Shown here: positions 1-58,736 of the stretch, piece by piece
How positions within the stretch are numbered: position 1 is the stretch's first letter
Layout: each line of letters opens with the position of its first letter
NCBI GenBank assembly: GCA_964437665.1
Contig: CAYTHS010000004.1
Location: 1 to 58,736 of the forward strand
DNA length: 58,736 nt
Reading direction: 5' to 3'
Source: an uncultured Oscillospiraceae bacterium
Lineage (GTDB): Bacteria; Bacillota; Clostridia; Christensenellales; CAG-138
Position numbers and translations under genes: made by a program
The notes under the pieces: model-generated
Told to the model about the DNA's origin: nothing
What the model saw: only the letters and a program-made list of their open reading frames with translations
Database searches by the model: none

Positions 1-2
1 TC

Positions 3-1352
3 GATGCGAGTGGATGTATCGTGAGGGCGGGTGGGATCGACCCGCACTGCCATATTGCGGGCGAGCCGCTCGAACTGCTGCGTGACGCAGGAAATCCGAT
101 CGTGCCAAACGTGACACGGCTTGGAAACGAATATGCGGGGATGGGCTATACGCTCGCCGTCAACGCGGCGATGCCCGCGCTCTCCGCGCGGCGCACGATC
201 ATTGAGGAAAACGCGATCCCGCTGCTGGACACGGCGAACCTCGTCTGGGCAGGGGAAAACCCGGTATTGCTCGCACTCGCCGCGCGTGGTTCCGACGGGG
301 ACCTAGACGAATATTTAGCCTGGCTGACGGCCGTCTCCGGCGCACGCGGGCTCAAGCTGATCAATCCGCGCGGGGGGGTAAGCGAGGGCGAATTACCGTA
401 CGAAAAACTGACAGACCGTCTGATCGACGCCTGCATCCGGCTGAGATTGCCGCATCCGCTGCACTTGCACCATCCGTTCCTCGGACGCTTGGGCGCATAC
501 GAGGCGGTTGCGGAGACGATTGACCGCGCAGCGGGAAGACCGCTGCACCTTGCACATCTCCAGTTTTACGGATACCGGCAGAACGAGGCGGGACGGACCG
601 TCTCCGCTGCGGAAGCGCTGGCGGACGCGCTCAACGCGCATAAAAACGTCACCTGCGACGCCGGCGCGGTCGTGCCCGGCGTGGCCGCGGCGGTCACGGC
701 GGACGCAGAGTTTGCCAAAAAGCTTGGCAAGGGCAAGCGCGGCTTCCGAAGCGAGCTTTGGGAAGCGGGCGGCGGGTTCGGCGTACTGCCGTTGCATTAC
801 GATCCGGAGAACGTCATGGGCGCCACGCAGTTTTTGACCGGACTTGAGCTCATGCTGCGCGTCGGCGACGCATCTAGGATCTTTCTGACCACCGACCATC
901 CCAATGGAGGACCGTTTACGGCGTATCCCTATTTGATCCGTCTTCTGACGGACAAGGCGTTCCGGGACGAAGAGATCGGGATGATGAATCCGAAGGCTGT
1001 GTCGCGCAGTGCAGTTCCGTCGATACAGCGGGAATACTCGCTCTATGAAATCGCGCAGGCGACGCGCTCCGGCCCCGCATCGGCGCTCGGCCTGCCGGAC
1101 CGGGGACATCTCGGCATCGGCGCGGCCGGCGGCGTCGCCGTGTACCGCGAACAGAAAAACAAAGAAAAGATGTTCCGCAAGCCCAAAAAGGTCATCCGCG
1201 GGGGGACGCATGTGCTCGCCGCACGCGAGCGCGGCTGCGATTTGCCCCGCGTGAAACGACGCGTGTCGGACTTGCTCAGCATACCGTTTGAAGAGGCGCA
1301 CCCGGGAAACACTTTTTTCGAAGAACACCGCGTCGCGCGGGAGGAGGCGTGA
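3..1352 (+). CDS. fwdA: Formylmethanofuran dehydrogenase subunit A / FhcA-like amidohydrolase (5'-truncated by window edge)
   Basis: Frame is open from position 3 (DASGCIVRAGGIDPHCHIAG). FwdA/FhcA motifs present: GLKLINP (carboxy-Lys position), HLHH, HLQFYGY, TDHPNGGPFTAYP, REYSLYEIA..TR.GPA..LGL, GHLGIGA. Confidence 0.85.
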   Translation, partial: DASGCIVRAGGIDPHCHIAGEPLELLRDAGNPIVPNVTRLGNEYAGMGYTLAVNAAMPALSARRTIIEENAIPLLDTANLVWAGENPVLLALAARGSDGDLDEYLAWLTAVSGARGLKLINPRGGVSEGELPYEKLTDRLIDACIRLRLPHPLHLHHPFLGRLGAYEAVAETIDRAAGRPLHLAHLQFYGYRQNEAGRTVSAAEALADALNAHKNVTCDAGAVVPGVAAAVTADAEFAKKLGKGKRGFRSELWEAGGGFGVLPLHYDPENVMGATQFLTGLELMLRVGDASRIFLTTDHPNGGPFTAYPYLIRLLTDKAFRDEEIGMMNPKAVSRSAVPSIQREYSLYEIAQATRSGPASALGLPDRGHLGIGAAGGVAVYREQKNKEKMFRKPKKVIRGGTHVLAARERGCDLPRVKRRVSDLLSIPFEEAHPGNTFFEEHRVAREEA

Positions 1353-1353
1353 T

Positions 1354-2094
1354 ATGGGCGTGGTACTGACGCTGAAAAAACCGCTGGATACCCTGCTCGA
1401 TCTTGAGCCGCTTTCGGCGCACGTTTCCGCCGGCATATGGGAGATTTCAGACACGCCGCTGCGGTATGGCAGGGAACGGATATCCGCCGGAGAGCTATTT
1501 TGCGTTCGGGAAACTGAGCAGACAGGGCTGACGCTGTGCGGCGACATACACCTGGCGATCAATGTCGGCGCGGGCATGCGAAACGGCAGGATAACAGCCG
1601 AATCGACCGTCGGTGCGGGTGCGGGCGCGCGTATGGCCGGCGGCGAACTTATTATTGCCGGCGACGCGGGCAAAAAAGCCTGTTTTGAAATGCAGAACGG
1701 ATTCGTGCAGATTTTCGGGGGCGCCGGAGATGGATTCGCGCACGGGGTCCGTCGCGGAACGCTGATTCTGTACGGCCGTGCTGAGGGCGAAGCCTGCGTG
1801 GATTTTCGCGGAGGGACGGCGCTGCTGCTTGGCGGTGTCGGAGATGCGGAAAAGCTTGCGGACGGGATGTCCCGCGGCACGGTGCTGCTGCCGAAAGGTA
1901 CCGCTGCGCCGGGTGGATTTTTACGCGCAGCGAACGGCGATTTCGTATTTTTGCGGCTGCTGTTTGCGGTACTCGGGCAGCGCGGGGTTTCTCTTCCGGA
2001 AGGCTGGCCCGGCGGCGTTTTCACGTGCTGGGTCGGCGATGCGGCGGGACTCGGCAAGGGCGAAATTTTCATTCCCATGGAGGAACGCGTATGA
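1354..2094 (+). CDS. fwdC: Formylmethanofuran dehydrogenase subunit C / FhcC-like GXGXG beta-helix protein
   Basis: GAGGAGG RBS, ATG at 1354. Repeating G..M..G.I...G.AG beta-helix pattern and C-terminal GDAAGLGKGEI. Directly follows fwdA. Confidence 0.8.
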   Translation: MGVVLTLKKPLDTLLDLEPLSAHVSAGIWEISDTPLRYGRERISAGELFCVRETEQTGLTLCGDIHLAINVGAGMRNGRITAESTVGAGAGARMAGGELIIAGDAGKKACFEMQNGFVQIFGGAGDGFAHGVRRGTLILYGRAEGEACVDFRGGTALLLGGVGDAEKLADGMSRGTVLLPKGTAAPGGFLRAANGDFVFLRLLFAVLGQRGVSLPEGWPGGVFTCWVGDAAGLGKGEIFIPMEERV

Positions 2095-2945
2095 AGCGGT
2101 TTGCTGTTCTGGGGACGAAACCCGGCTGGCACTGTGAGCGGACTATTGCAGCGTTCAAGCGGCGCGGGGCAGAAGCGGAATTTGTGACCGTGGAAACGCT
2201 GGTTGCTCCACTCGGCCTGCCGGAGGCGAAAGCGCCGCTGGCGGAATACGACGGGTTGCTGATCCGTGGAATCCCCGGCGGCTCGCTCGAACAGGTCATC
2301 TATCGAATGGACGCGCTGCACGTGCTCGAGCGCGGCGGCCTCAAATGCGTCAATCCACCGAAGACGATCGAAAAGACCGTCGATAAGTTTCTAACATCCG
2401 CTCTGCTTGAACAGGCCGGTTTGCCGGTCCCTCCAACGATTTGCTGCGAGGACAGGCAGGCTGCACAGGCCGCTTTTTTTATGCTGGGTGAAGACGTGGT
2501 ATACAAGCCGCTCTTTGGTTCCTGCGGCAACGGATTGCTCCGGCTGAAGAGTGTCGGCGAGGCGGAACGGGCGTTCGGCGAAATCGAAGAAGCGGGCGGC
2601 GTTTTCTATCTGCAGAAGTTCATTCCTTCCGGAAACAGCGATATCCGCGCGTTCGTGGTCGGCGGACACGTGATTGCGGCTATGAGACGTACGGGCAGCG
2701 ACTGGTTTGCAAACGTCTCAAAGGGGGGGCGCGCACAGGCGTATGTGCTCACGGCATACGAAGAAGAACTTGCGCTCGCGGCAGCGGCGGTTGTGCAGGC
2801 GGACGTGGCGGGGGTCGATCTGCTCGCGGCCGAATCGGGAGAGACGTTCGTTACCGAGGTCAACGGCTGTCCCGGCTGGCAGGGGCTTTCGAGCGTGACG
2901 GACGCGGACATTCCGGACGAAATCGTGTCGCTGTTTTTTGATTGA
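2091..2945 (+). CDS. RimK-family ATP-grasp alpha-L-glutamate ligase, MptN/Orf5-like
   Basis: ATGA overlap with the fwdC stop. Motifs GSLEQVIYRMDAL, NP..IEKTVDK, KPLFGS.G.G, YLQKFI, DIRAFVVGG, GVDLL, EVNGCPGWQG. Context with fwdAC. Confidence 0.8.
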   Translation: MKRFAVLGTKPGWHCERTIAAFKRRGAEAEFVTVETLVAPLGLPEAKAPLAEYDGLLIRGIPGGSLEQVIYRMDALHVLERGGLKCVNPPKTIEKTVDKFLTSALLEQAGLPVPPTICCEDRQAAQAAFFMLGEDVVYKPLFGSCGNGLLRLKSVGEAERAFGEIEEAGGVFYLQKFIPSGNSDIRAFVVGGHVIAAMRRTGSDWFANVSKGGRAQAYVLTAYEEELALAAAAVVQADVAGVDLLAAESGETFVTEVNGCPGWQGLSSVTDADIPDEIVSLFFD

Positions 2946-2977
2946 GGCCAAAGGAAAAGCCGGGCGAACGCCCGGCC

Positions 2978-3173
2978 GAGACCGTAAAAAAACTTATTTT
3001 TTGACGGAGCAACCACGTTTTGCCTCTCGTCCTTCAGACTCCCGGGCGGCAAAACGCACAGAGAAACCGCCCGAAACGGGCGATCGTACTACGCCAGATG
3101 AACCGGCACAGCCGGAATATGCGGGTTAAGAGTTACGATCCTTAACAATCTCAGGGACTTCTTTGACAGGCTG
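2978..3173 (+). mobile_element. MITE-like family 1, copy A (196 bp), flanked by a 20-bp duplicated hairpin
   Basis: Ends GAGACCGTAAAAAAA...TTTGACAGGCTG. Flanks agccgggcgaacgcccggcc (2958-2977) and agccgggcgatcgcccggct (3174-3193). Body is closely similar to 56343-56537. Confidence 0.75.
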
Positions 3174-3275
3174 AGCCGGGCGATCGCCCGGCTCTTTTAG
3201 ACTTTGGAGAAAATGTGGTTTCTTTGTTTCTTTCTTTTTAAGAAAGAAGAGTGGAGTATCTCTGCTTCTCTCTTT

Positions 3276-5555
3276 TCAAAGAGAGAAGTCCCCTTTGAGC
3301 GCGGCGAGTATGCGTTCCGGCGTGACCGGCAGGTCGTTGAACGGGCGTCCGACTGCGTTGGAGACCGCGTTTGCAACGGCGGCGGCGGCGGGCACGACGG
3401 AGCACTCGCCGATGCTCTTCGCGCCGAAGGGCCCGGTGGGTTCGATCTCCTCGATCAGATCGATCATCAGGCGTTTTGGCATTTCGTTCGCGCGCAGCAT
3501 GCGATAGGTCCTGAGGGTCGCGTTTTTAACGCGGCCGTTTTCGTCCAGCAGGATTCCTTCCGTGAGCGCGTAGCCCGCGCCCATCTGGATCGCGCCTTCG
3601 ATTTGCCCGCGTACCGAAAGCGGGTTGATTGCCCTGCCTACGTCGTGCACTGCGGCGTAGTCGAGCAGTTCGACCTTTCCGGAAAGCGTATCCACGCGCA
3701 CCTTGACGATGTGCGCGCCGTAGGAAATCACGGATGCGGGGGAGGCAGCCGTCTTTTCGCTGACGAGTTCGGTGAGCTTTTTGTGCCGCGCAAACTGGAC
3801 GATCTCGCCGAGCGTTGCGCTTTTGCCGTCCGGGGTAGCCGCGTGGCCGCCGGAGAATGTGAAGTCCGCATCGCTCGTTCCCAGCAATCCGGCGGCGAAA
3901 CCGGCGAGCTTTTTACGCATGTCCTCGGCTACGAGCAGCGCCGCGCGTCCGGAGACGAATGCGCCACGGCTTGAATAGTCGCCTAGCTGATAGGGCGTCA
4001 ACTCCGTGTCGGCGGAGACGACGGAAATCATCTCCATCGGCAGGCCGAGCACTTCGGAAATCACTTGTTTCTGCAGCGTGATGGAGGCGTTGCCCATCTC
4101 GTGCGAACCCGAAAAGAGCACGCAGCTGCCGTCGTCGTTCATTTTGAGCATCATGGCCGTGACGTCGGTACGTATGCCGAACATACCGTTGCCGTGCGCG
4201 CCGACGCTCACGCCCACGCCGATGCGCAGGCGCGAAGACGCGCTTTCCGCTTGCTCGCTGAGGCATTTTTCGTAACCGATCAGTTCTGCGGCGCGGTTGA
4301 GGCAGTCGACCGGCCGCGCGTTGCCATGCGGCTGGCCGAAACGGTAGTCCAAGCCGTCCGGCAGGGTGAGGTTGATGCGTTGCAGGGTCGGCATGTCCAT
4401 GCCGAGCGTCTTTGCGGCGCGGTTCATGAGCCGCTGCTGGGCAAAGAATGTCTGCGGCGAGCCAAAGCCGCGCATCGGGCCGCCGAGCGGCGTATTGGTT
4501 ACGACAGGGTACCCAGTGAAGCGCATGTTTTTGCAGCGATGCACCTTAAAGAATTTGCCGCACATCGCCCAGACGATGTTGCTTGTACCGGAAGCGTACG
4601 CACCCGCGTTGCAATATACGCGCATGTCCTCGGCGAGGATGGTGCCGTCGTCCGCAATGCCCATCTTCAGGCGGATTTTCATCGCGTGACGCGTACGGGA
4701 GGAGACGATGTCCTCGCGGCGCGTGAAAACCAGCTTGACAGGCCGGCCGCATTGTATCGAGAGCGCCGCTGCGACGGGCTCGGTGATCATGTCCACCTTT
4801 CCCCCGAACGCACCGCCGACCGCGGGCACACGCACGCGCACGCGGCTCATCGGCAGCGAAAAGATGCGGGAAAGGTTGACGCGGACGGCGAAGCTGTCCT
4901 GAGAGGAGGTGCAGACGGTCAGCTTGCCGCCAGCGTCGTAAAACGCGACGGAACCATGCGGCTCGAGCGCGCCGTGATGGATGCGCGGCACGGTATATTC
5001 GTCCTCGAAAACGTGCGGCGCGGTCTGCATCGCCTCGTCCACGTTCCCGCAGCTCTGGCGCACGACCTCCATGAGATTGCCTTTGTAAAGACCGCCGTGC
5101 GTATGTAGCACGTACGCGTCGTCGCGCATGCCGGCTTCGGGGTCGAAGTTGACGGGCAGCGGATCGTATTCCACGCGGATAGCGCGTACGGCTGCAGCGG
5201 CAAGGGCGGGCGTTTCCGCCGCGACGGCTGCCACCCGGTCGCCGATAAAGCGGACGGTGTCGTCGAACACGCGCTCGGTTTTGAAAATATCCAGCGTCTC
5301 GCCGCTGCTGTTGTAGTAGACGGCGGGCGTGTTTTGACAGGTGACGACCGCGTGCACGCCCTCCATCGCTTCGGCGGCGGAGGCGTCTATTCTTTTGATG
5401 CGTGCATGCGGGACGGGCGAAAAGAGCAACTTACCGTAAAGCAGGCCGGGGAACTTGAGGTCGTCCACGTAGCGGAGCTGCCCGGTCGCCTTGAGCGCCG
5501 CGTCGTCGATGGGGAACGGCGTGCCGACAGACCCGTTCTGCGGCGTTTCAGTCAT
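3276..5555 (-). CDS. Xanthine dehydrogenase family molybdopterin-binding subunit (copy 2)
   Basis: Motifs ATGQLRYVDD, HGALEPH, VGGAFGGK, MRGFGSPQ, GQIEGAIQMG, GAKSIGE (catalytic Glu retained). Confidence 0.92.
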   Translation of the reverse strand: MTETPQNGSVGTPFPIDDAALKATGQLRYVDDLKFPGLLYGKLLFSPVPHARIKRIDASAAEAMEGVHAVVTCQNTPAVYYNSSGETLDIFKTERVFDDTVRFIGDRVAAVAAETPALAAAAVRAIRVEYDPLPVNFDPEAGMRDDAYVLHTHGGLYKGNLMEVVRQSCGNVDEAMQTAPHVFEDEYTVPRIHHGALEPHGSVAFYDAGGKLTVCTSSQDSFAVRVNLSRIFSLPMSRVRVRVPAVGGAFGGKVDMITEPVAAALSIQCGRPVKLVFTRREDIVSSRTRHAMKIRLKMGIADDGTILAEDMRVYCNAGAYASGTSNIVWAMCGKFFKVHRCKNMRFTGYPVVTNTPLGGPMRGFGSPQTFFAQQRLMNRAAKTLGMDMPTLQRINLTLPDGLDYRFGQPHGNARPVDCLNRAAELIGYEKCLSEQAESASSRLRIGVGVSVGAHGNGMFGIRTDVTAMMLKMNDDGSCVLFSGSHEMGNASITLQKQVISEVLGLPMEMISVVSADTELTPYQLGDYSSRGAFVSGRAALLVAEDMRKKLAGFAAGLLGTSDADFTFSGGHAATPDGKSATLGEIVQFARHKKLTELVSEKTAASPASVISYGAHIVKVRVDTLSGKVELLDYAAVHDVGRAINPLSVRGQIEGAIQMGAGYALTEGILLDENGRVKNATLRTYRMLRANEMPKRLMIDLIEEIEPTGPFGAKSIGECSVVPAAAAVANAVSNAVGRPFNDLPVTPERILAALKGDFSL

Positions 5556-6039
5556 CGTTTTCCGCCTCCTCTCGTAAAAGTTCGGCGGCGTATTGAATCG
5601 CCTCGACGATCCGCGCGTAGCCGGTGCAGCGGCAGAGGTTACCGCTGATCGCCGTGCGGATTTCCTCCTCGGTGGGGTTTGGGTTTTGATTGAGCAGTGC
5701 CTTTGCTGTGAGGATCATTCCCGGCGTGCAGAAACCGCACTGGATTGCGCCGCACTCAACGAACGCGCGCTGCAGCGGATGCAGTTTGTTGCCGCGCGCG
5801 AGCCCTTCGATGGTCAGAATAGCGTGTCCGTCCGCCTTTTTGACGGGGACGATGCACGAGCGCACGGCTTCACCGTCCATCAGAACCGTACACGCGCCGC
5901 AGTCGCCGGTACCGCAGCCGCATTTTGCGCCGGTCAGGTCGAGATGATCGCGCAGTACGGAAAGCAGCGTTGCGTTGGGTTTTGCGTGTACAAGGTAGGT
6001 TCTGTTGTTGACTACCAGTCGGTAGGTTTCCGTTTCCAT
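5548..6039 (-). CDS. (2Fe-2S)-binding subunit of a xanthine dehydrogenase family enzyme
   Basis: GAKCGCGTGDCGAC, QCGFCTPG, GNLCRCTGY. Start refined to ATG at 6039. Confidence 0.92.
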   Translation of the reverse strand: METETYRLVVNNRTYLVHAKPNATLLSVLRDHLDLTGAKCGCGTGDCGACTVLMDGEAVRSCIVPVKKADGHAILTIEGLARGNKLHPLQRAFVECGAIQCGFCTPGMILTAKALLNQNPNPTEEEIRTAISGNLCRCTGYARIVEAIQYAAELLREEAENDD

Positions 6040-6058
6040 CGTTATTTGAAAAACTCCT

Positions 6059-7267
6059 TTATTTTTCTTTAGGGCAGAGCCGGTTAAGGATGCCGGCGTA
6101 TCCACTCAGCGCGGTTTGGATTTCGTCCAGCGAAATCCATTCGTCACGCGTGTGCGCCAGCGTTTCCGCGGACGGGCCGAAACCGACGGTCGGGATACCC
6201 GCTTCACCCGCGTAGTGGCTGCCGTTGGTACAGAAATTGTAGTGTGTGATCGCGGGCGAAACGCCGCCCTCGCGCAGGCCGGCGAGCACCTCCTGCACAA
6301 ACGGCGCGTCGCTTGCAAACGACCATCCGGGGAAGAAACGTTCGCCCGTAATCGTTTCGCCGGTGTAACAGCGCTGTTCGCTTTGCGCATACGAGACCTT
6401 TGCCGAAAGCTGAGGGATCTCATTTTTCGTTTCATCCAACGCGGCCAACAGGGGCGCGAGCACACTTTCCTTCGTTTCGCCGACGAGCAGCCGCCGGTCG
6501 TAGGTCGCGCGACAGTAACTCGGCACGACCGAGGCGCCGGGGTACGGCTTGGACTTGATATCGGTCAGTTCGAGGATACCGGGGCCGAGAACGCTCGAGT
6601 GCGGCGGAATGATTTCCCGGATGCGGCGCACGAGCTCTGCCATGTGGTAGACTGCGTTCACGCCCTTATGGGGGCTGGCGGAATGAGCGCTTTTGCCGAA
6701 TGTTTCCAAAACGATCTCCGCTCGTCCGCGCTGACCGATCTTGAGATTGCATTCCGAAGCTTCGCCGATTATAACGAGGTCCGGTTCGACCCGCGCGCTG
6801 ATTTCACGCGCTGCGACGCCTTCGAAACATTCCTCATGCACAACGCCCGCGACGGCGATTGCGCCCGCAAAGTGTCCGCCGGTCTTTTGCCAGTGTGCGG
6901 CGGCGGCCGCCGCCATGCATGCGAGCGCGCACTTCATATCGGAAGCGCCGCGCCCATAGAGCCGGCCGTCAGCGATCTCGGCGGCAAAGGGCGGATGCGT
7001 CCAGGCGTTCTCGTCCACGACCGGGACGGCGTCCATATGCCCGTCGAGCAGAATCGTTTTGCCGGGTATGTCGCCGTGAAAAACCGCGATGAGACTGCCG
7101 CAGCGGTCGATGAAGATTTCACCTGCGCTGCGCGAGCGGAAAAAAGCCGCAAGCACGTTTGCGACGCCCTCTTCTTCTCCGGAAACACTCGGTTCGGCGA
7201 TGAGTTCACGGCAGAGGGAAAGACAATCGTTCAACAGTTGCCCGTTCGGGGCGGATTGCTGATTCAT
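6059..7267 (-). CDS. M20 family amidohydrolase, YgeY-like
   Basis: DGHMDAVP, GRGASDMK, HEECFEG, GQRGRAEI, SAHSASP, FCTNGSHYAGEAGIPTVGFGP, AHTRDE. GGAGG RBS before ATG at 7267. Confidence 0.85.
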   Translation of the reverse strand: MNQQSAPNGQLLNDCLSLCRELIAEPSVSGEEEGVANVLAAFFRSRSAGEIFIDRCGSLIAVFHGDIPGKTILLDGHMDAVPVVDENAWTHPPFAAEIADGRLYGRGASDMKCALACMAAAAAAHWQKTGGHFAGAIAVAGVVHEECFEGVAAREISARVEPDLVIIGEASECNLKIGQRGRAEIVLETFGKSAHSASPHKGVNAVYHMAELVRRIREIIPPHSSVLGPGILELTDIKSKPYPGASVVPSYCRATYDRRLLVGETKESVLAPLLAALDETKNEIPQLSAKVSYAQSEQRCYTGETITGERFFPGWSFASDAPFVQEVLAGLREGGVSPAITHYNFCTNGSHYAGEAGIPTVGFGPSAETLAHTRDEWISLDEIQTALSGYAGILNRLCPKEK

Positions 7268-7322
7268 AGAATCCTCCAGGTTATGCAGCTGCCTGCAAAT
7301 ATAGGACGCGCAGGCGGTTGCG

Positions 7323-8219
7323 CTATTCTTGCGGGCGTTCGATTTCGTCCAGAAGGGGACTAGTGCGCGCGCCGGAGCGTTCAATTGCAAACGCGGCGCA
7401 GCGATTGGCGAATGAAAGCCGGTTCTTCGGCGCGTCGCCGCGCAGTTCCGAAAAGAGGTACGCCGCCGCAAATGCATCCCCCGCGCCGGTGGTGTCGACG
7501 ACGCGTGCGGGGGCGGGCGGAGAGAATACAAAGCCGTTTGGGATGCAGAGCGCCGCGCCGCGCGCACCCTGTGTGACCAAGAGCGATGGAACGCCTTGGG
7601 AAAACAGCGCGTCCGCGCCGGAACGGACGTCGTCGCTTCCGGTCAGTTTTGCCAGTTCCGGCGTACTCAGAAGCATTGTGTCGCAGGCTTGCACCAGCGG
7701 CGCGATTTCAGCCAGACCGTAACCGCAAAGCACCCCGCCCGGCGCAAAAAATACGCGGCCGCCATGCGCGCGTACGCGTCGTGCGGCCTCGACGCCCACC
7801 GCGGGAAACGACTCGGCGATATAGAGCGCGTCCGCTGAAAAATCGATCCCGTCAAGCTGTGAAACGTCGGTATAGACCGCGTCTCCGCCGAGCGAAAACA
7901 TAATTCGCTCGCCATTTTCATCGACGGCGATGAACGCGCCCGCCGTACGTCCCTGCGGAAGGCGGAGCAGGTGCGCGCAGGAAACCCGTTCGTCTGCAAA
8001 CGCGCGTATGATTGCGTCTCCGTCCGCGTCCCCTCCGACGGTGCCGAGGAAAACGGTTTCTGCACCGAGGCGGCTCAGTGCGACCGCAACGTTCGCCGCG
8101 GATCCGCCGGGGATGCGCCTGATTTCCAGCGGGGAAACGATGTCGTCCTGTTGTGGGAAAGTCTGGACGCGCGCGACGGTGTCCATTGCGGCGGCGCCCA
8201 TGACAAGAATGCGGTTCAC
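7323..8219 (-). CDS. PfkB/ribokinase family carbohydrate or nucleoside kinase
   Basis: GGSAANVAVALSRLG, VGGDADG, VVDTTGAGDAFAA. GTG start. Confidence 0.9.
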   Translation of the reverse strand: MNRILVMGAAAMDTVARVQTFPQQDDIVSPLEIRRIPGGSAANVAVALSRLGAETVFLGTVGGDADGDAIIRAFADERVSCAHLLRLPQGRTAGAFIAVDENGERIMFSLGGDAVYTDVSQLDGIDFSADALYIAESFPAVGVEAARRVRAHGGRVFFAPGGVLCGYGLAEIAPLVQACDTMLLSTPELAKLTGSDDVRSGADALFSQGVPSLLVTQGARGAALCIPNGFVFSPPAPARVVDTTGAGDAFAAAYLFSELRGDAPKNRLSFANRCAAFAIERSGARTSPLLDEIERPQE

Positions 8220-8220
8220 C

Positions 8221-9036
8221 TCACATCACCCCGATGCCGAGCGTGGAGGTATAGATCAGCGCAGCGATCAGCACGAGCACCGCGATGCAGGCGGCGGACG
8301 CACCGGCGCTCGTCTTAACCGGACGAACGAATTTGGACTTTTTCGTTGCGCCGAAACCGCGCGCTTCCATGGTCAGCGCGATGTCCGAGCCGATTTCCAG
8401 AGAGTTCGAAAGCAACGGCGTGACGATGCGCATCATTTTCTTAAGCTTCACGCCTAACTTGCCTTTTTCCAACTCCATGCCGCGTGTCTTCTGCGCGTTC
8501 ATGAGGTTGATGGCCTGCCCGCGGATGATCGGGATGAAGCGCCAGGCGGTAGAGAAGATGAACGTGAGCTGTTTGGCCGCGAACGGCAGCTTACTTAGGC
8601 CGCGGATAAACTCCGTTGGCGGGACGGTGAAACCGAGAATCGCGATGGCGAACACCACCATATAGATCTTCAGGCACGCCGCAAGGCCGTAGAGCAACCC
8701 GCCGAGCATGACCGCGCCTTTTTGGTTTGGCAGTACATAGAACAAAACGGTCTTTTGAATCCATTCGCTGCGGATTAGGCTTGTGTCGATCGTAAACGCC
8801 TGAATCACAAGGATCAATACGGACGCAAACAGCGCGAATTTCAGAAACCACGCGATCTGCTTCCACGGGAAGCGGCAGCTTACGCCGGCGAGGTAAAGTG
8901 CGAGCGTCAGCGCGCCGAGGAAGAGAACGTTCGTCCAGACGATCGAGGCTACGATCACAAACAGCACGACCAGCATGGACACCTTCGGATTAAGGCGGTG
9001 CGCCCACGTATCCATTTTCCGGTAATCGACCAGCAT
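8221..9036 (-). CDS. ecfT: ECF transporter transmembrane T component
   Basis: Hydrophobic. N-terminal HRLNP.V, with AQKTRG and MEARGF conserved Arg motifs. Confidence 0.9.
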   Translation of the reverse strand: MLVDYRKMDTWAHRLNPKVSMLVVLFVIVASIVWTNVLFLGALTLALYLAGVSCRFPWKQIAWFLKFALFASVLILVIQAFTIDTSLIRSEWIQKTVLFYVLPNQKGAVMLGGLLYGLAACLKIYMVVFAIAILGFTVPPTEFIRGLSKLPFAAKQLTFIFSTAWRFIPIIRGQAINLMNAQKTRGMELEKGKLGVKLKKMMRIVTPLLSNSLEIGSDIALTMEARGFGATKKSKFVRPVKTSAGASAACIAVLVLIAALIYTSTLGIGVM

Positions 9037-9039
9037 GTG

Positions 9040-10761
9040 TTACGCCTCCTTTCGGGCCGCTGTGAAGCAGTTGTAAAATTCATTCACGGAAACGACGTTG
9101 TCCGGCATATACGGCAGCGCCTGTGCAATTTTCATTACGTCCGTTGGTTCGACATAAGCGGTTTTCAGGACGTCTGTTTTTGTGAAAACGTCCCGCGGCG
9201 CGCCGTCGAGCAGGATATTTCCGTTGCACATGACGACCACACGGCTGCAGTAGCGGTTCACGATCTCCATATTGTGCGTGATGATCAAAATCGTCTTGCC
9301 GCGTTCGTTGAGTTTTTTAAGCAAGTCCATGATCCAGAGCGTCTCGCGCCAGTCCTGACCGGTAGTCGGTTCGTCCACGATGACGACCTCCGGGTCCATT
9401 GTGATGATCGCGCCCATGCTCAGACGCTGACGTTCACCCTTTGAAAGGTATTTCGGCCAGGTGTTTTTGTAGCGTTCCAGTCCGACTTCGCAAAGGACTT
9501 CGGCGACCAGCGGGTCCGCGTCCGCACGGGGACGACCGAGATTGTCCGGCCCGAAATACAGTTCGTCGAGCACGCTGTCGGTGAAGATCTGTTCGTCCGG
9601 GTTCTGAAACACGTAACCGACGTCTGCGGAAAGCTCTGCTACTGTCCTGTCCACGATTTCATTTCCGCAGACGAGAATTCTGCCGGACTGCGGTTTCAAA
9701 AGACCGATGATGCTGCGCATAAGCGTCGTTTTACCCGCGCCGTTCTGTCCGATGACCGCTGCGAAATCGCCCTTGCGAAACGTAACGGAAACATCTTCTA
9801 GCTGGTTGGTCCCGCCGAGGTAACTGAACGCGAGGTGTTCCGCTTCGATGACCGGGTCCGCCGGAGAGGCCGGCTGATCCGCCGCGGGGGTGAACGTACG
9901 GGGCGTGTCCGGCATACCGGGCAGCGCAGAAAGCGTTTTGATCAGCGCGTCGGTCGAAAGAGGCACGCTGCCGATTACGCCGTCGCGCACGAGAAGATTC
10001 CCGATTTCGACGGACTGCGGCACGTTCATGCCCAACCCGGAAAGGCGCTCCGTCTGGGCGAAGACCTCCTCCGTCGTACCGCAGAGTACGATTCTCCCGT
10101 GGTCCATGACGCACACACGGTCGGCGTATTTCGCGACATGACTCATCTCGTGTTCGACAAGGACGATGGTGACGCCGTAGACCTTGTTGATGTCCTTAAT
10201 GATGGAAAACACGTTCTGCTTTCCCCAGGGGTCGAGCATGGACGTCGGTTCGTCGAATATGATGACCTCCGGCAGCATGGCGTACACACCGCCGATGGCC
10301 ACGGACTGCTTCTGCCCGCCGGAAAGCTCCTGCGGCTTGCGCTCGCGCAACGATTCGATGTTCAGGTCCTTTAGTGCTTTTCCAATGCGGCGCATGCATT
10401 CCGCGTAATCAAAGCCGAGGTTGCTCGGACCGAAGACGATGTCCTCCTCGACCGTCATGCCGAAGAGCTGCGCGTCTGCGTCCTGGAATACGAGACCGAC
10501 GCGTGGCGCCATCTCGTAGACCGGGTGCTTGCGCGTATCCAGCCCGGCGATGTTGACGCTGCCGGTCATAACGCCTTTGGTGAAATGCGGGACGATGCCA
10601 TTGAGACACTGGCAGAGGGTGCTTTTGCCCGCACCCGTCGGCCCGGTGACGACGAGGAACTCGCCCTTGTATACGTCGAGCCGGATATCGGCAATCGCCC
10701 GGCGGCGGCTGCCTTCGTACACGAAGTTTACGTTTTCAATTTTGATAATCGGTTCCGGCAT
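9040..10761 (-). CDS. ECF transporter fused double ATPase (A-A')
   Basis: Two ABC domains: GPTGAGKST/LSGGQKQ/DEPTS and GQNGAGKTT/LSKGERQ/DEPTTG. FQDAD and FQNPD Q-loops typical of EcfA. Confidence 0.92.
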   Translation of the reverse strand: MPEPIIKIENVNFVYEGSRRRAIADIRLDVYKGEFLVVTGPTGAGKSTLCQCLNGIVPHFTKGVMTGSVNIAGLDTRKHPVYEMAPRVGLVFQDADAQLFGMTVEEDIVFGPSNLGFDYAECMRRIGKALKDLNIESLRERKPQELSGGQKQSVAIGGVYAMLPEVIIFDEPTSMLDPWGKQNVFSIIKDINKVYGVTIVLVEHEMSHVAKYADRVCVMDHGRIVLCGTTEEVFAQTERLSGLGMNVPQSVEIGNLLVRDGVIGSVPLSTDALIKTLSALPGMPDTPRTFTPAADQPASPADPVIEAEHLAFSYLGGTNQLEDVSVTFRKGDFAAVIGQNGAGKTTLMRSIIGLLKPQSGRILVCGNEIVDRTVAELSADVGYVFQNPDEQIFTDSVLDELYFGPDNLGRPRADADPLVAEVLCEVGLERYKNTWPKYLSKGERQRLSMGAIITMDPEVVIVDEPTTGQDWRETLWIMDLLKKLNERGKTILIITHNMEIVNRYCSRVVVMCNGNILLDGAPRDVFTKTDVLKTAYVEPTDVMKIAQALPYMPDNVVSVNEFYNCFTAARKEA

Positions 10762-10766
10762 AACGC

Positions 10767-11777
10767 TTACGCCTCCTTTCCAGCGGAGCCGCGCGCTTTT
10801 GCGGCGGCTTTCATACGACGTATCAGTCCCCAGATAGCAAGGAGGAGGCCCAGCAGGCCGACCCAGTAGGTCCTGACGAATGTAAGGAACTCTGCAAACG
10901 ATGCAAATGCGACGTCCGGGCCCTTCTTCGTGCGGAGCAGCTTGTAGAAGATGAAAATGACCTGAAAGAGGACCATAGAACCGCCGAAAAAGAGCATGAA
11001 CGCTCCCTTGGGCGCTTTACGGGCTTGTTTTTCGCGGTACTGCGCTTTGAGCGCCGCGCCGGGATTGTCCTTTGCGTCCTGTTCGAGCATGGCGCTTACG
11101 ATACGCAGTTCTTCTTCGTCAACGGGTTCTTCATAGCGCCTGCGGGTCTGCGCGGCGGTAATCGCCGCGTACGCAAACGCCGCGAGCATGCAGTTCGCAT
11201 AAGAACCGAGCACCTGCTGAACGATGGTCGCCGCAAGCATGCCCCAGCCCATCATCAGCGGCCAGGGCGCGACGCAAAGGGTGTTAACGAACGTGCCGAC
11301 GATGATACCGGGAATTCTGCCAAACTTCTTGGTTGCGACGCCGAAGCTTGTGACAGCCAGAGCCATTGTGATCATGTAATAGGGCGCGAGCGGCGCCCAG
11401 CCGGAAAAGCCGCTCATGAGTTCCGAGAAGAACGCGCCGAACGCAGCAACGACCGCGCCGATCTGCCAGCCGAAAATCAGCGTTCCGAAGTAACCTGCCA
11501 GCGAGTCGAAGCGGATGCTGGTTGCGCCGGGCAGCGTGATAAGCCCGCCTGCGGCCGACAGCGCGGTGAGGATGGCGATGCGCGCAATGGTTCGGCTGCT
11601 CCAGCCGTCCTCCGCTACGGACGAAGGCAGGTGCTTGTTCCACCACAGGCCGAGGATGACCAGAAGGACGATATAAACCAGCGCGAACAGATACGAAACT
11701 GCCGCGCCTTTCGCGGTCATGCCGAGAGGCTTGAGCTTTTCAAGGACGTTCGGCACGACCAGCCAGATGTCGAGCAT
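10767..11777 (-). CDS. ECF transporter S component with extra N- and C-terminal membrane segments
   Basis: Core IARIAILTALSAAGG..LP...IRFDSLAGYFGTLIFG..IGAVVAAFG is typical of S components. Adjacent to A-A' and T. RBS AAAGGAGG before ATG at 11777. 336 aa. Confidence 0.75.
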   Translation of the reverse strand: MLDIWLVVPNVLEKLKPLGMTAKGAAVSYLFALVYIVLLVILGLWWNKHLPSSVAEDGWSSRTIARIAILTALSAAGGLITLPGATSIRFDSLAGYFGTLIFGWQIGAVVAAFGAFFSELMSGFSGWAPLAPYYMITMALAVTSFGVATKKFGRIPGIIVGTFVNTLCVAPWPLMMGWGMLAATIVQQVLGSYANCMLAAFAYAAITAAQTRRRYEEPVDEEELRIVSAMLEQDAKDNPGAALKAQYREKQARKAPKGAFMLFFGGSMVLFQVIFIFYKLLRTKKGPDVAFASFAEFLTFVRTYWVGLLGLLLAIWGLIRRMKAAAKARGSAGKEA

Positions 11778-12080
11778 GGTACGGGTCCCTCCTTTATGCA
11801 AACGATGTCTTTTCTTTTTGCCGTTCCCCCTCAACGCCGAGGAGCCGGAGAACCGGAGTGCGGAAGAGTCGGGTTTATCGGGCCGGGGGCCTTTGTTTTC
11901 CGCTTTCCGGACGCCAAGCGGCAGAGAAAGCTGTTTGAATCGGCCGGCATGCCCGTGGGACGGGGAGGCCTCCCTGCGTTTTTGCGGGGAGCTGGTTCGA
12001 CGTGCTGAGAAGCTCTGCCGGACGGGGCTGGAAAAGTTGCTGTAAAACGGTCTTCCGATTCGGCGGAGATACCCGCGATA

Positions 12081-12545
12081 TCAAGGCTCGCGTTCCGCCG
12101 CGTCCAGCACGGCTTCGATCATTTGTTCGTAACCTGTGCAGCGGCATAGGTTACCTGAAATGGCCACCTTGACCTCCTCGCGCGACGGGTGCGGGTTTTT
12201 GTCCAACAGCGCCTTTGCGCTCATGAGGAAGCCCGGCGTACAGAAACCGCACTGCAGCGCATGGTGATCGAGCACGGCCTGCTGCAGCCGGTCGAGCCTT
12301 CCGTCGTGCGCGAGACCTTCGACCGTCGTGACGCTTTTGCCCATGACGCGCATGGCCGGCATGAGGCAGGAGACCACCGCGTCCCCGTCGACGATGACCG
12401 TGCATGCGCCGCATTCGCCCACGCCGCAGCCTTCCTTGGTACCGGTCAGGCCCAGCGAATCACGGATTACGTCCACGAGCCTCGCACTGTCCTCAACTTC
12501 GACGCAGACGGGTTGCCCGTTCAGTGTAAATTTCAGTTCGCTCAT
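12081..12545 (-). CDS. (2Fe-2S)-binding subunit (XdhC/CoxS-like)
   Basis: GTKEGCGVGECGAC, QCGFCTPG, GNLCRCTGY. Confidence 0.92.
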   Translation of the reverse strand: MSELKFTLNGQPVCVEVEDSARLVDVIRDSLGLTGTKEGCGVGECGACTVIVDGDAVVSCLMPAMRVMGKSVTTVEGLAHDGRLDRLQQAVLDHHALQCGFCTPGFLMSAKALLDKNPHPSREEVKVAISGNLCRCTGYEQMIEAVLDAAEREP

Positions 12546-13417
12546 GCTTCCTCCTCCGTAACGCCCGCAGCGATGCAAAGCGCGCGGCTGACAACCGCCG
12601 AAAGCGCGGGATACTTGTATTCGGTTGACCAGCGTACGCCGGTGATTTTTATCATTTCCTCCGAAACGGCCTTACCGCAGCGCTCAAAAAGCTTTTCCGA
12701 CGGAGCGCATCCGAGCAGGAGTTGTTCCGCAGAAGAAACCCGGCGCGGAGACGCGAACACGCAGCCGGGGGAGATGCGCGCGTCCGCGATTTTGCCGTTT
12801 TCGAACCGGAGCGCCACGGCGGCGTTTATTCGTGAGATGGCGAGCGCTTTCCGGCGGCCGAGCTTGACGAACACGGTGCGCCAGGCGGTCAGCGGCCTGA
12901 ATGCAAGCCGGACAAGCAATTCGTCGGGATGGATTGCGGTTTTGCCTGCGCCCGTTACGAATTCCGTAAGCGGCAGTTCGCGGGTACCGGAAACGCTTTG
13001 CAGCGTGACGCATGCGTCCAGAGCGGCGAGCGGTGAGAGCGTGTCCGCGGCGACAGCCGCGTTGCAGATGTTGCCGCCGATGGTTGCAACGTTACGTATC
13101 TGCTGCGCGCCGACGCTGAAGCAAGCCTGCGCGAGCATGTCCGCCGCCGCATGCACGAGCGGGGAGCGCGAAACGGCGTCATGCGTAGCCATGGAGCCGA
13201 TACGGACAAGTCCGTTTTCCTCTGAAATGTCGGTTAGTTCGTCGACGCGCGCCAGATCAAGCGCGAAATCCATGCCGGGGAACGCTTGCAATTCGTTGCG
13301 CAGTTCGATCATCAAATCCGTACCACCCGCGAGTGGACGGATATGTCCCGCATGTTCATGCATGGCCGCGAGCGCTTCACCGAGTGTTTTCGGAGAGAGG
13401 TATGAAAAGCGTTGCAT
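12542..13417 (-). CDS. FAD-binding subunit (XdhB/CoxM-like)
   Basis: PLAGGTDL, QIRNVATIGGNICNAAVAAD, KLGRRKALAIS. Start refined to ATG at 13417. Confidence 0.92.
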   Translation of the reverse strand: MQRFSYLSPKTLGEALAAMHEHAGHIRPLAGGTDLMIELRNELQAFPGMDFALDLARVDELTDISEENGLVRIGSMATHDAVSRSPLVHAAADMLAQACFSVGAQQIRNVATIGGNICNAAVAADTLSPLAALDACVTLQSVSGTRELPLTEFVTGAGKTAIHPDELLVRLAFRPLTAWRTVFVKLGRRKALAISRINAAVALRFENGKIADARISPGCVFASPRRVSSAEQLLLGCAPSEKLFERCGKAVSEEMIKITGVRWSTEYKYPALSAVVSRALCIAAGVTEEEA

Positions 13418-13434
13418 GTGAAAAAAAGCGCCTC

Positions 13435-15756
13435 CTACCATAGTTTTTTGCCGAGCAGCACGTTTTCGAGTCCCGCCGGATTGCAGCGCACGCGCCTTCC
13501 GGTCGCGTTGGCGACCGCATTGGCGACGGCGGCTGCCACGCACTCCATAGCGGGTTCGCCGACGCTCTTTGCGCCGTATGTGCCGCTGGGGTCGTCGCAC
13601 TCGAAGATATTAATCTTGATTTCCGGCATGTCCATAGCCGTCGGAATCAGGTATTCGTCGAGGTTTTGCGTTTTGACGAGACCGTTCTTCGTGACGACTT
13701 CCTCCATGGTGCCGTAGCCTTGCCCCATGAGCACGCCGCCGTAAATCTGCCCCTTGACCTGCGCGGGATTGATGGCCGTGCCCGCATCGTGGCTGCTGGT
13801 GACGCGCGCAACGCGCACTTCACCGGTTCCCGTGTCCACCTCGACTTCGGCGACCACACAGGCGTAGGAATATGTGGGGAACGCTTTGCCCTGCTGGGTA
13901 TCGTGGTCCTGTACGCAGGGCGGCGGCGTGAACCACTCGTAAGCGGAAAGGCACATGCCGCGCCAGAGGCCCGCACCCGCGACGTCCGCCAGGGAAATGC
14001 GGTAGCTTGGGTAGCCTGGGTCAAAAAAGAATCCGTCCCGCAAGATCAGATCGTCCGCCGATCGGTCGTGCCCGCAGCCGCCTTTTCCAGCGGTGAAATG
14101 GCCGAGGTCGACCGCGTTCTGCCTTAAAACCCGGTTGAGCTTGTCGCCCGCTTTTTTAACCGGCTGTGCGCCCATGACCGTTCCGCGCGAAGCGACGGTC
14201 ATACCGCTGTCCGGGATGCAGTGCGTGTCCGTGCCGTAAAATTGGACGCTTTCAAACGGTACGCCGAGCGCCTCCGCGGCGATTTGGCAGTAAACGGTCT
14301 TGAGCCCTTGCCCGTTTTCTGCAAGACCAGAGTGCAGCAAAACGGAGCCGTCCTCGTTGACGATGATAAACGCGCCCGCCGCGTCCGGAGATTCCGCGCC
14401 GTATCCGCAGCCGCGGTGAGATATTGCCATGCCGACGCCGCGGCGGTACCGGCCGGTCTGTTTTTGATAGCGCGCGTGCTTTGCCGCATAGTCCGTCTGT
14501 TTGGCCGTGTAGTCTATCATTTCCGGCAGAACGACATGCTCGACCGCCGAGCCGGTTGCTACGTGAGAACCGTTTCTGAGGCAGTTGACGCGGCGCATCT
14601 CCAGCGGGGTGAGGCCGGCTTCTTCGGCGAGCTCTTCGATGAACTGTTCCTGCGCATAGATCAACTCCGGGCTGGAGTAACCGCGAAACGCCCCGGAATG
14701 GATATTGTTGGTGAACACGCCGAAGGTTTCCGCTTCGACGTTCGGGATGTCGTACGCACCCGCGCAGTGCGCCGTTGCGCGCCAGTTCATGAACTGTGTC
14801 TGGTTGTTATAAGCGCCTGAATTGTCGATCTGCGAGGCTTTCCATGCGACAATGCGCCCGTCTTTTTTAAGTCCGGCTTTATAGGTGAACAGAAACGGAT
14901 GGCGTTTGCTGCTTTCGAGCAGCGATTCTTCGCGTGAAAAGACCATTTTGACCGGGCGGTGCAGCAGGCGGCAGAGGTATGCGCAGCGTGCCGCAAGCAA
15001 CCCCACACCTTCCTCTTTGCCTCCGAACGTGCCGCCGAGCGTTTCCTGAATCAGGCGCACGCGGTTGAAAGGGATTTGCAAAATATCCGCAATGTAGCGC
15101 CGCGTGAAAAATGGATTCTGCGAGGAGGAGTGAACGGTCATTTCTCCGTTAGAAGGATTTTCGACGGCGACCGCCGCCTCCGGTTCGATATAGGCGTGCT
15201 CAACATACTGAGTTTCGTAGGTGCGTTCGACAATCAGGTCGGCTTCCGCAAACCCTTGCTCCGCATCGCCCTTTTTCAGCGTGTAGCGGGATTGTGTGAA
15301 GATGTTACCCGGATATTCCTCGTGCACGAGCGGTGCGCCGGGCGCCATTGCTTCGCGCACGCCGAACACGGCGGGGAGTTCTTCGTATTCCACCCGGATA
15401 TGCTTTTTCGCCGCCTCGGCCTGTTCCTTTGTTTCGGCGGCGATTAGAGCGACCACGTCGCCGACGTAGCGGATACGGTCGGTCAGATAACGGTACGTGG
15501 CCCAACTCTTCGTTTTCGGCATTTCGGCAGCGGTGACGACTGCCAGCACGCCCGCCTGCTTACGCGCCTCAGACGCGTCGATCGAGAGAATGCGCGCACT
15601 GACCACGCCGTCGAGCCGGAGCATCGCGCCGTGCGCCATGTGTGGGTACGATACGTCCGCGGCATAGTTTGCGCGGCCCGTCACTTTGTCGGGACCGTCG
15701 ATGCGAGGCGCCGAATGATTGACGATATGGAACTGTTTTTTACCGTACAAAGGCAT
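13435..15756 (-). CDS. Xanthine dehydrogenase family molybdopterin-binding subunit (copy 1)
   Basis: KVTGRANYAAD, HAYIEPE, LGGTFGGK, AFRGYSSP, ENGQG, GAKSVGEP. Confidence 0.92.
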   Translation of the reverse strand: MPLYGKKQFHIVNHSAPRIDGPDKVTGRANYAADVSYPHMAHGAMLRLDGVVSARILSIDASEARKQAGVLAVVTAAEMPKTKSWATYRYLTDRIRYVGDVVALIAAETKEQAEAAKKHIRVEYEELPAVFGVREAMAPGAPLVHEEYPGNIFTQSRYTLKKGDAEQGFAEADLIVERTYETQYVEHAYIEPEAAVAVENPSNGEMTVHSSSQNPFFTRRYIADILQIPFNRVRLIQETLGGTFGGKEEGVGLLAARCAYLCRLLHRPVKMVFSREESLLESSKRHPFLFTYKAGLKKDGRIVAWKASQIDNSGAYNNQTQFMNWRATAHCAGAYDIPNVEAETFGVFTNNIHSGAFRGYSSPELIYAQEQFIEELAEEAGLTPLEMRRVNCLRNGSHVATGSAVEHVVLPEMIDYTAKQTDYAAKHARYQKQTGRYRRGVGMAISHRGCGYGAESPDAAGAFIIVNEDGSVLLHSGLAENGQGLKTVYCQIAAEALGVPFESVQFYGTDTHCIPDSGMTVASRGTVMGAQPVKKAGDKLNRVLRQNAVDLGHFTAGKGGCGHDRSADDLILRDGFFFDPGYPSYRISLADVAGAGLWRGMCLSAYEWFTPPPCVQDHDTQQGKAFPTYSYACVVAEVEVDTGTGEVRVARVTSSHDAGTAINPAQVKGQIYGGVLMGQGYGTMEEVVTKNGLVKTQNLDEYLIPTAMDMPEIKINIFECDDPSGTYGAKSVGEPAMECVAAAVANAVANATGRRVRCNPAGLENVLLGKKLW

Positions 15757-15814
15757 GAAATAACCACCTTTACCGAACTGGTGCTTGTGCAAAAGACCTG
15801 TATGCTATACACAG

Positions 15815-15843
15815 ATTATAAGAAACCATTTTTTTCAAATCAA
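15815..15843 (-). promoter_or_regulatory. sigma70-type promoter for the xdh-ECF-pfkB-M20-xdh operon
   Basis: TTGATT-N17-TATAAT on the minus strand, about 60 nt upstream of the Mo-subunit start. Confidence 0.65.
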
Positions 15844-15880
15844 CTGAAAAGCGCCTGAAAACGGCGGTTTAACGGCTATA

Positions 15881-15894
15881 CGCACATATGTGCG
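15881..15894. promoter_or_regulatory. Palindromic candidate operator CGCACATATGTGCG
   Basis: Perfect 14-bp palindrome between divergent promoters. The same GCACA-N2-TGTGC core recurs at 35218-35229. Confidence 0.5.
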
Positions 15895-15945
15895 AGTATG
15901 TTTTGCAATTATGTCCGGATAATGAAAATAGATTATAATTAATAC

Positions 15946-17325
15946 ATGGGGTATAACGATATGGCAAGAAACACGGTTTTCATCAAAGGCGCGCGCATGG
16001 CGGCGGAAAACGGCGGGGAACAGATCTGCAGCCTGTTGCTTGCGGACGGCAAGATTGCCGCCATAGGAACAGACGAAGCGCCGGAGGGTGCGGAAACGTT
16101 CGACGCGACGGGATTGGTCGCGCTGCCGGGCGCGGTGGATTCCCACGTGCATTTCTTTATGCAGGCGGCGAACGGGAAAAGGAATGCGGACGATTTTTAC
16201 GCCGGTTCGAAAGGCGCCGTCTGCGGCGGTACGACGAGCATTGTCGATTTTGCGAGTCCCGTTCCTGGCGGAAGCTGGACGGACGGCGTGAACACCCGCC
16301 GCGCGGAAGCGGACGGGAACGTGTTTTGCGACTACGGGCTGCATATGGAGGTCACGGGCGCGTTTGAACAGGATATTTCAAGACTCGGCGAACTGCTCGA
16401 CGCGGGCGTACGCGTATTGAAGATCTACACGACCTACGGCGCGGACCGTTATCCGCGTAAAAAACTGCACGCGCTGTTTGCCGAGGCAAAGCGTCTGGGG
16501 ATGCCGGTCCTGGCGCACTGCGAAGACGACGAAATCATCCAGAAAACGAAACGACGCATGTGCAGGGAAGGCCGGATTGCGGCGGCGCTGCACGGGGTCA
16601 GCCGTCCGGCGGCTGCGGAGATTGCCGCAGTGCAAGAACTGATTGCGCTTTCGGAACAGACGGGCGCGGAATTGATCGTCGCGCACGTTTCCGTGGGCGA
16701 AGCGGGACTGTTGATTGCCTCGGCGAGAAAGCGCGGCGTACCGGTCCATGCGGAAACCTGCCCGCACTACCTTCTGCTCGACGAAAACCGCTATGCGGGG
16801 AAAGAGCCGCAGCGCTGGATTATGACCCCGCCGCTGCGGTCGAAGCGCGACGGCGAAATTCTCTGGGGACTGCTCGAAAGCGGCGATATCGGTATGGTTT
16901 CCACCGACCACTGCCCGTTTGCGCTTGCGCAAAAGCTCGCTGAGCCGACGTGTTTCGGCGCGATTCCCGGTGTAGGCGGGTGTGAAAACATGGTGTCGCT
17001 GCTCTTTTCGGAAGGGTATCAAAAAGGCCGGCTCACGCTGTCACAGCTTTGCAGAAGGCTGTCGGGCGAAGCGGCGCGGCGGTACGGACTATCCCCGCAA
17101 AAGGGAGGACTTACCGCCGGTTCGGACGCGGACGTGGTGCTGATTGACCCCGGCGCGCCGCGGGTTCTGCGCGCGCAAAGCGAGCACGGCAACGCGGGAT
17201 ACTCTATTTGGGAGGGGTTTCCGGTCGGCTGTTCGGTGCGGTATGTATTTTTGCGCGGGGAGCTCGCCGCCAGGGACGGCGAACCAGCCGGTGTGGCGCG
17301 GGGTATGTTTTTGCACAAAAAATAA
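15946..17325 (+). CDS. hydA: Dihydropyrimidinase / D-hydantoinase family cyclic amidohydrolase
   Basis: PGAVDSHVHF, GGTTSIVDF, KIYTTY, AHCED, HVS, ETCPHYL, MTPPLRS, STDHCPF, PGVGG.E. Start is either 15946 or 15961. Confidence 0.88.
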   Translation: MGYNDMARNTVFIKGARMAAENGGEQICSLLLADGKIAAIGTDEAPEGAETFDATGLVALPGAVDSHVHFFMQAANGKRNADDFYAGSKGAVCGGTTSIVDFASPVPGGSWTDGVNTRRAEADGNVFCDYGLHMEVTGAFEQDISRLGELLDAGVRVLKIYTTYGADRYPRKKLHALFAEAKRLGMPVLAHCEDDEIIQKTKRRMCREGRIAAALHGVSRPAAAEIAAVQELIALSEQTGAELIVAHVSVGEAGLLIASARKRGVPVHAETCPHYLLLDENRYAGKEPQRWIMTPPLRSKRDGEILWGLLESGDIGMVSTDHCPFALAQKLAEPTCFGAIPGVGGCENMVSLLFSEGYQKGRLTLSQLCRRLSGEAARRYGLSPQKGGLTAGSDADVVLIDPGAPRVLRAQSEHGNAGYSIWEGFPVGCSVRYVFLRGELAARDGEPAGVARGMFLHKK

Positions 17326-17337
17326 AAAACGTTTCCG

Positions 17338-17500
17338 GTGCACAGCCCCGGATTGAGATGGGACTGTACACCTAGAACCAATAAAATCAACGCGGGCCCA
17401 ACCCCCGCACTTCTCCCACGGGATTTTCCCTTGGGAGTTCCACAATGATACACTGGGTCCGAGGCGAGGGCTGAACGGTCCGCGGCGGGAGTCTGTGAAC
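17338..17500 (+). ncRNA. ssrS: 6S RNA-like rod-shaped RNA
   Basis: Nested pairings read by eye: cacag/ctgtg closing stem, ggactgt/acggtcc, an A-rich unpaired central strand (ACACCTAGAACCAATAAAATC), gggccca/tgggtcc, and a terminal hairpin ctcccacggga-ttt-tcccttgggag. The ACACCTnGAACCAATA...GGGCCCAAC segment resembles clostridial 6S RNAs as I recall them; not verified with a covariance model. Confidence 0.55.
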
Positions 17501-17531
17501 GTTGCATCAAAAGGGTCTTCGTTTGGTTGTG

Positions 17532-18680
17532 CTATGTGCTGAAACGTTCCGGCGAATAGGACTTTGCGTCTTCGGGAATCGTCCCCGTTTTCCAGTAGGA
17601 AGCGATCATATCCCCGATGGCGGGCGAGAGCGCGACCGCGCTGTGAAACGAATTCGCGATAAAGAGGTTGCCCGGCGAAGCGAACGCGCCGAAAACCGGC
17701 CGTTTATCTGGTGTGAAGGAAACAAGACCCGCCCACATACGGATGATTTCCAAGTCGGAAAGCGACGGGAAGAGACGGAGTACGCGGCGGGCAACGGCGC
17801 GCGGCCCCTCGAACGTGTTTGATTTGTCATAGCCGTCCGGTCGTGTGGTGGCCTGCGCCATGACGATGTTGCCGGAGGATGTCTGTGAAAGGCACGCGCC
17901 AACGACCATCGGGTTTTCTTCAGGCGGCTGGTTAAAAAGCGCGCCGTCGGTAATCATGCGCCGGATATGCGGAGCCGTCGGCATGCTTACCATCGCTTCA
18001 CCGCGTTCGTAGCAAACGGGCGTGTCGCGCCCGGCCATCCGGGCCAGATCGCGTGTCCAGGCTCCGCCTGCGAGTACGAACAGATCGGCTTTCACGCCGC
18101 CATCCGGCGTTTCGAGCGCGGAAACGAGCCCGTTATCCAGATGCAGGCCGGTCACGGGCGTATGCGGGCGCAGGCTTGCGCCGAGCTGCTTTGCGCGCGC
18201 GGCCATATGGAGGTTGAGCTTGAACGGGTTGACCCGTCCTTCGCCGGGACACCAGCATGCGCCGACGACCTGTCTTTCATCGAGCGCCGGTTCGAGTTCC
18301 TTTGCGCGTTTTGCGGAGACGAGGCCGATATCGTCCAGCCCGAGCGTCTTTGCGTGGCGGCACAGCCTCTCAAGCACAGCCGCCTGCGCATGGCTCGTCA
18401 GCGGGATGAGACCGCCGGACGGGACGTATTCCACATCGCCGATTTTTGCCTGTAACGCGTCCCAGTTTTGCTGCTGCTCGAGCGCGAGCGACATGCAAAG
18501 CCTGTCCTCTCGGTAACTGAGTACGCAGAATCCGGGATTGGTGCACGAAGCGCCCGCGCAGAGATCGTCCTTTTCGAGAAGGACGACGCGTGCGCCCGCC
18601 GCCGAGAGTTTCCAAGCCGCGGCTGCGCCGATTACGCCGCCGCCGACGATTGCAACGTCGAAATGCCGGTCTTTTTGCAT
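17532..18680 (-). CDS. FAD-dependent oxidoreductase, DAO family (sarcosine oxidase beta / HcnC / proline dehydrogenase beta-like)
   Basis: IVGGGVIG Rossmann motif, GASCTN.G, EGRVNPFKL, IIRMWAGL...TPDKRPVFG, C-terminal ALSPAIG. Confidence 0.85.
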   Translation of the reverse strand: MQKDRHFDVAIVGGGVIGAAAAWKLSAAGARVVLLEKDDLCAGASCTNPGFCVLSYREDRLCMSLALEQQQNWDALQAKIGDVEYVPSGGLIPLTSHAQAAVLERLCRHAKTLGLDDIGLVSAKRAKELEPALDERQVVGACWCPGEGRVNPFKLNLHMAARAKQLGASLRPHTPVTGLHLDNGLVSALETPDGGVKADLFVLAGGAWTRDLARMAGRDTPVCYERGEAMVSMPTAPHIRRMITDGALFNQPPEENPMVVGACLSQTSSGNIVMAQATTRPDGYDKSNTFEGPRAVARRVLRLFPSLSDLEIIRMWAGLVSFTPDKRPVFGAFASPGNLFIANSFHSAVALSPAIGDMIASYWKTGTIPEDAKSYSPERFST

Positions 18681-18691
18681 GCTCACCCCCG

Positions 18692-19660
18692 TCAAAGCGT
18701 GTTGAAAAAGTAGCTTTTCAGCAGCATGTCCGCGTCGGTCTGTCCTGCAAAAAACGTTCTGCCGGTCTTTTGATTGGTTAATTCGATGCGCGCGACCTTG
18801 TGTACGTTCGTATCCATCTTGAAGATGTCGCGCCCTGCGGCGTCATAGAGTTCGGCGAACGTTTTGCCGTTGTGCTCCGTGCCGGAAAACACCATGTGCG
18901 GCAGGACGCGCTCGATTTCTTCGTCCCTGCAGTATACGACATATTTTGCGACTGAGCCGTAGAGCGTGGAGGAATTGACGCGGTCCATTGCGATTAACTC
19001 GTCTTCGATTACCGGCGGAATTGCCGCGCTGCCCGAGAAGGACTTCACCTTTTCGAGCGGAAAACCGTTGTAGCCGAGTCCCCAGAGCGAGACCTCTGCC
19101 ATCCGCGCGGCGATCTGCACACATCCCACGAGACTGCCGGTTTTCGCCGCGAGCAGGTACACGTTTTCCGGCTTGACGCCGCAGGCCTGCGCCACCTCGT
19201 CCGCGACGGACTCGTCCGGAAGCGCGGCGGTCTGCAGTGCGAGGGCGGTTTTTTCAAATTTATCGTGGTACGGCCACATCTTTGCGATTCCGTCGTGGTA
19301 TGCGATTGCGCGCGCGGGGCCGGAGCCGAAGCCGGGCAGCTTGTACGCGCCGGAAGGCTTGATCTTCCAGGCGGAAAACTGGGAGGAAAGCGCCGCCTCC
19401 TGCGGATGGTCCAGCCGGATCTCGACGCTCTCGAGTTCGCGGGCGCCGACGTGGATTTTGCCGAATGCAACTTCACCGAGCGCACCGAGCGTGACCAGCG
19501 TGAACAGCCGTGCGGCCTCCCAGCCACCGGGAGCGTGAACGCCCATGTCGATTATGTTCGTTCCGTTTTTCAGCGTGTGTCGTTCGCATCCAAGCTCCCA
19601 AAGGCGCGGCAGAATCCGCTCCTCAATGAGCCGGCAGGTGTTTTGACTCAGACTAAGCAT
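18692..19660 (-). CDS. mch: Methenyltetrahydromethanopterin cyclohydrolase homologue (Mch-1)
   Basis: IIDMGV.APGGWEAA, ALSSQFSAW, GSGPARAIA, P....VA..CGV.PENVYLL.A.TGSLVG.VQIAARMAE, G.A.IPPV, AM.R.N...LYG. 322 aa, matching Mch size. Confidence 0.85.
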   Translation of the reverse strand: MLSLSQNTCRLIEERILPRLWELGCERHTLKNGTNIIDMGVHAPGGWEAARLFTLVTLGALGEVAFGKIHVGARELESVEIRLDHPQEAALSSQFSAWKIKPSGAYKLPGFGSGPARAIAYHDGIAKMWPYHDKFEKTALALQTAALPDESVADEVAQACGVKPENVYLLAAKTGSLVGCVQIAARMAEVSLWGLGYNGFPLEKVKSFSGSAAIPPVIEDELIAMDRVNSSTLYGSVAKYVVYCRDEEIERVLPHMVFSGTEHNGKTFAELYDAAGRDIFKMDTNVHKVARIELTNQKTGRTFFAGQTDADMLLKSYFFNTL

Positions 19661-20966
19661 GTAATTCCTCCATTATTCGGGTCAATACCGCAAAAAACTC
19701 TGCGTGAACGGCCGATTCGTCGAAACCGGTCACAACGCCTTCATGCAGCACAGGCCTGCCTCCGACGTATACGTCCCGCACGTCGCCGGAACGCGTGCAG
19801 TAGACCAGCGTTGAAATTATGTCCCCTGTGCCGAAGCCGAGGTGAGCCTTTTGCAACGGCACGATCGAAAAGTCTGCCGGCAGGCCTTTTTCGAGTACGC
19901 CGGAATCGAGCGAGAGCATCCGTGCGCCGCCTGCGGTCGCCATGCGGAATACGTCCTTTGCCGTTACGGCGGTCGGGTCCTGACACGCCGCCTTTTGCAG
20001 CATCGCCCCGAAACGCATCTCTTCGAACAGGTCGAGCCGGTCGTTGGAAGCCGGTCCGTCGGTCGCAAGCGCGATGTTGACCCCGGCACGCATCAACGCG
20101 GGGACCGGACAAATGCCGCTGCCTAGTTTTGCGTTGCTCTTTGGGTTGTAGACGAGCGTTATGCCGCGCTCGGCCGCGAGCTCGATTTCCCGCGGGGTCA
20201 TATGCACGCCGTGCACCGCGGAAAAACGCGGCGAAAGCAGGCCGAGGCGGTCGAGATAACAAAGCTCCGGTTCGCCCTTCTCGGCGACGCACTGGCGCGC
20301 TTCCGCGGCGGTTTCGTCAACATGTGTCTGCACGCGCGAGCTGTAGTTTTTTGCGAGCGCGGCGATGGAGCGCATTGCGGATTCGCTGGTCAGGTTCGGC
20401 TCGGACGGGGTCAGCACGCACTTTTCCGGATATGTCCCGAGCAACCGTTCGATCTCCGCAAGATCGCGCTTCAACCCCATGGGCGTGCTCATGAAAAGGT
20501 CGGCCAGTTCGATGCCGGCATAGCCGTGAACGCCGGCCTGCGCCGCAGCACGGAATATGCCGTCCTGCGCGTAGTTGACGTCCATGTCGAGAAAAGCCGT
20601 CACGCCGCTTCTGAGCATTTCCGCGATGCCGCACGCCGCCCACAGGTACGAAAACCGTTCGCGTTCCGGCTTCGGGATTTTCCCGTAAAGCGCGGCGACC
20701 ATCGGGCCGAGCACCTCACCGCACCAGCCGCTCAGCGGCAGGTCGTCCCGCCGCCCGACCAGCAGCATTTGGTACAGGTGCGTATGTGCGTTGACAAAGC
20801 CCGGCAGCACGGCGCAGCCCGCGCAGTCGATTTGCTCCGCGCCGCTCGGTACGGGCAGACGTGCGCCGACGCTTCGGATCCGTCCTTCTGCAACGAGCAT
20901 GTCCACGTTTTGCAAAACGTCGTCCGCGTTTACAACTAGATATGAAATGTTCTGAAAAACACGCAT
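19653..20966 (-). CDS. Amidohydrolase, MTA/SAH deaminase (MtaD)/AtzA-like
   Basis: PGFVNAHTHL, HVDET (HxxE), AVHGVH, NPKSNAKLGSG, LATDGPASN. Start refined to ATG at 20966. Confidence 0.88.
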   Translation of the reverse strand: MRVFQNISYLVVNADDVLQNVDMLVAEGRIRSVGARLPVPSGAEQIDCAGCAVLPGFVNAHTHLYQMLLVGRRDDLPLSGWCGEVLGPMVAALYGKIPKPERERFSYLWAACGIAEMLRSGVTAFLDMDVNYAQDGIFRAAAQAGVHGYAGIELADLFMSTPMGLKRDLAEIERLLGTYPEKCVLTPSEPNLTSESAMRSIAALAKNYSSRVQTHVDETAAEARQCVAEKGEPELCYLDRLGLLSPRFSAVHGVHMTPREIELAAERGITLVYNPKSNAKLGSGICPVPALMRAGVNIALATDGPASNDRLDLFEEMRFGAMLQKAACQDPTAVTAKDVFRMATAGGARMLSLDSGVLEKGLPADFSIVPLQKAHLGFGTGDIISTLVYCTRSGDVRDVYVGGRPVLHEGVVTGFDESAVHAEFFAVLTRIMEELHA

Positions 20967-21016
20967 GTCAAACAAGTCCTTTGATACTTGCGTTCGCAAA
21001 ACCGCGGTCCGGGCGG

Positions 21017-21934
21017 TCAGGAGAACGTCTTTTTGTCCCGACGCATGCGGCGGCGGGAATACATGCTTGCAGCGATCAGCGCGCCGAGAAACGGCAGCAT
21101 CTGCACCACGCGCGCGGGGAAGCCGCTCGTCGCCTGCAGGATGTCGCCCAGCGCGGAGAGCGCGCCGAGCGCCCAGGCGGAAAACAGCACTGTATAGGGG
21201 TTGCTTTGGGCGAGGATGACGACCGCCATGGCCAGCCACCCGCGCCCATTGGTCATGCCGGTGAATCCGCCCACAAAGATTCCCTGGTTCAGCGAAAGCG
21301 AAGCGCCGGCTAGTCCGCAGAGCAAGCCGCAGAGCGCGTAGGAAGCATAAATCATCCCCGCCACGGGAATGCCGCGCGCGGAAGCAACCCATTCGCTGAT
21401 GCCGACCGCGCGGAGACGCCGCCCGAATGCGGTTTTAAAGATCACCGCGTAGAGCACGGCTACGAGGACGATCGCCAGATAGTCCAGCAAGGTATGGTTG
21501 CTGAGCACCTGATTGACATAGGGGATGCTTTCAATCAGCGGTGTGGCGAGCTTGACGAGGCGCGGCGCATAAGGATAGATGATCGAACCCTGCGAGCTGG
21601 TGAGCACGAAGATCAGAAACGTGGTTAGTCCGGTGCCGAGGATGTTGACAGCCATGCCGGCGATGTAGATGTCCACGCCGAGGCGGATGCTCATAAACGC
21701 CATCAGAAGCCCGACGGCGACGGTGACGCTTATACCCATCAGAAGACCGAGCAAAAGGCTGTTCCAGAGGTTGGCAAAATAGAGCGAAAAGAAAGCGGAG
21801 AAGAGCATCATGCCTTCCATGCCGAGATTGAAACGGCCGGACAGCCCGGTCATCATACCGCCGAGCGAGCAGAGTATCAGCGGCGTGCCATAGGCGATCA
21901 TCGTGTAGAGGAATCCCGAAACAAACTCGTTCAT
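21017..21934 (-). CDS. Nucleoside-type ABC transporter permease
   Basis: PLILCSLGG...SGRFNLGMEG, T.FGRRLRAVG, GRGWLAMAVVI. Confidence 0.9.
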   Translation of the reverse strand: MNEFVSGFLYTMIAYGTPLILCSLGGMMTGLSGRFNLGMEGMMLFSAFFSLYFANLWNSLLLGLLMGISVTVAVGLLMAFMSIRLGVDIYIAGMAVNILGTGLTTFLIFVLTSSQGSIIYPYAPRLVKLATPLIESIPYVNQVLSNHTLLDYLAIVLVAVLYAVIFKTAFGRRLRAVGISEWVASARGIPVAGMIYASYALCGLLCGLAGASLSLNQGIFVGGFTGMTNGRGWLAMAVVILAQSNPYTVLFSAWALGALSALGDILQATSGFPARVVQMLPFLGALIAASMYSRRRMRRDKKTFS

Positions 21935-22989
21935 GCGCCGGCCGCCTCCTTTTTACGGGTTTTTCCGCGCCGATGTGAACCGGTCAAAAATTCGATGAGC
22001 CGTTCGCTGGTCACGAGCAGCAGGATCGCGCCCTGGATGATCTGGGAAACGTCCGGCGTGATGTCCGCAAACAGCGCCGCGCACTCCGCACCCTTGGTCA
22101 GGTATGCAAAAAACAGCGATACAGGCAAGACGAGCAGCGGATGATTGCGGCTGATCATCGCAATGGAAAGGCCGCTCCATCCGATTCCGCAGAGCTGGTT
22201 GCGCACCCGAAACGACGTGCAGAGCACGTACGTCATGCCGCCTACGCCGCTTAGGCCGCCGGAAAGCAACATTGCAAAGCCCGCGACCGCCGCGGTGCTT
22301 ACGCCGCCGTAGCGCGCAAACACAGGATTCTGGCCCGTCATGCGGATTTCATAGCCGATACGCGAGCGCCGCAACGCAAAGTAGATGACGGCCGCGAGCG
22401 CGAGTGCAAGGAACAGCGTTGTATTCAGGTCGGAAGGGGAAAGGATTTTTGCAAAGCGGAACGCCTCCGGTACGGCCTGCGTCGTCACGCCCTGATCGGA
22501 ATTCATGTCGCGCAGGGGCCCTTCCACCAGCATGAAGACGAGATAGAATACCACATTGGCGAGCATCAGAGAGGACATCATCACGTCCAGGTCGAACCTG
22601 CGCTTTAGGAAGTTGCAAACTGCCGCGAGCAGCGCGCCGCCCGCGAATGCCGCAACGAACATCAGCGGAACCGCCGCCGCGGCCGGCCAGCCCTCCATCG
22701 CTACAGCCGCCATTGTACCTGCGAGCATACCAAAGTATACCATGCCTTCGAGTCCGAGGTTCCAAACCGAGGCCGTGAACGAAACGCTTGCGGCCAGACC
22801 GCAGATGATCAGCGGCACGGCGGTGTTGAGCATGTCGCCGAAAAAGTATGCGCTTGAAAACGGGCCAACGAAGAAATACCGGAGAGCGGCGGCCGGTTCG
22901 TCGCTGCAGAGCAGGATAACCACAAGCGCCATGACCAGCCCCGAAAGGATTACCAGCAGTTCAAACAGCGTACGTTTCGCCTGTTTCAT
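21931..22989 (-). CDS. Nucleoside-type ABC transporter permease
   Basis: WNLGLEGM, IGYEIRMTGQNP.FARYGG, G.GWSGLSIAMI.RNHP. Confidence 0.9.
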   Translation of the reverse strand: MKQAKRTLFELLVILSGLVMALVVILLCSDEPAAALRYFFVGPFSSAYFFGDMLNTAVPLIICGLAASVSFTASVWNLGLEGMVYFGMLAGTMAAVAMEGWPAAAAVPLMFVAAFAGGALLAAVCNFLKRRFDLDVMMSSLMLANVVFYLVFMLVEGPLRDMNSDQGVTTQAVPEAFRFAKILSPSDLNTTLFLALALAAVIYFALRRSRIGYEIRMTGQNPVFARYGGVSTAAVAGFAMLLSGGLSGVGGMTYVLCTSFRVRNQLCGIGWSGLSIAMISRNHPLLVLPVSLFFAYLTKGAECAALFADITPDVSQIIQGAILLLVTSERLIEFLTGSHRRGKTRKKEAAGA

Positions 22990-24542
22990 GCATGCGCCCC
23001 CTTTTCGTTCGTGGGCTGCATGCGCCGGATGCCAAGCATATATTCACCGATTTCCTCGCGACTGAGCGACGCGCCGTTTTGCAGGTTGGCGGTGATTTCT
23101 CCGCCGCGCATGACGAGCACGCGGTCTGAGAGTTCCAAAATTTCGTTGATATTGCTCGAAACGAGCAGGATAGCCATGCCCCGCTCGCGCAAAAAAAGCA
23201 TTTCGTCGTGAATATAGCGTGCCGAGAGCACGTCCAGCCCCATCGTGACCTCCGCGGCGAGCAGCAGCTTCGGCTTGGCCGAGAGTTCGCGCGCGAGGAT
23301 GGTCCGTTGGATGTGCCCGCCGGAGAGCCCGCCAACGACGCGCCGTCCGTCCGAAACCTTGATATTGTAGCGGCTTACAAGCTCGTCTGTGAGCGCATTG
23401 AGCGGTTTTGCGCGCAGCAGGCCGTGCCTGCAGTACGGTGCTTTGTTCCGCCGGTCAATCAGCAGATTTTCCGAAACGGAAGCGCTCGCGCAGGAGCCTA
23501 CGTGGATGCGGTCCTCGGGGATGTAACTGACGCCGGCGTTTCGCCGTGCGCTGGGCGAAAGCCGCGCGACGCTTTCGCCGCAGAGCAGGATTTCACCGCC
23601 GCTTGCTTCCCGGAGGCCGAAGAGCGCCTCGAGCAGTTCCTGCTGGCCGTTGCCGTTGACGCCCGCGACGCCGACGATTTCGCCTGCACGGATGCGGAAG
23701 CTTGCGTTTTTCACCATGTCGAGCGGACCGTTTTTTACGGTAAGGTTTTGCACACGCAGTACGCATGCGCCCGCATCAAGCGGCCCCCGCGTCTCTTCGG
23801 GCGCGAGTGCCTGCCCGACCATGAGGCGCACCGTCTCCGCGGCGTCGAGGTCTTCGGTCGGTCCGGTGAATACCGCCTCGCCGTCGCGCAGAACGGTCAC
23901 TTCGTCGGTGACGTCGAGCACCTCCTCGACCTTGTGACTGATATAGACGATGGTTTTTCCGGCGGCCTTCAGCATCCGAATGGTGTCTAATAATCCCCTG
24001 ACTTCCTGTTCGACCAGCACGGAGGTGGGTTCGTCGAAGACGAGCAACTCCGCCCTGCCGTTGAGCACGCGCATGATCTCGACCTTCTGCCTTTCACCCA
24101 TCGAGAGCGTGCCGACTTTCCGGTCGAGTTCGATGGAGAAGCCGCATTGCTCCGCAGCGGCCGCGGCGGCCTTTTTTGCGGCCTTTTCGTCCACAAAACC
24201 GAACGCTTTGACCGGTTCCATACCGAGTACGACGTTTTCGACGACTGTGTATTCGTCCAGCAGCGAAAAGTGCTGATGCACCATGCCAACGCCGTGTTTT
24301 GCCGCGGCAAGCGCATTTTTGATGCGTACGGGCTCGCCGCAGAGCAGGATTTTACCCGTGTCCATATGCTCTACGCCCGAAAGAATTTTCATGAGCGTGG
24401 ACTTGCCCGCGCCGTTTTCGCCGAGCAGACCGTGTACCGTGCCTTTCTTCACGCAGAAGTCCACGCCCTTGAGCGCGTGCACCTCGCGGCTGAACGAACG
24501 GTATGTTTTTGTGATGCCAAGCATCTGCAGATAGTCCGGCAT
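22986..24542 (-). CDS. Nucleoside/sugar ABC transporter double ATPase (NupA-like)
   Basis: GENGAGKSTLM, GMVHQHF, DEPTSVL, YIPEDR, LSGGHIQR. Confidence 0.92.
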   Translation of the reverse strand: MPDYLQMLGITKTYRSFSREVHALKGVDFCVKKGTVHGLLGENGAGKSTLMKILSGVEHMDTGKILLCGEPVRIKNALAAAKHGVGMVHQHFSLLDEYTVVENVVLGMEPVKAFGFVDEKAAKKAAAAAAEQCGFSIELDRKVGTLSMGERQKVEIMRVLNGRAELLVFDEPTSVLVEQEVRGLLDTIRMLKAAGKTIVYISHKVEEVLDVTDEVTVLRDGEAVFTGPTEDLDAAETVRLMVGQALAPEETRGPLDAGACVLRVQNLTVKNGPLDMVKNASFRIRAGEIVGVAGVNGNGQQELLEALFGLREASGGEILLCGESVARLSPSARRNAGVSYIPEDRIHVGSCASASVSENLLIDRRNKAPYCRHGLLRAKPLNALTDELVSRYNIKVSDGRRVVGGLSGGHIQRTILARELSAKPKLLLAAEVTMGLDVLSARYIHDEMLFLRERGMAILLVSSNINEILELSDRVLVMRGGEITANLQNGASLSREEIGEYMLGIRRMQPTNEKGAHA

Positions 24543-24585
24543 GAGAACAGTTCCTTTCCGCTGGCCTGCGCGGGATGAACGGCGT

Positions 24586-25695
24586 CTATTCGTCGATCGG
24601 CGCGCGCGGGTCTATCGTTCCGTCGATCAGCCCCTGATAAGCGGCCTGCATCTTTTCGAGAATGTCCCCCGGGACCTTCTCCTGCGTGACGGGGTCGTCG
24701 AACGTAAACGAAATCACGCCCTCGGCGGCGCCGACGGTACGGCCCGTGCCGTATGCAAGCGTGCCGGTCACCGCGCCGTATGCCGCGTCGTATGCCGCCT
24801 GATAGCCCTGCACGAGCGTACAGCCGACGATTGTGTCCGGTGAGAGCGATATGGCGTTGTTGTCGTTCGCCACGGCGTATTTATTCTGTGTTTCGGCTTC
24901 GGTCACGCATCCGTAGGCGGAGGCGCCGGTGGTATAGTACACGACGTCAGCGCCCTGCGCGAACAGCGCGCGCGTAACGTCCGCGCCCTTCTGCGGGTCC
25001 ACCCAGTCGCCAATAATCGAATTGAGGACTGTGATATTCTCACCGGCGGCCATCACGCCGTTGGTAAAGCCGGTTTTGACGTCCACCTCCCAGGCGTCGT
25101 ACACGTCCGTAAACACGAGGCCGACGACAAGGTCGGCATTAGCGCGTTCCATATCGCTCTGTGTGATCAGTCCGCAAAAGTATCCGCCGAGGTAACCGAG
25201 CTGGTAGAGGTCGAAAGACACGCCCCATACCGTGGACGGGATAACGCCGCCGTCGAACTGGCTTTGATACCCGATCAGGTCGGCGTCGATAAGCACAAAC
25301 TTCTGATCAGGATAGGATTTGAGTGTTTCTTTGACGCAGTAACGCATCACGTCCGTCGTGGTAAAAATCACGTCATAAACACCCGCCTCCGCGAGGCTCG
25401 TCAGATATTTACCGTAAGCCGTCCACTGGTCGCCGCCTTCGACCACCTTCGGTTCGGGTGCGCCGAGGTCCGAACAGGCCGTGCGGATGCCGTCTGCGAT
25501 CATTTGGAAAATTGCATTTTCACCTTCGATGCCGGGTAGCATCAGCGCGGTTTTGAAATCTTCGTAGGCGCTTCCGCCGGAGCTTTCGGAGGTTTCGTCC
25601 GAGGCCCCGTCCGCGGAGGGCGCGGCTTCTCCGCAGGCGGCGGCAAAGAGCAGCAGCAGACAGAGCAGAATGGCGAGGATTGCTTTGCGTTTCAT
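24586..25695 (-). CDS. BMP family ABC substrate-binding lipoprotein
   Basis: Lipobox AAACG, GYLGGYF.G, F.NGV, GADVVY...GAS..G. Start refined to ATG at 25695. Confidence 0.85.
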   Translation of the reverse strand: MKRKAILAILLCLLLLFAAACGEAAPSADGASDETSESSGGSAYEDFKTALMLPGIEGENAIFQMIADGIRTACSDLGAPEPKVVEGGDQWTAYGKYLTSLAEAGVYDVIFTTTDVMRYCVKETLKSYPDQKFVLIDADLIGYQSQFDGGVIPSTVWGVSFDLYQLGYLGGYFCGLITQSDMERANADLVVGLVFTDVYDAWEVDVKTGFTNGVMAAGENITVLNSIIGDWVDPQKGADVTRALFAQGADVVYYTTGASAYGCVTEAETQNKYAVANDNNAISLSPDTIVGCTLVQGYQAAYDAAYGAVTGTLAYGTGRTVGAAEGVISFTFDDPVTQEKVPGDILEKMQAAYQGLIDGTIDPRAPIDE

Positions 25696-25727
25696 GTCCG
25701 GATTCCTCCTTAATGATGTTTTGGGCG

Positions 25728-26675
25728 TTATACGAGCAGTTCGGGGTACAGGGAACCTGCGCGGAACGCCTTGCCGCACGCCGGATCGAAGACTTCAGCT
25801 ACGGCGAGCTTGTTGATATGCTGCAGGTTCGGGATTTTGAAAAAATCGCCGCCCGCCTGATCGAGCAGGTCGGAAAAGTACGCACCAAAGATATCCGCCG
25901 ACTCAAACGCGAGTTTTTTTGCAAGCTTCTCCGGGTCGAGACCGGAGGTTTCGTTCAATGTGAGGCGGGAAAACGCGCCATAGTGCAGAAAATCGTCAGG
26001 AAGCAGCGCTTTTCCGCTCTTTGTTTTTGCGCCGGGAGGGCAGACGGGGGCATAACCTGCGACGTACGAAACACAAGACGCGTCAATCCCGAGAGAACGT
26101 TCCATGGTAAAGATCATATTCTCGTTCATGCGGCCCGCGATCTGCGCCGCACCGAGCGTGCTGTCCTGTGCGGCTACGAGCAGGGTCAGTTTCTCCGGCG
26201 AACAGCCGGCGGCGTCCGCCAACAAAGAAACCCAGCGGTCATCCGGCGTTTCGTCCGCCTGCACGAGCGCGCACAGACTGCCGCCGGACGGGTCGCTTGG
26301 ATCGCCGATTTCTTCCGTGTGCTCCAGGTGCAGTTTGAGCGGACCGGAGATCATATGACCGGAAAACGAGTGCGCGGACTGCAGTGCGAGCGCCGCAAGA
26401 CGCGGATATGCGGTTTCGGAGCGGACAAACGGGTACGTCCGGTCACACAACGGCGCGGAGTATGCCCGCGTTTCGGCCAGCCCGCCTTGGCAAAGCGCCG
26501 CAGCCAGCGCGCCGGCGGCCGTGCTGCCGGGCGTCTCGTTTTCCACGGTTATCAGCAAAGCGCCGCAGTGCGCACGGCTGGTGACGAGTCCGTATGCGCC
26601 GGCGTTTTGCGTTAGTTCGCCGATCAGCGCTGCACAGTTCGATCCGATTTTGCCGAGGGTCGGTTTTTCGCGCAT
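25728..26675 (-). CDS. Divergent methenyl-H4MPT cyclohydrolase homologue (Mch-2)
   Basis: GS..AG...A..CQGGL, P.LAAL..Q, SGP, P....LA...GC.PE.L.LLVA...S..G.AQIAGRMNE, G.APVCP, LHYG. 315 aa. Alignable by eye to Mch-1. Confidence 0.65.
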   Translation of the reverse strand: MREKPTLGKIGSNCAALIGELTQNAGAYGLVTSRAHCGALLITVENETPGSTAAGALAAALCQGGLAETRAYSAPLCDRTYPFVRSETAYPRLAALALQSAHSFSGHMISGPLKLHLEHTEEIGDPSDPSGGSLCALVQADETPDDRWVSLLADAAGCSPEKLTLLVAAQDSTLGAAQIAGRMNENMIFTMERSLGIDASCVSYVAGYAPVCPPGAKTKSGKALLPDDFLHYGAFSRLTLNETSGLDPEKLAKKLAFESADIFGAYFSDLLDQAGGDFFKIPNLQHINKLAVAEVFDPACGKAFRAGSLYPELLV

Positions 26676-26708
26676 AGGGCCTCCTTTCCTTCCGGACGCT
26701 AGCGTGCG

Positions 26709-27917
26709 CTAGAGCGCTTTGATTTTTTCACCGAGCGCTTCCAGTTCCGCTTCGCGTTCGCGGTCGGCTTCGCTTTGCGGACAGATATCCGTGCTCAGCG
26801 CTCCGGTCGGGCAAACGTCCGCGCATGCACCGCAGGCCCGGCACAGATCGGTATCGACATGCATGTTGGGGTAGTCGAGCGAACGCGCGCCGTAACTGCA
26901 TATGGTTACGCAGCGGCGGCAGTTCGAGCAGCCGCGCGCGCCGGTGCGCGCGTTGGCGTAAGGTTCAAAGGTGAATTTAAGCCGTGAAACCACGTCTGAT
27001 TCCGGCAGGAACGGCAGTACAGCGCCGCGCGCGGATTCGATATCCGGATACCCGAGTTCAGCAAGCAGAGAGGAAAGGTCGCGGCAAAGGCGTTCGACAA
27101 CGTCGATACCGCGCAGGATGCCGATCGTGCAGATGCCGACACAGGAGCAGCCGGCCATGAAATATTCCACCGCGTCGTGCGCGCTCATGCAACCGCCGGA
27201 TCCATAGAGGTTGCTAAAATCCGTGCGGCGCTTTGCGATACCTGCGTTGACATGCAGGCTCAGCGGCCGGAGCGCTTCGCCGCTCATCCAGCCGCGCCCG
27301 TCCGCACCGGCCAGCGCTGGTCGCGCATGCTCTACGTCGATCTTCAGCACGGGACCGATGGAGTCGATTGCGCAGATGCCGTCCGCGCCGTGTTCGATGC
27401 ACCGTATCCCCGCTTCGACCGCATCCGGCCAGTTGGTGGAGAGCTTGCAGACTACGGGGATATCCACGAGGTTTTTCGCGGTCTCGAGCATCGGGAGCAT
27501 CGCTTCTTCCGAATAGGAAACCAGTTCAATCATGTCCGCGCCTGCTTTCGCCGCGTCCGGAACGATCACGCGCGCTTCCTCAGGCGTGTGCCCGACGGAT
27601 GCAATCACGACCGCGCCGGCTTTTTTAGTCAGCGGGATTTCGCGCTCGTACCATTGTTCACGCTCCAAATCCGACCATTTTTCGCAGTTGACGAGCGAAC
27701 TGTGGCCGAACGCGGCGATATGCCGCACGGGGTTGATGGCGCGGCCGATGCGGATGGTCTTGGTCACAACCGCGCCGCAGCCTGCGCGGTGTGCGCGTAT
27801 CAGCCCCTCCGCATTGTAGCCAAGCGGTCCTGAACTAAGGATGAAAGGCGTTTTCAGCGGGACGCCGCAAAGCTCGGTCGAGATATCGGCTCCGGTAAGA
27901 GTGTTCGGTTCAAACAT
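26709..27917 (-). CDS. Dihydropyrimidine dehydrogenase PreA-like FMN TIM-barrel with C-terminal 2x[4Fe-4S], atypical active site
   Basis: PFILSSGP, GAVVTKT, KLSTN, GWMSG..LRPLSL, GSGG. C-terminal CSNCRRCVTIC and CRACGACADVCP. Confidence 0.8.
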   Translation of the reverse strand: MFEPNTLTGADISTELCGVPLKTPFILSSGPLGYNAEGLIRAHRAGCGAVVTKTIRIGRAINPVRHIAAFGHSSLVNCEKWSDLEREQWYEREIPLTKKAGAVVIASVGHTPEEARVIVPDAAKAGADMIELVSYSEEAMLPMLETAKNLVDIPVVCKLSTNWPDAVEAGIRCIEHGADGICAIDSIGPVLKIDVEHARPALAGADGRGWMSGEALRPLSLHVNAGIAKRRTDFSNLYGSGGCMSAHDAVEYFMAGCSCVGICTIGILRGIDVVERLCRDLSSLLAELGYPDIESARGAVLPFLPESDVVSRLKFTFEPYANARTGARGCSNCRRCVTICSYGARSLDYPNMHVDTDLCRACGACADVCPTGALSTDICPQSEADREREAELEALGEKIKAL

Positions 27918-29244
27918 GTTGGGTTTCCTCCTGTATTCCGGCCCAGAACTCCTTTGCGCATTGAGAAAGCTCCGCCTTTGTTTCGGCGGCGTTTACGGTG
28001 AGCAGACGGTGGTCCCTCTTAAGGAAACGGCCATTCGCCATCACGTCACAGACGTTCTGCGGGTTGCGGAAGAGTACGAGCTGGTCATAAACGTTATACC
28101 GGTTGATCGGGGTGGGCGTGTCGAGATCGATGGTGATCAGGTCCGCTTTGCAGCCCGGTTCAAGCCGGCCGGTATCCGGCAGTCCGGCCGCCCGTGCGCC
28201 GAGCGAGGTCGCCATGCGAAAAACGGCTTCGGCAGGCATCACGTTCGTGTCCTGACAGTGCGCTTTGGGGATTAAAAAAGCGCCGCGCATGATTTCGAAA
28301 AAATTATTGATATAGCCGTCCGAGCCGAGCCCGACCGTCATGCCGCGCGAGAGCATATCGCTCACTGGGGCGACCCCGCCGCCGACTTCGCAGTTGGACA
28401 GCGGCATATGTACGGCGCGCACGCCGCGTTTTGCGAGGATGTCCAGTTCGGCGGACGTAACCTGTACGCACTGGGAGGCGAGTACGGTTTCGTCCAGAAA
28501 GTTAAGCTCGTCGTATACTTCGACCGGACGTTTACCGTAGTGCGCAAGCGACCAGTCCGGCTCGAAAACGCTTTCCGAGAGGTGCATATGGATCCCGCAT
28601 CCGAGTTCGCCCGCAATGCGTTTTGCTTCCTTAATATATTCCGGGTTGCAGGTAAAGAGCGTGTGGATGCTCATCATGCCGGTTACGGAGGCTCCGCAAC
28701 GGTTGTGTGCGCGCACGAATCCGGCATTTTCCATAAGTCCCAGTCTGGCGGCCTTTTCGCCCGCCCGCTGACAGGCCTCGAATGTGAGGATTGCGCGAAG
28801 GCCTGCCTGCCGTGCAACGTCCCGCCCGATTTCCAGCGCGTGCGGAATTGCGTTCGGGGCTTCGAGCACATCCAAGAAGGTCGTCACGCCGCAGTCAATC
28901 ATCTCCGCCATGCCGTATGCGCTCGTTGCGCGGACAAGATCGTGATCGATGCGGTTTTCAACACACGGCCACCAGAAATCTTCCAGAAAACTGGAAAACC
29001 CGCCCGCGGGCACGGTCGCCGTGATGCCGTGGGAAAGCACGCCGTAAAGGTGCGTGTGGCCGTTGACGAATCCCGGAGCGATCAGCTTGTCCGGCACGTC
29101 GATAACGGAATCGCCCGGTTCGGGGGCGAGCGCCGCGTTTGGGCCGACCTGCAGAATGCGATCGCCCGACACGACCACGCCCGCGTTTTCAATCAGACCG
29201 TCCGGTCCTAAAAGGTATCCGCCGCGGATGACGATGCGGGACAT
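27910..29244 (-). CDS. Amidohydrolase, SsnA-like
   Basis: PGFVNGHTHLYGVLSHG, GVTTFLD, HTLFTC, IHMHLSES, HMPLSN, LGSDG. Start refined to ATG at 29244. Confidence 0.85.
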   Translation of the reverse strand: MSRIVIRGGYLLGPDGLIENAGVVVSGDRILQVGPNAALAPEPGDSVIDVPDKLIAPGFVNGHTHLYGVLSHGITATVPAGGFSSFLEDFWWPCVENRIDHDLVRATSAYGMAEMIDCGVTTFLDVLEAPNAIPHALEIGRDVARQAGLRAILTFEACQRAGEKAARLGLMENAGFVRAHNRCGASVTGMMSIHTLFTCNPEYIKEAKRIAGELGCGIHMHLSESVFEPDWSLAHYGKRPVEVYDELNFLDETVLASQCVQVTSAELDILAKRGVRAVHMPLSNCEVGGGVAPVSDMLSRGMTVGLGSDGYINNFFEIMRGAFLIPKAHCQDTNVMPAEAVFRMATSLGARAAGLPDTGRLEPGCKADLITIDLDTPTPINRYNVYDQLVLFRNPQNVCDVMANGRFLKRDHRLLTVNAAETKAELSQCAKEFWAGIQEETQHV

Positions 29245-29330
29245 ATTTGCCACCTCCGGTTCGGGGAATTGTCCGTTTCCCGTTTTGCTTTCCGGGAAAG
29301 GAAGGGGAAAAGGAACTTGTTTATCCTTTT

Positions 29331-30722
29331 CTATCTGGATATACGAGGGAGAACATGGATCGCTTCCCCGGTGAAACGCTGGACGCACTCCATAAACGCC
29401 TCCGAGAGTGTCGGGTGTGCGCGCATGGTGTGTGCGGCCTCTTCAACGGTGAGCATCGCCTTCATGGACGTTGCCGCCTCGGCGATCAGGTCGCTTGCAT
29501 GCGGCCCGGCGATATGCACCCCGAGGATACCACTGCAATCGCTCTTGGAGAGGATTTTGATAAATCCGTCCGTTTCACCGAGCGAAAGCGCTTTACCGTT
29601 GCCTGCAAAATGGTAACGAGAGACAGTGTAATCGACGCCGCTTTCCCTAAGTTGCGCCTCGGTTTGGCCAATGGCGGCGATTTCAGGGAAGGCGAATACG
29701 CAGTTTGGCACGAGTGCGTAATCCACGCGCGTGTGCATGCCGCACATGCGTTCGACGCAGACGCGGCCCTCGTCGGAGGCAACGTGGGCAAGCATAACGC
29801 GCCCGGTCACGTCGCCGATGGCGTAGATCCCGTTTACGTTCGTGCGGTAGTTTTCGTCAACCGGGACGCCCTTGCGGCCGAAAGCGACGCCCGCGGCTTC
29901 AAGGTGCAGCCCGTCCGCGCAGGGTACGCGGCCCGCGCAGGAAAGTACATGCGTGCAGTCGATCGAAACGGGGCCGTTCGGTCCGTCGACCGAAACGCAC
30001 AGATTACCAGGTGCTCCCTCGATCCCGGTCACTTTGGTTCCGGTCAGGATCGAAACGCCCTGTGCGCGGAGCCGTTTCGCGGCGAATTTTGCGAGTTCGC
30101 CGTCGAGGGTGGAGAGGATGGAAGGCAGGAATTCCACAATCGTGACCTGCGCGCCGAACGCGCGGTAAACGCCCGCCAGTTCCGTGCCGATCACGCCGCC
30201 GCCGACGAGCACGAGGTTTTCCGGGATTTCGTTCAGCCGGAGCGCGGAAGCGCTGTCCAGGACATAGTCGCGTTCAAAACCGGGAATCGGCAGTGTTACG
30301 GATTTGCTTCCGGTCGCGACGATAAAAGCGTCCGCCGTGCAGGTCTCGTTCCCGACACATAGGGTATTTGCGTCCAGGAAGGAGGCTTCGCCCGGCATAA
30401 CGGTCACGCCGTTGGCCTTTAGCAGCGAACGTACGCCGGAAACCAGCGTTGCGACAACTTTTTCCTTGCGCGTACGGGCTGCCTCGAGATCGAGACGAAC
30501 CGCTTCGGTGTGTACGCCGTAACGAGAGGCGTTTTTCGCCTCCATGAGCACCTCGGCGGTGCGATAGAGCGTTTTGGTCGGGATGCAGCCGTGGTTGAGA
30601 CACGTGCCGCCGATGCGTTCGCGTTCGATCAAAGCGACTTTTTTCCCCAGTTGTGCGGCGCGGATAGCCGCGACGTAGCCGCCCGGTCCGCCGCCGATGA
30701 CGATCAGTTCAAAATGCAGCAT
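29331..30722 (-). CDS. lpdA: Dihydrolipoamide dehydrogenase (E3)
   Basis: GGGPGGYVAAIRAAQLG, GGTCLNHGCIPTK, AIGDV, LAHVA..EG, HPTLSE. Confidence 0.95.
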   Translation of the reverse strand: MLHFELIVIGGGPGGYVAAIRAAQLGKKVALIERERIGGTCLNHGCIPTKTLYRTAEVLMEAKNASRYGVHTEAVRLDLEAARTRKEKVVATLVSGVRSLLKANGVTVMPGEASFLDANTLCVGNETCTADAFIVATGSKSVTLPIPGFERDYVLDSASALRLNEIPENLVLVGGGVIGTELAGVYRAFGAQVTIVEFLPSILSTLDGELAKFAAKRLRAQGVSILTGTKVTGIEGAPGNLCVSVDGPNGPVSIDCTHVLSCAGRVPCADGLHLEAAGVAFGRKGVPVDENYRTNVNGIYAIGDVTGRVMLAHVASDEGRVCVERMCGMHTRVDYALVPNCVFAFPEIAAIGQTEAQLRESGVDYTVSRYHFAGNGKALSLGETDGFIKILSKSDCSGILGVHIAGPHASDLIAEAATSMKAMLTVEEAAHTMRAHPTLSEAFMECVQRFTGEAIHVLPRISR

Positions 30723-30731
30723 GACGGCGCG

Positions 30732-32021
30732 TCACCTCCAGTCGGTTTCGTTCAGGATATCGACGACTTCCTGCAGATAGCGGCAGGCGGGCGCGCCGTT
30801 GAGCACGCGGTGATCGTAGGTCAGGCAAAGATTCATCACAGGCTCGATAAACACCCCGCCGTTCTTGGCGATCGGCATGTCCCGCAGTTTGCATACGCCA
30901 AGGATCGTTGTTTCCGGCGGGTTCAGAATCGGCGTGAACGAGGTCGCGCCCGCCATGGCGAGGTTTGTGACCGTCGTGGCAGCGTCGCCGAAGTCGCTTT
31001 CGGACAGCCCGCCGCTTTTGGAGCGTGCGGCGAGGCCGGAAACGTCCCGGCAGAGCGCGCGCAGCGTTTTTTTGTCCGCATTGCGCACGACGGGAACGAG
31101 CAGCCCGCGTTCGGTATCGACCGCTACGCCGATGTGCACCCCTTCCGGCAGAAGGAAGCTTTTTTCATCATGATACTGCATCCGCACGTCCTCGCGGGAA
31201 GCGAGCGCGCGGGACACGGCAAATACGATCATCGCCGTGTATGAAAGCTTGATTCCTTCTGCTGCATAGATCGGTTTGAGCCGTCTGTACGCCGAAGCGA
31301 GCAACGCAAAGCCGCTCTCGATGCAGACGGTTGTCTGCGCGGCGGTTTCGAGACTCTTTTTCATCGCGGCGGCGGTCGCGCGCTGTACACTGTTCATCGG
31401 GACGACCTTCACGCTCGCGGGCTTGCCGTACGTTTTCACGTCCGCGACGGTCACCATGCCAAGCAGCCCGGTGCCGCGGATATGCTCGTAAGAAAGGTGT
31501 TGCTTTTCGGCGAGCATCCTTGCGCGCGGCGTGATGGAAACCGGGTGTGCGGGGGATTGTTCCTTCGGCATGTCTGCCGCGGCGCGCACGTCGTCGATTG
31601 TGATTTTCCCATCGCGGGCGGTGCCGGTCACTGTGCTTGGATCTAATCCACGTTGCTGCATGACGGTTTTTGCGCGCGGGGTGGCGGATACCGCATAACC
31701 GGCGGACGACGGTTCAATCGCCGGCTTCGGCGCGGGTGCGGATTGTACAGCCCCGTGCGAAGACGCGGGGGAGGCGGACTCGCCCGGTTCGCCGATTGAG
31801 CAGATGGGTTCCCCGCATGGCGCGGAGTCGCCGGGTTCCAAAAAATATCGAAGCATCGTGCCGTCCGCAGAGGCGACGGCGTCGTTGGTGAGCTTTTCCG
31901 CTTCGATCACGGCGATCGGATCGCCGCGTTTCACCTTGGCGCCGATGGGAACGAGCCATTCGGAGACGACGCCTTCTTCCATAGACAGCCCGAATTTGGG
32001 CATAATTTCAATCGTTGCCAT
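30732..32021 (-). CDS. Dihydrolipoamide acyltransferase (E2), AcoC-like with two peripheral-subunit-binding domains
   Basis: MPKFGLSMEEG, lipoyl motif EAEKLTND, ATPRAK and ITPRAR binding domains, GLLVPVVR, TYDHRVLNG. Confidence 0.9.
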   Translation of the reverse strand: MATIEIMPKFGLSMEEGVVSEWLVPIGAKVKRGDPIAVIEAEKLTNDAVASADGTMLRYFLEPGDSAPCGEPICSIGEPGESASPASSHGAVQSAPAPKPAIEPSSAGYAVSATPRAKTVMQQRGLDPSTVTGTARDGKITIDDVRAAADMPKEQSPAHPVSITPRARMLAEKQHLSYEHIRGTGLLGMVTVADVKTYGKPASVKVVPMNSVQRATAAAMKKSLETAAQTTVCIESGFALLASAYRRLKPIYAAEGIKLSYTAMIVFAVSRALASREDVRMQYHDEKSFLLPEGVHIGVAVDTERGLLVPVVRNADKKTLRALCRDVSGLAARSKSGGLSESDFGDAATTVTNLAMAGATSFTPILNPPETTILGVCKLRDMPIAKNGGVFIEPVMNLCLTYDHRVLNGAPACRYLQEVVDILNETDWR

Positions 32022-32108
32022 TTTTTGCCCTCCCTGGGCGCGTATTTGTACTCGCGATGAAAAAAACGGGCCGAGGATGCGTTTCATCGCTGCCAAACGA
32101 CCGCCTTT

Positions 32109-33086
32109 TTAGAACGCCGCAATCTCTTTTGCGGCGCGTACAACGTCCGCAGACCTGAGCATATAATAGTCTTCGAGCACAGGCGCGAATGATACCGGCA
32201 CATCCAGGCACGTCACGCGTGCAACCGGCGCGGCGAGGTATTCAAAGTATTTTTCACCGATCATGGCGGAAATCTCCGCCGCCCAGCCGCCGACCTTCGG
32301 GCCTTCCTGCGCGATCACGAGACGCCCCGTCTTTGCGACCGACGCGGCGATCAGTTGCTCGTCGTAGGGCTTGATCGTGCGCAGATTGATCACTTCCGCC
32401 GAAACGCCTTCCTTTTCGAGTTCAGCTGCGGCTTTAAGCGCCATGCCGACGGTGATTTGCAGCGCGGCGATAGTCACGTCCGTGCCCTCGCGCTCGATCA
32501 CCCCCTTGCCGAGCGGCAGGGTATAGGGTTCCTCCGGCACGTCGCCCTTTGCGTTAAGCAGCATTTTATGCTCCAAAAAGAGCACCGGATCATCGCTCCG
32601 GATGGCGGAAATCAAGAGTCCTTTGGCTTCATACGGCGTGGCGGGGGAAACGATCACGAGGCCGGGAGTGCTTAAAAACCAGCTTTCGACCGTCGCGGAA
32701 TGATGGTAGGCGCAGCGGATACCCGCGCCCTGCGGCGCGCGGATGACGACGGGGCAGTTCGCCTCGCCCTGAAACATGAAGTTGAGCTTGGCGGAGCTGT
32801 TGACAATCTGGTCGAACGCAACGCCCGCGAAGTCCGCAAACATGATCTCCGCGACGGGCCGCAGCCCCGCGATGGCTGCGCCGTTTGCAAGGCCGACGAT
32901 TGCCGACTCGGAGAGTGCAGTGTCGAAAATGCGGTCCGGCCAGCGGTGATAGATGTTCTGCGTCAGGCCGAAATCGCCTCCCATTTTGGCGACGTCCTCG
33001 CCGAGCACGAACACGGAATCGTCCCGTTCCATCTCTTGGATCAGGGCTTCGTTGATCGCCTTGGTATAGGTCAGTTTGCGGCTCAT
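32109..33086 (-). CDS. TPP-dependent 2-oxoacid/acetoin dehydrogenase E1 beta
   Basis: VLGEDV, DTALSESAIVG, PVAEIMF.DF, HHS..VE, DDPVLFLEHK. Confidence 0.92.
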   Translation of the reverse strand: MSRKLTYTKAINEALIQEMERDDSVFVLGEDVAKMGGDFGLTQNIYHRWPDRIFDTALSESAIVGLANGAAIAGLRPVAEIMFADFAGVAFDQIVNSSAKLNFMFQGEANCPVVIRAPQGAGIRCAYHHSATVESWFLSTPGLVIVSPATPYEAKGLLISAIRSDDPVLFLEHKMLLNAKGDVPEEPYTLPLGKGVIEREGTDVTIAALQITVGMALKAAAELEKEGVSAEVINLRTIKPYDEQLIAASVAKTGRLVIAQEGPKVGGWAAEISAMIGEKYFEYLAAPVARVTCLDVPVSFAPVLEDYYMLRSADVVRAAKEIAAF

Positions 33087-34066
33087 CGTTCCACCTCCAC
33101 CGTAAATCCTTCGTATACGTGCGAAACCGCTTCCGAAACGTCCGGTACGGGGCTTTCGATCGAGAAACGCAGCATTTCTTTTATCTGCGCGTCTACATCG
33201 CCCTCGATGGCCCCGAGTTCTTCTTCGGATACTTTTTCGCGTTCCTTAAGTACGTTTCTCGTGAGCAGCACGGGGTCGCGCTTTTTCCAGTAGGCGAGCT
33301 CTTCTTCCGGCCGGTAGGAGGCGGGGTCTCCTGCAAAGTGCCCCTGCCATCGGTAGGTAACGAACTCGATCAGCGACGGGCCGCCGCCGCTTCTGGCGAT
33401 CTGCACCGCCTGTTCCGTGGTTTCGACGACGGCTTCCACATCGTTTCCGTCCACACGCCACGAAGGCACGCCGTAGCCGTCCGCCCACTGGCGCAGTTCT
33501 TGCTGCGGGTGCGCGGTGCCGCAGGGCGTCGAGATCGCGTAGCCGTTGTTGATGAGGCAGTAGACCACCGGCAGTTTCCAGGTTGCGGCCATGTTCAGGC
33601 TCTCGTGGCAGGTGCCTTCACCAAGCGTTCCATCGCCCATGAATACGGCGGAAACGTCGTCCGTGTGGCGGTATTTGGCCGCGAACGCCGTTCCGAGCGC
33701 GGTGACGACGGTCGAACCCTGAATGCCGTTGAAGCCGTGATTCCGGCAGGACCAGTCGTGGATATGCATGGAACCGCCGCGGCCGCCGTTGACGCCCGTG
33801 GCCTTGCCGAAAATCTCGGCCATAACGTATTTGGGATCGGTTCCGCATAAAAGAATCGCCCCGTGGCCGCGGTGGTCGGGGTATTTGTAGTCTGTTTTTC
33901 TCAGCGCGCGCACCACGCCCGCCTGACAGGCTTCCTGCCCGGTGGAAAGGTGCACGAAACCGGGGATGGTGCCGTTCGCTGCATATTCCTTGATCACGTC
34001 TTCAAAATTGCGGATCAAAAACATATCGCGGTAAAGTCCCTTGAGACGCTCTTTTTCCAATGCCAT
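33083..34066 (-). CDS. TPP-dependent 2-oxoacid/acetoin dehydrogenase E1 alpha
   Basis: PGFVHLSTGQEA, HRGHG, GRGGSMH, GDG..GEG...ESLNMAA.WKLPV....NN, TYRW.GH..GD. Confidence 0.92.
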   Translation of the reverse strand: MALEKERLKGLYRDMFLIRNFEDVIKEYAANGTIPGFVHLSTGQEACQAGVVRALRKTDYKYPDHRGHGAILLCGTDPKYVMAEIFGKATGVNGGRGGSMHIHDWSCRNHGFNGIQGSTVVTALGTAFAAKYRHTDDVSAVFMGDGTLGEGTCHESLNMAATWKLPVVYCLINNGYAISTPCGTAHPQQELRQWADGYGVPSWRVDGNDVEAVVETTEQAVQIARSGGGPSLIEFVTYRWQGHFAGDPASYRPEEELAYWKKRDPVLLTRNVLKEREKVSEEELGAIEGDVDAQIKEMLRFSIESPVPDVSEAVSHVYEGFTVEVER

Positions 34067-34287
34067 AATCATTCCTCCGATTTCAGATGCTCGACGCTGT
34101 CTGCGGTTTCTATAGATTCCCCGCGCGGCGCAGAAATGCCGGAGCGGGCGTTGTATGCATAAGAGGTGTGGCTGCCGGATGGGCGAGAACCGCTGTTTTG
34201 CGGCGCGGCGCCGCAGATACGACCGATAAGATTTTTAATGGAGAGACGTATTTTTGAATGGCTGGCGCGAATGTATCGCGCCAGCCG

Positions 34288-34360
34288 CAGGCTTTCAAAA
34301 GTCCCTGGGATTGTTAAGAGGCGCTGCCCCTTAACCCGTGTATATGCCGGCCGTGCCGGT
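34288..34360 (-). mobile_element. MITE-like family 1, partial copy B
   Basis: gtccctgggattgttaag...cttaacccg..tat..ccggc.gtgccggt matches the reverse complement of the right half of copy A. It abuts the hairpin ggctggcgcga-atgta-tcgcgccagcc. Confidence 0.6.
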
Positions 34361-34366
34361 CAGCCC

Positions 34367-35125
34367 TTATGCGCCGGGCTGGATATAGAGGATGCTGTAG
34401 AGCGTATATTCGCCGATGCCCGGGACCTCCGCGTCTACGCGGTCTTCGATCCAGGAGATATAGCATTCGCCGATTTCGTCGGCGGCGACGTTATGAGTGT
34501 ATTCGTCGGTGCAGATGAAGTCATAGCTGTCTGCTTCGACCATGCCGAGCGCGTCAAACACGTCCTGAACGCTGATTTTGTCCTTATAGGAGGTCATGAA
34601 CGCATCCGAACCGAAATTGATGTACGCAACTTCCCAGACAGCCCAGTCGGGGTCCTGCGCTTCGCCGACGACGACAGGGGCGTTGTCGCCTTCCAGCGTC
34701 AGGTACTTCTGGAGGATATCGCTGAGGACTTCGTCGCCGACATAACCGTCCGAGCCGATCACCTGCACGTCCTCGTTGCCCATGACGCCGCACTTGTCGT
34801 ACACTTCCTGAATCGAGTATGCCGAACGAAGATCGCCCTCGTAACGGGGCTGGTCGCTGGGGGTCAGGCCTTCGATGGCGTTATTCCACACGATGATGCG
34901 GGAAACGCCTTCCGCTGTGTCGGCAGGCTCTTCCGCCGCTTCGGCGGGTTCTTCCGCTGCTTCAGCGGGTTCTTCCGCCGCTTCAGCAGGCTCTTCCGCC
35001 GCTTCGGCGGGTTCTTCCGCTGCTTCGGCGGCGGGCTCGGTCGTCTCGGGTGCTTCCTGCGCGGTGCACGCAAACAGCGAAAATACCATCAACAGAGCAA
35101 ACAGCAAAGCAAGAGTTTTTTTCAC
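34367..35125 (-). CDS. Acidic lipoprotein with an (EAAEEPA)5 linker and two internally repeated domains
   Basis: GTG start with AAGGAGG RBS, lipobox LFAC. First gene of the ~17.6-kb minus-strand operon. Confidence 0.8.
   Translation of the reverse strand: MKKTLALLFALLMVFSLFACTAQEAPETTEPAAEAAEEPAEAAEEPAEAAEEPAEAAEEPAEAAEEPADTAEGVSRIIVWNNAIEGLTPSDQPRYEGDLRSAYSIQEVYDKCGVMGNEDVQVIGSDGYVGDEVLSDILQKYLTLEGDNAPVVVGEAQDPDWAVWEVAYINFGSDAFMTSYKDKISVQDVFDALGMVEADSYDFICTDEYTHNVAADEIGECYISWIEDRVDAEVPGIGEYTLYSILYIQPGA
34926..35030. repeat. Five tandem 21-bp coding repeats
   Basis: Unit gg(c/t)tcttccgc(c/t)gcttc(a/g)gc(g/a) x5 with no spacers. Units 1 and 4 are identical. Confidence 0.95.
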
Positions 35126-35217
35126 GATGGGTCCCTCCTTAAAGATGTTTCGGGCGGCAATACGTCCGATAAATATATTCTAAACTACCCGCGGCGCGGA
35201 TGTATATAATAATTGCC

Positions 35218-35229
35218 GCACATTTGTGC
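35218..35229. promoter_or_regulatory. Palindromic candidate operator GCACATTTGTGC
   Basis: Lies in the second divergent promoter region and shares its core with 15881-15894. Confidence 0.5.
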
Positions 35230-35321
35230 ATGTTTATCCATTCCTGCTGAAATGGGGCTGTTTTTCACGCAGGATTACGGTAGAATCATGTATATACTGT
35301 TGGAGAGGCGGTGAGCGGGCG

Positions 35322-35651
35322 GTGCGCAGAGTGACGCGGCATCCCGTGATAGAGATTGAACCGAAGGCTGAAATAACGATTGTTGCAGACGGAAAAACGC
35401 TGTATGCGCACGAGGGCGAAACCGTCGCCGCTGCATTGAGCGCCAACGGTATACGCGTGTTCCGGCATACGGCGAAACGGCACGAGCCACGCGGGATTTT
35501 CTGCGGGATTGGCCAGTGTACGGACTGCGTGATGGAGATCGACGGCGTTCCGAACCGGCGCGCGTGCATGACGATCGTGCGAGAAGGCATGGTCGTCAAT
35601 ACGCAGCAAGGTAACGGGAAATGCGGGGTAGGATGCGATGCAGATGTATGA
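35322..35651 (+). CDS. (2Fe-2S)-binding protein, HcnA / sarcosine oxidase alpha N-terminal-like
   Basis: GETVAAAL..NG, PRGIFCGIGQCTDC.M.IDG.PN.RAC. GTG start. Confidence 0.88.
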   Translation: MRRVTRHPVIEIEPKAEITIVADGKTLYAHEGETVAAALSANGIRVFRHTAKRHEPRGIFCGIGQCTDCVMEIDGVPNRRACMTIVREGMVVNTQQGNGKCGVGCDADV

Positions 35652-36723
35652 CGTGATCGTCGTCGGCGCGGGACCGGCCGGCCTCGGCGCTGCCATCGAA
35701 GCGGGAAAACATGGTGCAAGCGTGCTGCTGCTGGATGAAAATGCGCGTCCCGGCGGACAGCTCTTCAAGCAGATCCACAAATTCTTTGGATCCAGGGAAC
35801 ACTATGCGGGCACGCGTGGGTATGCCATCGGTCAAAACCTGCTTGCCGAAGCGGACGCGCTCGGCGTGGAGTTCCGGCTTGGCATGCGCGTTTGGGGCGT
35901 ATACCCGTACGGCGGCGTGTCCGCGACGGACGGTGAAACGAGCGTGCGTTTTTTTGGAAGGAAAATCATCCTGGCAACGGGCGCGTCTGAAAACGCGTTG
36001 AGTTTTCCCGGCTGCACGCTGCCCGGCGTGATGACCGCAGGCGCGGTGCAGACTATGGTCAACGTCCAGCATGTGCTGCCTGGAGAGCGGTTTGTGATGA
36101 TCGGCTCCGGCAATGTTGGGCTGATCGTGGCGTATCAGTTGCTGCAGGCGGGTGCGGAAGTTCGCTGCATCCTCGAAGCCGCGCCCAGAATCAGCGGTTA
36201 CGGTGTGCACGCGGCGAAGGTCAGGCGCGCTGGCGTGACGGTTTATACAGGGCGTACCATCGTCCGCGCGAACGGCAAAGACGGCGTGGAAAGCATCGTT
36301 ACGGCGGAAGTAGACGCGTGTTTTTGCCCGGTTGGAGGCACGGAAAAGACGATTGAATGCGACACGGTCGCGCTGGCGGTCGGACTTTCGCCGAGGATCG
36401 AGCTAGCAGGCGTGAGCGGCTGTGAAATGGCGTATTCAGCCGCACTCGGCGGCATGCTGCCGCTGCATAGCGACGATATGGAGACGACCTGCGAAAACAT
36501 GCTGATAGCGGGCGACCTTGCCGGCATCGAGGAAGCGAGTACGGCGCTGGACGAAGGCCGCATGGCGGGCTGCCGCGCGGCGTATCTGCTCGGCTGCCTG
36601 ACAAAAGAAGAATACGAAAAGGAAAAACGCGCGCTGCTTTCCCGGCTGAACGCGCTGCGGGCGGGGCCGTTCGGGGAAAAACGGCGTACGGCCAAGGAGG
36701 CTCTATGGAACACGATGCGGTGA
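35638..36723 (+). CDS. FAD/NAD(P)-dependent oxidoreductase, HcnB / opine oxidase A / proline dehydrogenase alpha-like
   Basis: VVGAGPAGLGAA, GGQLFKQ, ILATGASE..L.FPG.TLPGVM, IAGD.AGIEEA..A..EG. Confidence 0.88.
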   Translation: MQMYDVIVVGAGPAGLGAAIEAGKHGASVLLLDENARPGGQLFKQIHKFFGSREHYAGTRGYAIGQNLLAEADALGVEFRLGMRVWGVYPYGGVSATDGETSVRFFGRKIILATGASENALSFPGCTLPGVMTAGAVQTMVNVQHVLPGERFVMIGSGNVGLIVAYQLLQAGAEVRCILEAAPRISGYGVHAAKVRRAGVTVYTGRTIVRANGKDGVESIVTAEVDACFCPVGGTEKTIECDTVALAVGLSPRIELAGVSGCEMAYSAALGGMLPLHSDDMETTCENMLIAGDLAGIEEASTALDEGRMAGCRAAYLLGCLTKEEYEKEKRALLSRLNALRAGPFGEKRRTAKEALWNTMR

Positions 36724-37028
36724 ACGCCGAGATCGTCTGCCGCTGTGAGGAAGTCACTGCGGAGGAGATCATGGAGGCGATACGAAACGGCGCGGATTCG
36801 CTGGACGCGGTGAAGAGAGCCACGCGGGCGGGGATGGGATTCTGTCAGGGGCGCACCTGTAAGCGGCTGATCGCGCGCATGCTTTCCTGCTATTATGAAA
36901 TGCCGGTCGACCGGTTTTTACCGGGGAGCCTGCGTTTGCCGGTCGCGCCGGTCAAGCTCTCGCTGCTGGCGGAAACTGAGGATGTGCAGAACGGGAAAAC
37001 GGAGGACGGCGCATGCGAAAAATCCTGA
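36705..37028 (+). CDS. BFD-like [2Fe-2S]-binding protein
   Basis: IVCRCEEVT, KRATRAGMGFCQGRTC, R.PV.PV. Confidence 0.88.
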   Translation: MEHDAVNAEIVCRCEEVTAEEIMEAIRNGADSLDAVKRATRAGMGFCQGRTCKRLIARMLSCYYEMPVDRFLPGSLRLPVAPVKLSLLAETEDVQNGKTEDGACEKS

Positions 37029-37441
37029 TCGACTGCCGGGAAAGCATCCCATGTGATCCCTGCCGCTATGCTTGCCCCGCACATGCTATCGTGATCGAGG
37101 GCGACATTACGAACCTGCCGCAGGTGTTTCCGGAGCGCTGTACGGGCTGCGGGCTTTGCGTTGCGGCGTGTCCCGGCCAGGCGTGTTTCTTGGTGGACGA
37201 GTATTACGCCGAGGGGCGTGCAAGCGTGGATTTCCCTTACGAATACCTGCCGCTGCCCGAGGTGGGTATGCGCGTAACTGCGCGGGACAACGACGGTTGC
37301 GACGTATGCGAAGCGCTCGTGGAACAGGTGATTTTGCGCAAAAGCGCACAGAATACAGCCGTCGTGCGCGTGAGCGTGCCGAAAGAATTCGCATTCCACG
37401 TGCGCGGCATGAAGCCTCTCCGCTTTCGGGAGAGGGAATAG
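37013..37441 (+). CDS. 2x[4Fe-4S] ferredoxin-domain protein
   Basis: C..SIPCDPC..ACP and CTGCGLCVAACPGQA, plus the C-terminal PYEYLPLP..G domain. Confidence 0.88.
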   Translation: MRKILIDCRESIPCDPCRYACPAHAIVIEGDITNLPQVFPERCTGCGLCVAACPGQACFLVDEYYAEGRASVDFPYEYLPLPEVGMRVTARDNDGCDVCEALVEQVILRKSAQNTAVVRVSVPKEFAFHVRGMKPLRFRERE

Positions 37442-37534
37442 TTCTTATGTTTCTCAAAAGAAAAGAAGCAAAATACTTGACTTGTTTTCCTTTCTTTTCT
37501 CAATTTTATATCGATCCGGAAACGGGTGTTTTAT

Positions 37535-37557
37535 AAAAACGCCTTGGGCGTTTTTTT
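37535..37557 (+). terminator. Intrinsic terminator of the Fe-S/flavin operon
   Basis: aaaaacgcc-ttg-ggcgttttt followed by a T-run. Confidence 0.65.
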
Positions 37558-37571
37558 ATGCTGCGGGCATG

Positions 37572-37673
37572 AAAAAAGGCGAAGCATAAGCCTCGCCAAA
37601 GCAACTCAGATTCGGCGGAGACCAGTTTCATGCTGCTGCTAGCGTGGATGGCCGACACGCCGAATCTTCTACT
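37572..37673 (-). ncRNA. Candidate standalone ~100-nt small RNA
   Basis: Minus-strand TTGACA (37700-37705) and TATA-rich -10, a perfect 10-bp stem agattcggcg/cgccgaatct, then terminator ggcgagg-cttatg-cttcgcc-TTTTTT. No ORF. Confidence 0.4.
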
Positions 37674-37709
37674 GAATATATATAACGCAAAGACTTAGCT
37701 GTCAATGCC

Positions 37710-37871
37710 TAGGGTGTGTTCCCAAAATCACAAAAGCGCATTACCGCCGCTTCAACTTGCATATTTTTGTTGAAAAGCCGCGCCGCAGCACCACTGCGCC
37801 TGTGTTTTTCGTCTCAACCTTCAAGCCGATCCAGCAAAACTGCATCTTTCAGGCTTTAAAACACACCTCAG
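37710..37871. mobile_element. MITE-like family 2, copy 1 (162 bp)
   Basis: Terminal inverted repeats TAGGGTGTGTT...AACACACCTCAG. Body is closely similar to 51257-51419. Confidence 0.75.
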
Positions 37872-38057
37872 GGGCATAATAGAGAAGATATCTCGTTTGC
37901 ATTCGATAAAAAAGCAGTGTGGATTCGGATATTACCGCGTCTTCGCCTGCTGCTGGCTCGGTCGGCAGGCACACAGAATCTACGGTCGAACATATATCAC
38001 GCGACGGTCCGGCTGTCAGTGCCCGGGGAAATAATAGGGAAGATTTCCCGTTTACAC

Positions 38058-38086
38058 TCGACAGAAAAACGATTCCTGATTAAAAT
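38058..38086 (+). promoter_or_regulatory. sigma70-type promoter for the giant-protein operon
   Basis: TCGACA-N17-TAAAAT about 100 nt upstream of ATG at 38185. Confidence 0.55.
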
Positions 38087-38184
38087 AATAAAAGAAGGAC
38101 CATTCATTTCTGATCGACGGCTTGATCGGTGCAACAATACCGGCGCCGGGCGCAACGCCTTGCGCAGACGGAGAGGTATCCCAC

Positions 38185-41100
38185 ATGGACGAACGCAACA
38201 CCGGGTTTGGCACGGCCGACGCGTTTTACGCGGAGTTTGCCAAAAGCGCCGGTATTCCGGTCAGGCAGATGCGTGCGCTGGCCGCGCGGACGGATTTCGG
38301 CAAAGGGTATAAGCGACTGTGCGGCGGCAGGATTTCCTGCAGGGAGGCGGCCGTGCTCTGCGAACCGATAGTAAAGCACATCGGCGGGATGCCGGAAGAA
38401 GGGATGCTGACTTTTGCCTACGAGTCGCTTTCCGCGGGGCTTTACCCTTATTCAGGTGCGCCGAAAACGGACAGGACAAAAAAAAGCGCGCTGCGTTTCT
38501 TTCTTGCGGTGCTTGCTAAGCTGCTAGACACGGAACGGGAAAATGCGTTCGACCCACTGCTTGACTATATACCCGTTACCATGGCCGAGATTGAAAAAAG
38601 CCCGATCGCCGAACAGTGCGCTAGGTTTTCTGAATCGATCAAGCGAAGCGGTTACCGCGAATTGCTGCGCATCGGACGTGAGATCATGCCTTTCGATCCG
38701 GCGGGGCATACGTTCGGCGTGCGTTACGTTGCGCTGCATATGGCGCGCCAGGCGGAAACATGCGGACTGCCCGTGGACGTGGCGCTTGTCGGCGCGGCGG
38801 CCCTGGCGCACGATATCGGAAAGTTCGGCTGCCGCGGCGAGGACATGCCGCGCATTCCGTATCTGCATTACTATTATACATGGAAGTGGCTCGAGGACGG
38901 CGGGATGCCGGACATTGCGCACATTGCGGCGAATCATTCCACTTGGGACCTCGAATTCGAGAACCTGCCGATTGAGTCGCTTCTGCTTATTTACTCGGAT
39001 TTCCGCGTGCGCGCCGAGCGGACGGCGGACGGCGAAAAAGCGGTGATTTGTACGCTCGCCGAGGCACGCGAACGTATCTTTAACAAGCTGGCGGACATGA
39101 CGCCACAGAAACGGCTCCGTTACGAAACAGTCTACAGCAAGCTCGACGATTTCGAACGTTTCATGCAGTCCAAAGGCGTGAACACCGATCCAAGCGACGA
39201 AACGCTGCACGCCGCGGACGTTCGAGACCCGGCGCTGCTTTCACAGGGCGAGGTCGTGCGCGCGCTTTGCAACCACGCGTTCGATAATAACGTCCACCTG
39301 ATGCATACCATTACCGTGAGCGATTCGTTTGAAGCGCTGCTCGAACAGGCGCGCGCGGAGAAAAATCTTAGCCGCATTCGTACCTATCTGTTGCTTTTTG
39401 AAGAATACAGTACCTATATGACCCGAACACGAAAGCTGCTCACTCTCCGTTTTCTATATGAATTGCTTATGCATCACGACGGCGACGTGCGTAGGCACGC
39501 GGGGCGCATCATGGGGGACATTCTCGCAAACTCCGGTCCGCGCTACCGCAAGGAACTGCCGCGCGGTGCAGGCGCGCTGGCGATCGCCCCCGCACTGCAT
39601 GCGGTGCTCAGCGAGTCCACCACGCTTTGGGACGAATACATCGAGCTTTGCCTGCATCCGGACTACAGGATTTCGCAGAAGCATGCCGCTCGCATTTCCA
39701 ACTCGCTCAAGACCATCGCTGGGAGTCTGTTCGCCAGCTGTCTGCCCGAAGAACGGCGCGGATACTGGGAAAAGCTGTTCCATCGTATCCTTTCGAGCGG
39801 AAGCGACGACCTGTTTGCGCTGATGGACACGCTTCCGCACGTGCCGGAGGCGGCGATTACGCGCGGCGAGGCGCAGCGCATGCTGCCGATCCTTTCCGCG
39901 GCGGCGTCGTCGCTCGAGGTGCGGGTACGCATCTGTGCGCTTCGGAGCCTGAGCGCCGTGGCAGACGGGGACGCGGCGCTTCTTAAGAGCGCGCTCGAGC
40001 TGGTGCGCCTCCCGCAGGATGCGGAATTTGCGTCTGTTTGGTTCGTCAACCGGCTGCGGAAAAAGGCGGGGATGCCGGCTCTGCCCGTACCGGCGCTGCC
40101 GATTGCGGAGATCTATCTTTCCAATCTTAAAAGCAGCGTTCCCTGGATGATGAAACTTGCGCAGATCGACCGGCTCTGCGATTATGTGCGTGAATTCCCC
40201 GCCGAAGCGTTCCATGCGGCCATGCACCTTTCCAACCTGCTTTCGGTGAGCGAACACCTGCCGGTCCGAGAACGGGCTGGCGAGGCGCTGGTGGAGGTGT
40301 CCGGACATCTGAGCGTAGATCAGCGCAACGAAATCATGATCGACCTGCTGCGCGAACTGGAAACCGGACAGAACGAGATATCCGGCTACATTCCGCCGTA
40401 TCTCGGCCAGTTGATCTGCGGCGTGCCGGAAAAGGAGATGGACGAAGGCATCGATTATCTCGAAGCGCTGATCCGTGCCTCCAACACGCGCGCGGCGCGC
40501 GCGGCGCTTTCGACGCTCTGCACTGTGCTCTCCGTTTACGTGAGCGAAAACAGCGCACGGATGAATGCGATGAGCGAACGGGTCTTCGGTCTGCTGCTAA
40601 CCGGCGTGGGGCACTTCGACGACGGGATACGGCTTACCGCGCTGGAGGTGATCTGCCGCAACTACTTCGCCAACGGTGCCTGTCCGCTGCAAGCGCGGCG
40701 TGCCGGTCTCGTCCGTTTCGGGAAAAAGCTTCTGACGCTGCTTGGCGAACGTCGGGACGGCATGCTGGCATTTTTCAACGAGGCGGCCATGCTCAACCAT
40801 CTTTACCGCTTCATCACGCTTTGCGAAACCGGCGGCGGGTTTGCCTATCCGCCGCTCAAGCCCGTCGCGTTTTTCCCCGGCACGTTCGATCCGTTTTCCG
40901 CCGGCCACAAGCGTATTGTGGAGGAAATCAAGGGACGCGGGTTCGAGGTGTACCTCGCGGTGGACGAATTTTCCTGGAGCAAGCGCACGCTGGCCAAGCT
41001 TATGCGGCGGCAGATCGTGAGCATGAGCGCCGCTTCTCTGCCGGACGTGTATCTTTTCCCCGACGATATCCCCGTCAATCTTGCCGTGCCGGACGATCTG

Positions 41101-42843
41101 TCGGACCTCTGCGCGCTGTTCCCCGGCAGGGAACTGTTCATCGTCGCGGGAAGCGACGTGGTCCTCAACGCGAGCGCCTACCGGCAGGGCGGCACAGACA
41201 CGGCACCGTATTACAACCACATTCTTTTTACGCGCGTGGAAGCCGCGCATACCGACGATCCGCGCCGGGCGGAGGATATCCTGAAGGGCAAGATTGTCTC
41301 TCTTACGCTCCCGGCGTACTACGAATCCGCAAGCAGCACGCAGATACGCGACTACATCGACAAGGACATCGACATCGGCATGCTGGTCGATCCGGTTGTG
41401 CAGGATTTCATCTATGCGCGGGGACTGTACCTGCGTATGCCGCAGTACAAGCGCAAACTCAGCGCGTCCGCGTCCGGCGGATTCGAGGTGCGCGAGGCGG
41501 CCGGTGTATATGATGCGACTGCAAGGGACGCTTCCGGCGATGCGCTTTCGCGTATCCGGGCAAAGAGCATCGGCGTGACCGACCTTTACGACGCGCTCGG
41601 GGGCAGGCGCACGGCGGCGGAGGCCGTACGGCGCTTCGCTTCGGGCAGAATACTCTTAATCGAGCGGACCGAGGGACGCGGGGAAGAGCTGCGCGCGCTG
41701 CTTTGCGGCCTGTTGGCGCGCTCGCTGAAAAACGAACACACCTATGCGCTCTACCGCTGTGAAAACGAAGCCGACCGCGCCGCCGCGCTGCAGACGGGGT
41801 TTTTACCCGTGCCGGGGGCAAACGATCTTCTCTGCGCGGATATGCGCGCGCCGCTGGTGCTGATCGAGGATGCGCTCCAGCGCATCAAAGAACCGTTTGC
41901 CGGTGACGAAGCTGTCCGCGAGGCTGTCGTTTCCGCGCGCCCCCCGCTGCGGCAGGCCATCGCCAGTATGTTTCCAGGCAAGCTGCTGCTCTGCTTCGAT
42001 ATGGAGGCCATCAATACCGGGCTGATCGAAAAGGTGCGCGCGCGCAACGGCGTTTCGTCCGTTTCGCCGGGGGACAGGCGGCTCGGCAAATATATGTGCG
42101 TTCCGTACGGCAAAATCCTCGCGGATACGATCGTACCCAACACGGTGACCAAAGCGCTTCATGTAGACAAGGTTTTCCGCGCGGACGAAAGCGGATTCGA
42201 CATCACCGAATCGCCGGGGTATTCTCCCCTTGCCAATCAGGTAAAAACGCTCAAGTCGTTCCGCAGGCCTGTGCTCCTGATCGACGATTTACTGCACAAC
42301 GGCTACCGGCTCGAAAAGCTGGACCCGTTGTTCCGCGAACAGGGAGTTGAGATCGAGCGCATCATCGTCGGCGTGCTTTCCAGCCGCGGGCTCGACCTTA
42401 TGCGCGAACAGAAACGCGAGGTAGACTGTGAATACTTCATCCCCAACATGCAATACTGGTTTACCGAGAGCCTGCTGCTGCCGTTCCTTGGCGGGGACAG
42501 CGTCTCCGGAGAAATCGGCGTACGTGATTTTCCGCCGAGCATCAACCTGATACTGCCGTATCAATACCCGAAATACCTGCATGGCGCGCCGCCGCCGGCC
42601 GTGCGCCAGTTCTCGCGCGTGGCGCTCAAAAACGCGCTGACCGTGCTGAGCGTGCTGGAGGAGCGATACCTCAAGCTGCAGGGCACGGGGCTGACGCTGC
42701 GCAGGCTTGGCGAGGCGCTTCTGCGTCCGCGTCTGCCGGACAAGGGCGCGCACGTGCAGTACGATCTCAACGCAATGGCGACGGCGTATATCCGCGACGA
42801 TATCCGCCAGATGCGGCGCATCTCCAACGCGGAGGATGTTTGA
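38185..42843 (+). CDS. Large multidomain protein: HD phosphohydrolase, helical repeats, NadD-like cytidyltransferase, degenerate GNAT-like region, PRTase-like domain
   Basis: HD set GHT..V, AHDIGK, H, NHS, YSD. NTase motifs FPGTFDPFSAGH, AGSD, SASSTQIR. PRTase loop VLLIDDLLHNG. 1552 aa from ATG at 38185 (GGAGAGG RBS). Confidence 0.8.
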   Translation: MDERNTGFGTADAFYAEFAKSAGIPVRQMRALAARTDFGKGYKRLCGGRISCREAAVLCEPIVKHIGGMPEEGMLTFAYESLSAGLYPYSGAPKTDRTKKSALRFFLAVLAKLLDTERENAFDPLLDYIPVTMAEIEKSPIAEQCARFSESIKRSGYRELLRIGREIMPFDPAGHTFGVRYVALHMARQAETCGLPVDVALVGAAALAHDIGKFGCRGEDMPRIPYLHYYYTWKWLEDGGMPDIAHIAANHSTWDLEFENLPIESLLLIYSDFRVRAERTADGEKAVICTLAEARERIFNKLADMTPQKRLRYETVYSKLDDFERFMQSKGVNTDPSDETLHAADVRDPALLSQGEVVRALCNHAFDNNVHLMHTITVSDSFEALLEQARAEKNLSRIRTYLLLFEEYSTYMTRTRKLLTLRFLYELLMHHDGDVRRHAGRIMGDILANSGPRYRKELPRGAGALAIAPALHAVLSESTTLWDEYIELCLHPDYRISQKHAARISNSLKTIAGSLFASCLPEERRGYWEKLFHRILSSGSDDLFALMDTLPHVPEAAITRGEAQRMLPILSAAASSLEVRVRICALRSLSAVADGDAALLKSALELVRLPQDAEFASVWFVNRLRKKAGMPALPVPALPIAEIYLSNLKSSVPWMMKLAQIDRLCDYVREFPAEAFHAAMHLSNLLSVSEHLPVRERAGEALVEVSGHLSVDQRNEIMIDLLRELETGQNEISGYIPPYLGQLICGVPEKEMDEGIDYLEALIRASNTRAARAALSTLCTVLSVYVSENSARMNAMSERVFGLLLTGVGHFDDGIRLTALEVICRNYFANGACPLQARRAGLVRFGKKLLTLLGERRDGMLAFFNEAAMLNHLYRFITLCETGGGFAYPPLKPVAFFPGTFDPFSAGHKRIVEEIKGRGFEVYLAVDEFSWSKRTLAKLMRRQIVSMSAASLPDVYLFPDDIPVNLAVPDDLSDLCALFPGRELFIVAGSDVVLNASAYRQGGTDTAPYYNHILFTRVEAAHTDDPRRAEDILKGKIVSLTLPAYYESASSTQIRDYIDKDIDIGMLVDPVVQDFIYARGLYLRMPQYKRKLSASASGGFEVREAAGVYDATARDASGDALSRIRAKSIGVTDLYDALGGRRTAAEAVRRFASGRILLIERTEGRGEELRALLCGLLARSLKNEHTYALYRCENEADRAAALQTGFLPVPGANDLLCADMRAPLVLIEDALQRIKEPFAGDEAVREAVVSARPPLRQAIASMFPGKLLLCFDMEAINTGLIEKVRARNGVSSVSPGDRRLGKYMCVPYGKILADTIVPNTVTKALHVDKVFRADESGFDITESPGYSPLANQVKTLKSFRRPVLLIDDLLHNGYRLEKLDPLFREQGVEIERIIVGVLSSRGLDLMREQKREVDCEYFIPNMQYWFTESLLLPFLGGDSVSGEIGVRDFPPSINLILPYQYPKYLHGAPPPAVRQFSRVALKNALTVLSVLEERYLKLQGTGLTLRRLGEALLRPRLPDKGAHVQYDLNAMATAYIRDDIRQMRRISNAEDV

Positions 42844-42847
42844 ACCT

Positions 42848-44089
42848 ATGAAGTATTACCGCTATTGTTCGTTCTGCCTCTGCCAGGCCGGCGGAGCACT
42901 CCCGGAAGGCGCTGAACCCGCAGACGAAGCGTTTACGCCGCTCGTCTTCCTTGTGGAACGCGACCCGAAGCAAAGCCGCGGATACTATGCGATACGCAGC
43001 CTTTCCGAACGAAGCGAGCCGGAAGGCGCGAACCTGCTGCTGCCTGCATGCCCGGCGAAAGAAAACGGCGCGCTCGCCCGATTGGTAAGTGCGAACGGCG
43101 CATGTGTGATCAACACGGCGTTTTCGCGTGGTTTCGACGTGCTGCAATATTCGGCCGTGCGTGCAAACGTGCGAAAAAAAGTCTGTCTGGTCGGCCTTGG
43201 CGACGTTGGCGGAGCGGTGCTCACCGGACTAAAACTTCTCGGTACGGATTTGTCCGAAATCGGCCTTTACGATCCGGACGGCAAGAGATGCGCCCGCTAC
43301 GAGGCGGAGTTGAATCAGATTCTGCCCGTACGCGGTGGCGAAGCGCTTCCGGAAGTGAAAATCGTGTCCGAAGCGGAATTATTCGATTGCGACGCGCTGA
43401 TCTTCACCGCGTCACGCGGTGTGCCGCCCGTCGGCAGGGAAGCGGGCGACGTGCGCATGGCTCAGTACGCCGCCAACCGCGATATGCTGCGCGCCTACGC
43501 GCACCGTGCGCGGAAAAGCGGCTTTTGCGGGCTGTTCTGCCAAGTGTCCGATCCGGTCGATCAGCTCGCACGCGCGGTGTTTTTGATGAGCAACGAAACC
43601 GATACGGGAGAGTTCGACGCGAACGGGCTTCTGCCCGAACAGGTGCGCGGATTCGGATTAGGCGTAATGCGTGCGCGCGCGGTTTATCTTGCGAAAAGAC
43701 AGGGGATACCGGCGGAAGCGTTCTGCGCGTTTGGACCGCACGGCGCGGGGCTTGTGATTGCGAACGCGCCGGAAGAGGGGTACGACGACGCGCTTTCAAG
43801 GCGGCTCACCGAAGAAACGGTGCAGGCCAACCTATCCATCCGCGCGCTGGGGTATAAGCCGTATATCGCGCCCGGACTTTCTTCGGCGGCGATCTCGATA
43901 CTGCGTGCGCTGCGCGGCGAATGGCACGACGCGGCGATTCCCGGGGGCGGGGTGTACTTCGGCTGCGAAACGCGCCTGACGAAAAACGGGTCCGAGCGCA
44001 GGCGACGCGGGCTCGACCCGGCGCTGTATGCGCGGATTAAGGAAAGCTGGCGGCGCTTAAAGGAGTTTGATGCGGCATGGACGAACTGA
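42848..44089 (+). CDS. Lactate/malate dehydrogenase-fold protein with N-terminal extension
   Basis: VGLGDVGG, IGLYD, DALIFTAS, VRMAQ..AN, VSDPVD, GPHG. Start is 42848 or 42836. Confidence 0.8.
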   Translation: MKYYRYCSFCLCQAGGALPEGAEPADEAFTPLVFLVERDPKQSRGYYAIRSLSERSEPEGANLLLPACPAKENGALARLVSANGACVINTAFSRGFDVLQYSAVRANVRKKVCLVGLGDVGGAVLTGLKLLGTDLSEIGLYDPDGKRCARYEAELNQILPVRGGEALPEVKIVSEAELFDCDALIFTASRGVPPVGREAGDVRMAQYAANRDMLRAYAHRARKSGFCGLFCQVSDPVDQLARAVFLMSNETDTGEFDANGLLPEQVRGFGLGVMRARAVYLAKRQGIPAEAFCAFGPHGAGLVIANAPEEGYDDALSRRLTEETVQANLSIRALGYKPYIAPGLSSAAISILRALRGEWHDAAIPGGGVYFGCETRLTKNGSERRRRGLDPALYARIKESWRRLKEFDAAWTN

Positions 44090-45126
44090 TCGTCATAACG
44101 GCAGGCCGAAGCGATCGCCTGGACGAGACGCTCCGCTTTGCGCTTTCCGGTATACCGCATGCAACTGCGGACGCTGGGAACGCGCTGCAAAATCTCGCCG
44201 GGAGGCGGGTGCTTTTTGCGCTCGCGGCAGACGAAGCGGGTATGAGCAAAAGCACGTTTTTACTGATCGCCGCGCTGCGGCGGAAGTCGTGTGCGATGGA
44301 AGGCTCGATTGCCGGGATCCTGCTTGACGGTGATGGCGAGCTTTATACCAAGCAGACCGCAGACCAGCTTGCGTTGGCGGCAAACCTTGCCGGCTGCATC
44401 TTTCCGGGAAGACCGCTTGTGGAGGCGACCGGTTCGCTGGCCAACTGGCGTGTGCAGGGAAAGCGCCGGGATGTGGAACCAGCGGAAGCCTATCGGCTCG
44501 CCGCGCGCGAGCTCGTCATGCGGCTGGCGGCGTTTGAAGCGCCGCGGTTTGCAAAACCGAAAATACTGATGCTCCACGCGTCGGACAAGGGGACTTCCAA
44601 TACGCTGCAGATCGGGTCGAACGTCTGCGGGCGGCTGCGAGGCCGGTTCGACGTGCGGGAGTTGTCGCTGCAGAACGGTACGATTTACGATTGCCGCGGC
44701 TGCTCGTTTACGACCTGCGCACACTACGCCGCGCAGAATTCCTGCTTCTACGGCGGAAGCATTGTCAGCGAAGTATATCCCGCGCTGATGGCGTGTGACG
44801 CGTTGCTGCTGCTCTGCCCGAATTACAATGATTCCGTGAGCGCGAATATCATGGCGTTCATCAACCGCCTCACGAGCCTTGTGGTGTTCAATCCGCCCTA
44901 CGATAAATATCTTTACGCCGTCGTTGTTTCGGGTTACAGCGGGGGCGACCTTGTGGCGCAGCAGACGCTCGGCGCGCTTTGCCTCAACAAAGCGTTCATG
45001 CTGCCGCCCCGTTTTTGCCTGTTGGAGACGGCCCATTATCCCGGTGAAGCGATGCGGTCCGCGAATATCGAAAAACGCATCGACGCCTTTGCCGAAGGCA
45101 TCGCGAATACGCTGATTGCCCGATGA
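44077..45126 (+). CDS. Tandem flavodoxin-fold / iron-sulfur flavoprotein-like NAD(P)H oxidoreductase
   Basis: C-terminal half: LHAS...SNT, DCRGCSFTTC...NSC, DALLLLCPNYN.SVSANIMAFINRL. N-terminal half is a degenerate flavodoxin-like repeat. Overlaps the LDH-like stop. Confidence 0.75.
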   Translation: MDELIVITAGRSDRLDETLRFALSGIPHATADAGNALQNLAGRRVLFALAADEAGMSKSTFLLIAALRRKSCAMEGSIAGILLDGDGELYTKQTADQLALAANLAGCIFPGRPLVEATGSLANWRVQGKRRDVEPAEAYRLAARELVMRLAAFEAPRFAKPKILMLHASDKGTSNTLQIGSNVCGRLRGRFDVRELSLQNGTIYDCRGCSFTTCAHYAAQNSCFYGGSIVSEVYPALMACDALLLLCPNYNDSVSANIMAFINRLTSLVVFNPPYDKYLYAVVVSGYSGGDLVAQQTLGALCLNKAFMLPPRFCLLETAHYPGEAMRSANIEKRIDAFAEGIANTLIAR

Positions 45127-45148
45127 GGCAAATCGCGTTTTGCGACGT

Positions 45149-45177
45149 TTGAATCCGTCGCGGACGCATGTTAAAAT
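45149..45177 (+). promoter_or_regulatory. sigma70-type promoter upstream of the methyltransferase
   Basis: TTGAAT-N17-TAAAAT. Confidence 0.45.
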
Positions 45178-45473
45178 GCAAAATATACTGGGATGCAGCC
45201 GAATGAAACGCCAAAAGGAAGTGTCGGTTTGGCCGTTGTTCTGCAAGGGACATGCAAAAAAAAACAATCGCAATAGGATTACGAAAAAAGGCCGTTTATT
45301 GGGGCTGCCTGCTGTTTCGTACGGAAACACCAGGCCGTGCGGCATACAAAGCTCACCGGATCGACCGTGGTTTACCCCGGCCGCTTTCTTTTTCCGCAGG
45401 GAAACGGGTTCTGCATGTATAGATGGAAGCAAACAAAAAAATGTTATGACGTAATACCGAAAGGGAAGAGAGA

Positions 45474-46190
45474 ATGAAATTTGTAAACACAAACATGTTT
45501 ACCGAGGCCTTTATTCGCGAGAACATCATGGGACCGAATCCTGCAAAACTGCTGGAAGAGACGATTCACCGTTACCCGGTCGAGCGCGGGTCGGTCGTGC
45601 TTGACCTTGGCTGCGGCAAGGGGGTTACGTCCGTTATGCTGGCGAAGGAATACGGTCTGCGAGTGTTCGCAACCGACCTTTGGATTCCGCCGACGGAGAA
45701 CTGGGCGCGCTTCCGTACGTTTGGTCTCGGCGCGGACGAGATCGTCCCCGTCTATGCGGAGGCGCATGCGCTGCCGTACGCCGAGGCGTTCTTCGATGCG
45801 GCCGTCTGCATCGATGCATATCAATACTTCGGTATTGACCCTGCGTACCTCGGCAAACACCTGCTCCCGCTCGTTAAGCGCGGCGGCATACTTCTTTTCG
45901 TCGTGCCGGGGATGAAACGCTGCTTTGGCGGTGATTATCCGCAGGAAATGCTGCTTTCATGGACAAAGGAAGACCTTGCAACGCTGCGCGCGCGCGAATT
46001 CTGGATTGAAAACCTTTCGCACACAGAGGAAGCGGAGGTGCTCGACGTCTGGGAACTGCAACACTTTGACGAATGCTGGAACGACTGGCTGGCGTGTGAA
46101 AACGAACATGCTATACAGGACAGGCCTTCGATGGAAGCCGGCGCCGGAAAACACATGAATCTGCTGGCCATGGCGCTGCGCCGGAAATAG
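45474..46190 (+). CDS. Class I SAM-dependent methyltransferase
   Basis: VLDLGCGKG motif I, A..LPYA..FFDA..C.DAYQYFG, LVKRGG. Confidence 0.9.
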   Translation: MKFVNTNMFTEAFIRENIMGPNPAKLLEETIHRYPVERGSVVLDLGCGKGVTSVMLAKEYGLRVFATDLWIPPTENWARFRTFGLGADEIVPVYAEAHALPYAEAFFDAAVCIDAYQYFGIDPAYLGKHLLPLVKRGGILLFVVPGMKRCFGGDYPQEMLLSWTKEDLATLRAREFWIENLSHTEEAEVLDVWELQHFDECWNDWLACENEHAIQDRPSMEAGAGKHMNLLAMALRRK

Positions 46191-46267
46191 CGTACTCGAA
46201 AAGCGTTGCAGGAGAGATTGTAAGTAATACAATAAATGGAGGAGTTTTCCATTGCTGCGAAGGCGCC

Positions 46268-46460
46268 CGATTGGTCAAAAAAATTTCCGGGATTGTTAAG
46301 GGCAGCAGCCCCTTAACCCTTTGATTCCAGCGGCGACGGTTCATCCGGCGCAGTACGATCGCCCGTTTCGAACGGTTTGCGGTGTGTTTTGCCGTTCGTG
46401 CGGCCAAAATCCGAAAGGAAAGGAACGATTATCCCATTCAAAAAACAGTTTTTACGATTT
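46268..46460 (-). mobile_element. MITE-like family 1, diverged copy C (~193 bp)
   Basis: Contains ggattgttaaggg...ccttaaccc and ggttcatccggcgcagtacgatcgcccgtttcg, the reverse complement of the copy D/E core. Confidence 0.7.
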
Positions 46461-46474
46461 CGGCGCTTCCTGTT

Positions 46475-47086
46475 TCAGCGGGAAGCGCTGCATTCATTCT
46501 GTTGGGAAGGGAGATCGCCGTGTTCGTCGTCCGGCAGCTTCAGCGCGATGATTTTGCCTGCGAGCAGGCGTGTGAAGCTTGAAGCGATTGCCGTGCCAAC
46601 CACGAGGTCGTTGACTTCTGTGCCGGTGTTGGACGTTTCGTCGTAAATCGGTCCCGCGACGCTTTTGACCTGCTTGATGAAGTAGAGCGCAAGGCGTTTG
46701 TGGCTTGCGACGAAGCGCTCGTAGTCCGCGCGGATTTTCTCTTCATCGTCCGGCGGCAGCATCTGCTCGACGGCGGCCATGCTCAGCGACTGTTTGAAGG
46801 TACAGATCATGATCAGCAGCGCGATGTGTTTTCTGCTGTATTTCTTTTTAACCGGAGGCGGAAGAAGGCGCATTTTGACGTAATTATTGACCATGGAAGG
46901 CGTGAGCAGCTTTTCCTCGCCCGGATCATAAACGAAAAAGCCGAGAAACTGTGTAATCAACCCGATCATCTGATCCATGTACAATTTAATCCGAGGAAGT
47001 TCGTCCCAGTCCGGCAGCCGGAAATCGTTCATGAAGTTTTCCCAGCGAATTAATTTTTCCGCAATTTGGTTTTTATCGTATCGCAT
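46475..47086 (-). CDS. DUF1836 domain protein (predicted HTH-type regulator)
   Basis: LP.W.ELP.I.LYMDQ, LT.SMVNNYVK..L.PPP.KKKYSR.HIA.LI.I...KQ.LS. Confidence 0.88.
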   Translation of the reverse strand: MRYDKNQIAEKLIRWENFMNDFRLPDWDELPRIKLYMDQMIGLITQFLGFFVYDPGEEKLLTPSMVNNYVKMRLLPPPVKKKYSRKHIALLIMICTFKQSLSMAAVEQMLPPDDEEKIRADYERFVASHKRLALYFIKQVKSVAGPIYDETSNTGTEVNDLVVGTAIASSFTRLLAGKIIALKLPDDEHGDLPSQQNECSASR

Positions 47087-47234
47087 GGTTTTGCCCCGAT
47101 CGACGCGTATTTTTGTCTATTATAATCGCTGAAACAAAAAAAAGCCAGCAAACGCCGTTTATAAAATCTCTTTACATAGAAAGAAAAAATGTTTAATATA
47201 GTACAACAAACCAGATAAGGAGGTGGGAAACACA

Positions 47235-48101
47235 ATGTCGTTTCAGATTTTTACCGATTCTTCAGCAAATCTGTTTGAGGATGAGGTAAACCGACTCGGA
47301 CTCAAGATCGTTTCTCTGACGCTTTCGATCAACGAGGACGAGGTGCTTTGCTACGGGCCGGGCGCGCCGTTCGACTTCGATGCGTTTTTCAAGCGCATGC
47401 GCGAGGACGGAACACTTGTACTCAAAACATCCATGATCAATACGAGTGCGTTTTTAGCTGCATTCGAGCCTGTTTTGCAGGCGGAAATGGATGTGCTCTG
47501 TCTTACGATGTCATCCGGACTCAGCGGGACCTGGTCGGGCGGGCAAAAAGCCGCCGATATCCTGCAAAAGAAGTATCCGGAGCGCGAAATACGCGTGGTG
47601 GACACGCTTTCCGCGACCATCGGCGAGGGCCTGCTTGTGCGCGAAGCGGTGGAGATGCGCAACGGCGGCAAGACCGTTTCGGAGATTGCCGCGTATATCG
47701 AGCAGCGCAAAACACAGCTCCGTCAGTTCTTCATGGTGGACGATCTCAACTTTCTCAGGCGCGGCGGCAGGCTTTCCGGCAGCGCGGCGCTGGCGGGATC
47801 GATCATGCATCTCAAGCCTATCCTGAAAGGCGATGAAGAGGGGAAAATCGTTCTTGACCGGAAACTTTTCGGCAGGAAAAAGGCGCTCGCGACGCTTGTT
47901 GAGGTTTTCTCCGAACTGCACGGCGAACGGACGGAAAACCGGCGTTTCGGTGTTTCGCACACCGGCGCGGAAGAGGAGGCACACCTGCTTGCGGCGCAGA
48001 TCATCGACCGTTATCCGGGCGCAGGGGCGGACATCGTGCCGTTTGAACCTTGTACCGCGTCCCATGTTGGCCCTGGGGCGGTGGGGTTGTTTTTCTTTTG
48101 A
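47235..48101 (+). CDS. degV: DegV/FakB family fatty-acid-binding protein
   Basis: IFTDSSANL, KTS.IN, SSGLSGT, VVDT, VDDLNFLRRGGRLS, HVGPG. Confidence 0.93.
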   Translation: MSFQIFTDSSANLFEDEVNRLGLKIVSLTLSINEDEVLCYGPGAPFDFDAFFKRMREDGTLVLKTSMINTSAFLAAFEPVLQAEMDVLCLTMSSGLSGTWSGGQKAADILQKKYPEREIRVVDTLSATIGEGLLVREAVEMRNGGKTVSEIAAYIEQRKTQLRQFFMVDDLNFLRRGGRLSGSAALAGSIMHLKPILKGDEEGKIVLDRKLFGRKKALATLVEVFSELHGERTENRRFGVSHTGAEEEAHLLAAQIIDRYPGAGADIVPFEPCTASHVGPGAVGLFFF

Positions 48102-48166
48102 CGGGAGCGTACTTCCAAAAATTCCAGACACGAAATCATTGATAAATTATTTTACTATTATTCAGA

Positions 48167-48189
48167 AAGGCGGCGCATTTGCGCCGCCT
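48167..48189. terminator. GC hairpin between the convergent degV and TspO-like genes
   Basis: aggcggcgca-ttt-gcgccgcct. Confidence 0.5.
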
Positions 48190-48220
48190 GAGACCGTCAA
48201 AGAACATGTTTTTTGACGGG
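48190..48220 (+). mobile_element. MITE-like family 1, left-end-only mini copy F
   Basis: GAGACCGTCAAAGAACATGTTTTTTGACGGG matches the left ends of copies A and E and directly abuts the hairpin at 48167-48189. Confidence 0.5.
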
Positions 48221-48268
48221 TTCATAACTCGCGCCTGCGAGCCTTTCCTCGTTTCTGACTGTGGAACT

Positions 48269-49075
48269 TTATGTCTGCGCTTTTTTTCGCAGGATTGAAA
48301 GAACAAACGCGGCGGCAAAAAGCACCATGCACGCAACCGCGGCCCAGATTACACCCGGATACGCGCCGGCATGCCCGGCGGGCGAGATATGGCTGACCAG
48401 GATGCCAGTATACGCCCAGATCAGCACCAGAGCGTACGCCGGGTCGCGAAACCGCAGCGTCGTGAGCGTGCCGAGGATCGCCGCGACGGCGAGGATGATT
48501 ATCGTCCAGACCGGCTCGGAGACGCCGAAACCGTCCCAGCCGACGTGCACGAGCAGCGCTGTGATGTTTGCGACTGTCGCGACCGTGATCCAGCCGAAAT
48601 AGAGGCTGAAGGGGATCTGCACCAGAATTCGTTCGCGCGCGGCCTTTGCCTCGCCAGCGGTCAGGTAACGCACGATGATCAGACTGACGAGCAGAAGCAG
48701 CATCATAACAACGCTCAGTACGATCGCCCCATAGTGCCAGCAAAACAACCACGCGACGTTCGCAACCGAAGAAACGGCGAAAAGAACGGCGGCTTTATTG
48801 AGCAGGGCTTCGTTCGCGGGCGCTTTACCCCGGAAAACACCGAGTTCGTAGAGCGTAAAAAGCAGCAGTGCCAGATAGATAACGCTCCAGATAGAAAACG
48901 TATAGCCGGCGGGAACGAAAAGGTTCGGGTACATGGCGGAAACGTCCTGTGGCGTTACGCCGTTGAGCGGGAGCAGCGCGGAAAGCGCATTGACGGCGAT
49001 CATCAGCACGAACGACGCGGCAACGATCAGGCTGCGGAAGAGTGTGCCTGATTTTCCTGCATGAGGTTCTGGCAT
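48269..49075 (-). CDS. TspO/MBR-related tryptophan-rich membrane protein
   Basis: VNALS..LPLNG.T..DVS..YPNLFVPAGYTFSIWSVIY, NVAWLF.WHY, FSLYFGWITVATVAN. Confidence 0.75.
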   Translation of the reverse strand: MPEPHAGKSGTLFRSLIVAASFVLMIAVNALSALLPLNGVTPQDVSAMYPNLFVPAGYTFSIWSVIYLALLLFTLYELGVFRGKAPANEALLNKAAVLFAVSSVANVAWLFCWHYGAIVLSVVMMLLLLVSLIIVRYLTAGEAKAARERILVQIPFSLYFGWITVATVANITALLVHVGWDGFGVSEPVWTIIILAVAAILGTLTTLRFRDPAYALVLIWAYTGILVSHISPAGHAGAYPGVIWAAVACMVLFAAAFVLSILRKKAQT

Positions 49076-49133
49076 GGTCTTCTCCTTTCTTGCGTTGGTC
49101 GGGTTTGGAAAACACGGCGCTTTTGCAGCGCGG

Positions 49134-50414
49134 TCACGGCGCGTCCTCGGAACGGAGGACGAAATAATAGGAGTCGAGCAGGTAGTCCGTATCATATTTT
49201 TGTGCGAGCCGAAAGAGATAGGTTTTTATCTGAACGAGTGTGGCGCCGCCCGCAAGATATCGCGACAATAGGCTGAAGAAGCGTTTTTGTTCGGCGGCGG
49301 AAGCGTCTTTTTTGAAATACCCCCACGCGTGTTCCAGCGCGTTGGCAGCGCGGCCGCGATGACCGGGCGTATGGAGCGCGCTCTCGATCATGCGGTAAAA
49401 AACGACGGGGTCCGGCCGTTTTCCGGTTCGCCACAGTGCGCGCAGGTTTGCCGCTGCGGCAGGGGAGCGTTCGAGCACTGCGTATTTGTAACGGGCCCAT
49501 TCCGCCTGCAGCGCGCCCGGCGGTGCGCCGCGTGTGCAGAGCGAACACTTAAGTGCGGAGAGATTTTTGTCCTTGACTTCTAACATTACGTCCAGCGTAT
49601 CGCAGGGCAGCGTGCGCACAAACGCAAGAAACGGGTCGATGGCGATTGAAGCGGAGTGAGCACCGCGCGCTTTATAAGGATGCTGCTGGGAATAGTGAAT
49701 CTTCTGTGCGCCGTCGTGCGGCTTCCAGGTCGCCGCGGCCTGCGCAATCCAGTACGCGTCCGTTTTCGTGGGGTCGGCGGGATGGATAGCGTTATGCAGG
49801 TTGTCGTAGACCGCGGGCAGGCCGGTATGCGCGCAGAGATCGAGCACCTCGGCGATATCATAGATCATGCCGTCGTTTTCCAGCACGAGCCGCCGTTTGA
49901 TCGCATGGTCCAAGTCGTTGAAGCGTGTGCAGAATCGCACCACAGCGCTTTTCGCGTCGCCGTATTTTCCGCCTGCGTGCAAGATTATCTTATGCTCCGG
50001 TCCGAGCCCGAGCGCATCCAGAACACGCGCATGGTAAGCGAGATCGGCAACGGAGCGGCGCGCTACGTCGGCATCCGGCGAACCCGGCACCGTGTACTGC
50101 CCGGGGTGCATGGAAACGCGCATGCCCGAGCGGACGATTTTTTCGCTGATAGAGGCAAGCCGCTCTTTGTTTTCGTGTTCCCAGGCCAGCGAACGCGCGG
50201 CGGAAGAACCGAACGGGACCAAATCCGAACTGATGCGGAAAAGACGTATATTATTTTTAATATTGTAATCGACGATGCGCTCCAGCACGGCGAGATTATG
50301 CGCTGCGAGCGCAAGCAACCGCTCCGGCAAAGCGTTTTTCAGCGTGCAGCTCCGCAAATCCGCGTCTTGCACGGCCAGTGCGATACAGGCGTAACCGATT
50401 CGCAAATCAATCAC
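49134..50414 (-). CDS. uvsE: UV DNA damage endonuclease with C-terminal DUF1722-like domain
   Basis: RIGYAC, LFRISSDLVPF, SMHPGQY, LHAGG, LVLEND, DNLHN, KIHYSQ, MLEVKDKNL. C-terminal AANALEHAWGYFKK. Confidence 0.9.
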   Translation of the reverse strand: MIDLRIGYACIALAVQDADLRSCTLKNALPERLLALAAHNLAVLERIVDYNIKNNIRLFRISSDLVPFGSSAARSLAWEHENKERLASISEKIVRSGMRVSMHPGQYTVPGSPDADVARRSVADLAYHARVLDALGLGPEHKIILHAGGKYGDAKSAVVRFCTRFNDLDHAIKRRLVLENDGMIYDIAEVLDLCAHTGLPAVYDNLHNAIHPADPTKTDAYWIAQAAATWKPHDGAQKIHYSQQHPYKARGAHSASIAIDPFLAFVRTLPCDTLDVMLEVKDKNLSALKCSLCTRGAPPGALQAEWARYKYAVLERSPAAAANLRALWRTGKRPDPVVFYRMIESALHTPGHRGRAANALEHAWGYFKKDASAAEQKRFFSLLSRYLAGGATLVQIKTYLFRLAQKYDTDYLLDSYYFVLRSEDAP

Positions 50415-50503
50415 CTCCGGAGGGCGAAAAAAAGGAAATGAGTTTTATTACCTAATTATAACTTTGCAGGTGTAATTACGCAAATAATCTATGTGATTAT
50501 CGA

Positions 50504-51217
50504 TCAGAGCCTGCGCACAGACAGCGTGCATGCCGCCGCATCGAAGGAGAGTGAAACGGGATTGAACAGACCGGAAAGCAAGGCAATCGCCGCGGCGGAA
50601 GGGGCGTGTGCCTGTTCGATCGCGAAGGTTGCGGGAAGCGAGCCGCGGTCAAGCGCGCCCTGTATCTGCCGTATCAGCGGCAGCAGAGCGGCATATGCGC
50701 CGTCGACGACGCGGTAAGCCGGGAGGTACGCGCGGCGGTAGGTTTCGCTGTGCCGCACCATGGGACTGCCCGCCGCCCGGTATCTGTCGAGATAAGAGTC
50801 CAGCGCTTCCATAGAAAAAGCGAACGCGCCGTCCGCCGCCGCGCGGACTACTTCTTCAAGTACGCGTTGAAATGTTTTCATATCGCCGCCCGCTCCCTGC
50901 GCTGAGCGGACGAACATACGGTTGAGCAGCGCGTCCGGGAGAGGCAGTAAGGACGGGGAACCGAGATTCATGCGCGCATAGCCGAGACCGATCGGCAGGA
51001 ATGCTTCCTGTGTGGCGCTGCGGCGTTTGTTCGAACACGTTTTTTTGCGCTCCTCCGTGAGGAAGGCGAGGCTGTTCGCCTCGCTCGCAATCAGATGCCC
51101 GCCGCCGAACACACTTTGATATGCGAACTTGACCGCGTCCGCAGGTTCCATTTTGGGATAACGCCCGGCGTGCAGCGTAAGGATTTTTCGGAAAGGTCCA
51201 GGATCGAACGTTAGCAT
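50504..51217 (-). CDS. Conserved hypothetical protein (HA.RYP.ME..D..K..YQ..FGGGH family)
   Basis: Coding-like ORF ending ...HSETYRRAYLPAYRVV plus a short degenerate tail. Confidence 0.6.
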   Translation of the reverse strand: MLTFDPGPFRKILTLHAGRYPKMEPADAVKFAYQSVFGGGHLIASEANSLAFLTEERKKTCSNKRRSATQEAFLPIGLGYARMNLGSPSLLPLPDALLNRMFVRSAQGAGGDMKTFQRVLEEVVRAAADGAFAFSMEALDSYLDRYRAAGSPMVRHSETYRRAYLPAYRVVDGAYAALLPLIRQIQGALDRGSLPATFAIEQAHAPSAAAIALLSGLFNPVSLSFDAAACTLSVRRL

Positions 51218-51256
51218 ATAATCGCCTTTCTTGCGCTGAGTTTGCGGGTTGCTTTT

Positions 51257-51419
51257 TAGGTTGTGTTTCTAAAGTCACAAAAGCGCATTTCCGCCGCCTC
51301 GACTTGCATGTTTTCGTTAATAAGCCTCGCCGCAGCACCACTGCGTCTGTGTTTTTCGTCTCAATCTGCAAGCCGATCCAGCAAAATTGCATCTTCTAGG
51401 CTTTAGAAACACACCCTAG
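51257..51419. mobile_element. MITE-like family 2, copy 2 (163 bp)
   Basis: TAGGTTGTGTTTCTAAA...TTTAGAAACACACCCTAG. Core cgccgcagcaccactgcg.ctgtgtttttcgtctcaa and aagccgatccagcaaaa shared with copy 1. Confidence 0.78.
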
Positions 51420-51555
51420 CATACCGCTGAAGATTTGTAAACAGCGGCGCGTTTGCAAACGTGAAAAGCTGTGGTACAATCCGCTTGAGAAAACACAGCG
51501 AATCGAGAGGCCGGGGCCGCTGCAAAGCGAACATCCGGCCGGACGGGAGACAAAC

Positions 51556-52110
51556 ATGAATAAACAAACTGAACTCCGGGAAGAAACCGTATCGTCCAAA
51601 GAGATTTTCCGCGGTAAGGTGGTACACCTTTTTCAGGATGTCGTGCGGCTGGTCAACGGCAAAACTACCGTACGTGAAGTGATTCACCATATGGGAGCGG
51701 TTGCGATCGTTGCGCTGACGGACGAAGGCGAGGCGCTCATGGTGCGTCAGTACCGCTATCCGTTCGGCATGGCGTTGCTGGAAGTGCCGGCGGGCAAACT
51801 CGACCAGGGGGAATCGCCGGAGGCGTGCGCGCGGCGCGAACTCTCCGAAGAGACGGGCGCGGCGGCAAAAACGCTGACCTATATCGGGGATTTTTATCCG
51901 TCCGTGGCGATCCTGGACGAAAACATCCGCCTGTTCGTGGCAAAAGGGCTGACCTTCGGCAGTGCACATACAGACGAAGATGAGTTTTTGAATCTGGAAC
52001 GCATCCCGCTCGAAACGCTCGTGCAGATGGTACTGCGCGGCGAAATCTGCGACGGAAAGACGCAGGCGGCGATCCTCAAGGTATGGTGCATGGAAAACGG
52101 TGCGTGCTGA
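51556..52110 (+). CDS. nudF: Nudix hydrolase, ADP-ribose pyrophosphatase-like
   Basis: VRQYRYP, LEVPAGKLD.GESPEACARRELSEETG Nudix box, DEDEFL, DGKT. Confidence 0.88.
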   Translation: MNKQTELREETVSSKEIFRGKVVHLFQDVVRLVNGKTTVREVIHHMGAVAIVALTDEGEALMVRQYRYPFGMALLEVPAGKLDQGESPEACARRELSEETGAAAKTLTYIGDFYPSVAILDENIRLFVAKGLTFGSAHTDEDEFLNLERIPLETLVQMVLRGEICDGKTQAAILKVWCMENGAC

Positions 52111-52135
52111 TTCGGTCCCAAACCGCTTTACCGTT

Positions 52136-52284
52136 TTTTACCTCTCGTCCTTTGGCCGCGCGGGCGGCAAAGTACACAGAAAAACCGCCCGAAACGGGCG
52201 ATCGTACTGCGCCGGATGAACCGGCGCAGGCGGAATCAACGGGTAAGGCTTCGGTTCTTTAATAAGGACTTTTTTGACAGGCTG
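52136..52284 (+). mobile_element. MITE-like family 1, left-truncated copy D
   Basis: cctctcgtcc...gggcggcaaa...aaaccgcccgaaacgggcgatcgtactgcgccggatgaaccggcgcag...ttttttgacaggctg. Confidence 0.72.
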
Positions 52285-52311
52285 AAGCGGGGGTTGTCCC
52301 CGCTTTTTTTG
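52285..52311. terminator. Bidirectional terminator between nudF and lgt
   Basis: aagcggggg-ttgt-ccccgctt followed by a T-run. Confidence 0.65.
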
Positions 52312-53139
52312 TTATTTTGTTTCGTCCGGCGCGGGTGGGGCGATCAAGTATTTACCTGTATACGGTTTCGCCCTGAGCACGCCTTTATGAACGAGCACCA
52401 GCAGCGCGATTCCGACCAGAACGAGCACGGCGGAAAGCGCCTGCGAAACGCGGATATTTCCGAAGAGGTACAGGCTGTCGGTGCGCAGTCCCTCGATCAA
52501 TGCGCGCCCGATTCCGTAGCCGATGAAGTAGACGGCCATCAGTGTGCCGTCCTTTACGCGTTTCCTGCCGAGCAGCAGTACCACGCATAGCAGGATCAGA
52601 TTCCACGCGCTTTCATAAAAGAATGTCGCTTGATGCCACTCGCCGAGGGACTGGATATACACGCCGACCGGGAAAAACTGGAGCCGGGGGTTCGTAATTA
52701 GTTCGCCGAACGCTTCCTGATTGACGAAGTTCCCCCAGCGGCCGACTGCCTGACCGAGAATCAGGCTTGGGATAGCGAGGTCGACGAGCGTCAGAAAAGG
52801 GAACTTATTCGCTCGGGTGAGGATCATCGCTCCGAGAAAACCGCCGATTACGCCTCCGTAAATCGCCAGGCCGCCCTGGTTGACCGCGAATATTTTCCAG
52901 AGATCCTGCGCATAGCTCTCCCACTCGAACGCGACATAATACAGCCGCGCGCCAATTACGGCCAGCGGGACAGCCAACAGCACCAGATCGAGTATCACGT
53001 CCGAACGAAAACCGCGCCGTTTTGTGCGGAGCACCGCGAGCAGTATACCGAGCAGCATCCCGCTGGCAATGATCACGCCGTACCAGGCGATGTTAAGCCC
53101 TTCGACACCAAATAGATTTGTAACGGCAAACCGGTTCAT
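52312..53139 (-). CDS. lgt: Prolipoprotein diacylglyceryl transferase
   Basis: IAWYG, GARLYYV, GGLAIYGG, GQAVGRWGNFVNQEAFG, FFYES, IEGLRTD. Confidence 0.96.
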   Translation of the reverse strand: MNRFAVTNLFGVEGLNIAWYGVIIASGMLLGILLAVLRTKRRGFRSDVILDLVLLAVPLAVIGARLYYVAFEWESYAQDLWKIFAVNQGGLAIYGGVIGGFLGAMILTRANKFPFLTLVDLAIPSLILGQAVGRWGNFVNQEAFGELITNPRLQFFPVGVYIQSLGEWHQATFFYESAWNLILLCVVLLLGRKRVKDGTLMAVYFIGYGIGRALIEGLRTDSLYLFGNIRVSQALSAVLVLVGIALLVLVHKGVLRAKPYTGKYLIAPPAPDETK

Positions 53140-53341
53140 TCGATCAGACCTCCTTGTCTGTAAGGCATATAAACAACAGAGTGTGTTATCTGGGTCTTCA
53201 TATTACGATACTGCGCCGGTTTTCCGGCGAAGCGTCCTGCCCGCGAACAAGCATATTGTAACAAGCGCTTCGGCTGTGTGCAAGCGGACGCGCCGGATGC
53301 GCTGCATGGATAAAACTTTTTCACAGCGCGAAAAAATAGGG

Positions 53342-53400
53342 TTGACAATAGGAGTTAGATACGTTAAACTCCATACAGAAATAAGTTAGACGGTTCTAAC
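53342..53400 (+). promoter_or_regulatory. feo promoter with two GTTAG-N6-CTAAC-type boxes
   Basis: TTGACA-N17-TAAACT. Box gttag-atacgt-taaac (53354-53369) overlaps the -10. Perfect box gttag-acggtt-ctaac at 53385-53400. Confidence 0.65.
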
Positions 53401-53445
53401 GGATTAGGCCGTGGGATTGTGTTCTGACGAGCAGGAGGCGCTGGA

Positions 53446-53658
53446 ATGATGCCGCTGACATTGGCACAACAGGGGGAGACGAACTATATCCAAAAGATTA
53501 CCGGAAAGGACGAGGTGCGCCAGCATCTTGCGGAACTTGGTTTCGTGGTAGGCGGGCGTGTGACGGTGGTCAGTGTCGTCGCCGGAAACATGATTCTGCA
53601 GGTCAAGGATTGCCGCGTAGCGCTAAACCGGGACATGGCGCAGCGCATCATGATATAA
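53446..53658 (+). CDS. feoA: Ferrous iron transport protein A
   Basis: HLAELGFVVG..VTV, NMILQVKDCRVAL....A.RI. Confidence 0.92.
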   Translation: MMPLTLAQQGETNYIQKITGKDEVRQHLAELGFVVGGRVTVVSVVAGNMILQVKDCRVALNRDMAQRIMI

Positions 53659-53673
53659 AAAAGGAGGCAACTT

Positions 53674-53895
53674 ATGAAAACGCTGAGGGATGTGAAGATC
53701 GGCCGCACGGCAAAGGTGCTGCGGCTGCATGGCGAGGGTGCGCTTAAGCGGCGCATTATGGATATGGGAATCACCAACGGCACGGAGATTTACGTGCGTA
53801 AAGTAGCGCCGCTGGGCGACCCGATGGAAGTAACCGTGCGCGGTTATGAGCTTTCCGTGCGCAAGAGCGATGCGGAAAACATAGAAGTTTCGTAA
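53674..53895 (+). CDS. feoA: Ferrous iron transport protein A (second copy)
   Basis: RRIMDMGIT.G.EI.VRKVAPLGDP.E...RGYELS.RK..A. Confidence 0.95.
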   Translation: MKTLRDVKIGRTAKVLRLHGEGALKRRIMDMGITNGTEIYVRKVAPLGDPMEVTVRGYELSVRKSDAENIEVS

Positions 53896-53946
53896 ACGGG
53901 GGTTTGTTTCGGATGGCGGGCGGCCGCCGATTTTTTCGGGACGTAA

Positions 53947-53962
53947 GTTAACAGCATCTAAC
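53947..53962. promoter_or_regulatory. Third GTTA(A/G)-N6-CTAAC box directly upstream of feoB
   Basis: gttaa-cagcat-ctaac. Confidence 0.5.
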
Positions 53963-53980
53963 TGGAAAGAGGAGGTTTCT

Positions 53981-56140
53981 ATGGCAATTAAGATTGCGCT
54001 TGCCGGCAACCCGAACAGCGGCAAGACGACGATGTTCAATGAACTGACGGGCAGTGCGCAGTATGTGGGCAACTGGCCCGGCGTGACCGTTGAAAAAAAA
54101 GAAGGAAAGATTAAAGGGCGTTCGGAGGCGATTCTGCAGGACCTGCCGGGTATCTATTCGCTTTCGCCGTATACGCTCGAAGAGGTGATTGCGCGCAGCT
54201 ATCTTGTCAATGAACGGCCGGACGCGATCATCGACATTGTGGACGGAAGCAACCTCGAGCGCAACCTTTACCTGACGACACAGCTTCTCGAACTTGGCAT
54301 TCCGACGCTGGTTGCACTGAACATGATCGACATTGTGCGTAAACACGGCGACGTGATCGACATCAAGAAACTCGGTGAAGCGCTTGGCTGCGAGGTGGTC
54401 GAAACCTCCGCGCTCAAAGGTTACGGTGCGAAGGAAGCGGCTGAAAAGGCCATAACTTTAGCAAAAAGAGGCGTTTCCGGCGAGCCGCCGCATGTTTTCT
54501 CCGGCAGTGTGGAGCACGCAATCGCGCACATCGAAGAATCGATAGAGGATAAAGTTCCGGCGATTCTTTTACGCTGGTATGCCGTTAAGCTGTTCGAGCG
54601 CGATGAGAAAGTGCTTGCCGAGCTCAAACTCGACGCAGGAACGCACGCGCATATCGAAGAGCATATCGCCGACTGCGAAAAGGAACTCGACGACGACGCA
54701 GAAAGCATCATCACCAATCAGCGTTACGCTTATATCAGCCGCATTATGGACCTTTGCGTCGTTAAAAAACATAAGGGTGTCAAGCTCAACGCATCCGACA
54801 AGACCGACCGAATCGTAACCAACCGATGGCTGGCGTTGCCGATTTTTGTGGTTGTGATGTTCGTTGTGTATTATATTTCCGTAACGACAATCGGCGCGGT
54901 CGTGACCGACTTTACCAATGACACGTTCTTTGGGGAGTGGATTGCGGGTAATCTTGGCGCGTGGTTCGAGGCGGTGAACGTGGCTCCCTGGCTCAGCGGG
55001 TTGATCGTGGACGGCATCGTCGGCGGCGTGGGCGCTGTCATCGGCTTCGTTCCACAGATGCTGGTGCTCTTCTTCCTTCTGGCGCTGCTTGAAGACGTCG
55101 GCTACATGGCGCGCGTCGCGTTCATCATGGACCGCATCTTCCGCAAGTTTGGTCTCTCCGGCAAGTCGTTTATCCCGATGCTCATCGGTTCGGGCTGTTC
55201 GATTCCGGGTATTATGGCCAGCCGTACGATTGAGAACCAGCGTGACCGGCGCATGACCATTATGACCACGGCGTTTATCCCCTGCGGTGCGAAAATGCCG
55301 ATTATCGCGCTGTTTGCCGGCGCGATCTTCGGCGGCGCATGGTGGGTTGCGTCGAGCGCGTATTTCATCGGGGTGGCTGCGGTTATCGTCAGCGGTATCC
55401 TCCTGAAAAAGACAAAGGCGTTTGCGGGCGATCCCGCGCCGTTCGTCATGGAATTGCCGGCCTATCACGCGCCTTCTATGAAAAACGTGTTGCGCAGCAC
55501 CTGGGAGCGCGGCTGGAGCTTCATCAAGCGTGCTGGAACGATCATCCTGGCTTCTGCGATCGTTTTGTGGTTCCTGCAGGGATTCGGTGTGATCGACGGC
55601 GTGTTCGGCATGGTTGAGGACAACAACACGAGCCTGCTGGCCGCCGTCGGCAATTTCATTTCGCCTATCTTTGCGCCGCTGGGGTTCGGGAGTTGGAAAC
55701 CTGCCGTTGCAACATTTACCGGCCTGATCGCCAAAGAGAATGTTGTAAACACCTTCGGCGTGCTCTACGGGTTTGCCGAAGTCGCCGAGGACGGCTTGGA
55801 AATCTGGAGCAACATTGCGCTGGATTTCACCGCGCTGAGCGCATACAGCTTCATGCTCTTCAACCTGCTCTGCGCACCGTGCTTCGCGGCGATGGGCGCG
55901 ATCAAGACTGAGATGAACAGCGCAAAATGGACCTGGGGCGCGATCGGTTATATGACGGTGTTCGCTTACGCGGTGTCGCTGATCGCCAACCAGCTTGGCC
56001 TTTGGATCGGTGGAAACGGATTCACGGCCGGTACGGCCGTCGGACTGATCGTCCTGGCTGTTCTGCTCTTCTTCCTGTTGCGTAAGAACCCTTATGAATC
56101 CAAAAACAAACTGGCGAAAGGAGTGGTTGAAACATGCTGA
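53981..56140 (+). CDS. feoB: Ferrous iron transporter B
   Basis: GNPNSGKTT, VGNWPGVTVEKK, DLPGIYSL, NMID, PCGAK, FVMELP.Y. Confidence 0.97.
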   Translation: MAIKIALAGNPNSGKTTMFNELTGSAQYVGNWPGVTVEKKEGKIKGRSEAILQDLPGIYSLSPYTLEEVIARSYLVNERPDAIIDIVDGSNLERNLYLTTQLLELGIPTLVALNMIDIVRKHGDVIDIKKLGEALGCEVVETSALKGYGAKEAAEKAITLAKRGVSGEPPHVFSGSVEHAIAHIEESIEDKVPAILLRWYAVKLFERDEKVLAELKLDAGTHAHIEEHIADCEKELDDDAESIITNQRYAYISRIMDLCVVKKHKGVKLNASDKTDRIVTNRWLALPIFVVVMFVVYYISVTTIGAVVTDFTNDTFFGEWIAGNLGAWFEAVNVAPWLSGLIVDGIVGGVGAVIGFVPQMLVLFFLLALLEDVGYMARVAFIMDRIFRKFGLSGKSFIPMLIGSGCSIPGIMASRTIENQRDRRMTIMTTAFIPCGAKMPIIALFAGAIFGGAWWVASSAYFIGVAAVIVSGILLKKTKAFAGDPAPFVMELPAYHAPSMKNVLRSTWERGWSFIKRAGTIILASAIVLWFLQGFGVIDGVFGMVEDNNTSLLAAVGNFISPIFAPLGFGSWKPAVATFTGLIAKENVVNTFGVLYGFAEVAEDGLEIWSNIALDFTALSAYSFMLFNLLCAPCFAAMGAIKTEMNSAKWTWGAIGYMTVFAYAVSLIANQLGLWIGGNGFTAGTAVGLIVLAVLLFFLLRKNPYESKNKLAKGVVETC

Positions 56141-56304
56141 AATGGCTGAGCGCAAACTGGGCTTCCCTTGTCGTGGGATTGGTGCTCGCCTGTATCGTCG
56201 CCGCTGTAATCGTCAAGATGGTCCGTGATAAAAAGCGCCATAAGAGTACCTGCGGCTGCTCCTGCGCAGGGTGCCCGGGATCGGATATCTGCCACAGGGG
56301 CTGA
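56134..56304 (+). CDS. FeoB-associated Cys-rich small membrane protein (56 aa; not in ORF track)
   Basis: My translation: MLKWLSANWASLVVGLVLACIVAAVIVKMVRDKKRHKSTCGCSCAGCPGSDICHRG. RBS AAAGGAG; overlaps the feoB stop. Confidence 0.85.
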   Translation: MLKWLSANWASLVVGLVLACIVAAVIVKMVRDKKRHKSTCGCSCAGCPGSDICHRG

Positions 56305-56342
56305 TGAGGCAAGTAAGGGCGTGGAGTGAAAACTCCGCGCCT

Positions 56343-56537
56343 GAGGCCGTTAAAACCCTTTTTTTTGACGGAGCAACTACGTTTTGCCTTTCGTCCTTCG
56401 GACTCCCGGGCGGCAAAGCGCACAGAGAAACCGCCCGTTCTGGGTGATCGTACTGCGCCGGATGAACCGGCGCAGCCGGAATATACGGGTTAAGGGGTGC
56501 GGCCCTTAACAATCCCAGGAACTTTTTTGACAGGCTG
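56343..56537 (+). mobile_element. MITE-like family 1, copy E (195 bp), flanked by a 26-bp duplicated hairpin
   Basis: GAGGCCGTTAAAA...TTTTTTGACAGGCTG. Flanks gggcgtggagtgaaaactccgcgcct (56317-56342) and gggcgcggggtgaaaactccgcgcct (56538-56563). Confidence 0.8.
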
Positions 56538-56625
56538 GGGCGCGGGGTGAAAACTCCGCGCCTCAGGTTATGTACAGTAGTTTTTGATCGGCAACGGTCG
56601 TGCGGGAAAACACGCCGCGGGGAAT

Positions 56626-57693
56626 CTATTCAAGCAGGGCTTTGCGCAGCAGATCGGAAAGTTCGCCGATGCGGCCTGCGTTGAAAGAATAGTTGAGTTT
56701 TACGCCTTGCTTTTCGATGCTTACCATGCCGGTGCTTGCCAGTTCGTTCATATGATGCGAGACCGTTGCGGCGGAGAGCCCCGTGAGCGCAACGATCTCC
56801 TGTCCGCAGAGCGGGGTGCTTTTGAGGGCGGTCAGGATTTCAAGCCGGCGTTTGTCGTCAAGCACATGTAACAGTGTGAGCAGAGACTCCGCCGTGTCCC
56901 GCTCCGTTTCGGCACAACTGTTGATGCGGTCGATAAGGCAGCCGTAAGCGATGAACGTATGCTCCGGTTCGCCGAAGTGCGACGCGGCGGCAATGTTGGA
57001 AAAAAGCGCAATGCCGGAGAACTGGAAAACAAAAGGAAAGACGTCAGCGTTGATGCAGTCCAGCTTCAGACCGGCTTCGGCCAGGTGTGAAAAGAGTTTT
57101 CCTCCGCTCGGGTCGTCGGAGAAGCCGCTCAGCGCGGCGTCTGCATACGGCTGGAGCAGATCGGTTTTTTCGCGGACCAGTGCTTCCGTGTGATCGAGCA
57201 GCAGATCGAGCCTTGCTTGGTATTCGTTGTAGTGCAGGCATGAGTCTGTGAACAGCCAGCGCGCTTCGTTTGATACGGGCAGTGTATGCGCGAAGGCGAG
57301 CAGGCTGGAAATATCCGCGTGGTCATAATCCGGTTCCGCATCCGGGTCTTTGGCCATAACGGCGATGCGCATATTCAGATCCTGTACCCGCTCTTTACCG
57401 AGGACGCGGGCGAGCAGCAGAAACGCCTCGTAGATGCTGCTTTGCAGCCCGTCGCATACGCCGAAGAGCGTAAGCAGTTCCTCTTCGTCGTATTCGAGAC
57501 GGGATTTGATATATGCATACGCCTCCGTCAATCCAGCGAACTCTTCGATCGGTACGCCGTATTTACGGCTGTAATATGCCGCCGCGGAACGCATGTCGCC
57601 CGCGGCTTGCGAATCGCCGCGGTATGCGAGGCGCAAGAGAAACGAACCTGCTTCCAGGCGTGGATCGAGCGGTAAAAATCGAATGGTGCTCAT
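56626..57693 (-). CDS. ArsR/SmtB family transcriptional regulator (C-terminal wHTH, long N-terminal domain)
   Basis: LDDKRRLEIL..L, EIVALTGLSAATVSHHMNEL...GMV. Confidence 0.85.
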   Translation of the reverse strand: MSTIRFLPLDPRLEAGSFLLRLAYRGDSQAAGDMRSAAAYYSRKYGVPIEEFAGLTEAYAYIKSRLEYDEEELLTLFGVCDGLQSSIYEAFLLLARVLGKERVQDLNMRIAVMAKDPDAEPDYDHADISSLLAFAHTLPVSNEARWLFTDSCLHYNEYQARLDLLLDHTEALVREKTDLLQPYADAALSGFSDDPSGGKLFSHLAEAGLKLDCINADVFPFVFQFSGIALFSNIAAASHFGEPEHTFIAYGCLIDRINSCAETERDTAESLLTLLHVLDDKRRLEILTALKSTPLCGQEIVALTGLSAATVSHHMNELASTGMVSIEKQGVKLNYSFNAGRIGELSDLLRKALLE

Positions 57694-57833
57694 ATGCGTA
57701 CCTCCTTGCCGTACAATTTGTGTTCAGCCTGTTTACAGTGCTTCATAGCAGAAAAACGTAGCCTGCATGAAAATCAGGTGCATTTGCATTTCGCTCCTTT
57801 CTCAGTCGGGCGGTCGGGAAGGGGAGAAGACGC

Positions 57834-58736
57834 TCAAAGCGCGTAGAGGTTTTTTACACGCGCGATTGAAAGGTACAAAGCGATCGCGACAACACCGGAA
57901 GCGAAGATTGCGGAACCGATCGGCAGCACGGCCGCCAGGCCTGAGCAGATGAAACTCCCGATGGGGAACGAACACACGAGGATGGCGTTGGAAAGCCCGG
58001 AAAGCCGCGCCATATAGTCGGGCGGTACGAGCTTGAGCAGCGCTGTGCCGAACACCACGTTGACGATACCCGCACCGAGGCCGATCAATAAACACGCAAA
58101 GAACACGGCTCCGAAACGAAGCGGCGCCCCGGACAGGTTTCCGCCAAGCGCGAACAGGCAGATGCCGACGCCCTGCGCAATTCCGAAAAACACAAGCTGC
58201 AGCCGTTCGCTCAGGCGATTAATCCGCGGCGCAACCGCCGAACCGAGCGCCATTCCAGCAACGAAGATGATTTGGATGATTGAAAGCGTTTCCGCGCCGC
58301 CGTGCAGTACCTCGGCGATGAACGGTACGGCAAAGGTGTTGAGCGGCACGAAGGTGAAGTTCATTAATGCGCCGAGCAGAAGCAGCGTCAGCAGAACGCT
58401 TTTTTCGCGGATTAGCCGAAACCCACCGCTAAGGCTCTCCAGCGTGGAACGGATGTTTATTCGGGAAGTATCCAGCGTTTCATGCAGGTGGATGAAGACG
58501 ATGATGAGCGCTGAGAGGAAAAACGTCCCCGCGTCGATGAGCAGCGCGCCTTCGCAGCCGATCAGCGCGACCACGCCGCCCGCAATCGCCAGGCCGGCCA
58601 ATTCGGCGATACGGCTTGCGCTCTGGTTGAGCGCCGTGCCGGTTTTGTACAGGTCTTCCTTGATTAGTTTCGGTACGATGGCGGCGCCGGCTGGGGCGCG
58701 AAAAGCTTCCATGGTGGAAATGATGAGCGTCATGAC
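57834..58736 (-). CDS. MFS transporter (macrolide efflux/DHA3-like), 5' end outside window
   Basis: Hydrophobic helices. AFRAPA..AIVPKLI, LYKTGTALNQSA, VP..YMARLSG. Frame is open at the window edge. Confidence 0.85.
   Translation of the reverse strand, partial: VMTLIISTMEAFRAPAGAAIVPKLIKEDLYKTGTALNQSASRIAELAGLAIAGGVVALIGCEGALLIDAGTFFLSALIIVFIHLHETLDTSRINIRSTLESLSGGFRLIREKSVLLTLLLLGALMNFTFVPLNTFAVPFIAEVLHGGAETLSIIQIIFVAGMALGSAVAPRINRLSERLQLVFFGIAQGVGICLFALGGNLSGAPLRFGAVFFACLLIGLGAGIVNVVFGTALLKLVPPDYMARLSGLSNAILVCSFPIGSFICSGLAAVLPIGSAIFASGVVAIALYLSIARVKNLYAL

Follow-up and report, generated by a model that had tools for sequence, protein, structure and literature searches.

A Three-Gene Cassette of Anaerobic Clostridia Encoding a Giant Nucleotide Enzyme-Like Protein, an LDH-Fold Protein with an Altered Active Site and a Putative Iron-Sulfur Flavoprotein

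Organization of the Locus

The window considered here is a stretch of 58,736 nucleotides from an uncultured Oscillospiraceae bacterium, and its + strand carries three co-directional genes at 38185-42843, 42848-44089 and 44077-45126. The first encodes a giant protein of 1552 amino acids, the second an LDH-fold protein of 413 amino acids (P0001) and the third a flavoprotein-like protein of 349 amino acids (P0002). As claimed in the initial annotation of this DNA, the genes abut or overlap, with a 4-nt gap followed by a 13-nt overlap both seen in the sequence. The giant ORF ends with a TGA at 42841-42843 and the ATG of the LDH-like gene lies at 42848; this second gene in turn ends with a TGA at 44087-44089, beyond the ATG of the third gene at 44077. 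Each gene is preceded by a ribosome-binding site of its own, namely GGAGA at 38170, GGAGG at 42831 and AAGGAG at 44060. The start assigned to P0001 is backed by homologues of 412-414 amino acids that are 98-84% identical, while the giant ORF is open from a TTG at 38122 and its 1552 amino acids are counted from the ATG at 38185.

Roughly 100 nt 5' of the giant-gene ATG lies a putative promoter-like site, TCGACA-N17-TAAAAT (38058..38086, + strand). It is the top sigma-70-type match within 37400-45600 (10/12), and the same scan found no comparable site inside the cassette. A TCGACAG...TTAAAATA block is kept 5' of the giant gene in four related loci (L001, L002, L008 and L009). From the sequence, a single promoter for the three-gene cassette is consistent but unproven. 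A 43-nt repeat is also present upstream (37871-37913 and 38026-38068), and its second copy runs into the -35 hexamer of the putative promoter; its exact pattern is not kept in other loci. Against Rfam, neither the sequence ahead of the cassette (37400-38250) nor the spacer that follows it (45100-45500) gave anything beyond chance-level matches.

The Giant Protein

The giant protein (38185..42843, + strand) comprises an HD domain, a helical region, a NadD-like nucleotidyltransferase domain and a PRTase-like C-terminus. Its matches to the Pfam families HD and CTP_transf_like are above the cut-offs, the Pribosyltran match is weak (12.9 bits against a Pfam cut-off of 26.3), and the NCBIfam NadD models are all sub-threshold (29.5 bits against 150). 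Across 40 loci, the motifs HDxGK, NHSTWD, PGTFDPF..GH, SST.IR and DD..G.R are 90-100% conserved, and judged by their residues the catalytic motifs of the protein are intact. The closest parallel is the NadD-YqeK pair of Firmicutes, consisting of a NaMN adenylyltransferase and an HD hydrolase. The giant protein unites an HD and a NadD-like domain and shares the GH and SST.IR motifs; it differs in NadD scores that fall far under the cut-offs, in its length of 1552 amino acids, in its helical region and PRTase-like end, and in its linkage to two redox proteins.

The LDH-Fold Protein P0001

In its AlphaFold2 model (pLDDT 96.1, pTM 0.94), P0001 (42848..44089, + strand) has the overall two-domain fold of lactate dehydrogenases. 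The best Foldseek matches in the PDB are L-LDHs with target-normalised TM-scores of 0.68-0.79 and identities of 17-21%, and the top 50 are almost all LDHs, with one malate dehydrogenase (MDH), at E-values of about 1e-17 to 1e-15. Among the L-LDH/MDH superfamily, the Lactobacillus casei (6J9T) and Geobacillus (1LDN) enzymes share the two-domain fold with scores of 0.75-0.79. At the level of sequence the protein stands apart from this superfamily, since it scores 19.4 bits against Pfam Ldh_1_N (22.2 in the genome scan), under the cut-off of 27, has no match to Ldh_1_C, and reaches about 20 bits against NCBIfam LDH/MDH models with cut-offs of 283-339. The best single-sequence match in the PDB is L-2-hydroxyisocaproate dehydrogenase (HicDH; 1HYH), covering the NAD domain only at an E-value of 5e-4.

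An N-terminal extension of about 110 amino acids had been noted previously, and about 109 are found (residues 1-109; 42848..43174, + strand). The extension is modelled confidently (block pLDDT 93-98) as strands at residues 3-49 followed by a helix-strand-helix; no family is assigned to it, and it lies outside the region covered by the LDH matches. As a further difference from the L-LDH/MDH superfamily, it is carried by most orthologues and is absent in a few lineages with proteins of 318-337 amino acids (G163, G217, G140 and L007).

Residues of the active site were mapped by profile alignment to solved LDHs, with conservation taken from an alignment of 71 sequences. The equivalences obtained are R203 for R109, D235 for N140, M274 for D168, R277 for R171 and H298 for H195. 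The dinucleotide-binding motif GLGDVG occupies residues 116-121 (43193..43210), with G118 and G121 at least 90% conserved, and is followed by an NAD-type aspartate, Asp142, at the end of strand 2 (43271-43273; also at least 90% conserved). Arg203 (43454..43456), the counterpart of the catalytic-loop Arg109, is invariant in the 71 sequences; it lies within DVRMAQ and aligns with the GETR arginine of solved LDHs. The GPHG motif at residues 296-299 (43733..43744) aligns with GEHG of 4q3n and supplies the catalytic His195 equivalent, His298 (at least 90% conserved), between the invariant G296 and G299. The two departures are found in SDPVD (residues 234-238; 43547..43561), which aligns with SNPVD of 4q3n, 9dq7 and 3d0o and has Asp235 (at least 90% conserved) for Asn140, and in GLGVMRAR (residues 270-277; 43655..43678), which aligns with GSGTSLDTAR of 4q3n and has Met274 for Asp168 beside Arg277 for Arg171, both invariant in the 71 sequences. 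All of these motifs are encoded on the + strand and lie where the initial annotation had placed them, and the loss of Asp168 and replacement of Asn140 that it described are borne out.

Compared with the L-LDH/MDH superfamily, therefore, the P0001 family keeps GxGxxG and an acidic residue for NAD together with the equivalents of Arg109, Arg171 and His195, and differs in an invariant Met for Asp168 and an Asp (at least 90%) for Asn140. Both altered positions are first-shell active-site residues, less than 6 Å from the substrate, in MDH structures (PMC4109310). In the substrate loop, where the consensus reads AS.GVP.VG....DVRM, about 4 additional residues are present and neither Gln nor Arg is conserved, the equivalence to position 102 being approximate. 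With the same caveat on position 102, the insertion in the 102-109 loop and the residue other than Gln or Arg at the specificity position appear to be shared with the HicDH clade, in which such changes accompany altered substrate specificity; HicDHs retain Asp168, whereas the P0001 family does not (PMC4109310). The earlier view that P0001 is not a canonical LDH or MDH thus holds on the sub-cut-off Pfam and NCBIfam scores, on the changes of Asp168 to Met and Asn140 to Asp, and on its coexistence with a canonical Ldh_1_C protein in other genomes; an ordinary LDH or MDH is unlikely.

The Flavoprotein-Like Protein P0002

P0002 (44077..45126, + strand) is predicted (AlphaFold2 pLDDT 92.8) to consist of two domains, an arrangement that the initial annotation did not describe; its orthologues are 340-370 amino acids in length. 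The N-terminal alpha/beta domain (residues 1-157; 44077..44547, + strand) has a predicted alternating strand-helix fold of unassigned family with no Pfam match, and G55, K92, E116 and N123 within it are invariant in an alignment of 47 sequences. The second domain (residues 161-313; 44557..45015, + strand) is a flavodoxin-like FMN_red domain (PF03358, E 9.6e-14, 51.7 bits against a cut-off of 24), for which the best Foldseek matches are the FMN reductases SP1951, SsuE, AzoR and NQO1. Invariant residues are present in the loops HAS..TSNT, PNYND and SGYSGG, and the flavin-loop motifs are intact. A tandem flavodoxin that arose by internal duplication was considered and rejected: hhalign gives a probability of 0.4% between the N- and C-terminal halves, leaving the idea without sequence support. 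No sequence relatives of P0002 were found in the PDB, even by profile search.

Within the FMN_red domain lies the cysteine motif CRGCSFTTCAHYAAQNSC (44692..44745, + strand; C206, C209, C214, H216 and C223), a candidate [4Fe-4S] site. The initial annotation had reported CxxCx4Cx7C in a flavodoxin fold; the fold and the four cysteines stand, and the last spacing is corrected from x7 to x8. The resulting pattern C206-x2-C209-x4-C214-x8-C223 has the same spacing in 64/64 orthologues, and the four cysteines and His216 are invariant in the 47-sequence alignment. The stretch is the lowest-confidence part of the AlphaFold2 model (pLDDT 69-81).

These features invite comparison with the iron-sulfur flavoproteins (Isf) of Methanosarcina and other anaerobes. 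P0002 is likewise an FMN_red protein with conserved flavin-loop motifs, and its four-cysteine insert lies about 45 residues into the domain, which is where the Isf cluster motif is located. The usual Isf is a single flavodoxin-like domain of about 200 amino acids, whereas P0002 has 349 amino acids with an extra N-terminal alpha/beta domain of about 157. It differs further in always being paired with an LDH-like gene. Isf proteins contain FMN and a compact motif, CX2CX2CX5-7C, thought to bind a [4Fe-4S] cluster (PMC3164229). P0002 in contrast has the spacing CX2CX4CX8C and an invariant His.

Distribution and Gene Neighbourhood

Among 300 sampled Clostridia genomes, all three genes are present in the same 21 (7% of the sampled class). 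The locus survey covered 171 loci in two sets, with the giant protein scored in 159 and the flavoprotein in 165. The giant gene is upstream of the LDH-like gene in 156/159 loci (82/83 and 74/76), and the flavoprotein gene is directly downstream of it in 163/165 (86/87 and 77/78), a near-constant company that sets P0001 apart from the L-LDH/MDH superfamily. Mirror-tree distance matrices of the three proteins correlate across loci with r of 0.90-0.92, and the gene order is unchanged on contigs labelled Atribacterota and Calditrichales. The co-occurrence in 21/300 genomes, the approximately 98% linkage across the 171 loci and the r of about 0.9 speak against independent assortment; the cassette behaves as one unit, and gene layout and comparative genomics together show translational coupling and co-inheritance of the three genes at the sequence level. 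One complete genome has the giant gene 1.5 Mb away from the LDH-like/flavoprotein pair, which indicates that physical coupling is not obligatory.

The LDH-like clade comprises about 340 clusters at 50% identity (E < 1e-10), with more than 570 confirmed matches listed in each of two genome scans. Carriers come from gut, rumen, digester and sediment Clostridia and include the cultured Clostridium drakei SL1, C. muellerianum P21, Anaerotignum propionicum, A. neopropionicum and Lutispora thermophila. A literature search on the domain combination, also with nitrogen metabolism, found no paper on the three-gene cassette.

A feature absent from the initial annotation is the recurrence of the cassette beside genes of ammonium and glutamine assimilation. 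Such a gene lies within 9 kb in 19/88 loci, against an expected background of about 6% that is a rough estimate and not a computed control. AsnB is found in 13 of these loci and GS-III in 8, and GDH, GOGAT, Amt-PII and CarB also occur as neighbours. In two genomes, G032 (contig JAENYD010000007.1) and G211, amt and a three-gene GOGAT are situated between the giant and the LDH-like gene, and 35-E11 has an overlap between the end of carB and the giant gene. About 78% of loci have no nitrogen gene nearby. No conserved fourth cassette gene was found, the best candidate being a SAM-methyltransferase in 12/95 loci.

Possible Roles of the Cassette

The observation behind the initial annotation is confirmed with the one correction to the cysteine spacing, and the interpretation built upon it is partly supported. 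The reading tentatively preferred here is that P0001 and P0002 are redox partners dedicated to the giant HD/NadD-like/PRTase-like protein and not enzymes of central fermentation. By its retained residues, P0001 would be an active enzyme, an NAD(H)-dependent 2-hydroxyacid/2-oxoacid oxidoreductase in which the active-site carboxylate appears to have moved from position 168 (Met) to position 140 (Asp), a shift that would keep the net charge of the pocket. Beside the sequence alignment, this charge-swap argument draws on the literature on Asn140Asp in LDH. Given the longer loop, with no conserved Gln or Arg at about position 102, pyruvate and oxaloacetate are both improbable substrates; a more speculative suggestion is 2-oxoglutarate or one of its close relatives. 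By analogy with Isf, a putative [4Fe-4S] cluster could let P0002 pass electrons between a hydride donor, acting at FMN, and a partner that exchanges them singly. The pair and the giant protein probably associate in a complex. More speculatively, because the cassette recurs beside AsnB, GS-III, GDH, GOGAT, Amt-PII and CarB, the pair may couple a 2-oxoacid/NAD(H) redox step to the nucleotidyl transfer and hydrolysis of the giant protein in ammonium and glutamine assimilation.

An alternative that is on balance unlikely, though it draws on the same neighbours, would make the cassette a sensor or regulator. Here the giant protein, with its opposing transferase and hydrolase domains and long helical region, would be a nucleotidyl writer-eraser with GlnD/GlnE-like logic, acting on a nitrogen-assimilation protein or producing and degrading a dinucleotide signal. 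P0001 and P0002 would be ligand sensors rather than metabolic enzymes: P0001 would sense 2-oxoglutarate and NADH, P0002 would sense redox state, and together they would set the balance of the two activities. The tight 1:1:1 linkage, which suggests a complex, agrees with this arrangement. To our knowledge, the post-translational nitrogen regulators GlnD and GlnE are themselves absent from anaerobic Firmicutes. P0001, however, retains the equivalents of Arg109, Arg171 and His195 over deep divergence, which is beyond what a pure sensor needs. Moreover, the neighbourhood offers no conserved target protein, most loci are without a nearby nitrogen gene, and GlnR/TnrA boxes (TGTNAN7TNACA) are not enriched, occurring in 12/66 upstream regions against 14.5 +/- 3.3 in shuffles.

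The cofactor pathway proposed in the initial annotation must be rated as rather improbable, and the enzyme-modifier pair that it offered as an alternative is conjectural. The pathway would have the giant protein build a non-standard adenylylated dinucleotide: its PRTase-like domain would yield a mononucleotide, to which its NadD-like domain would add AMP; P0001 would use the product in its Rossmann site as a hydride carrier, and P0002 would re-oxidise or reduce it via FMN and Fe-S. The strong conservation of the NadD-type motifs PGTFDPF..GH and SST.IR and of the PRTase-like DD..G.R agrees with such chemistry, as do the adenosine-binding Asp142 of P0001 and the oxidation of reduced nicotinamide dinucleotides by FMN_red enzymes (Pfam family description). 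Against this, the PRTase match is below its cut-off and the PRPP loop lacks its customary (S/T)-G-x-T ending, no enzyme for base supply or amidation accompanies the cassette consistently, and the Rossmann site of P0001 resembles an ordinary NAD site.

It is very unlikely that P0002, with or without P0001, is an NAD(P)H- or ferredoxin-linked reductant source for a nitrogen-assimilation enzyme that has no NADPH subunit of its own, such as the archaeal-type glutamate synthase with three subunits. The idea stems from G032 and G211, in which three GOGAT-domain genes without a GltD-type subunit stand immediately ahead of the LDH-like and flavoprotein genes, the GOGAT FMN subunit there bearing ferredoxin-type Cys motifs. 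This arrangement is nevertheless seen in only two genomes of the class sample, GOGAT is missing beside the cassette in the window genome and most others, and the model offers no account of why the giant protein is linked almost everywhere.

Several NCBI records call relatives of P0001 "lactate dehydrogenase", and the protein might be a divergent L-lactate/malate dehydrogenase that replaces the canonical enzyme, with a genomic linkage that is functionally meaningless. In keeping with this, the genome scan found no Ldh_1_C protein in the window genome, and in the class sample one is present in 2/21 cassette-positive and 174/279 cassette-negative genomes (Fisher 1.9e-6). Within one family, however, the contrast nearly vanishes (30/43 cassette-positive against 65/77, p 0.065), so the class-level anticorrelation is mostly a lineage effect; in those 30 genomes the canonical enzyme coexists with P0001. 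Replacement was rejected as this anticorrelation largely dissolves, and the reading as a whole is highly unlikely given that Asp168 is invariably lost, the loop is longer with no conserved Gln or Arg at about position 102, and P0001 is never found apart from P0002 or, in the class sample, outside genomes carrying the giant gene.

An anti-phage defence system based on NAD or nucleotide chemistry, suggested by the size and multidomain make-up of the giant protein, which includes HD and nucleotidyltransferase domains, and by the patchy presence of the cassette in the sampled class, is scarcely credible and as a known system disfavoured, as PADLOC models yield only a chance-level match to P0001 (E 0.0068, 13 bits) and none to P0002 or the giant protein, the neighbours are housekeeping and nitrogen genes rather than defence islands, and the pairwise distances of the three proteins rise and fall together across loci.

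Implications for Anaerobic Firmicutes

A bolder proposal would see the cassette as a new nitrogen-status machine of anaerobic Firmicutes, either as a giant nucleotidyl writer-eraser set by LDH-derived 2-oxoacid/NADH and Isf-derived redox modules, or as a system that makes and uses a new adenylylated dinucleotide as a signal or cofactor. It is speculative and improbable. Textbooks present the catalytic constellation of the LDH/MDH superfamily as fixed, and P0001, if read correctly, would be the first member of that superfamily with the active-site carboxylate moved from position 168 to 140; a deep and well-populated clade without Asp168 and with Asp140 would probe the rigidity of the constellation. 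An unstudied nucleotide enzyme of 1552 amino acids also has the pair as its constant companion, and the recurrent GS-III, GOGAT, GDH, AsnB, CarB and Amt-PII neighbours point to a part of ammonium assimilation, or of its control, that may so far have gone unrecognised. With carriers already in culture, the function of the cassette is directly testable.

Organization and distribution of the cassette

The cassette occupies positions 38185-45126 of the forward strand. The giant ORF, encoding a 1552-residue HD / NadD-like / PRTase-like protein, is open from a TTG at 38122, with a likely start at the GGAGA-preceded ATG at 38185, and ends at 42843. The gene for the LDH-like protein P0001 (413 aa) runs from an ATG at 42848, 4 nt past the giant ORF, to 44089 with GGAGG at 42831, and that for the flavoprotein-like P0002 (349 aa) runs from an ATG at 44077, within the final 13 nt of the LDH-like gene, to 45126 with AAGGAG at 44060. 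These coordinates agree with the three co-directional genes, 4-nt gap and 13-nt overlap described in the initial annotation. The top sigma-70-like site in an 8-kb stretch, TCGACA-N17-TAAAAT at 38058-38086 (+), recurs as a block in four related loci, again ahead of the giant gene, making it plausible that a single promoter serves all three genes. A 43-nt direct repeat (37871-37913 and 38026-38068; 79% identical, 155 nt apart) also lies in the leader, its second copy overlapping the -35 hexamer. The leader of locus L001 is similarly repeated; the repeat matches nothing in Rfam and is not conserved exactly at other loci.

In an even sample of 300 Clostridia genomes, the three proteins each occur in the identical 21 genomes, as single copies except for one additional giant-gene paralogue in genome G140, and the genes are adjacent and in constant order in all 21. 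From two scans of a species-representative genome collection, each listing more than 570 confirmed matches, 160 loci were taken for analysis. Where flanking DNA sufficed, the LDH-like gene has the giant gene upstream of it in 82/83 and 74/76 loci and is followed by the flavoprotein gene in 86/87 and 77/78. Over 40 loci, the proteins' pairwise distance matrices correlate with one another at r 0.90-0.92. The pattern is genuine and well beyond what chance would give; the genes do not assort independently across genomes, and the earlier proposal of a conserved three-gene unit holds. The same order is found in contigs labelled Atribacterota and Calditrichales (L110, L112, L120, L125, L131, L143, L162 and L167), so the cassette probably also moves as a whole unit. 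Their occurrence suggests either that the unit was transferred out of Firmicutes or that the contigs reflect binning errors.

Exceptions to the arrangement are informative. The LDH-like and flavoprotein genes of Clostridiaceae bacterium 35-E11 remain paired and the giant gene is 1.5 Mb off, and in one locus an SNF2 helicase gene interrupts the cassette. In G032, whose contig is titled Clostridium thermobutyricum MAG, and in G211, an opposite-strand ammonium transporter gene and three glutamate-synthase-domain genes separate the giant gene from the pair (L010, G032:C54, 7918-13236; L011, G211:C24, 7243-12446). The inserted glutamate synthase is of the split, archaeal type (GATase-like, an FMN subunit with ferredoxin-type Cys motifs, and GXGXG), and no GltD-type NADPH subunit is present at the insertion.

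Several further observations concern copy number and integrity. The additional giant-protein paralogue in G140 is diverged (1686 aa; L012, G140:C9, 5664-10724); its gene precedes a diacylglycerol-kinase-like gene and typA and lacks LDH-like and flavoprotein partners. The Christensenellaceae MAG chromosome OY762290.1 carries two full cassettes (L019 and L021) about 100 kb apart, an interval spanning the numbering origin of the circular record. In three genomes of family f46, the LDH-like match contains one in-frame TAA (G324:C1:3367152-3368114, G304:C12:283366-284235 and G358:C1:1592969-1593838); these could be pseudogenes, sequencing errors or alignments past the gene end.

The LDH-like protein P0001

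P0001 scores below threshold against family models: 19.4 bits for Pfam Ldh_1_N (cut-off 27), no match to Ldh_1_C, and about 20 bits for the NCBIfam LDH/MDH models (cut-offs near 300). Its AlphaFold model, built from a 71-sequence alignment, has a pLDDT of 96.1 and a pTM of 0.94, and the best 50 Foldseek matches in the PDB are nearly all L-lactate dehydrogenases, with one malate dehydrogenase (target-normalised TM 0.68-0.79, identity 17-21%). Sequence matches to solved LDHs start around residue 105. In the N-terminal extension of about 109 residues the model is confident and shows strands and then helix-strand-helix; the extension has no identifiable match and, since a few lineages lack it (proteins of 318-337 aa), is an accessory part.

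The motifs listed in the initial annotation (GLGDVG, DVRMAQ, SDPVD, GLGVMRAR and GPHG) were each found in the sequence. Aligning the family profile to solved LDHs places R203 at Arg109, D235 at Asn140 (SDPVD versus SNPVD), M274 at Asp168, R277 at Arg171 and H298 at His195. R203, M274 and R277 do not vary among 71 relatives whose identity reaches as low as about 30%, and H298, D235, D142, G118 and G121 show conservation of 90% or more. From the conserved R203, R277 and H298 equivalents, P0001 is predicted to keep the hydride-transfer set for 2-oxo/2-hydroxy acids: carboxylate clamp, carbonyl polariser and acid/base. The canonical His-Asp pair is lost and a new Asp stands at position 140. Work by Cortés et al. 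(Protein Science, 1992) reportedly found that putting an Asp at position 140 of an ordinary LDH leaves the ionised form inactive, the reason said to be that the pocket does not tolerate the extra negative charge. Because losing Asp168 and gaining Asp140 would together preserve net charge, the paired changes may be read as relocation of the carboxylate and not decay. In MDH structures, Asn140 and Asp168 each lie within 6 Å of the substrate (PMC4109310). The substrate loop (AS.GVP.VG....DVRM) is by our count some four residues longer than that of LDH, with no conserved Gln or Arg at what would be the specificity position; it would thereby resemble the loop of the HicDH clade, whose specificity is unlike that of LDH and MDH (PMC4109310). 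Within the LDH/MDH superfamily, P0001 represents a deep subfamily that is new and whose active-site carboxylate would have been relocated.

In the window's genome, 92% complete, P0001 is the only LDH-superfamily protein and no canonical LDH/MDH is detected by Ldh_1_C. Across the class sample, an Ldh_1_C protein occurs in 2/21 cassette-positive versus 174/279 other genomes, as if P0001 replaced the canonical enzyme. The contrast nearly disappears when the comparison is confined to one large family of 121 genomes, 43 of them cassette-positive (30/43 versus 65/77, p 0.065), so it is mostly a lineage effect and replacement was rejected. Many genomes carry P0001 alongside a canonical enzyme, which speaks for a distinct role of P0001.

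The flavoprotein-like protein P0002

Residues 161-313 of P0002 match Pfam FMN_red (51.7 bits, cut-off 24). The model (pLDDT 92.8) has two alpha/beta halves, and its closest structures are the FMN reductases SP1951, SsuE, AzoR and NQO1; no sequence relatives were found among solved structures. Invariant residues lie in HAS..TSNT, PNYND and SGYSGG, the three loops that bind the flavin in the FMN_red family. Between the second strand and the following helix lies C206-x2-C209-x4-C214-x-H216-x6-C223; its cysteine motif is found in 64/64 orthologues examined, and the four cysteines and His216 are invariant in a 47-sequence alignment. The spacing is CxxCx4Cx8C, correcting the CxxCx4Cx7C first assigned, the sole motif error of that annotation. 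Model confidence is lowest in the stretch that holds the motif, as expected of a site needing a cofactor.

Iron-sulfur flavoproteins (Isf) share this fold and carry their cysteine motif at the corresponding position. In these proteins of anaerobes, a compact CX2CX2CX5-7C is thought to bind [4Fe-4S] beside FMN (PMC3164229). P0002 differs from Isf in cysteine spacing and in bearing an additional N-terminal domain of about 157 residues. G55, K92, E116 and N123 are invariant within that domain, which matches no Pfam family and bears no detectable sequence resemblance to the C-terminal half. P0002 is a predicted Isf-like two-domain flavoprotein.

Genomic neighbourhood and proposed function

A defence role is unlikely, because the cassette matches no PADLOC defence model and its neighbourhoods are housekeeping. 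No conserved fourth gene was found in the loci compared. Recurrent neighbours are glutamine-hydrolysing asparagine synthetase (AsnB, 13 loci), a SAM-methyltransferase (12 loci, close relatives of the window only), type III glutamine synthetase (8 loci) and glutamate dehydrogenase (5 loci), and at L067 an Amt-PII fusion with GltB/GltD lies beside the cassette. In 35-E11 (L097, G301, 11831-19388; L079, 6310-11189), the giant gene overlaps the carB 3' end by 11 nt, and the pair adjoins a thioredoxin-reductase/thioredoxin fusion and a 4Fe-4S dicluster protein. Counting only loci not picked for nitrogen neighbours, a nitrogen gene lies within 9 kb of the cassette in 19/88, against about 6% expected for seven gene families, each present once or twice in a genome of 3 Mb; for AsnB, 15% was observed against about 1%, both expectations being back-of-envelope figures and not computed controls. 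No enrichment of GlnR/TnrA boxes was found.

The window itself has no nitrogen-gene neighbour of these kinds. There the cassette follows a flavoprotein/ferredoxin operon and precedes, after a spacer of about 350 nt, the methyltransferase gene (238 aa, 45474-46190), DUF1836 and DegV. The same methyltransferase gene follows a spacer of about 310 nt in L008 and L009; across its 12 loci it is followed by DUF1836 and DegV genes, and it is missing from distant loci.

In the giant protein, the HD motif, the second His cluster, PGTFDPF..GH and SST.IR (NadD-type) and DD..G.R (PRTase-like) are 90-100% conserved across 40 loci, from which it is probably an active nucleotidyltransferase and phosphohydrolase. 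A literature search found no paper on the cassette. P0001 and P0002, both tied to this giant nucleotide enzyme, are a putative redox pair whose role may be metabolic, sensory or cofactor-related. Best supported is the reading of a dedicated dehydrogenase (P0001) and an electron carrier (P0002) that would act alongside the giant enzyme, probably in the setting of ammonium and glutamine metabolism.
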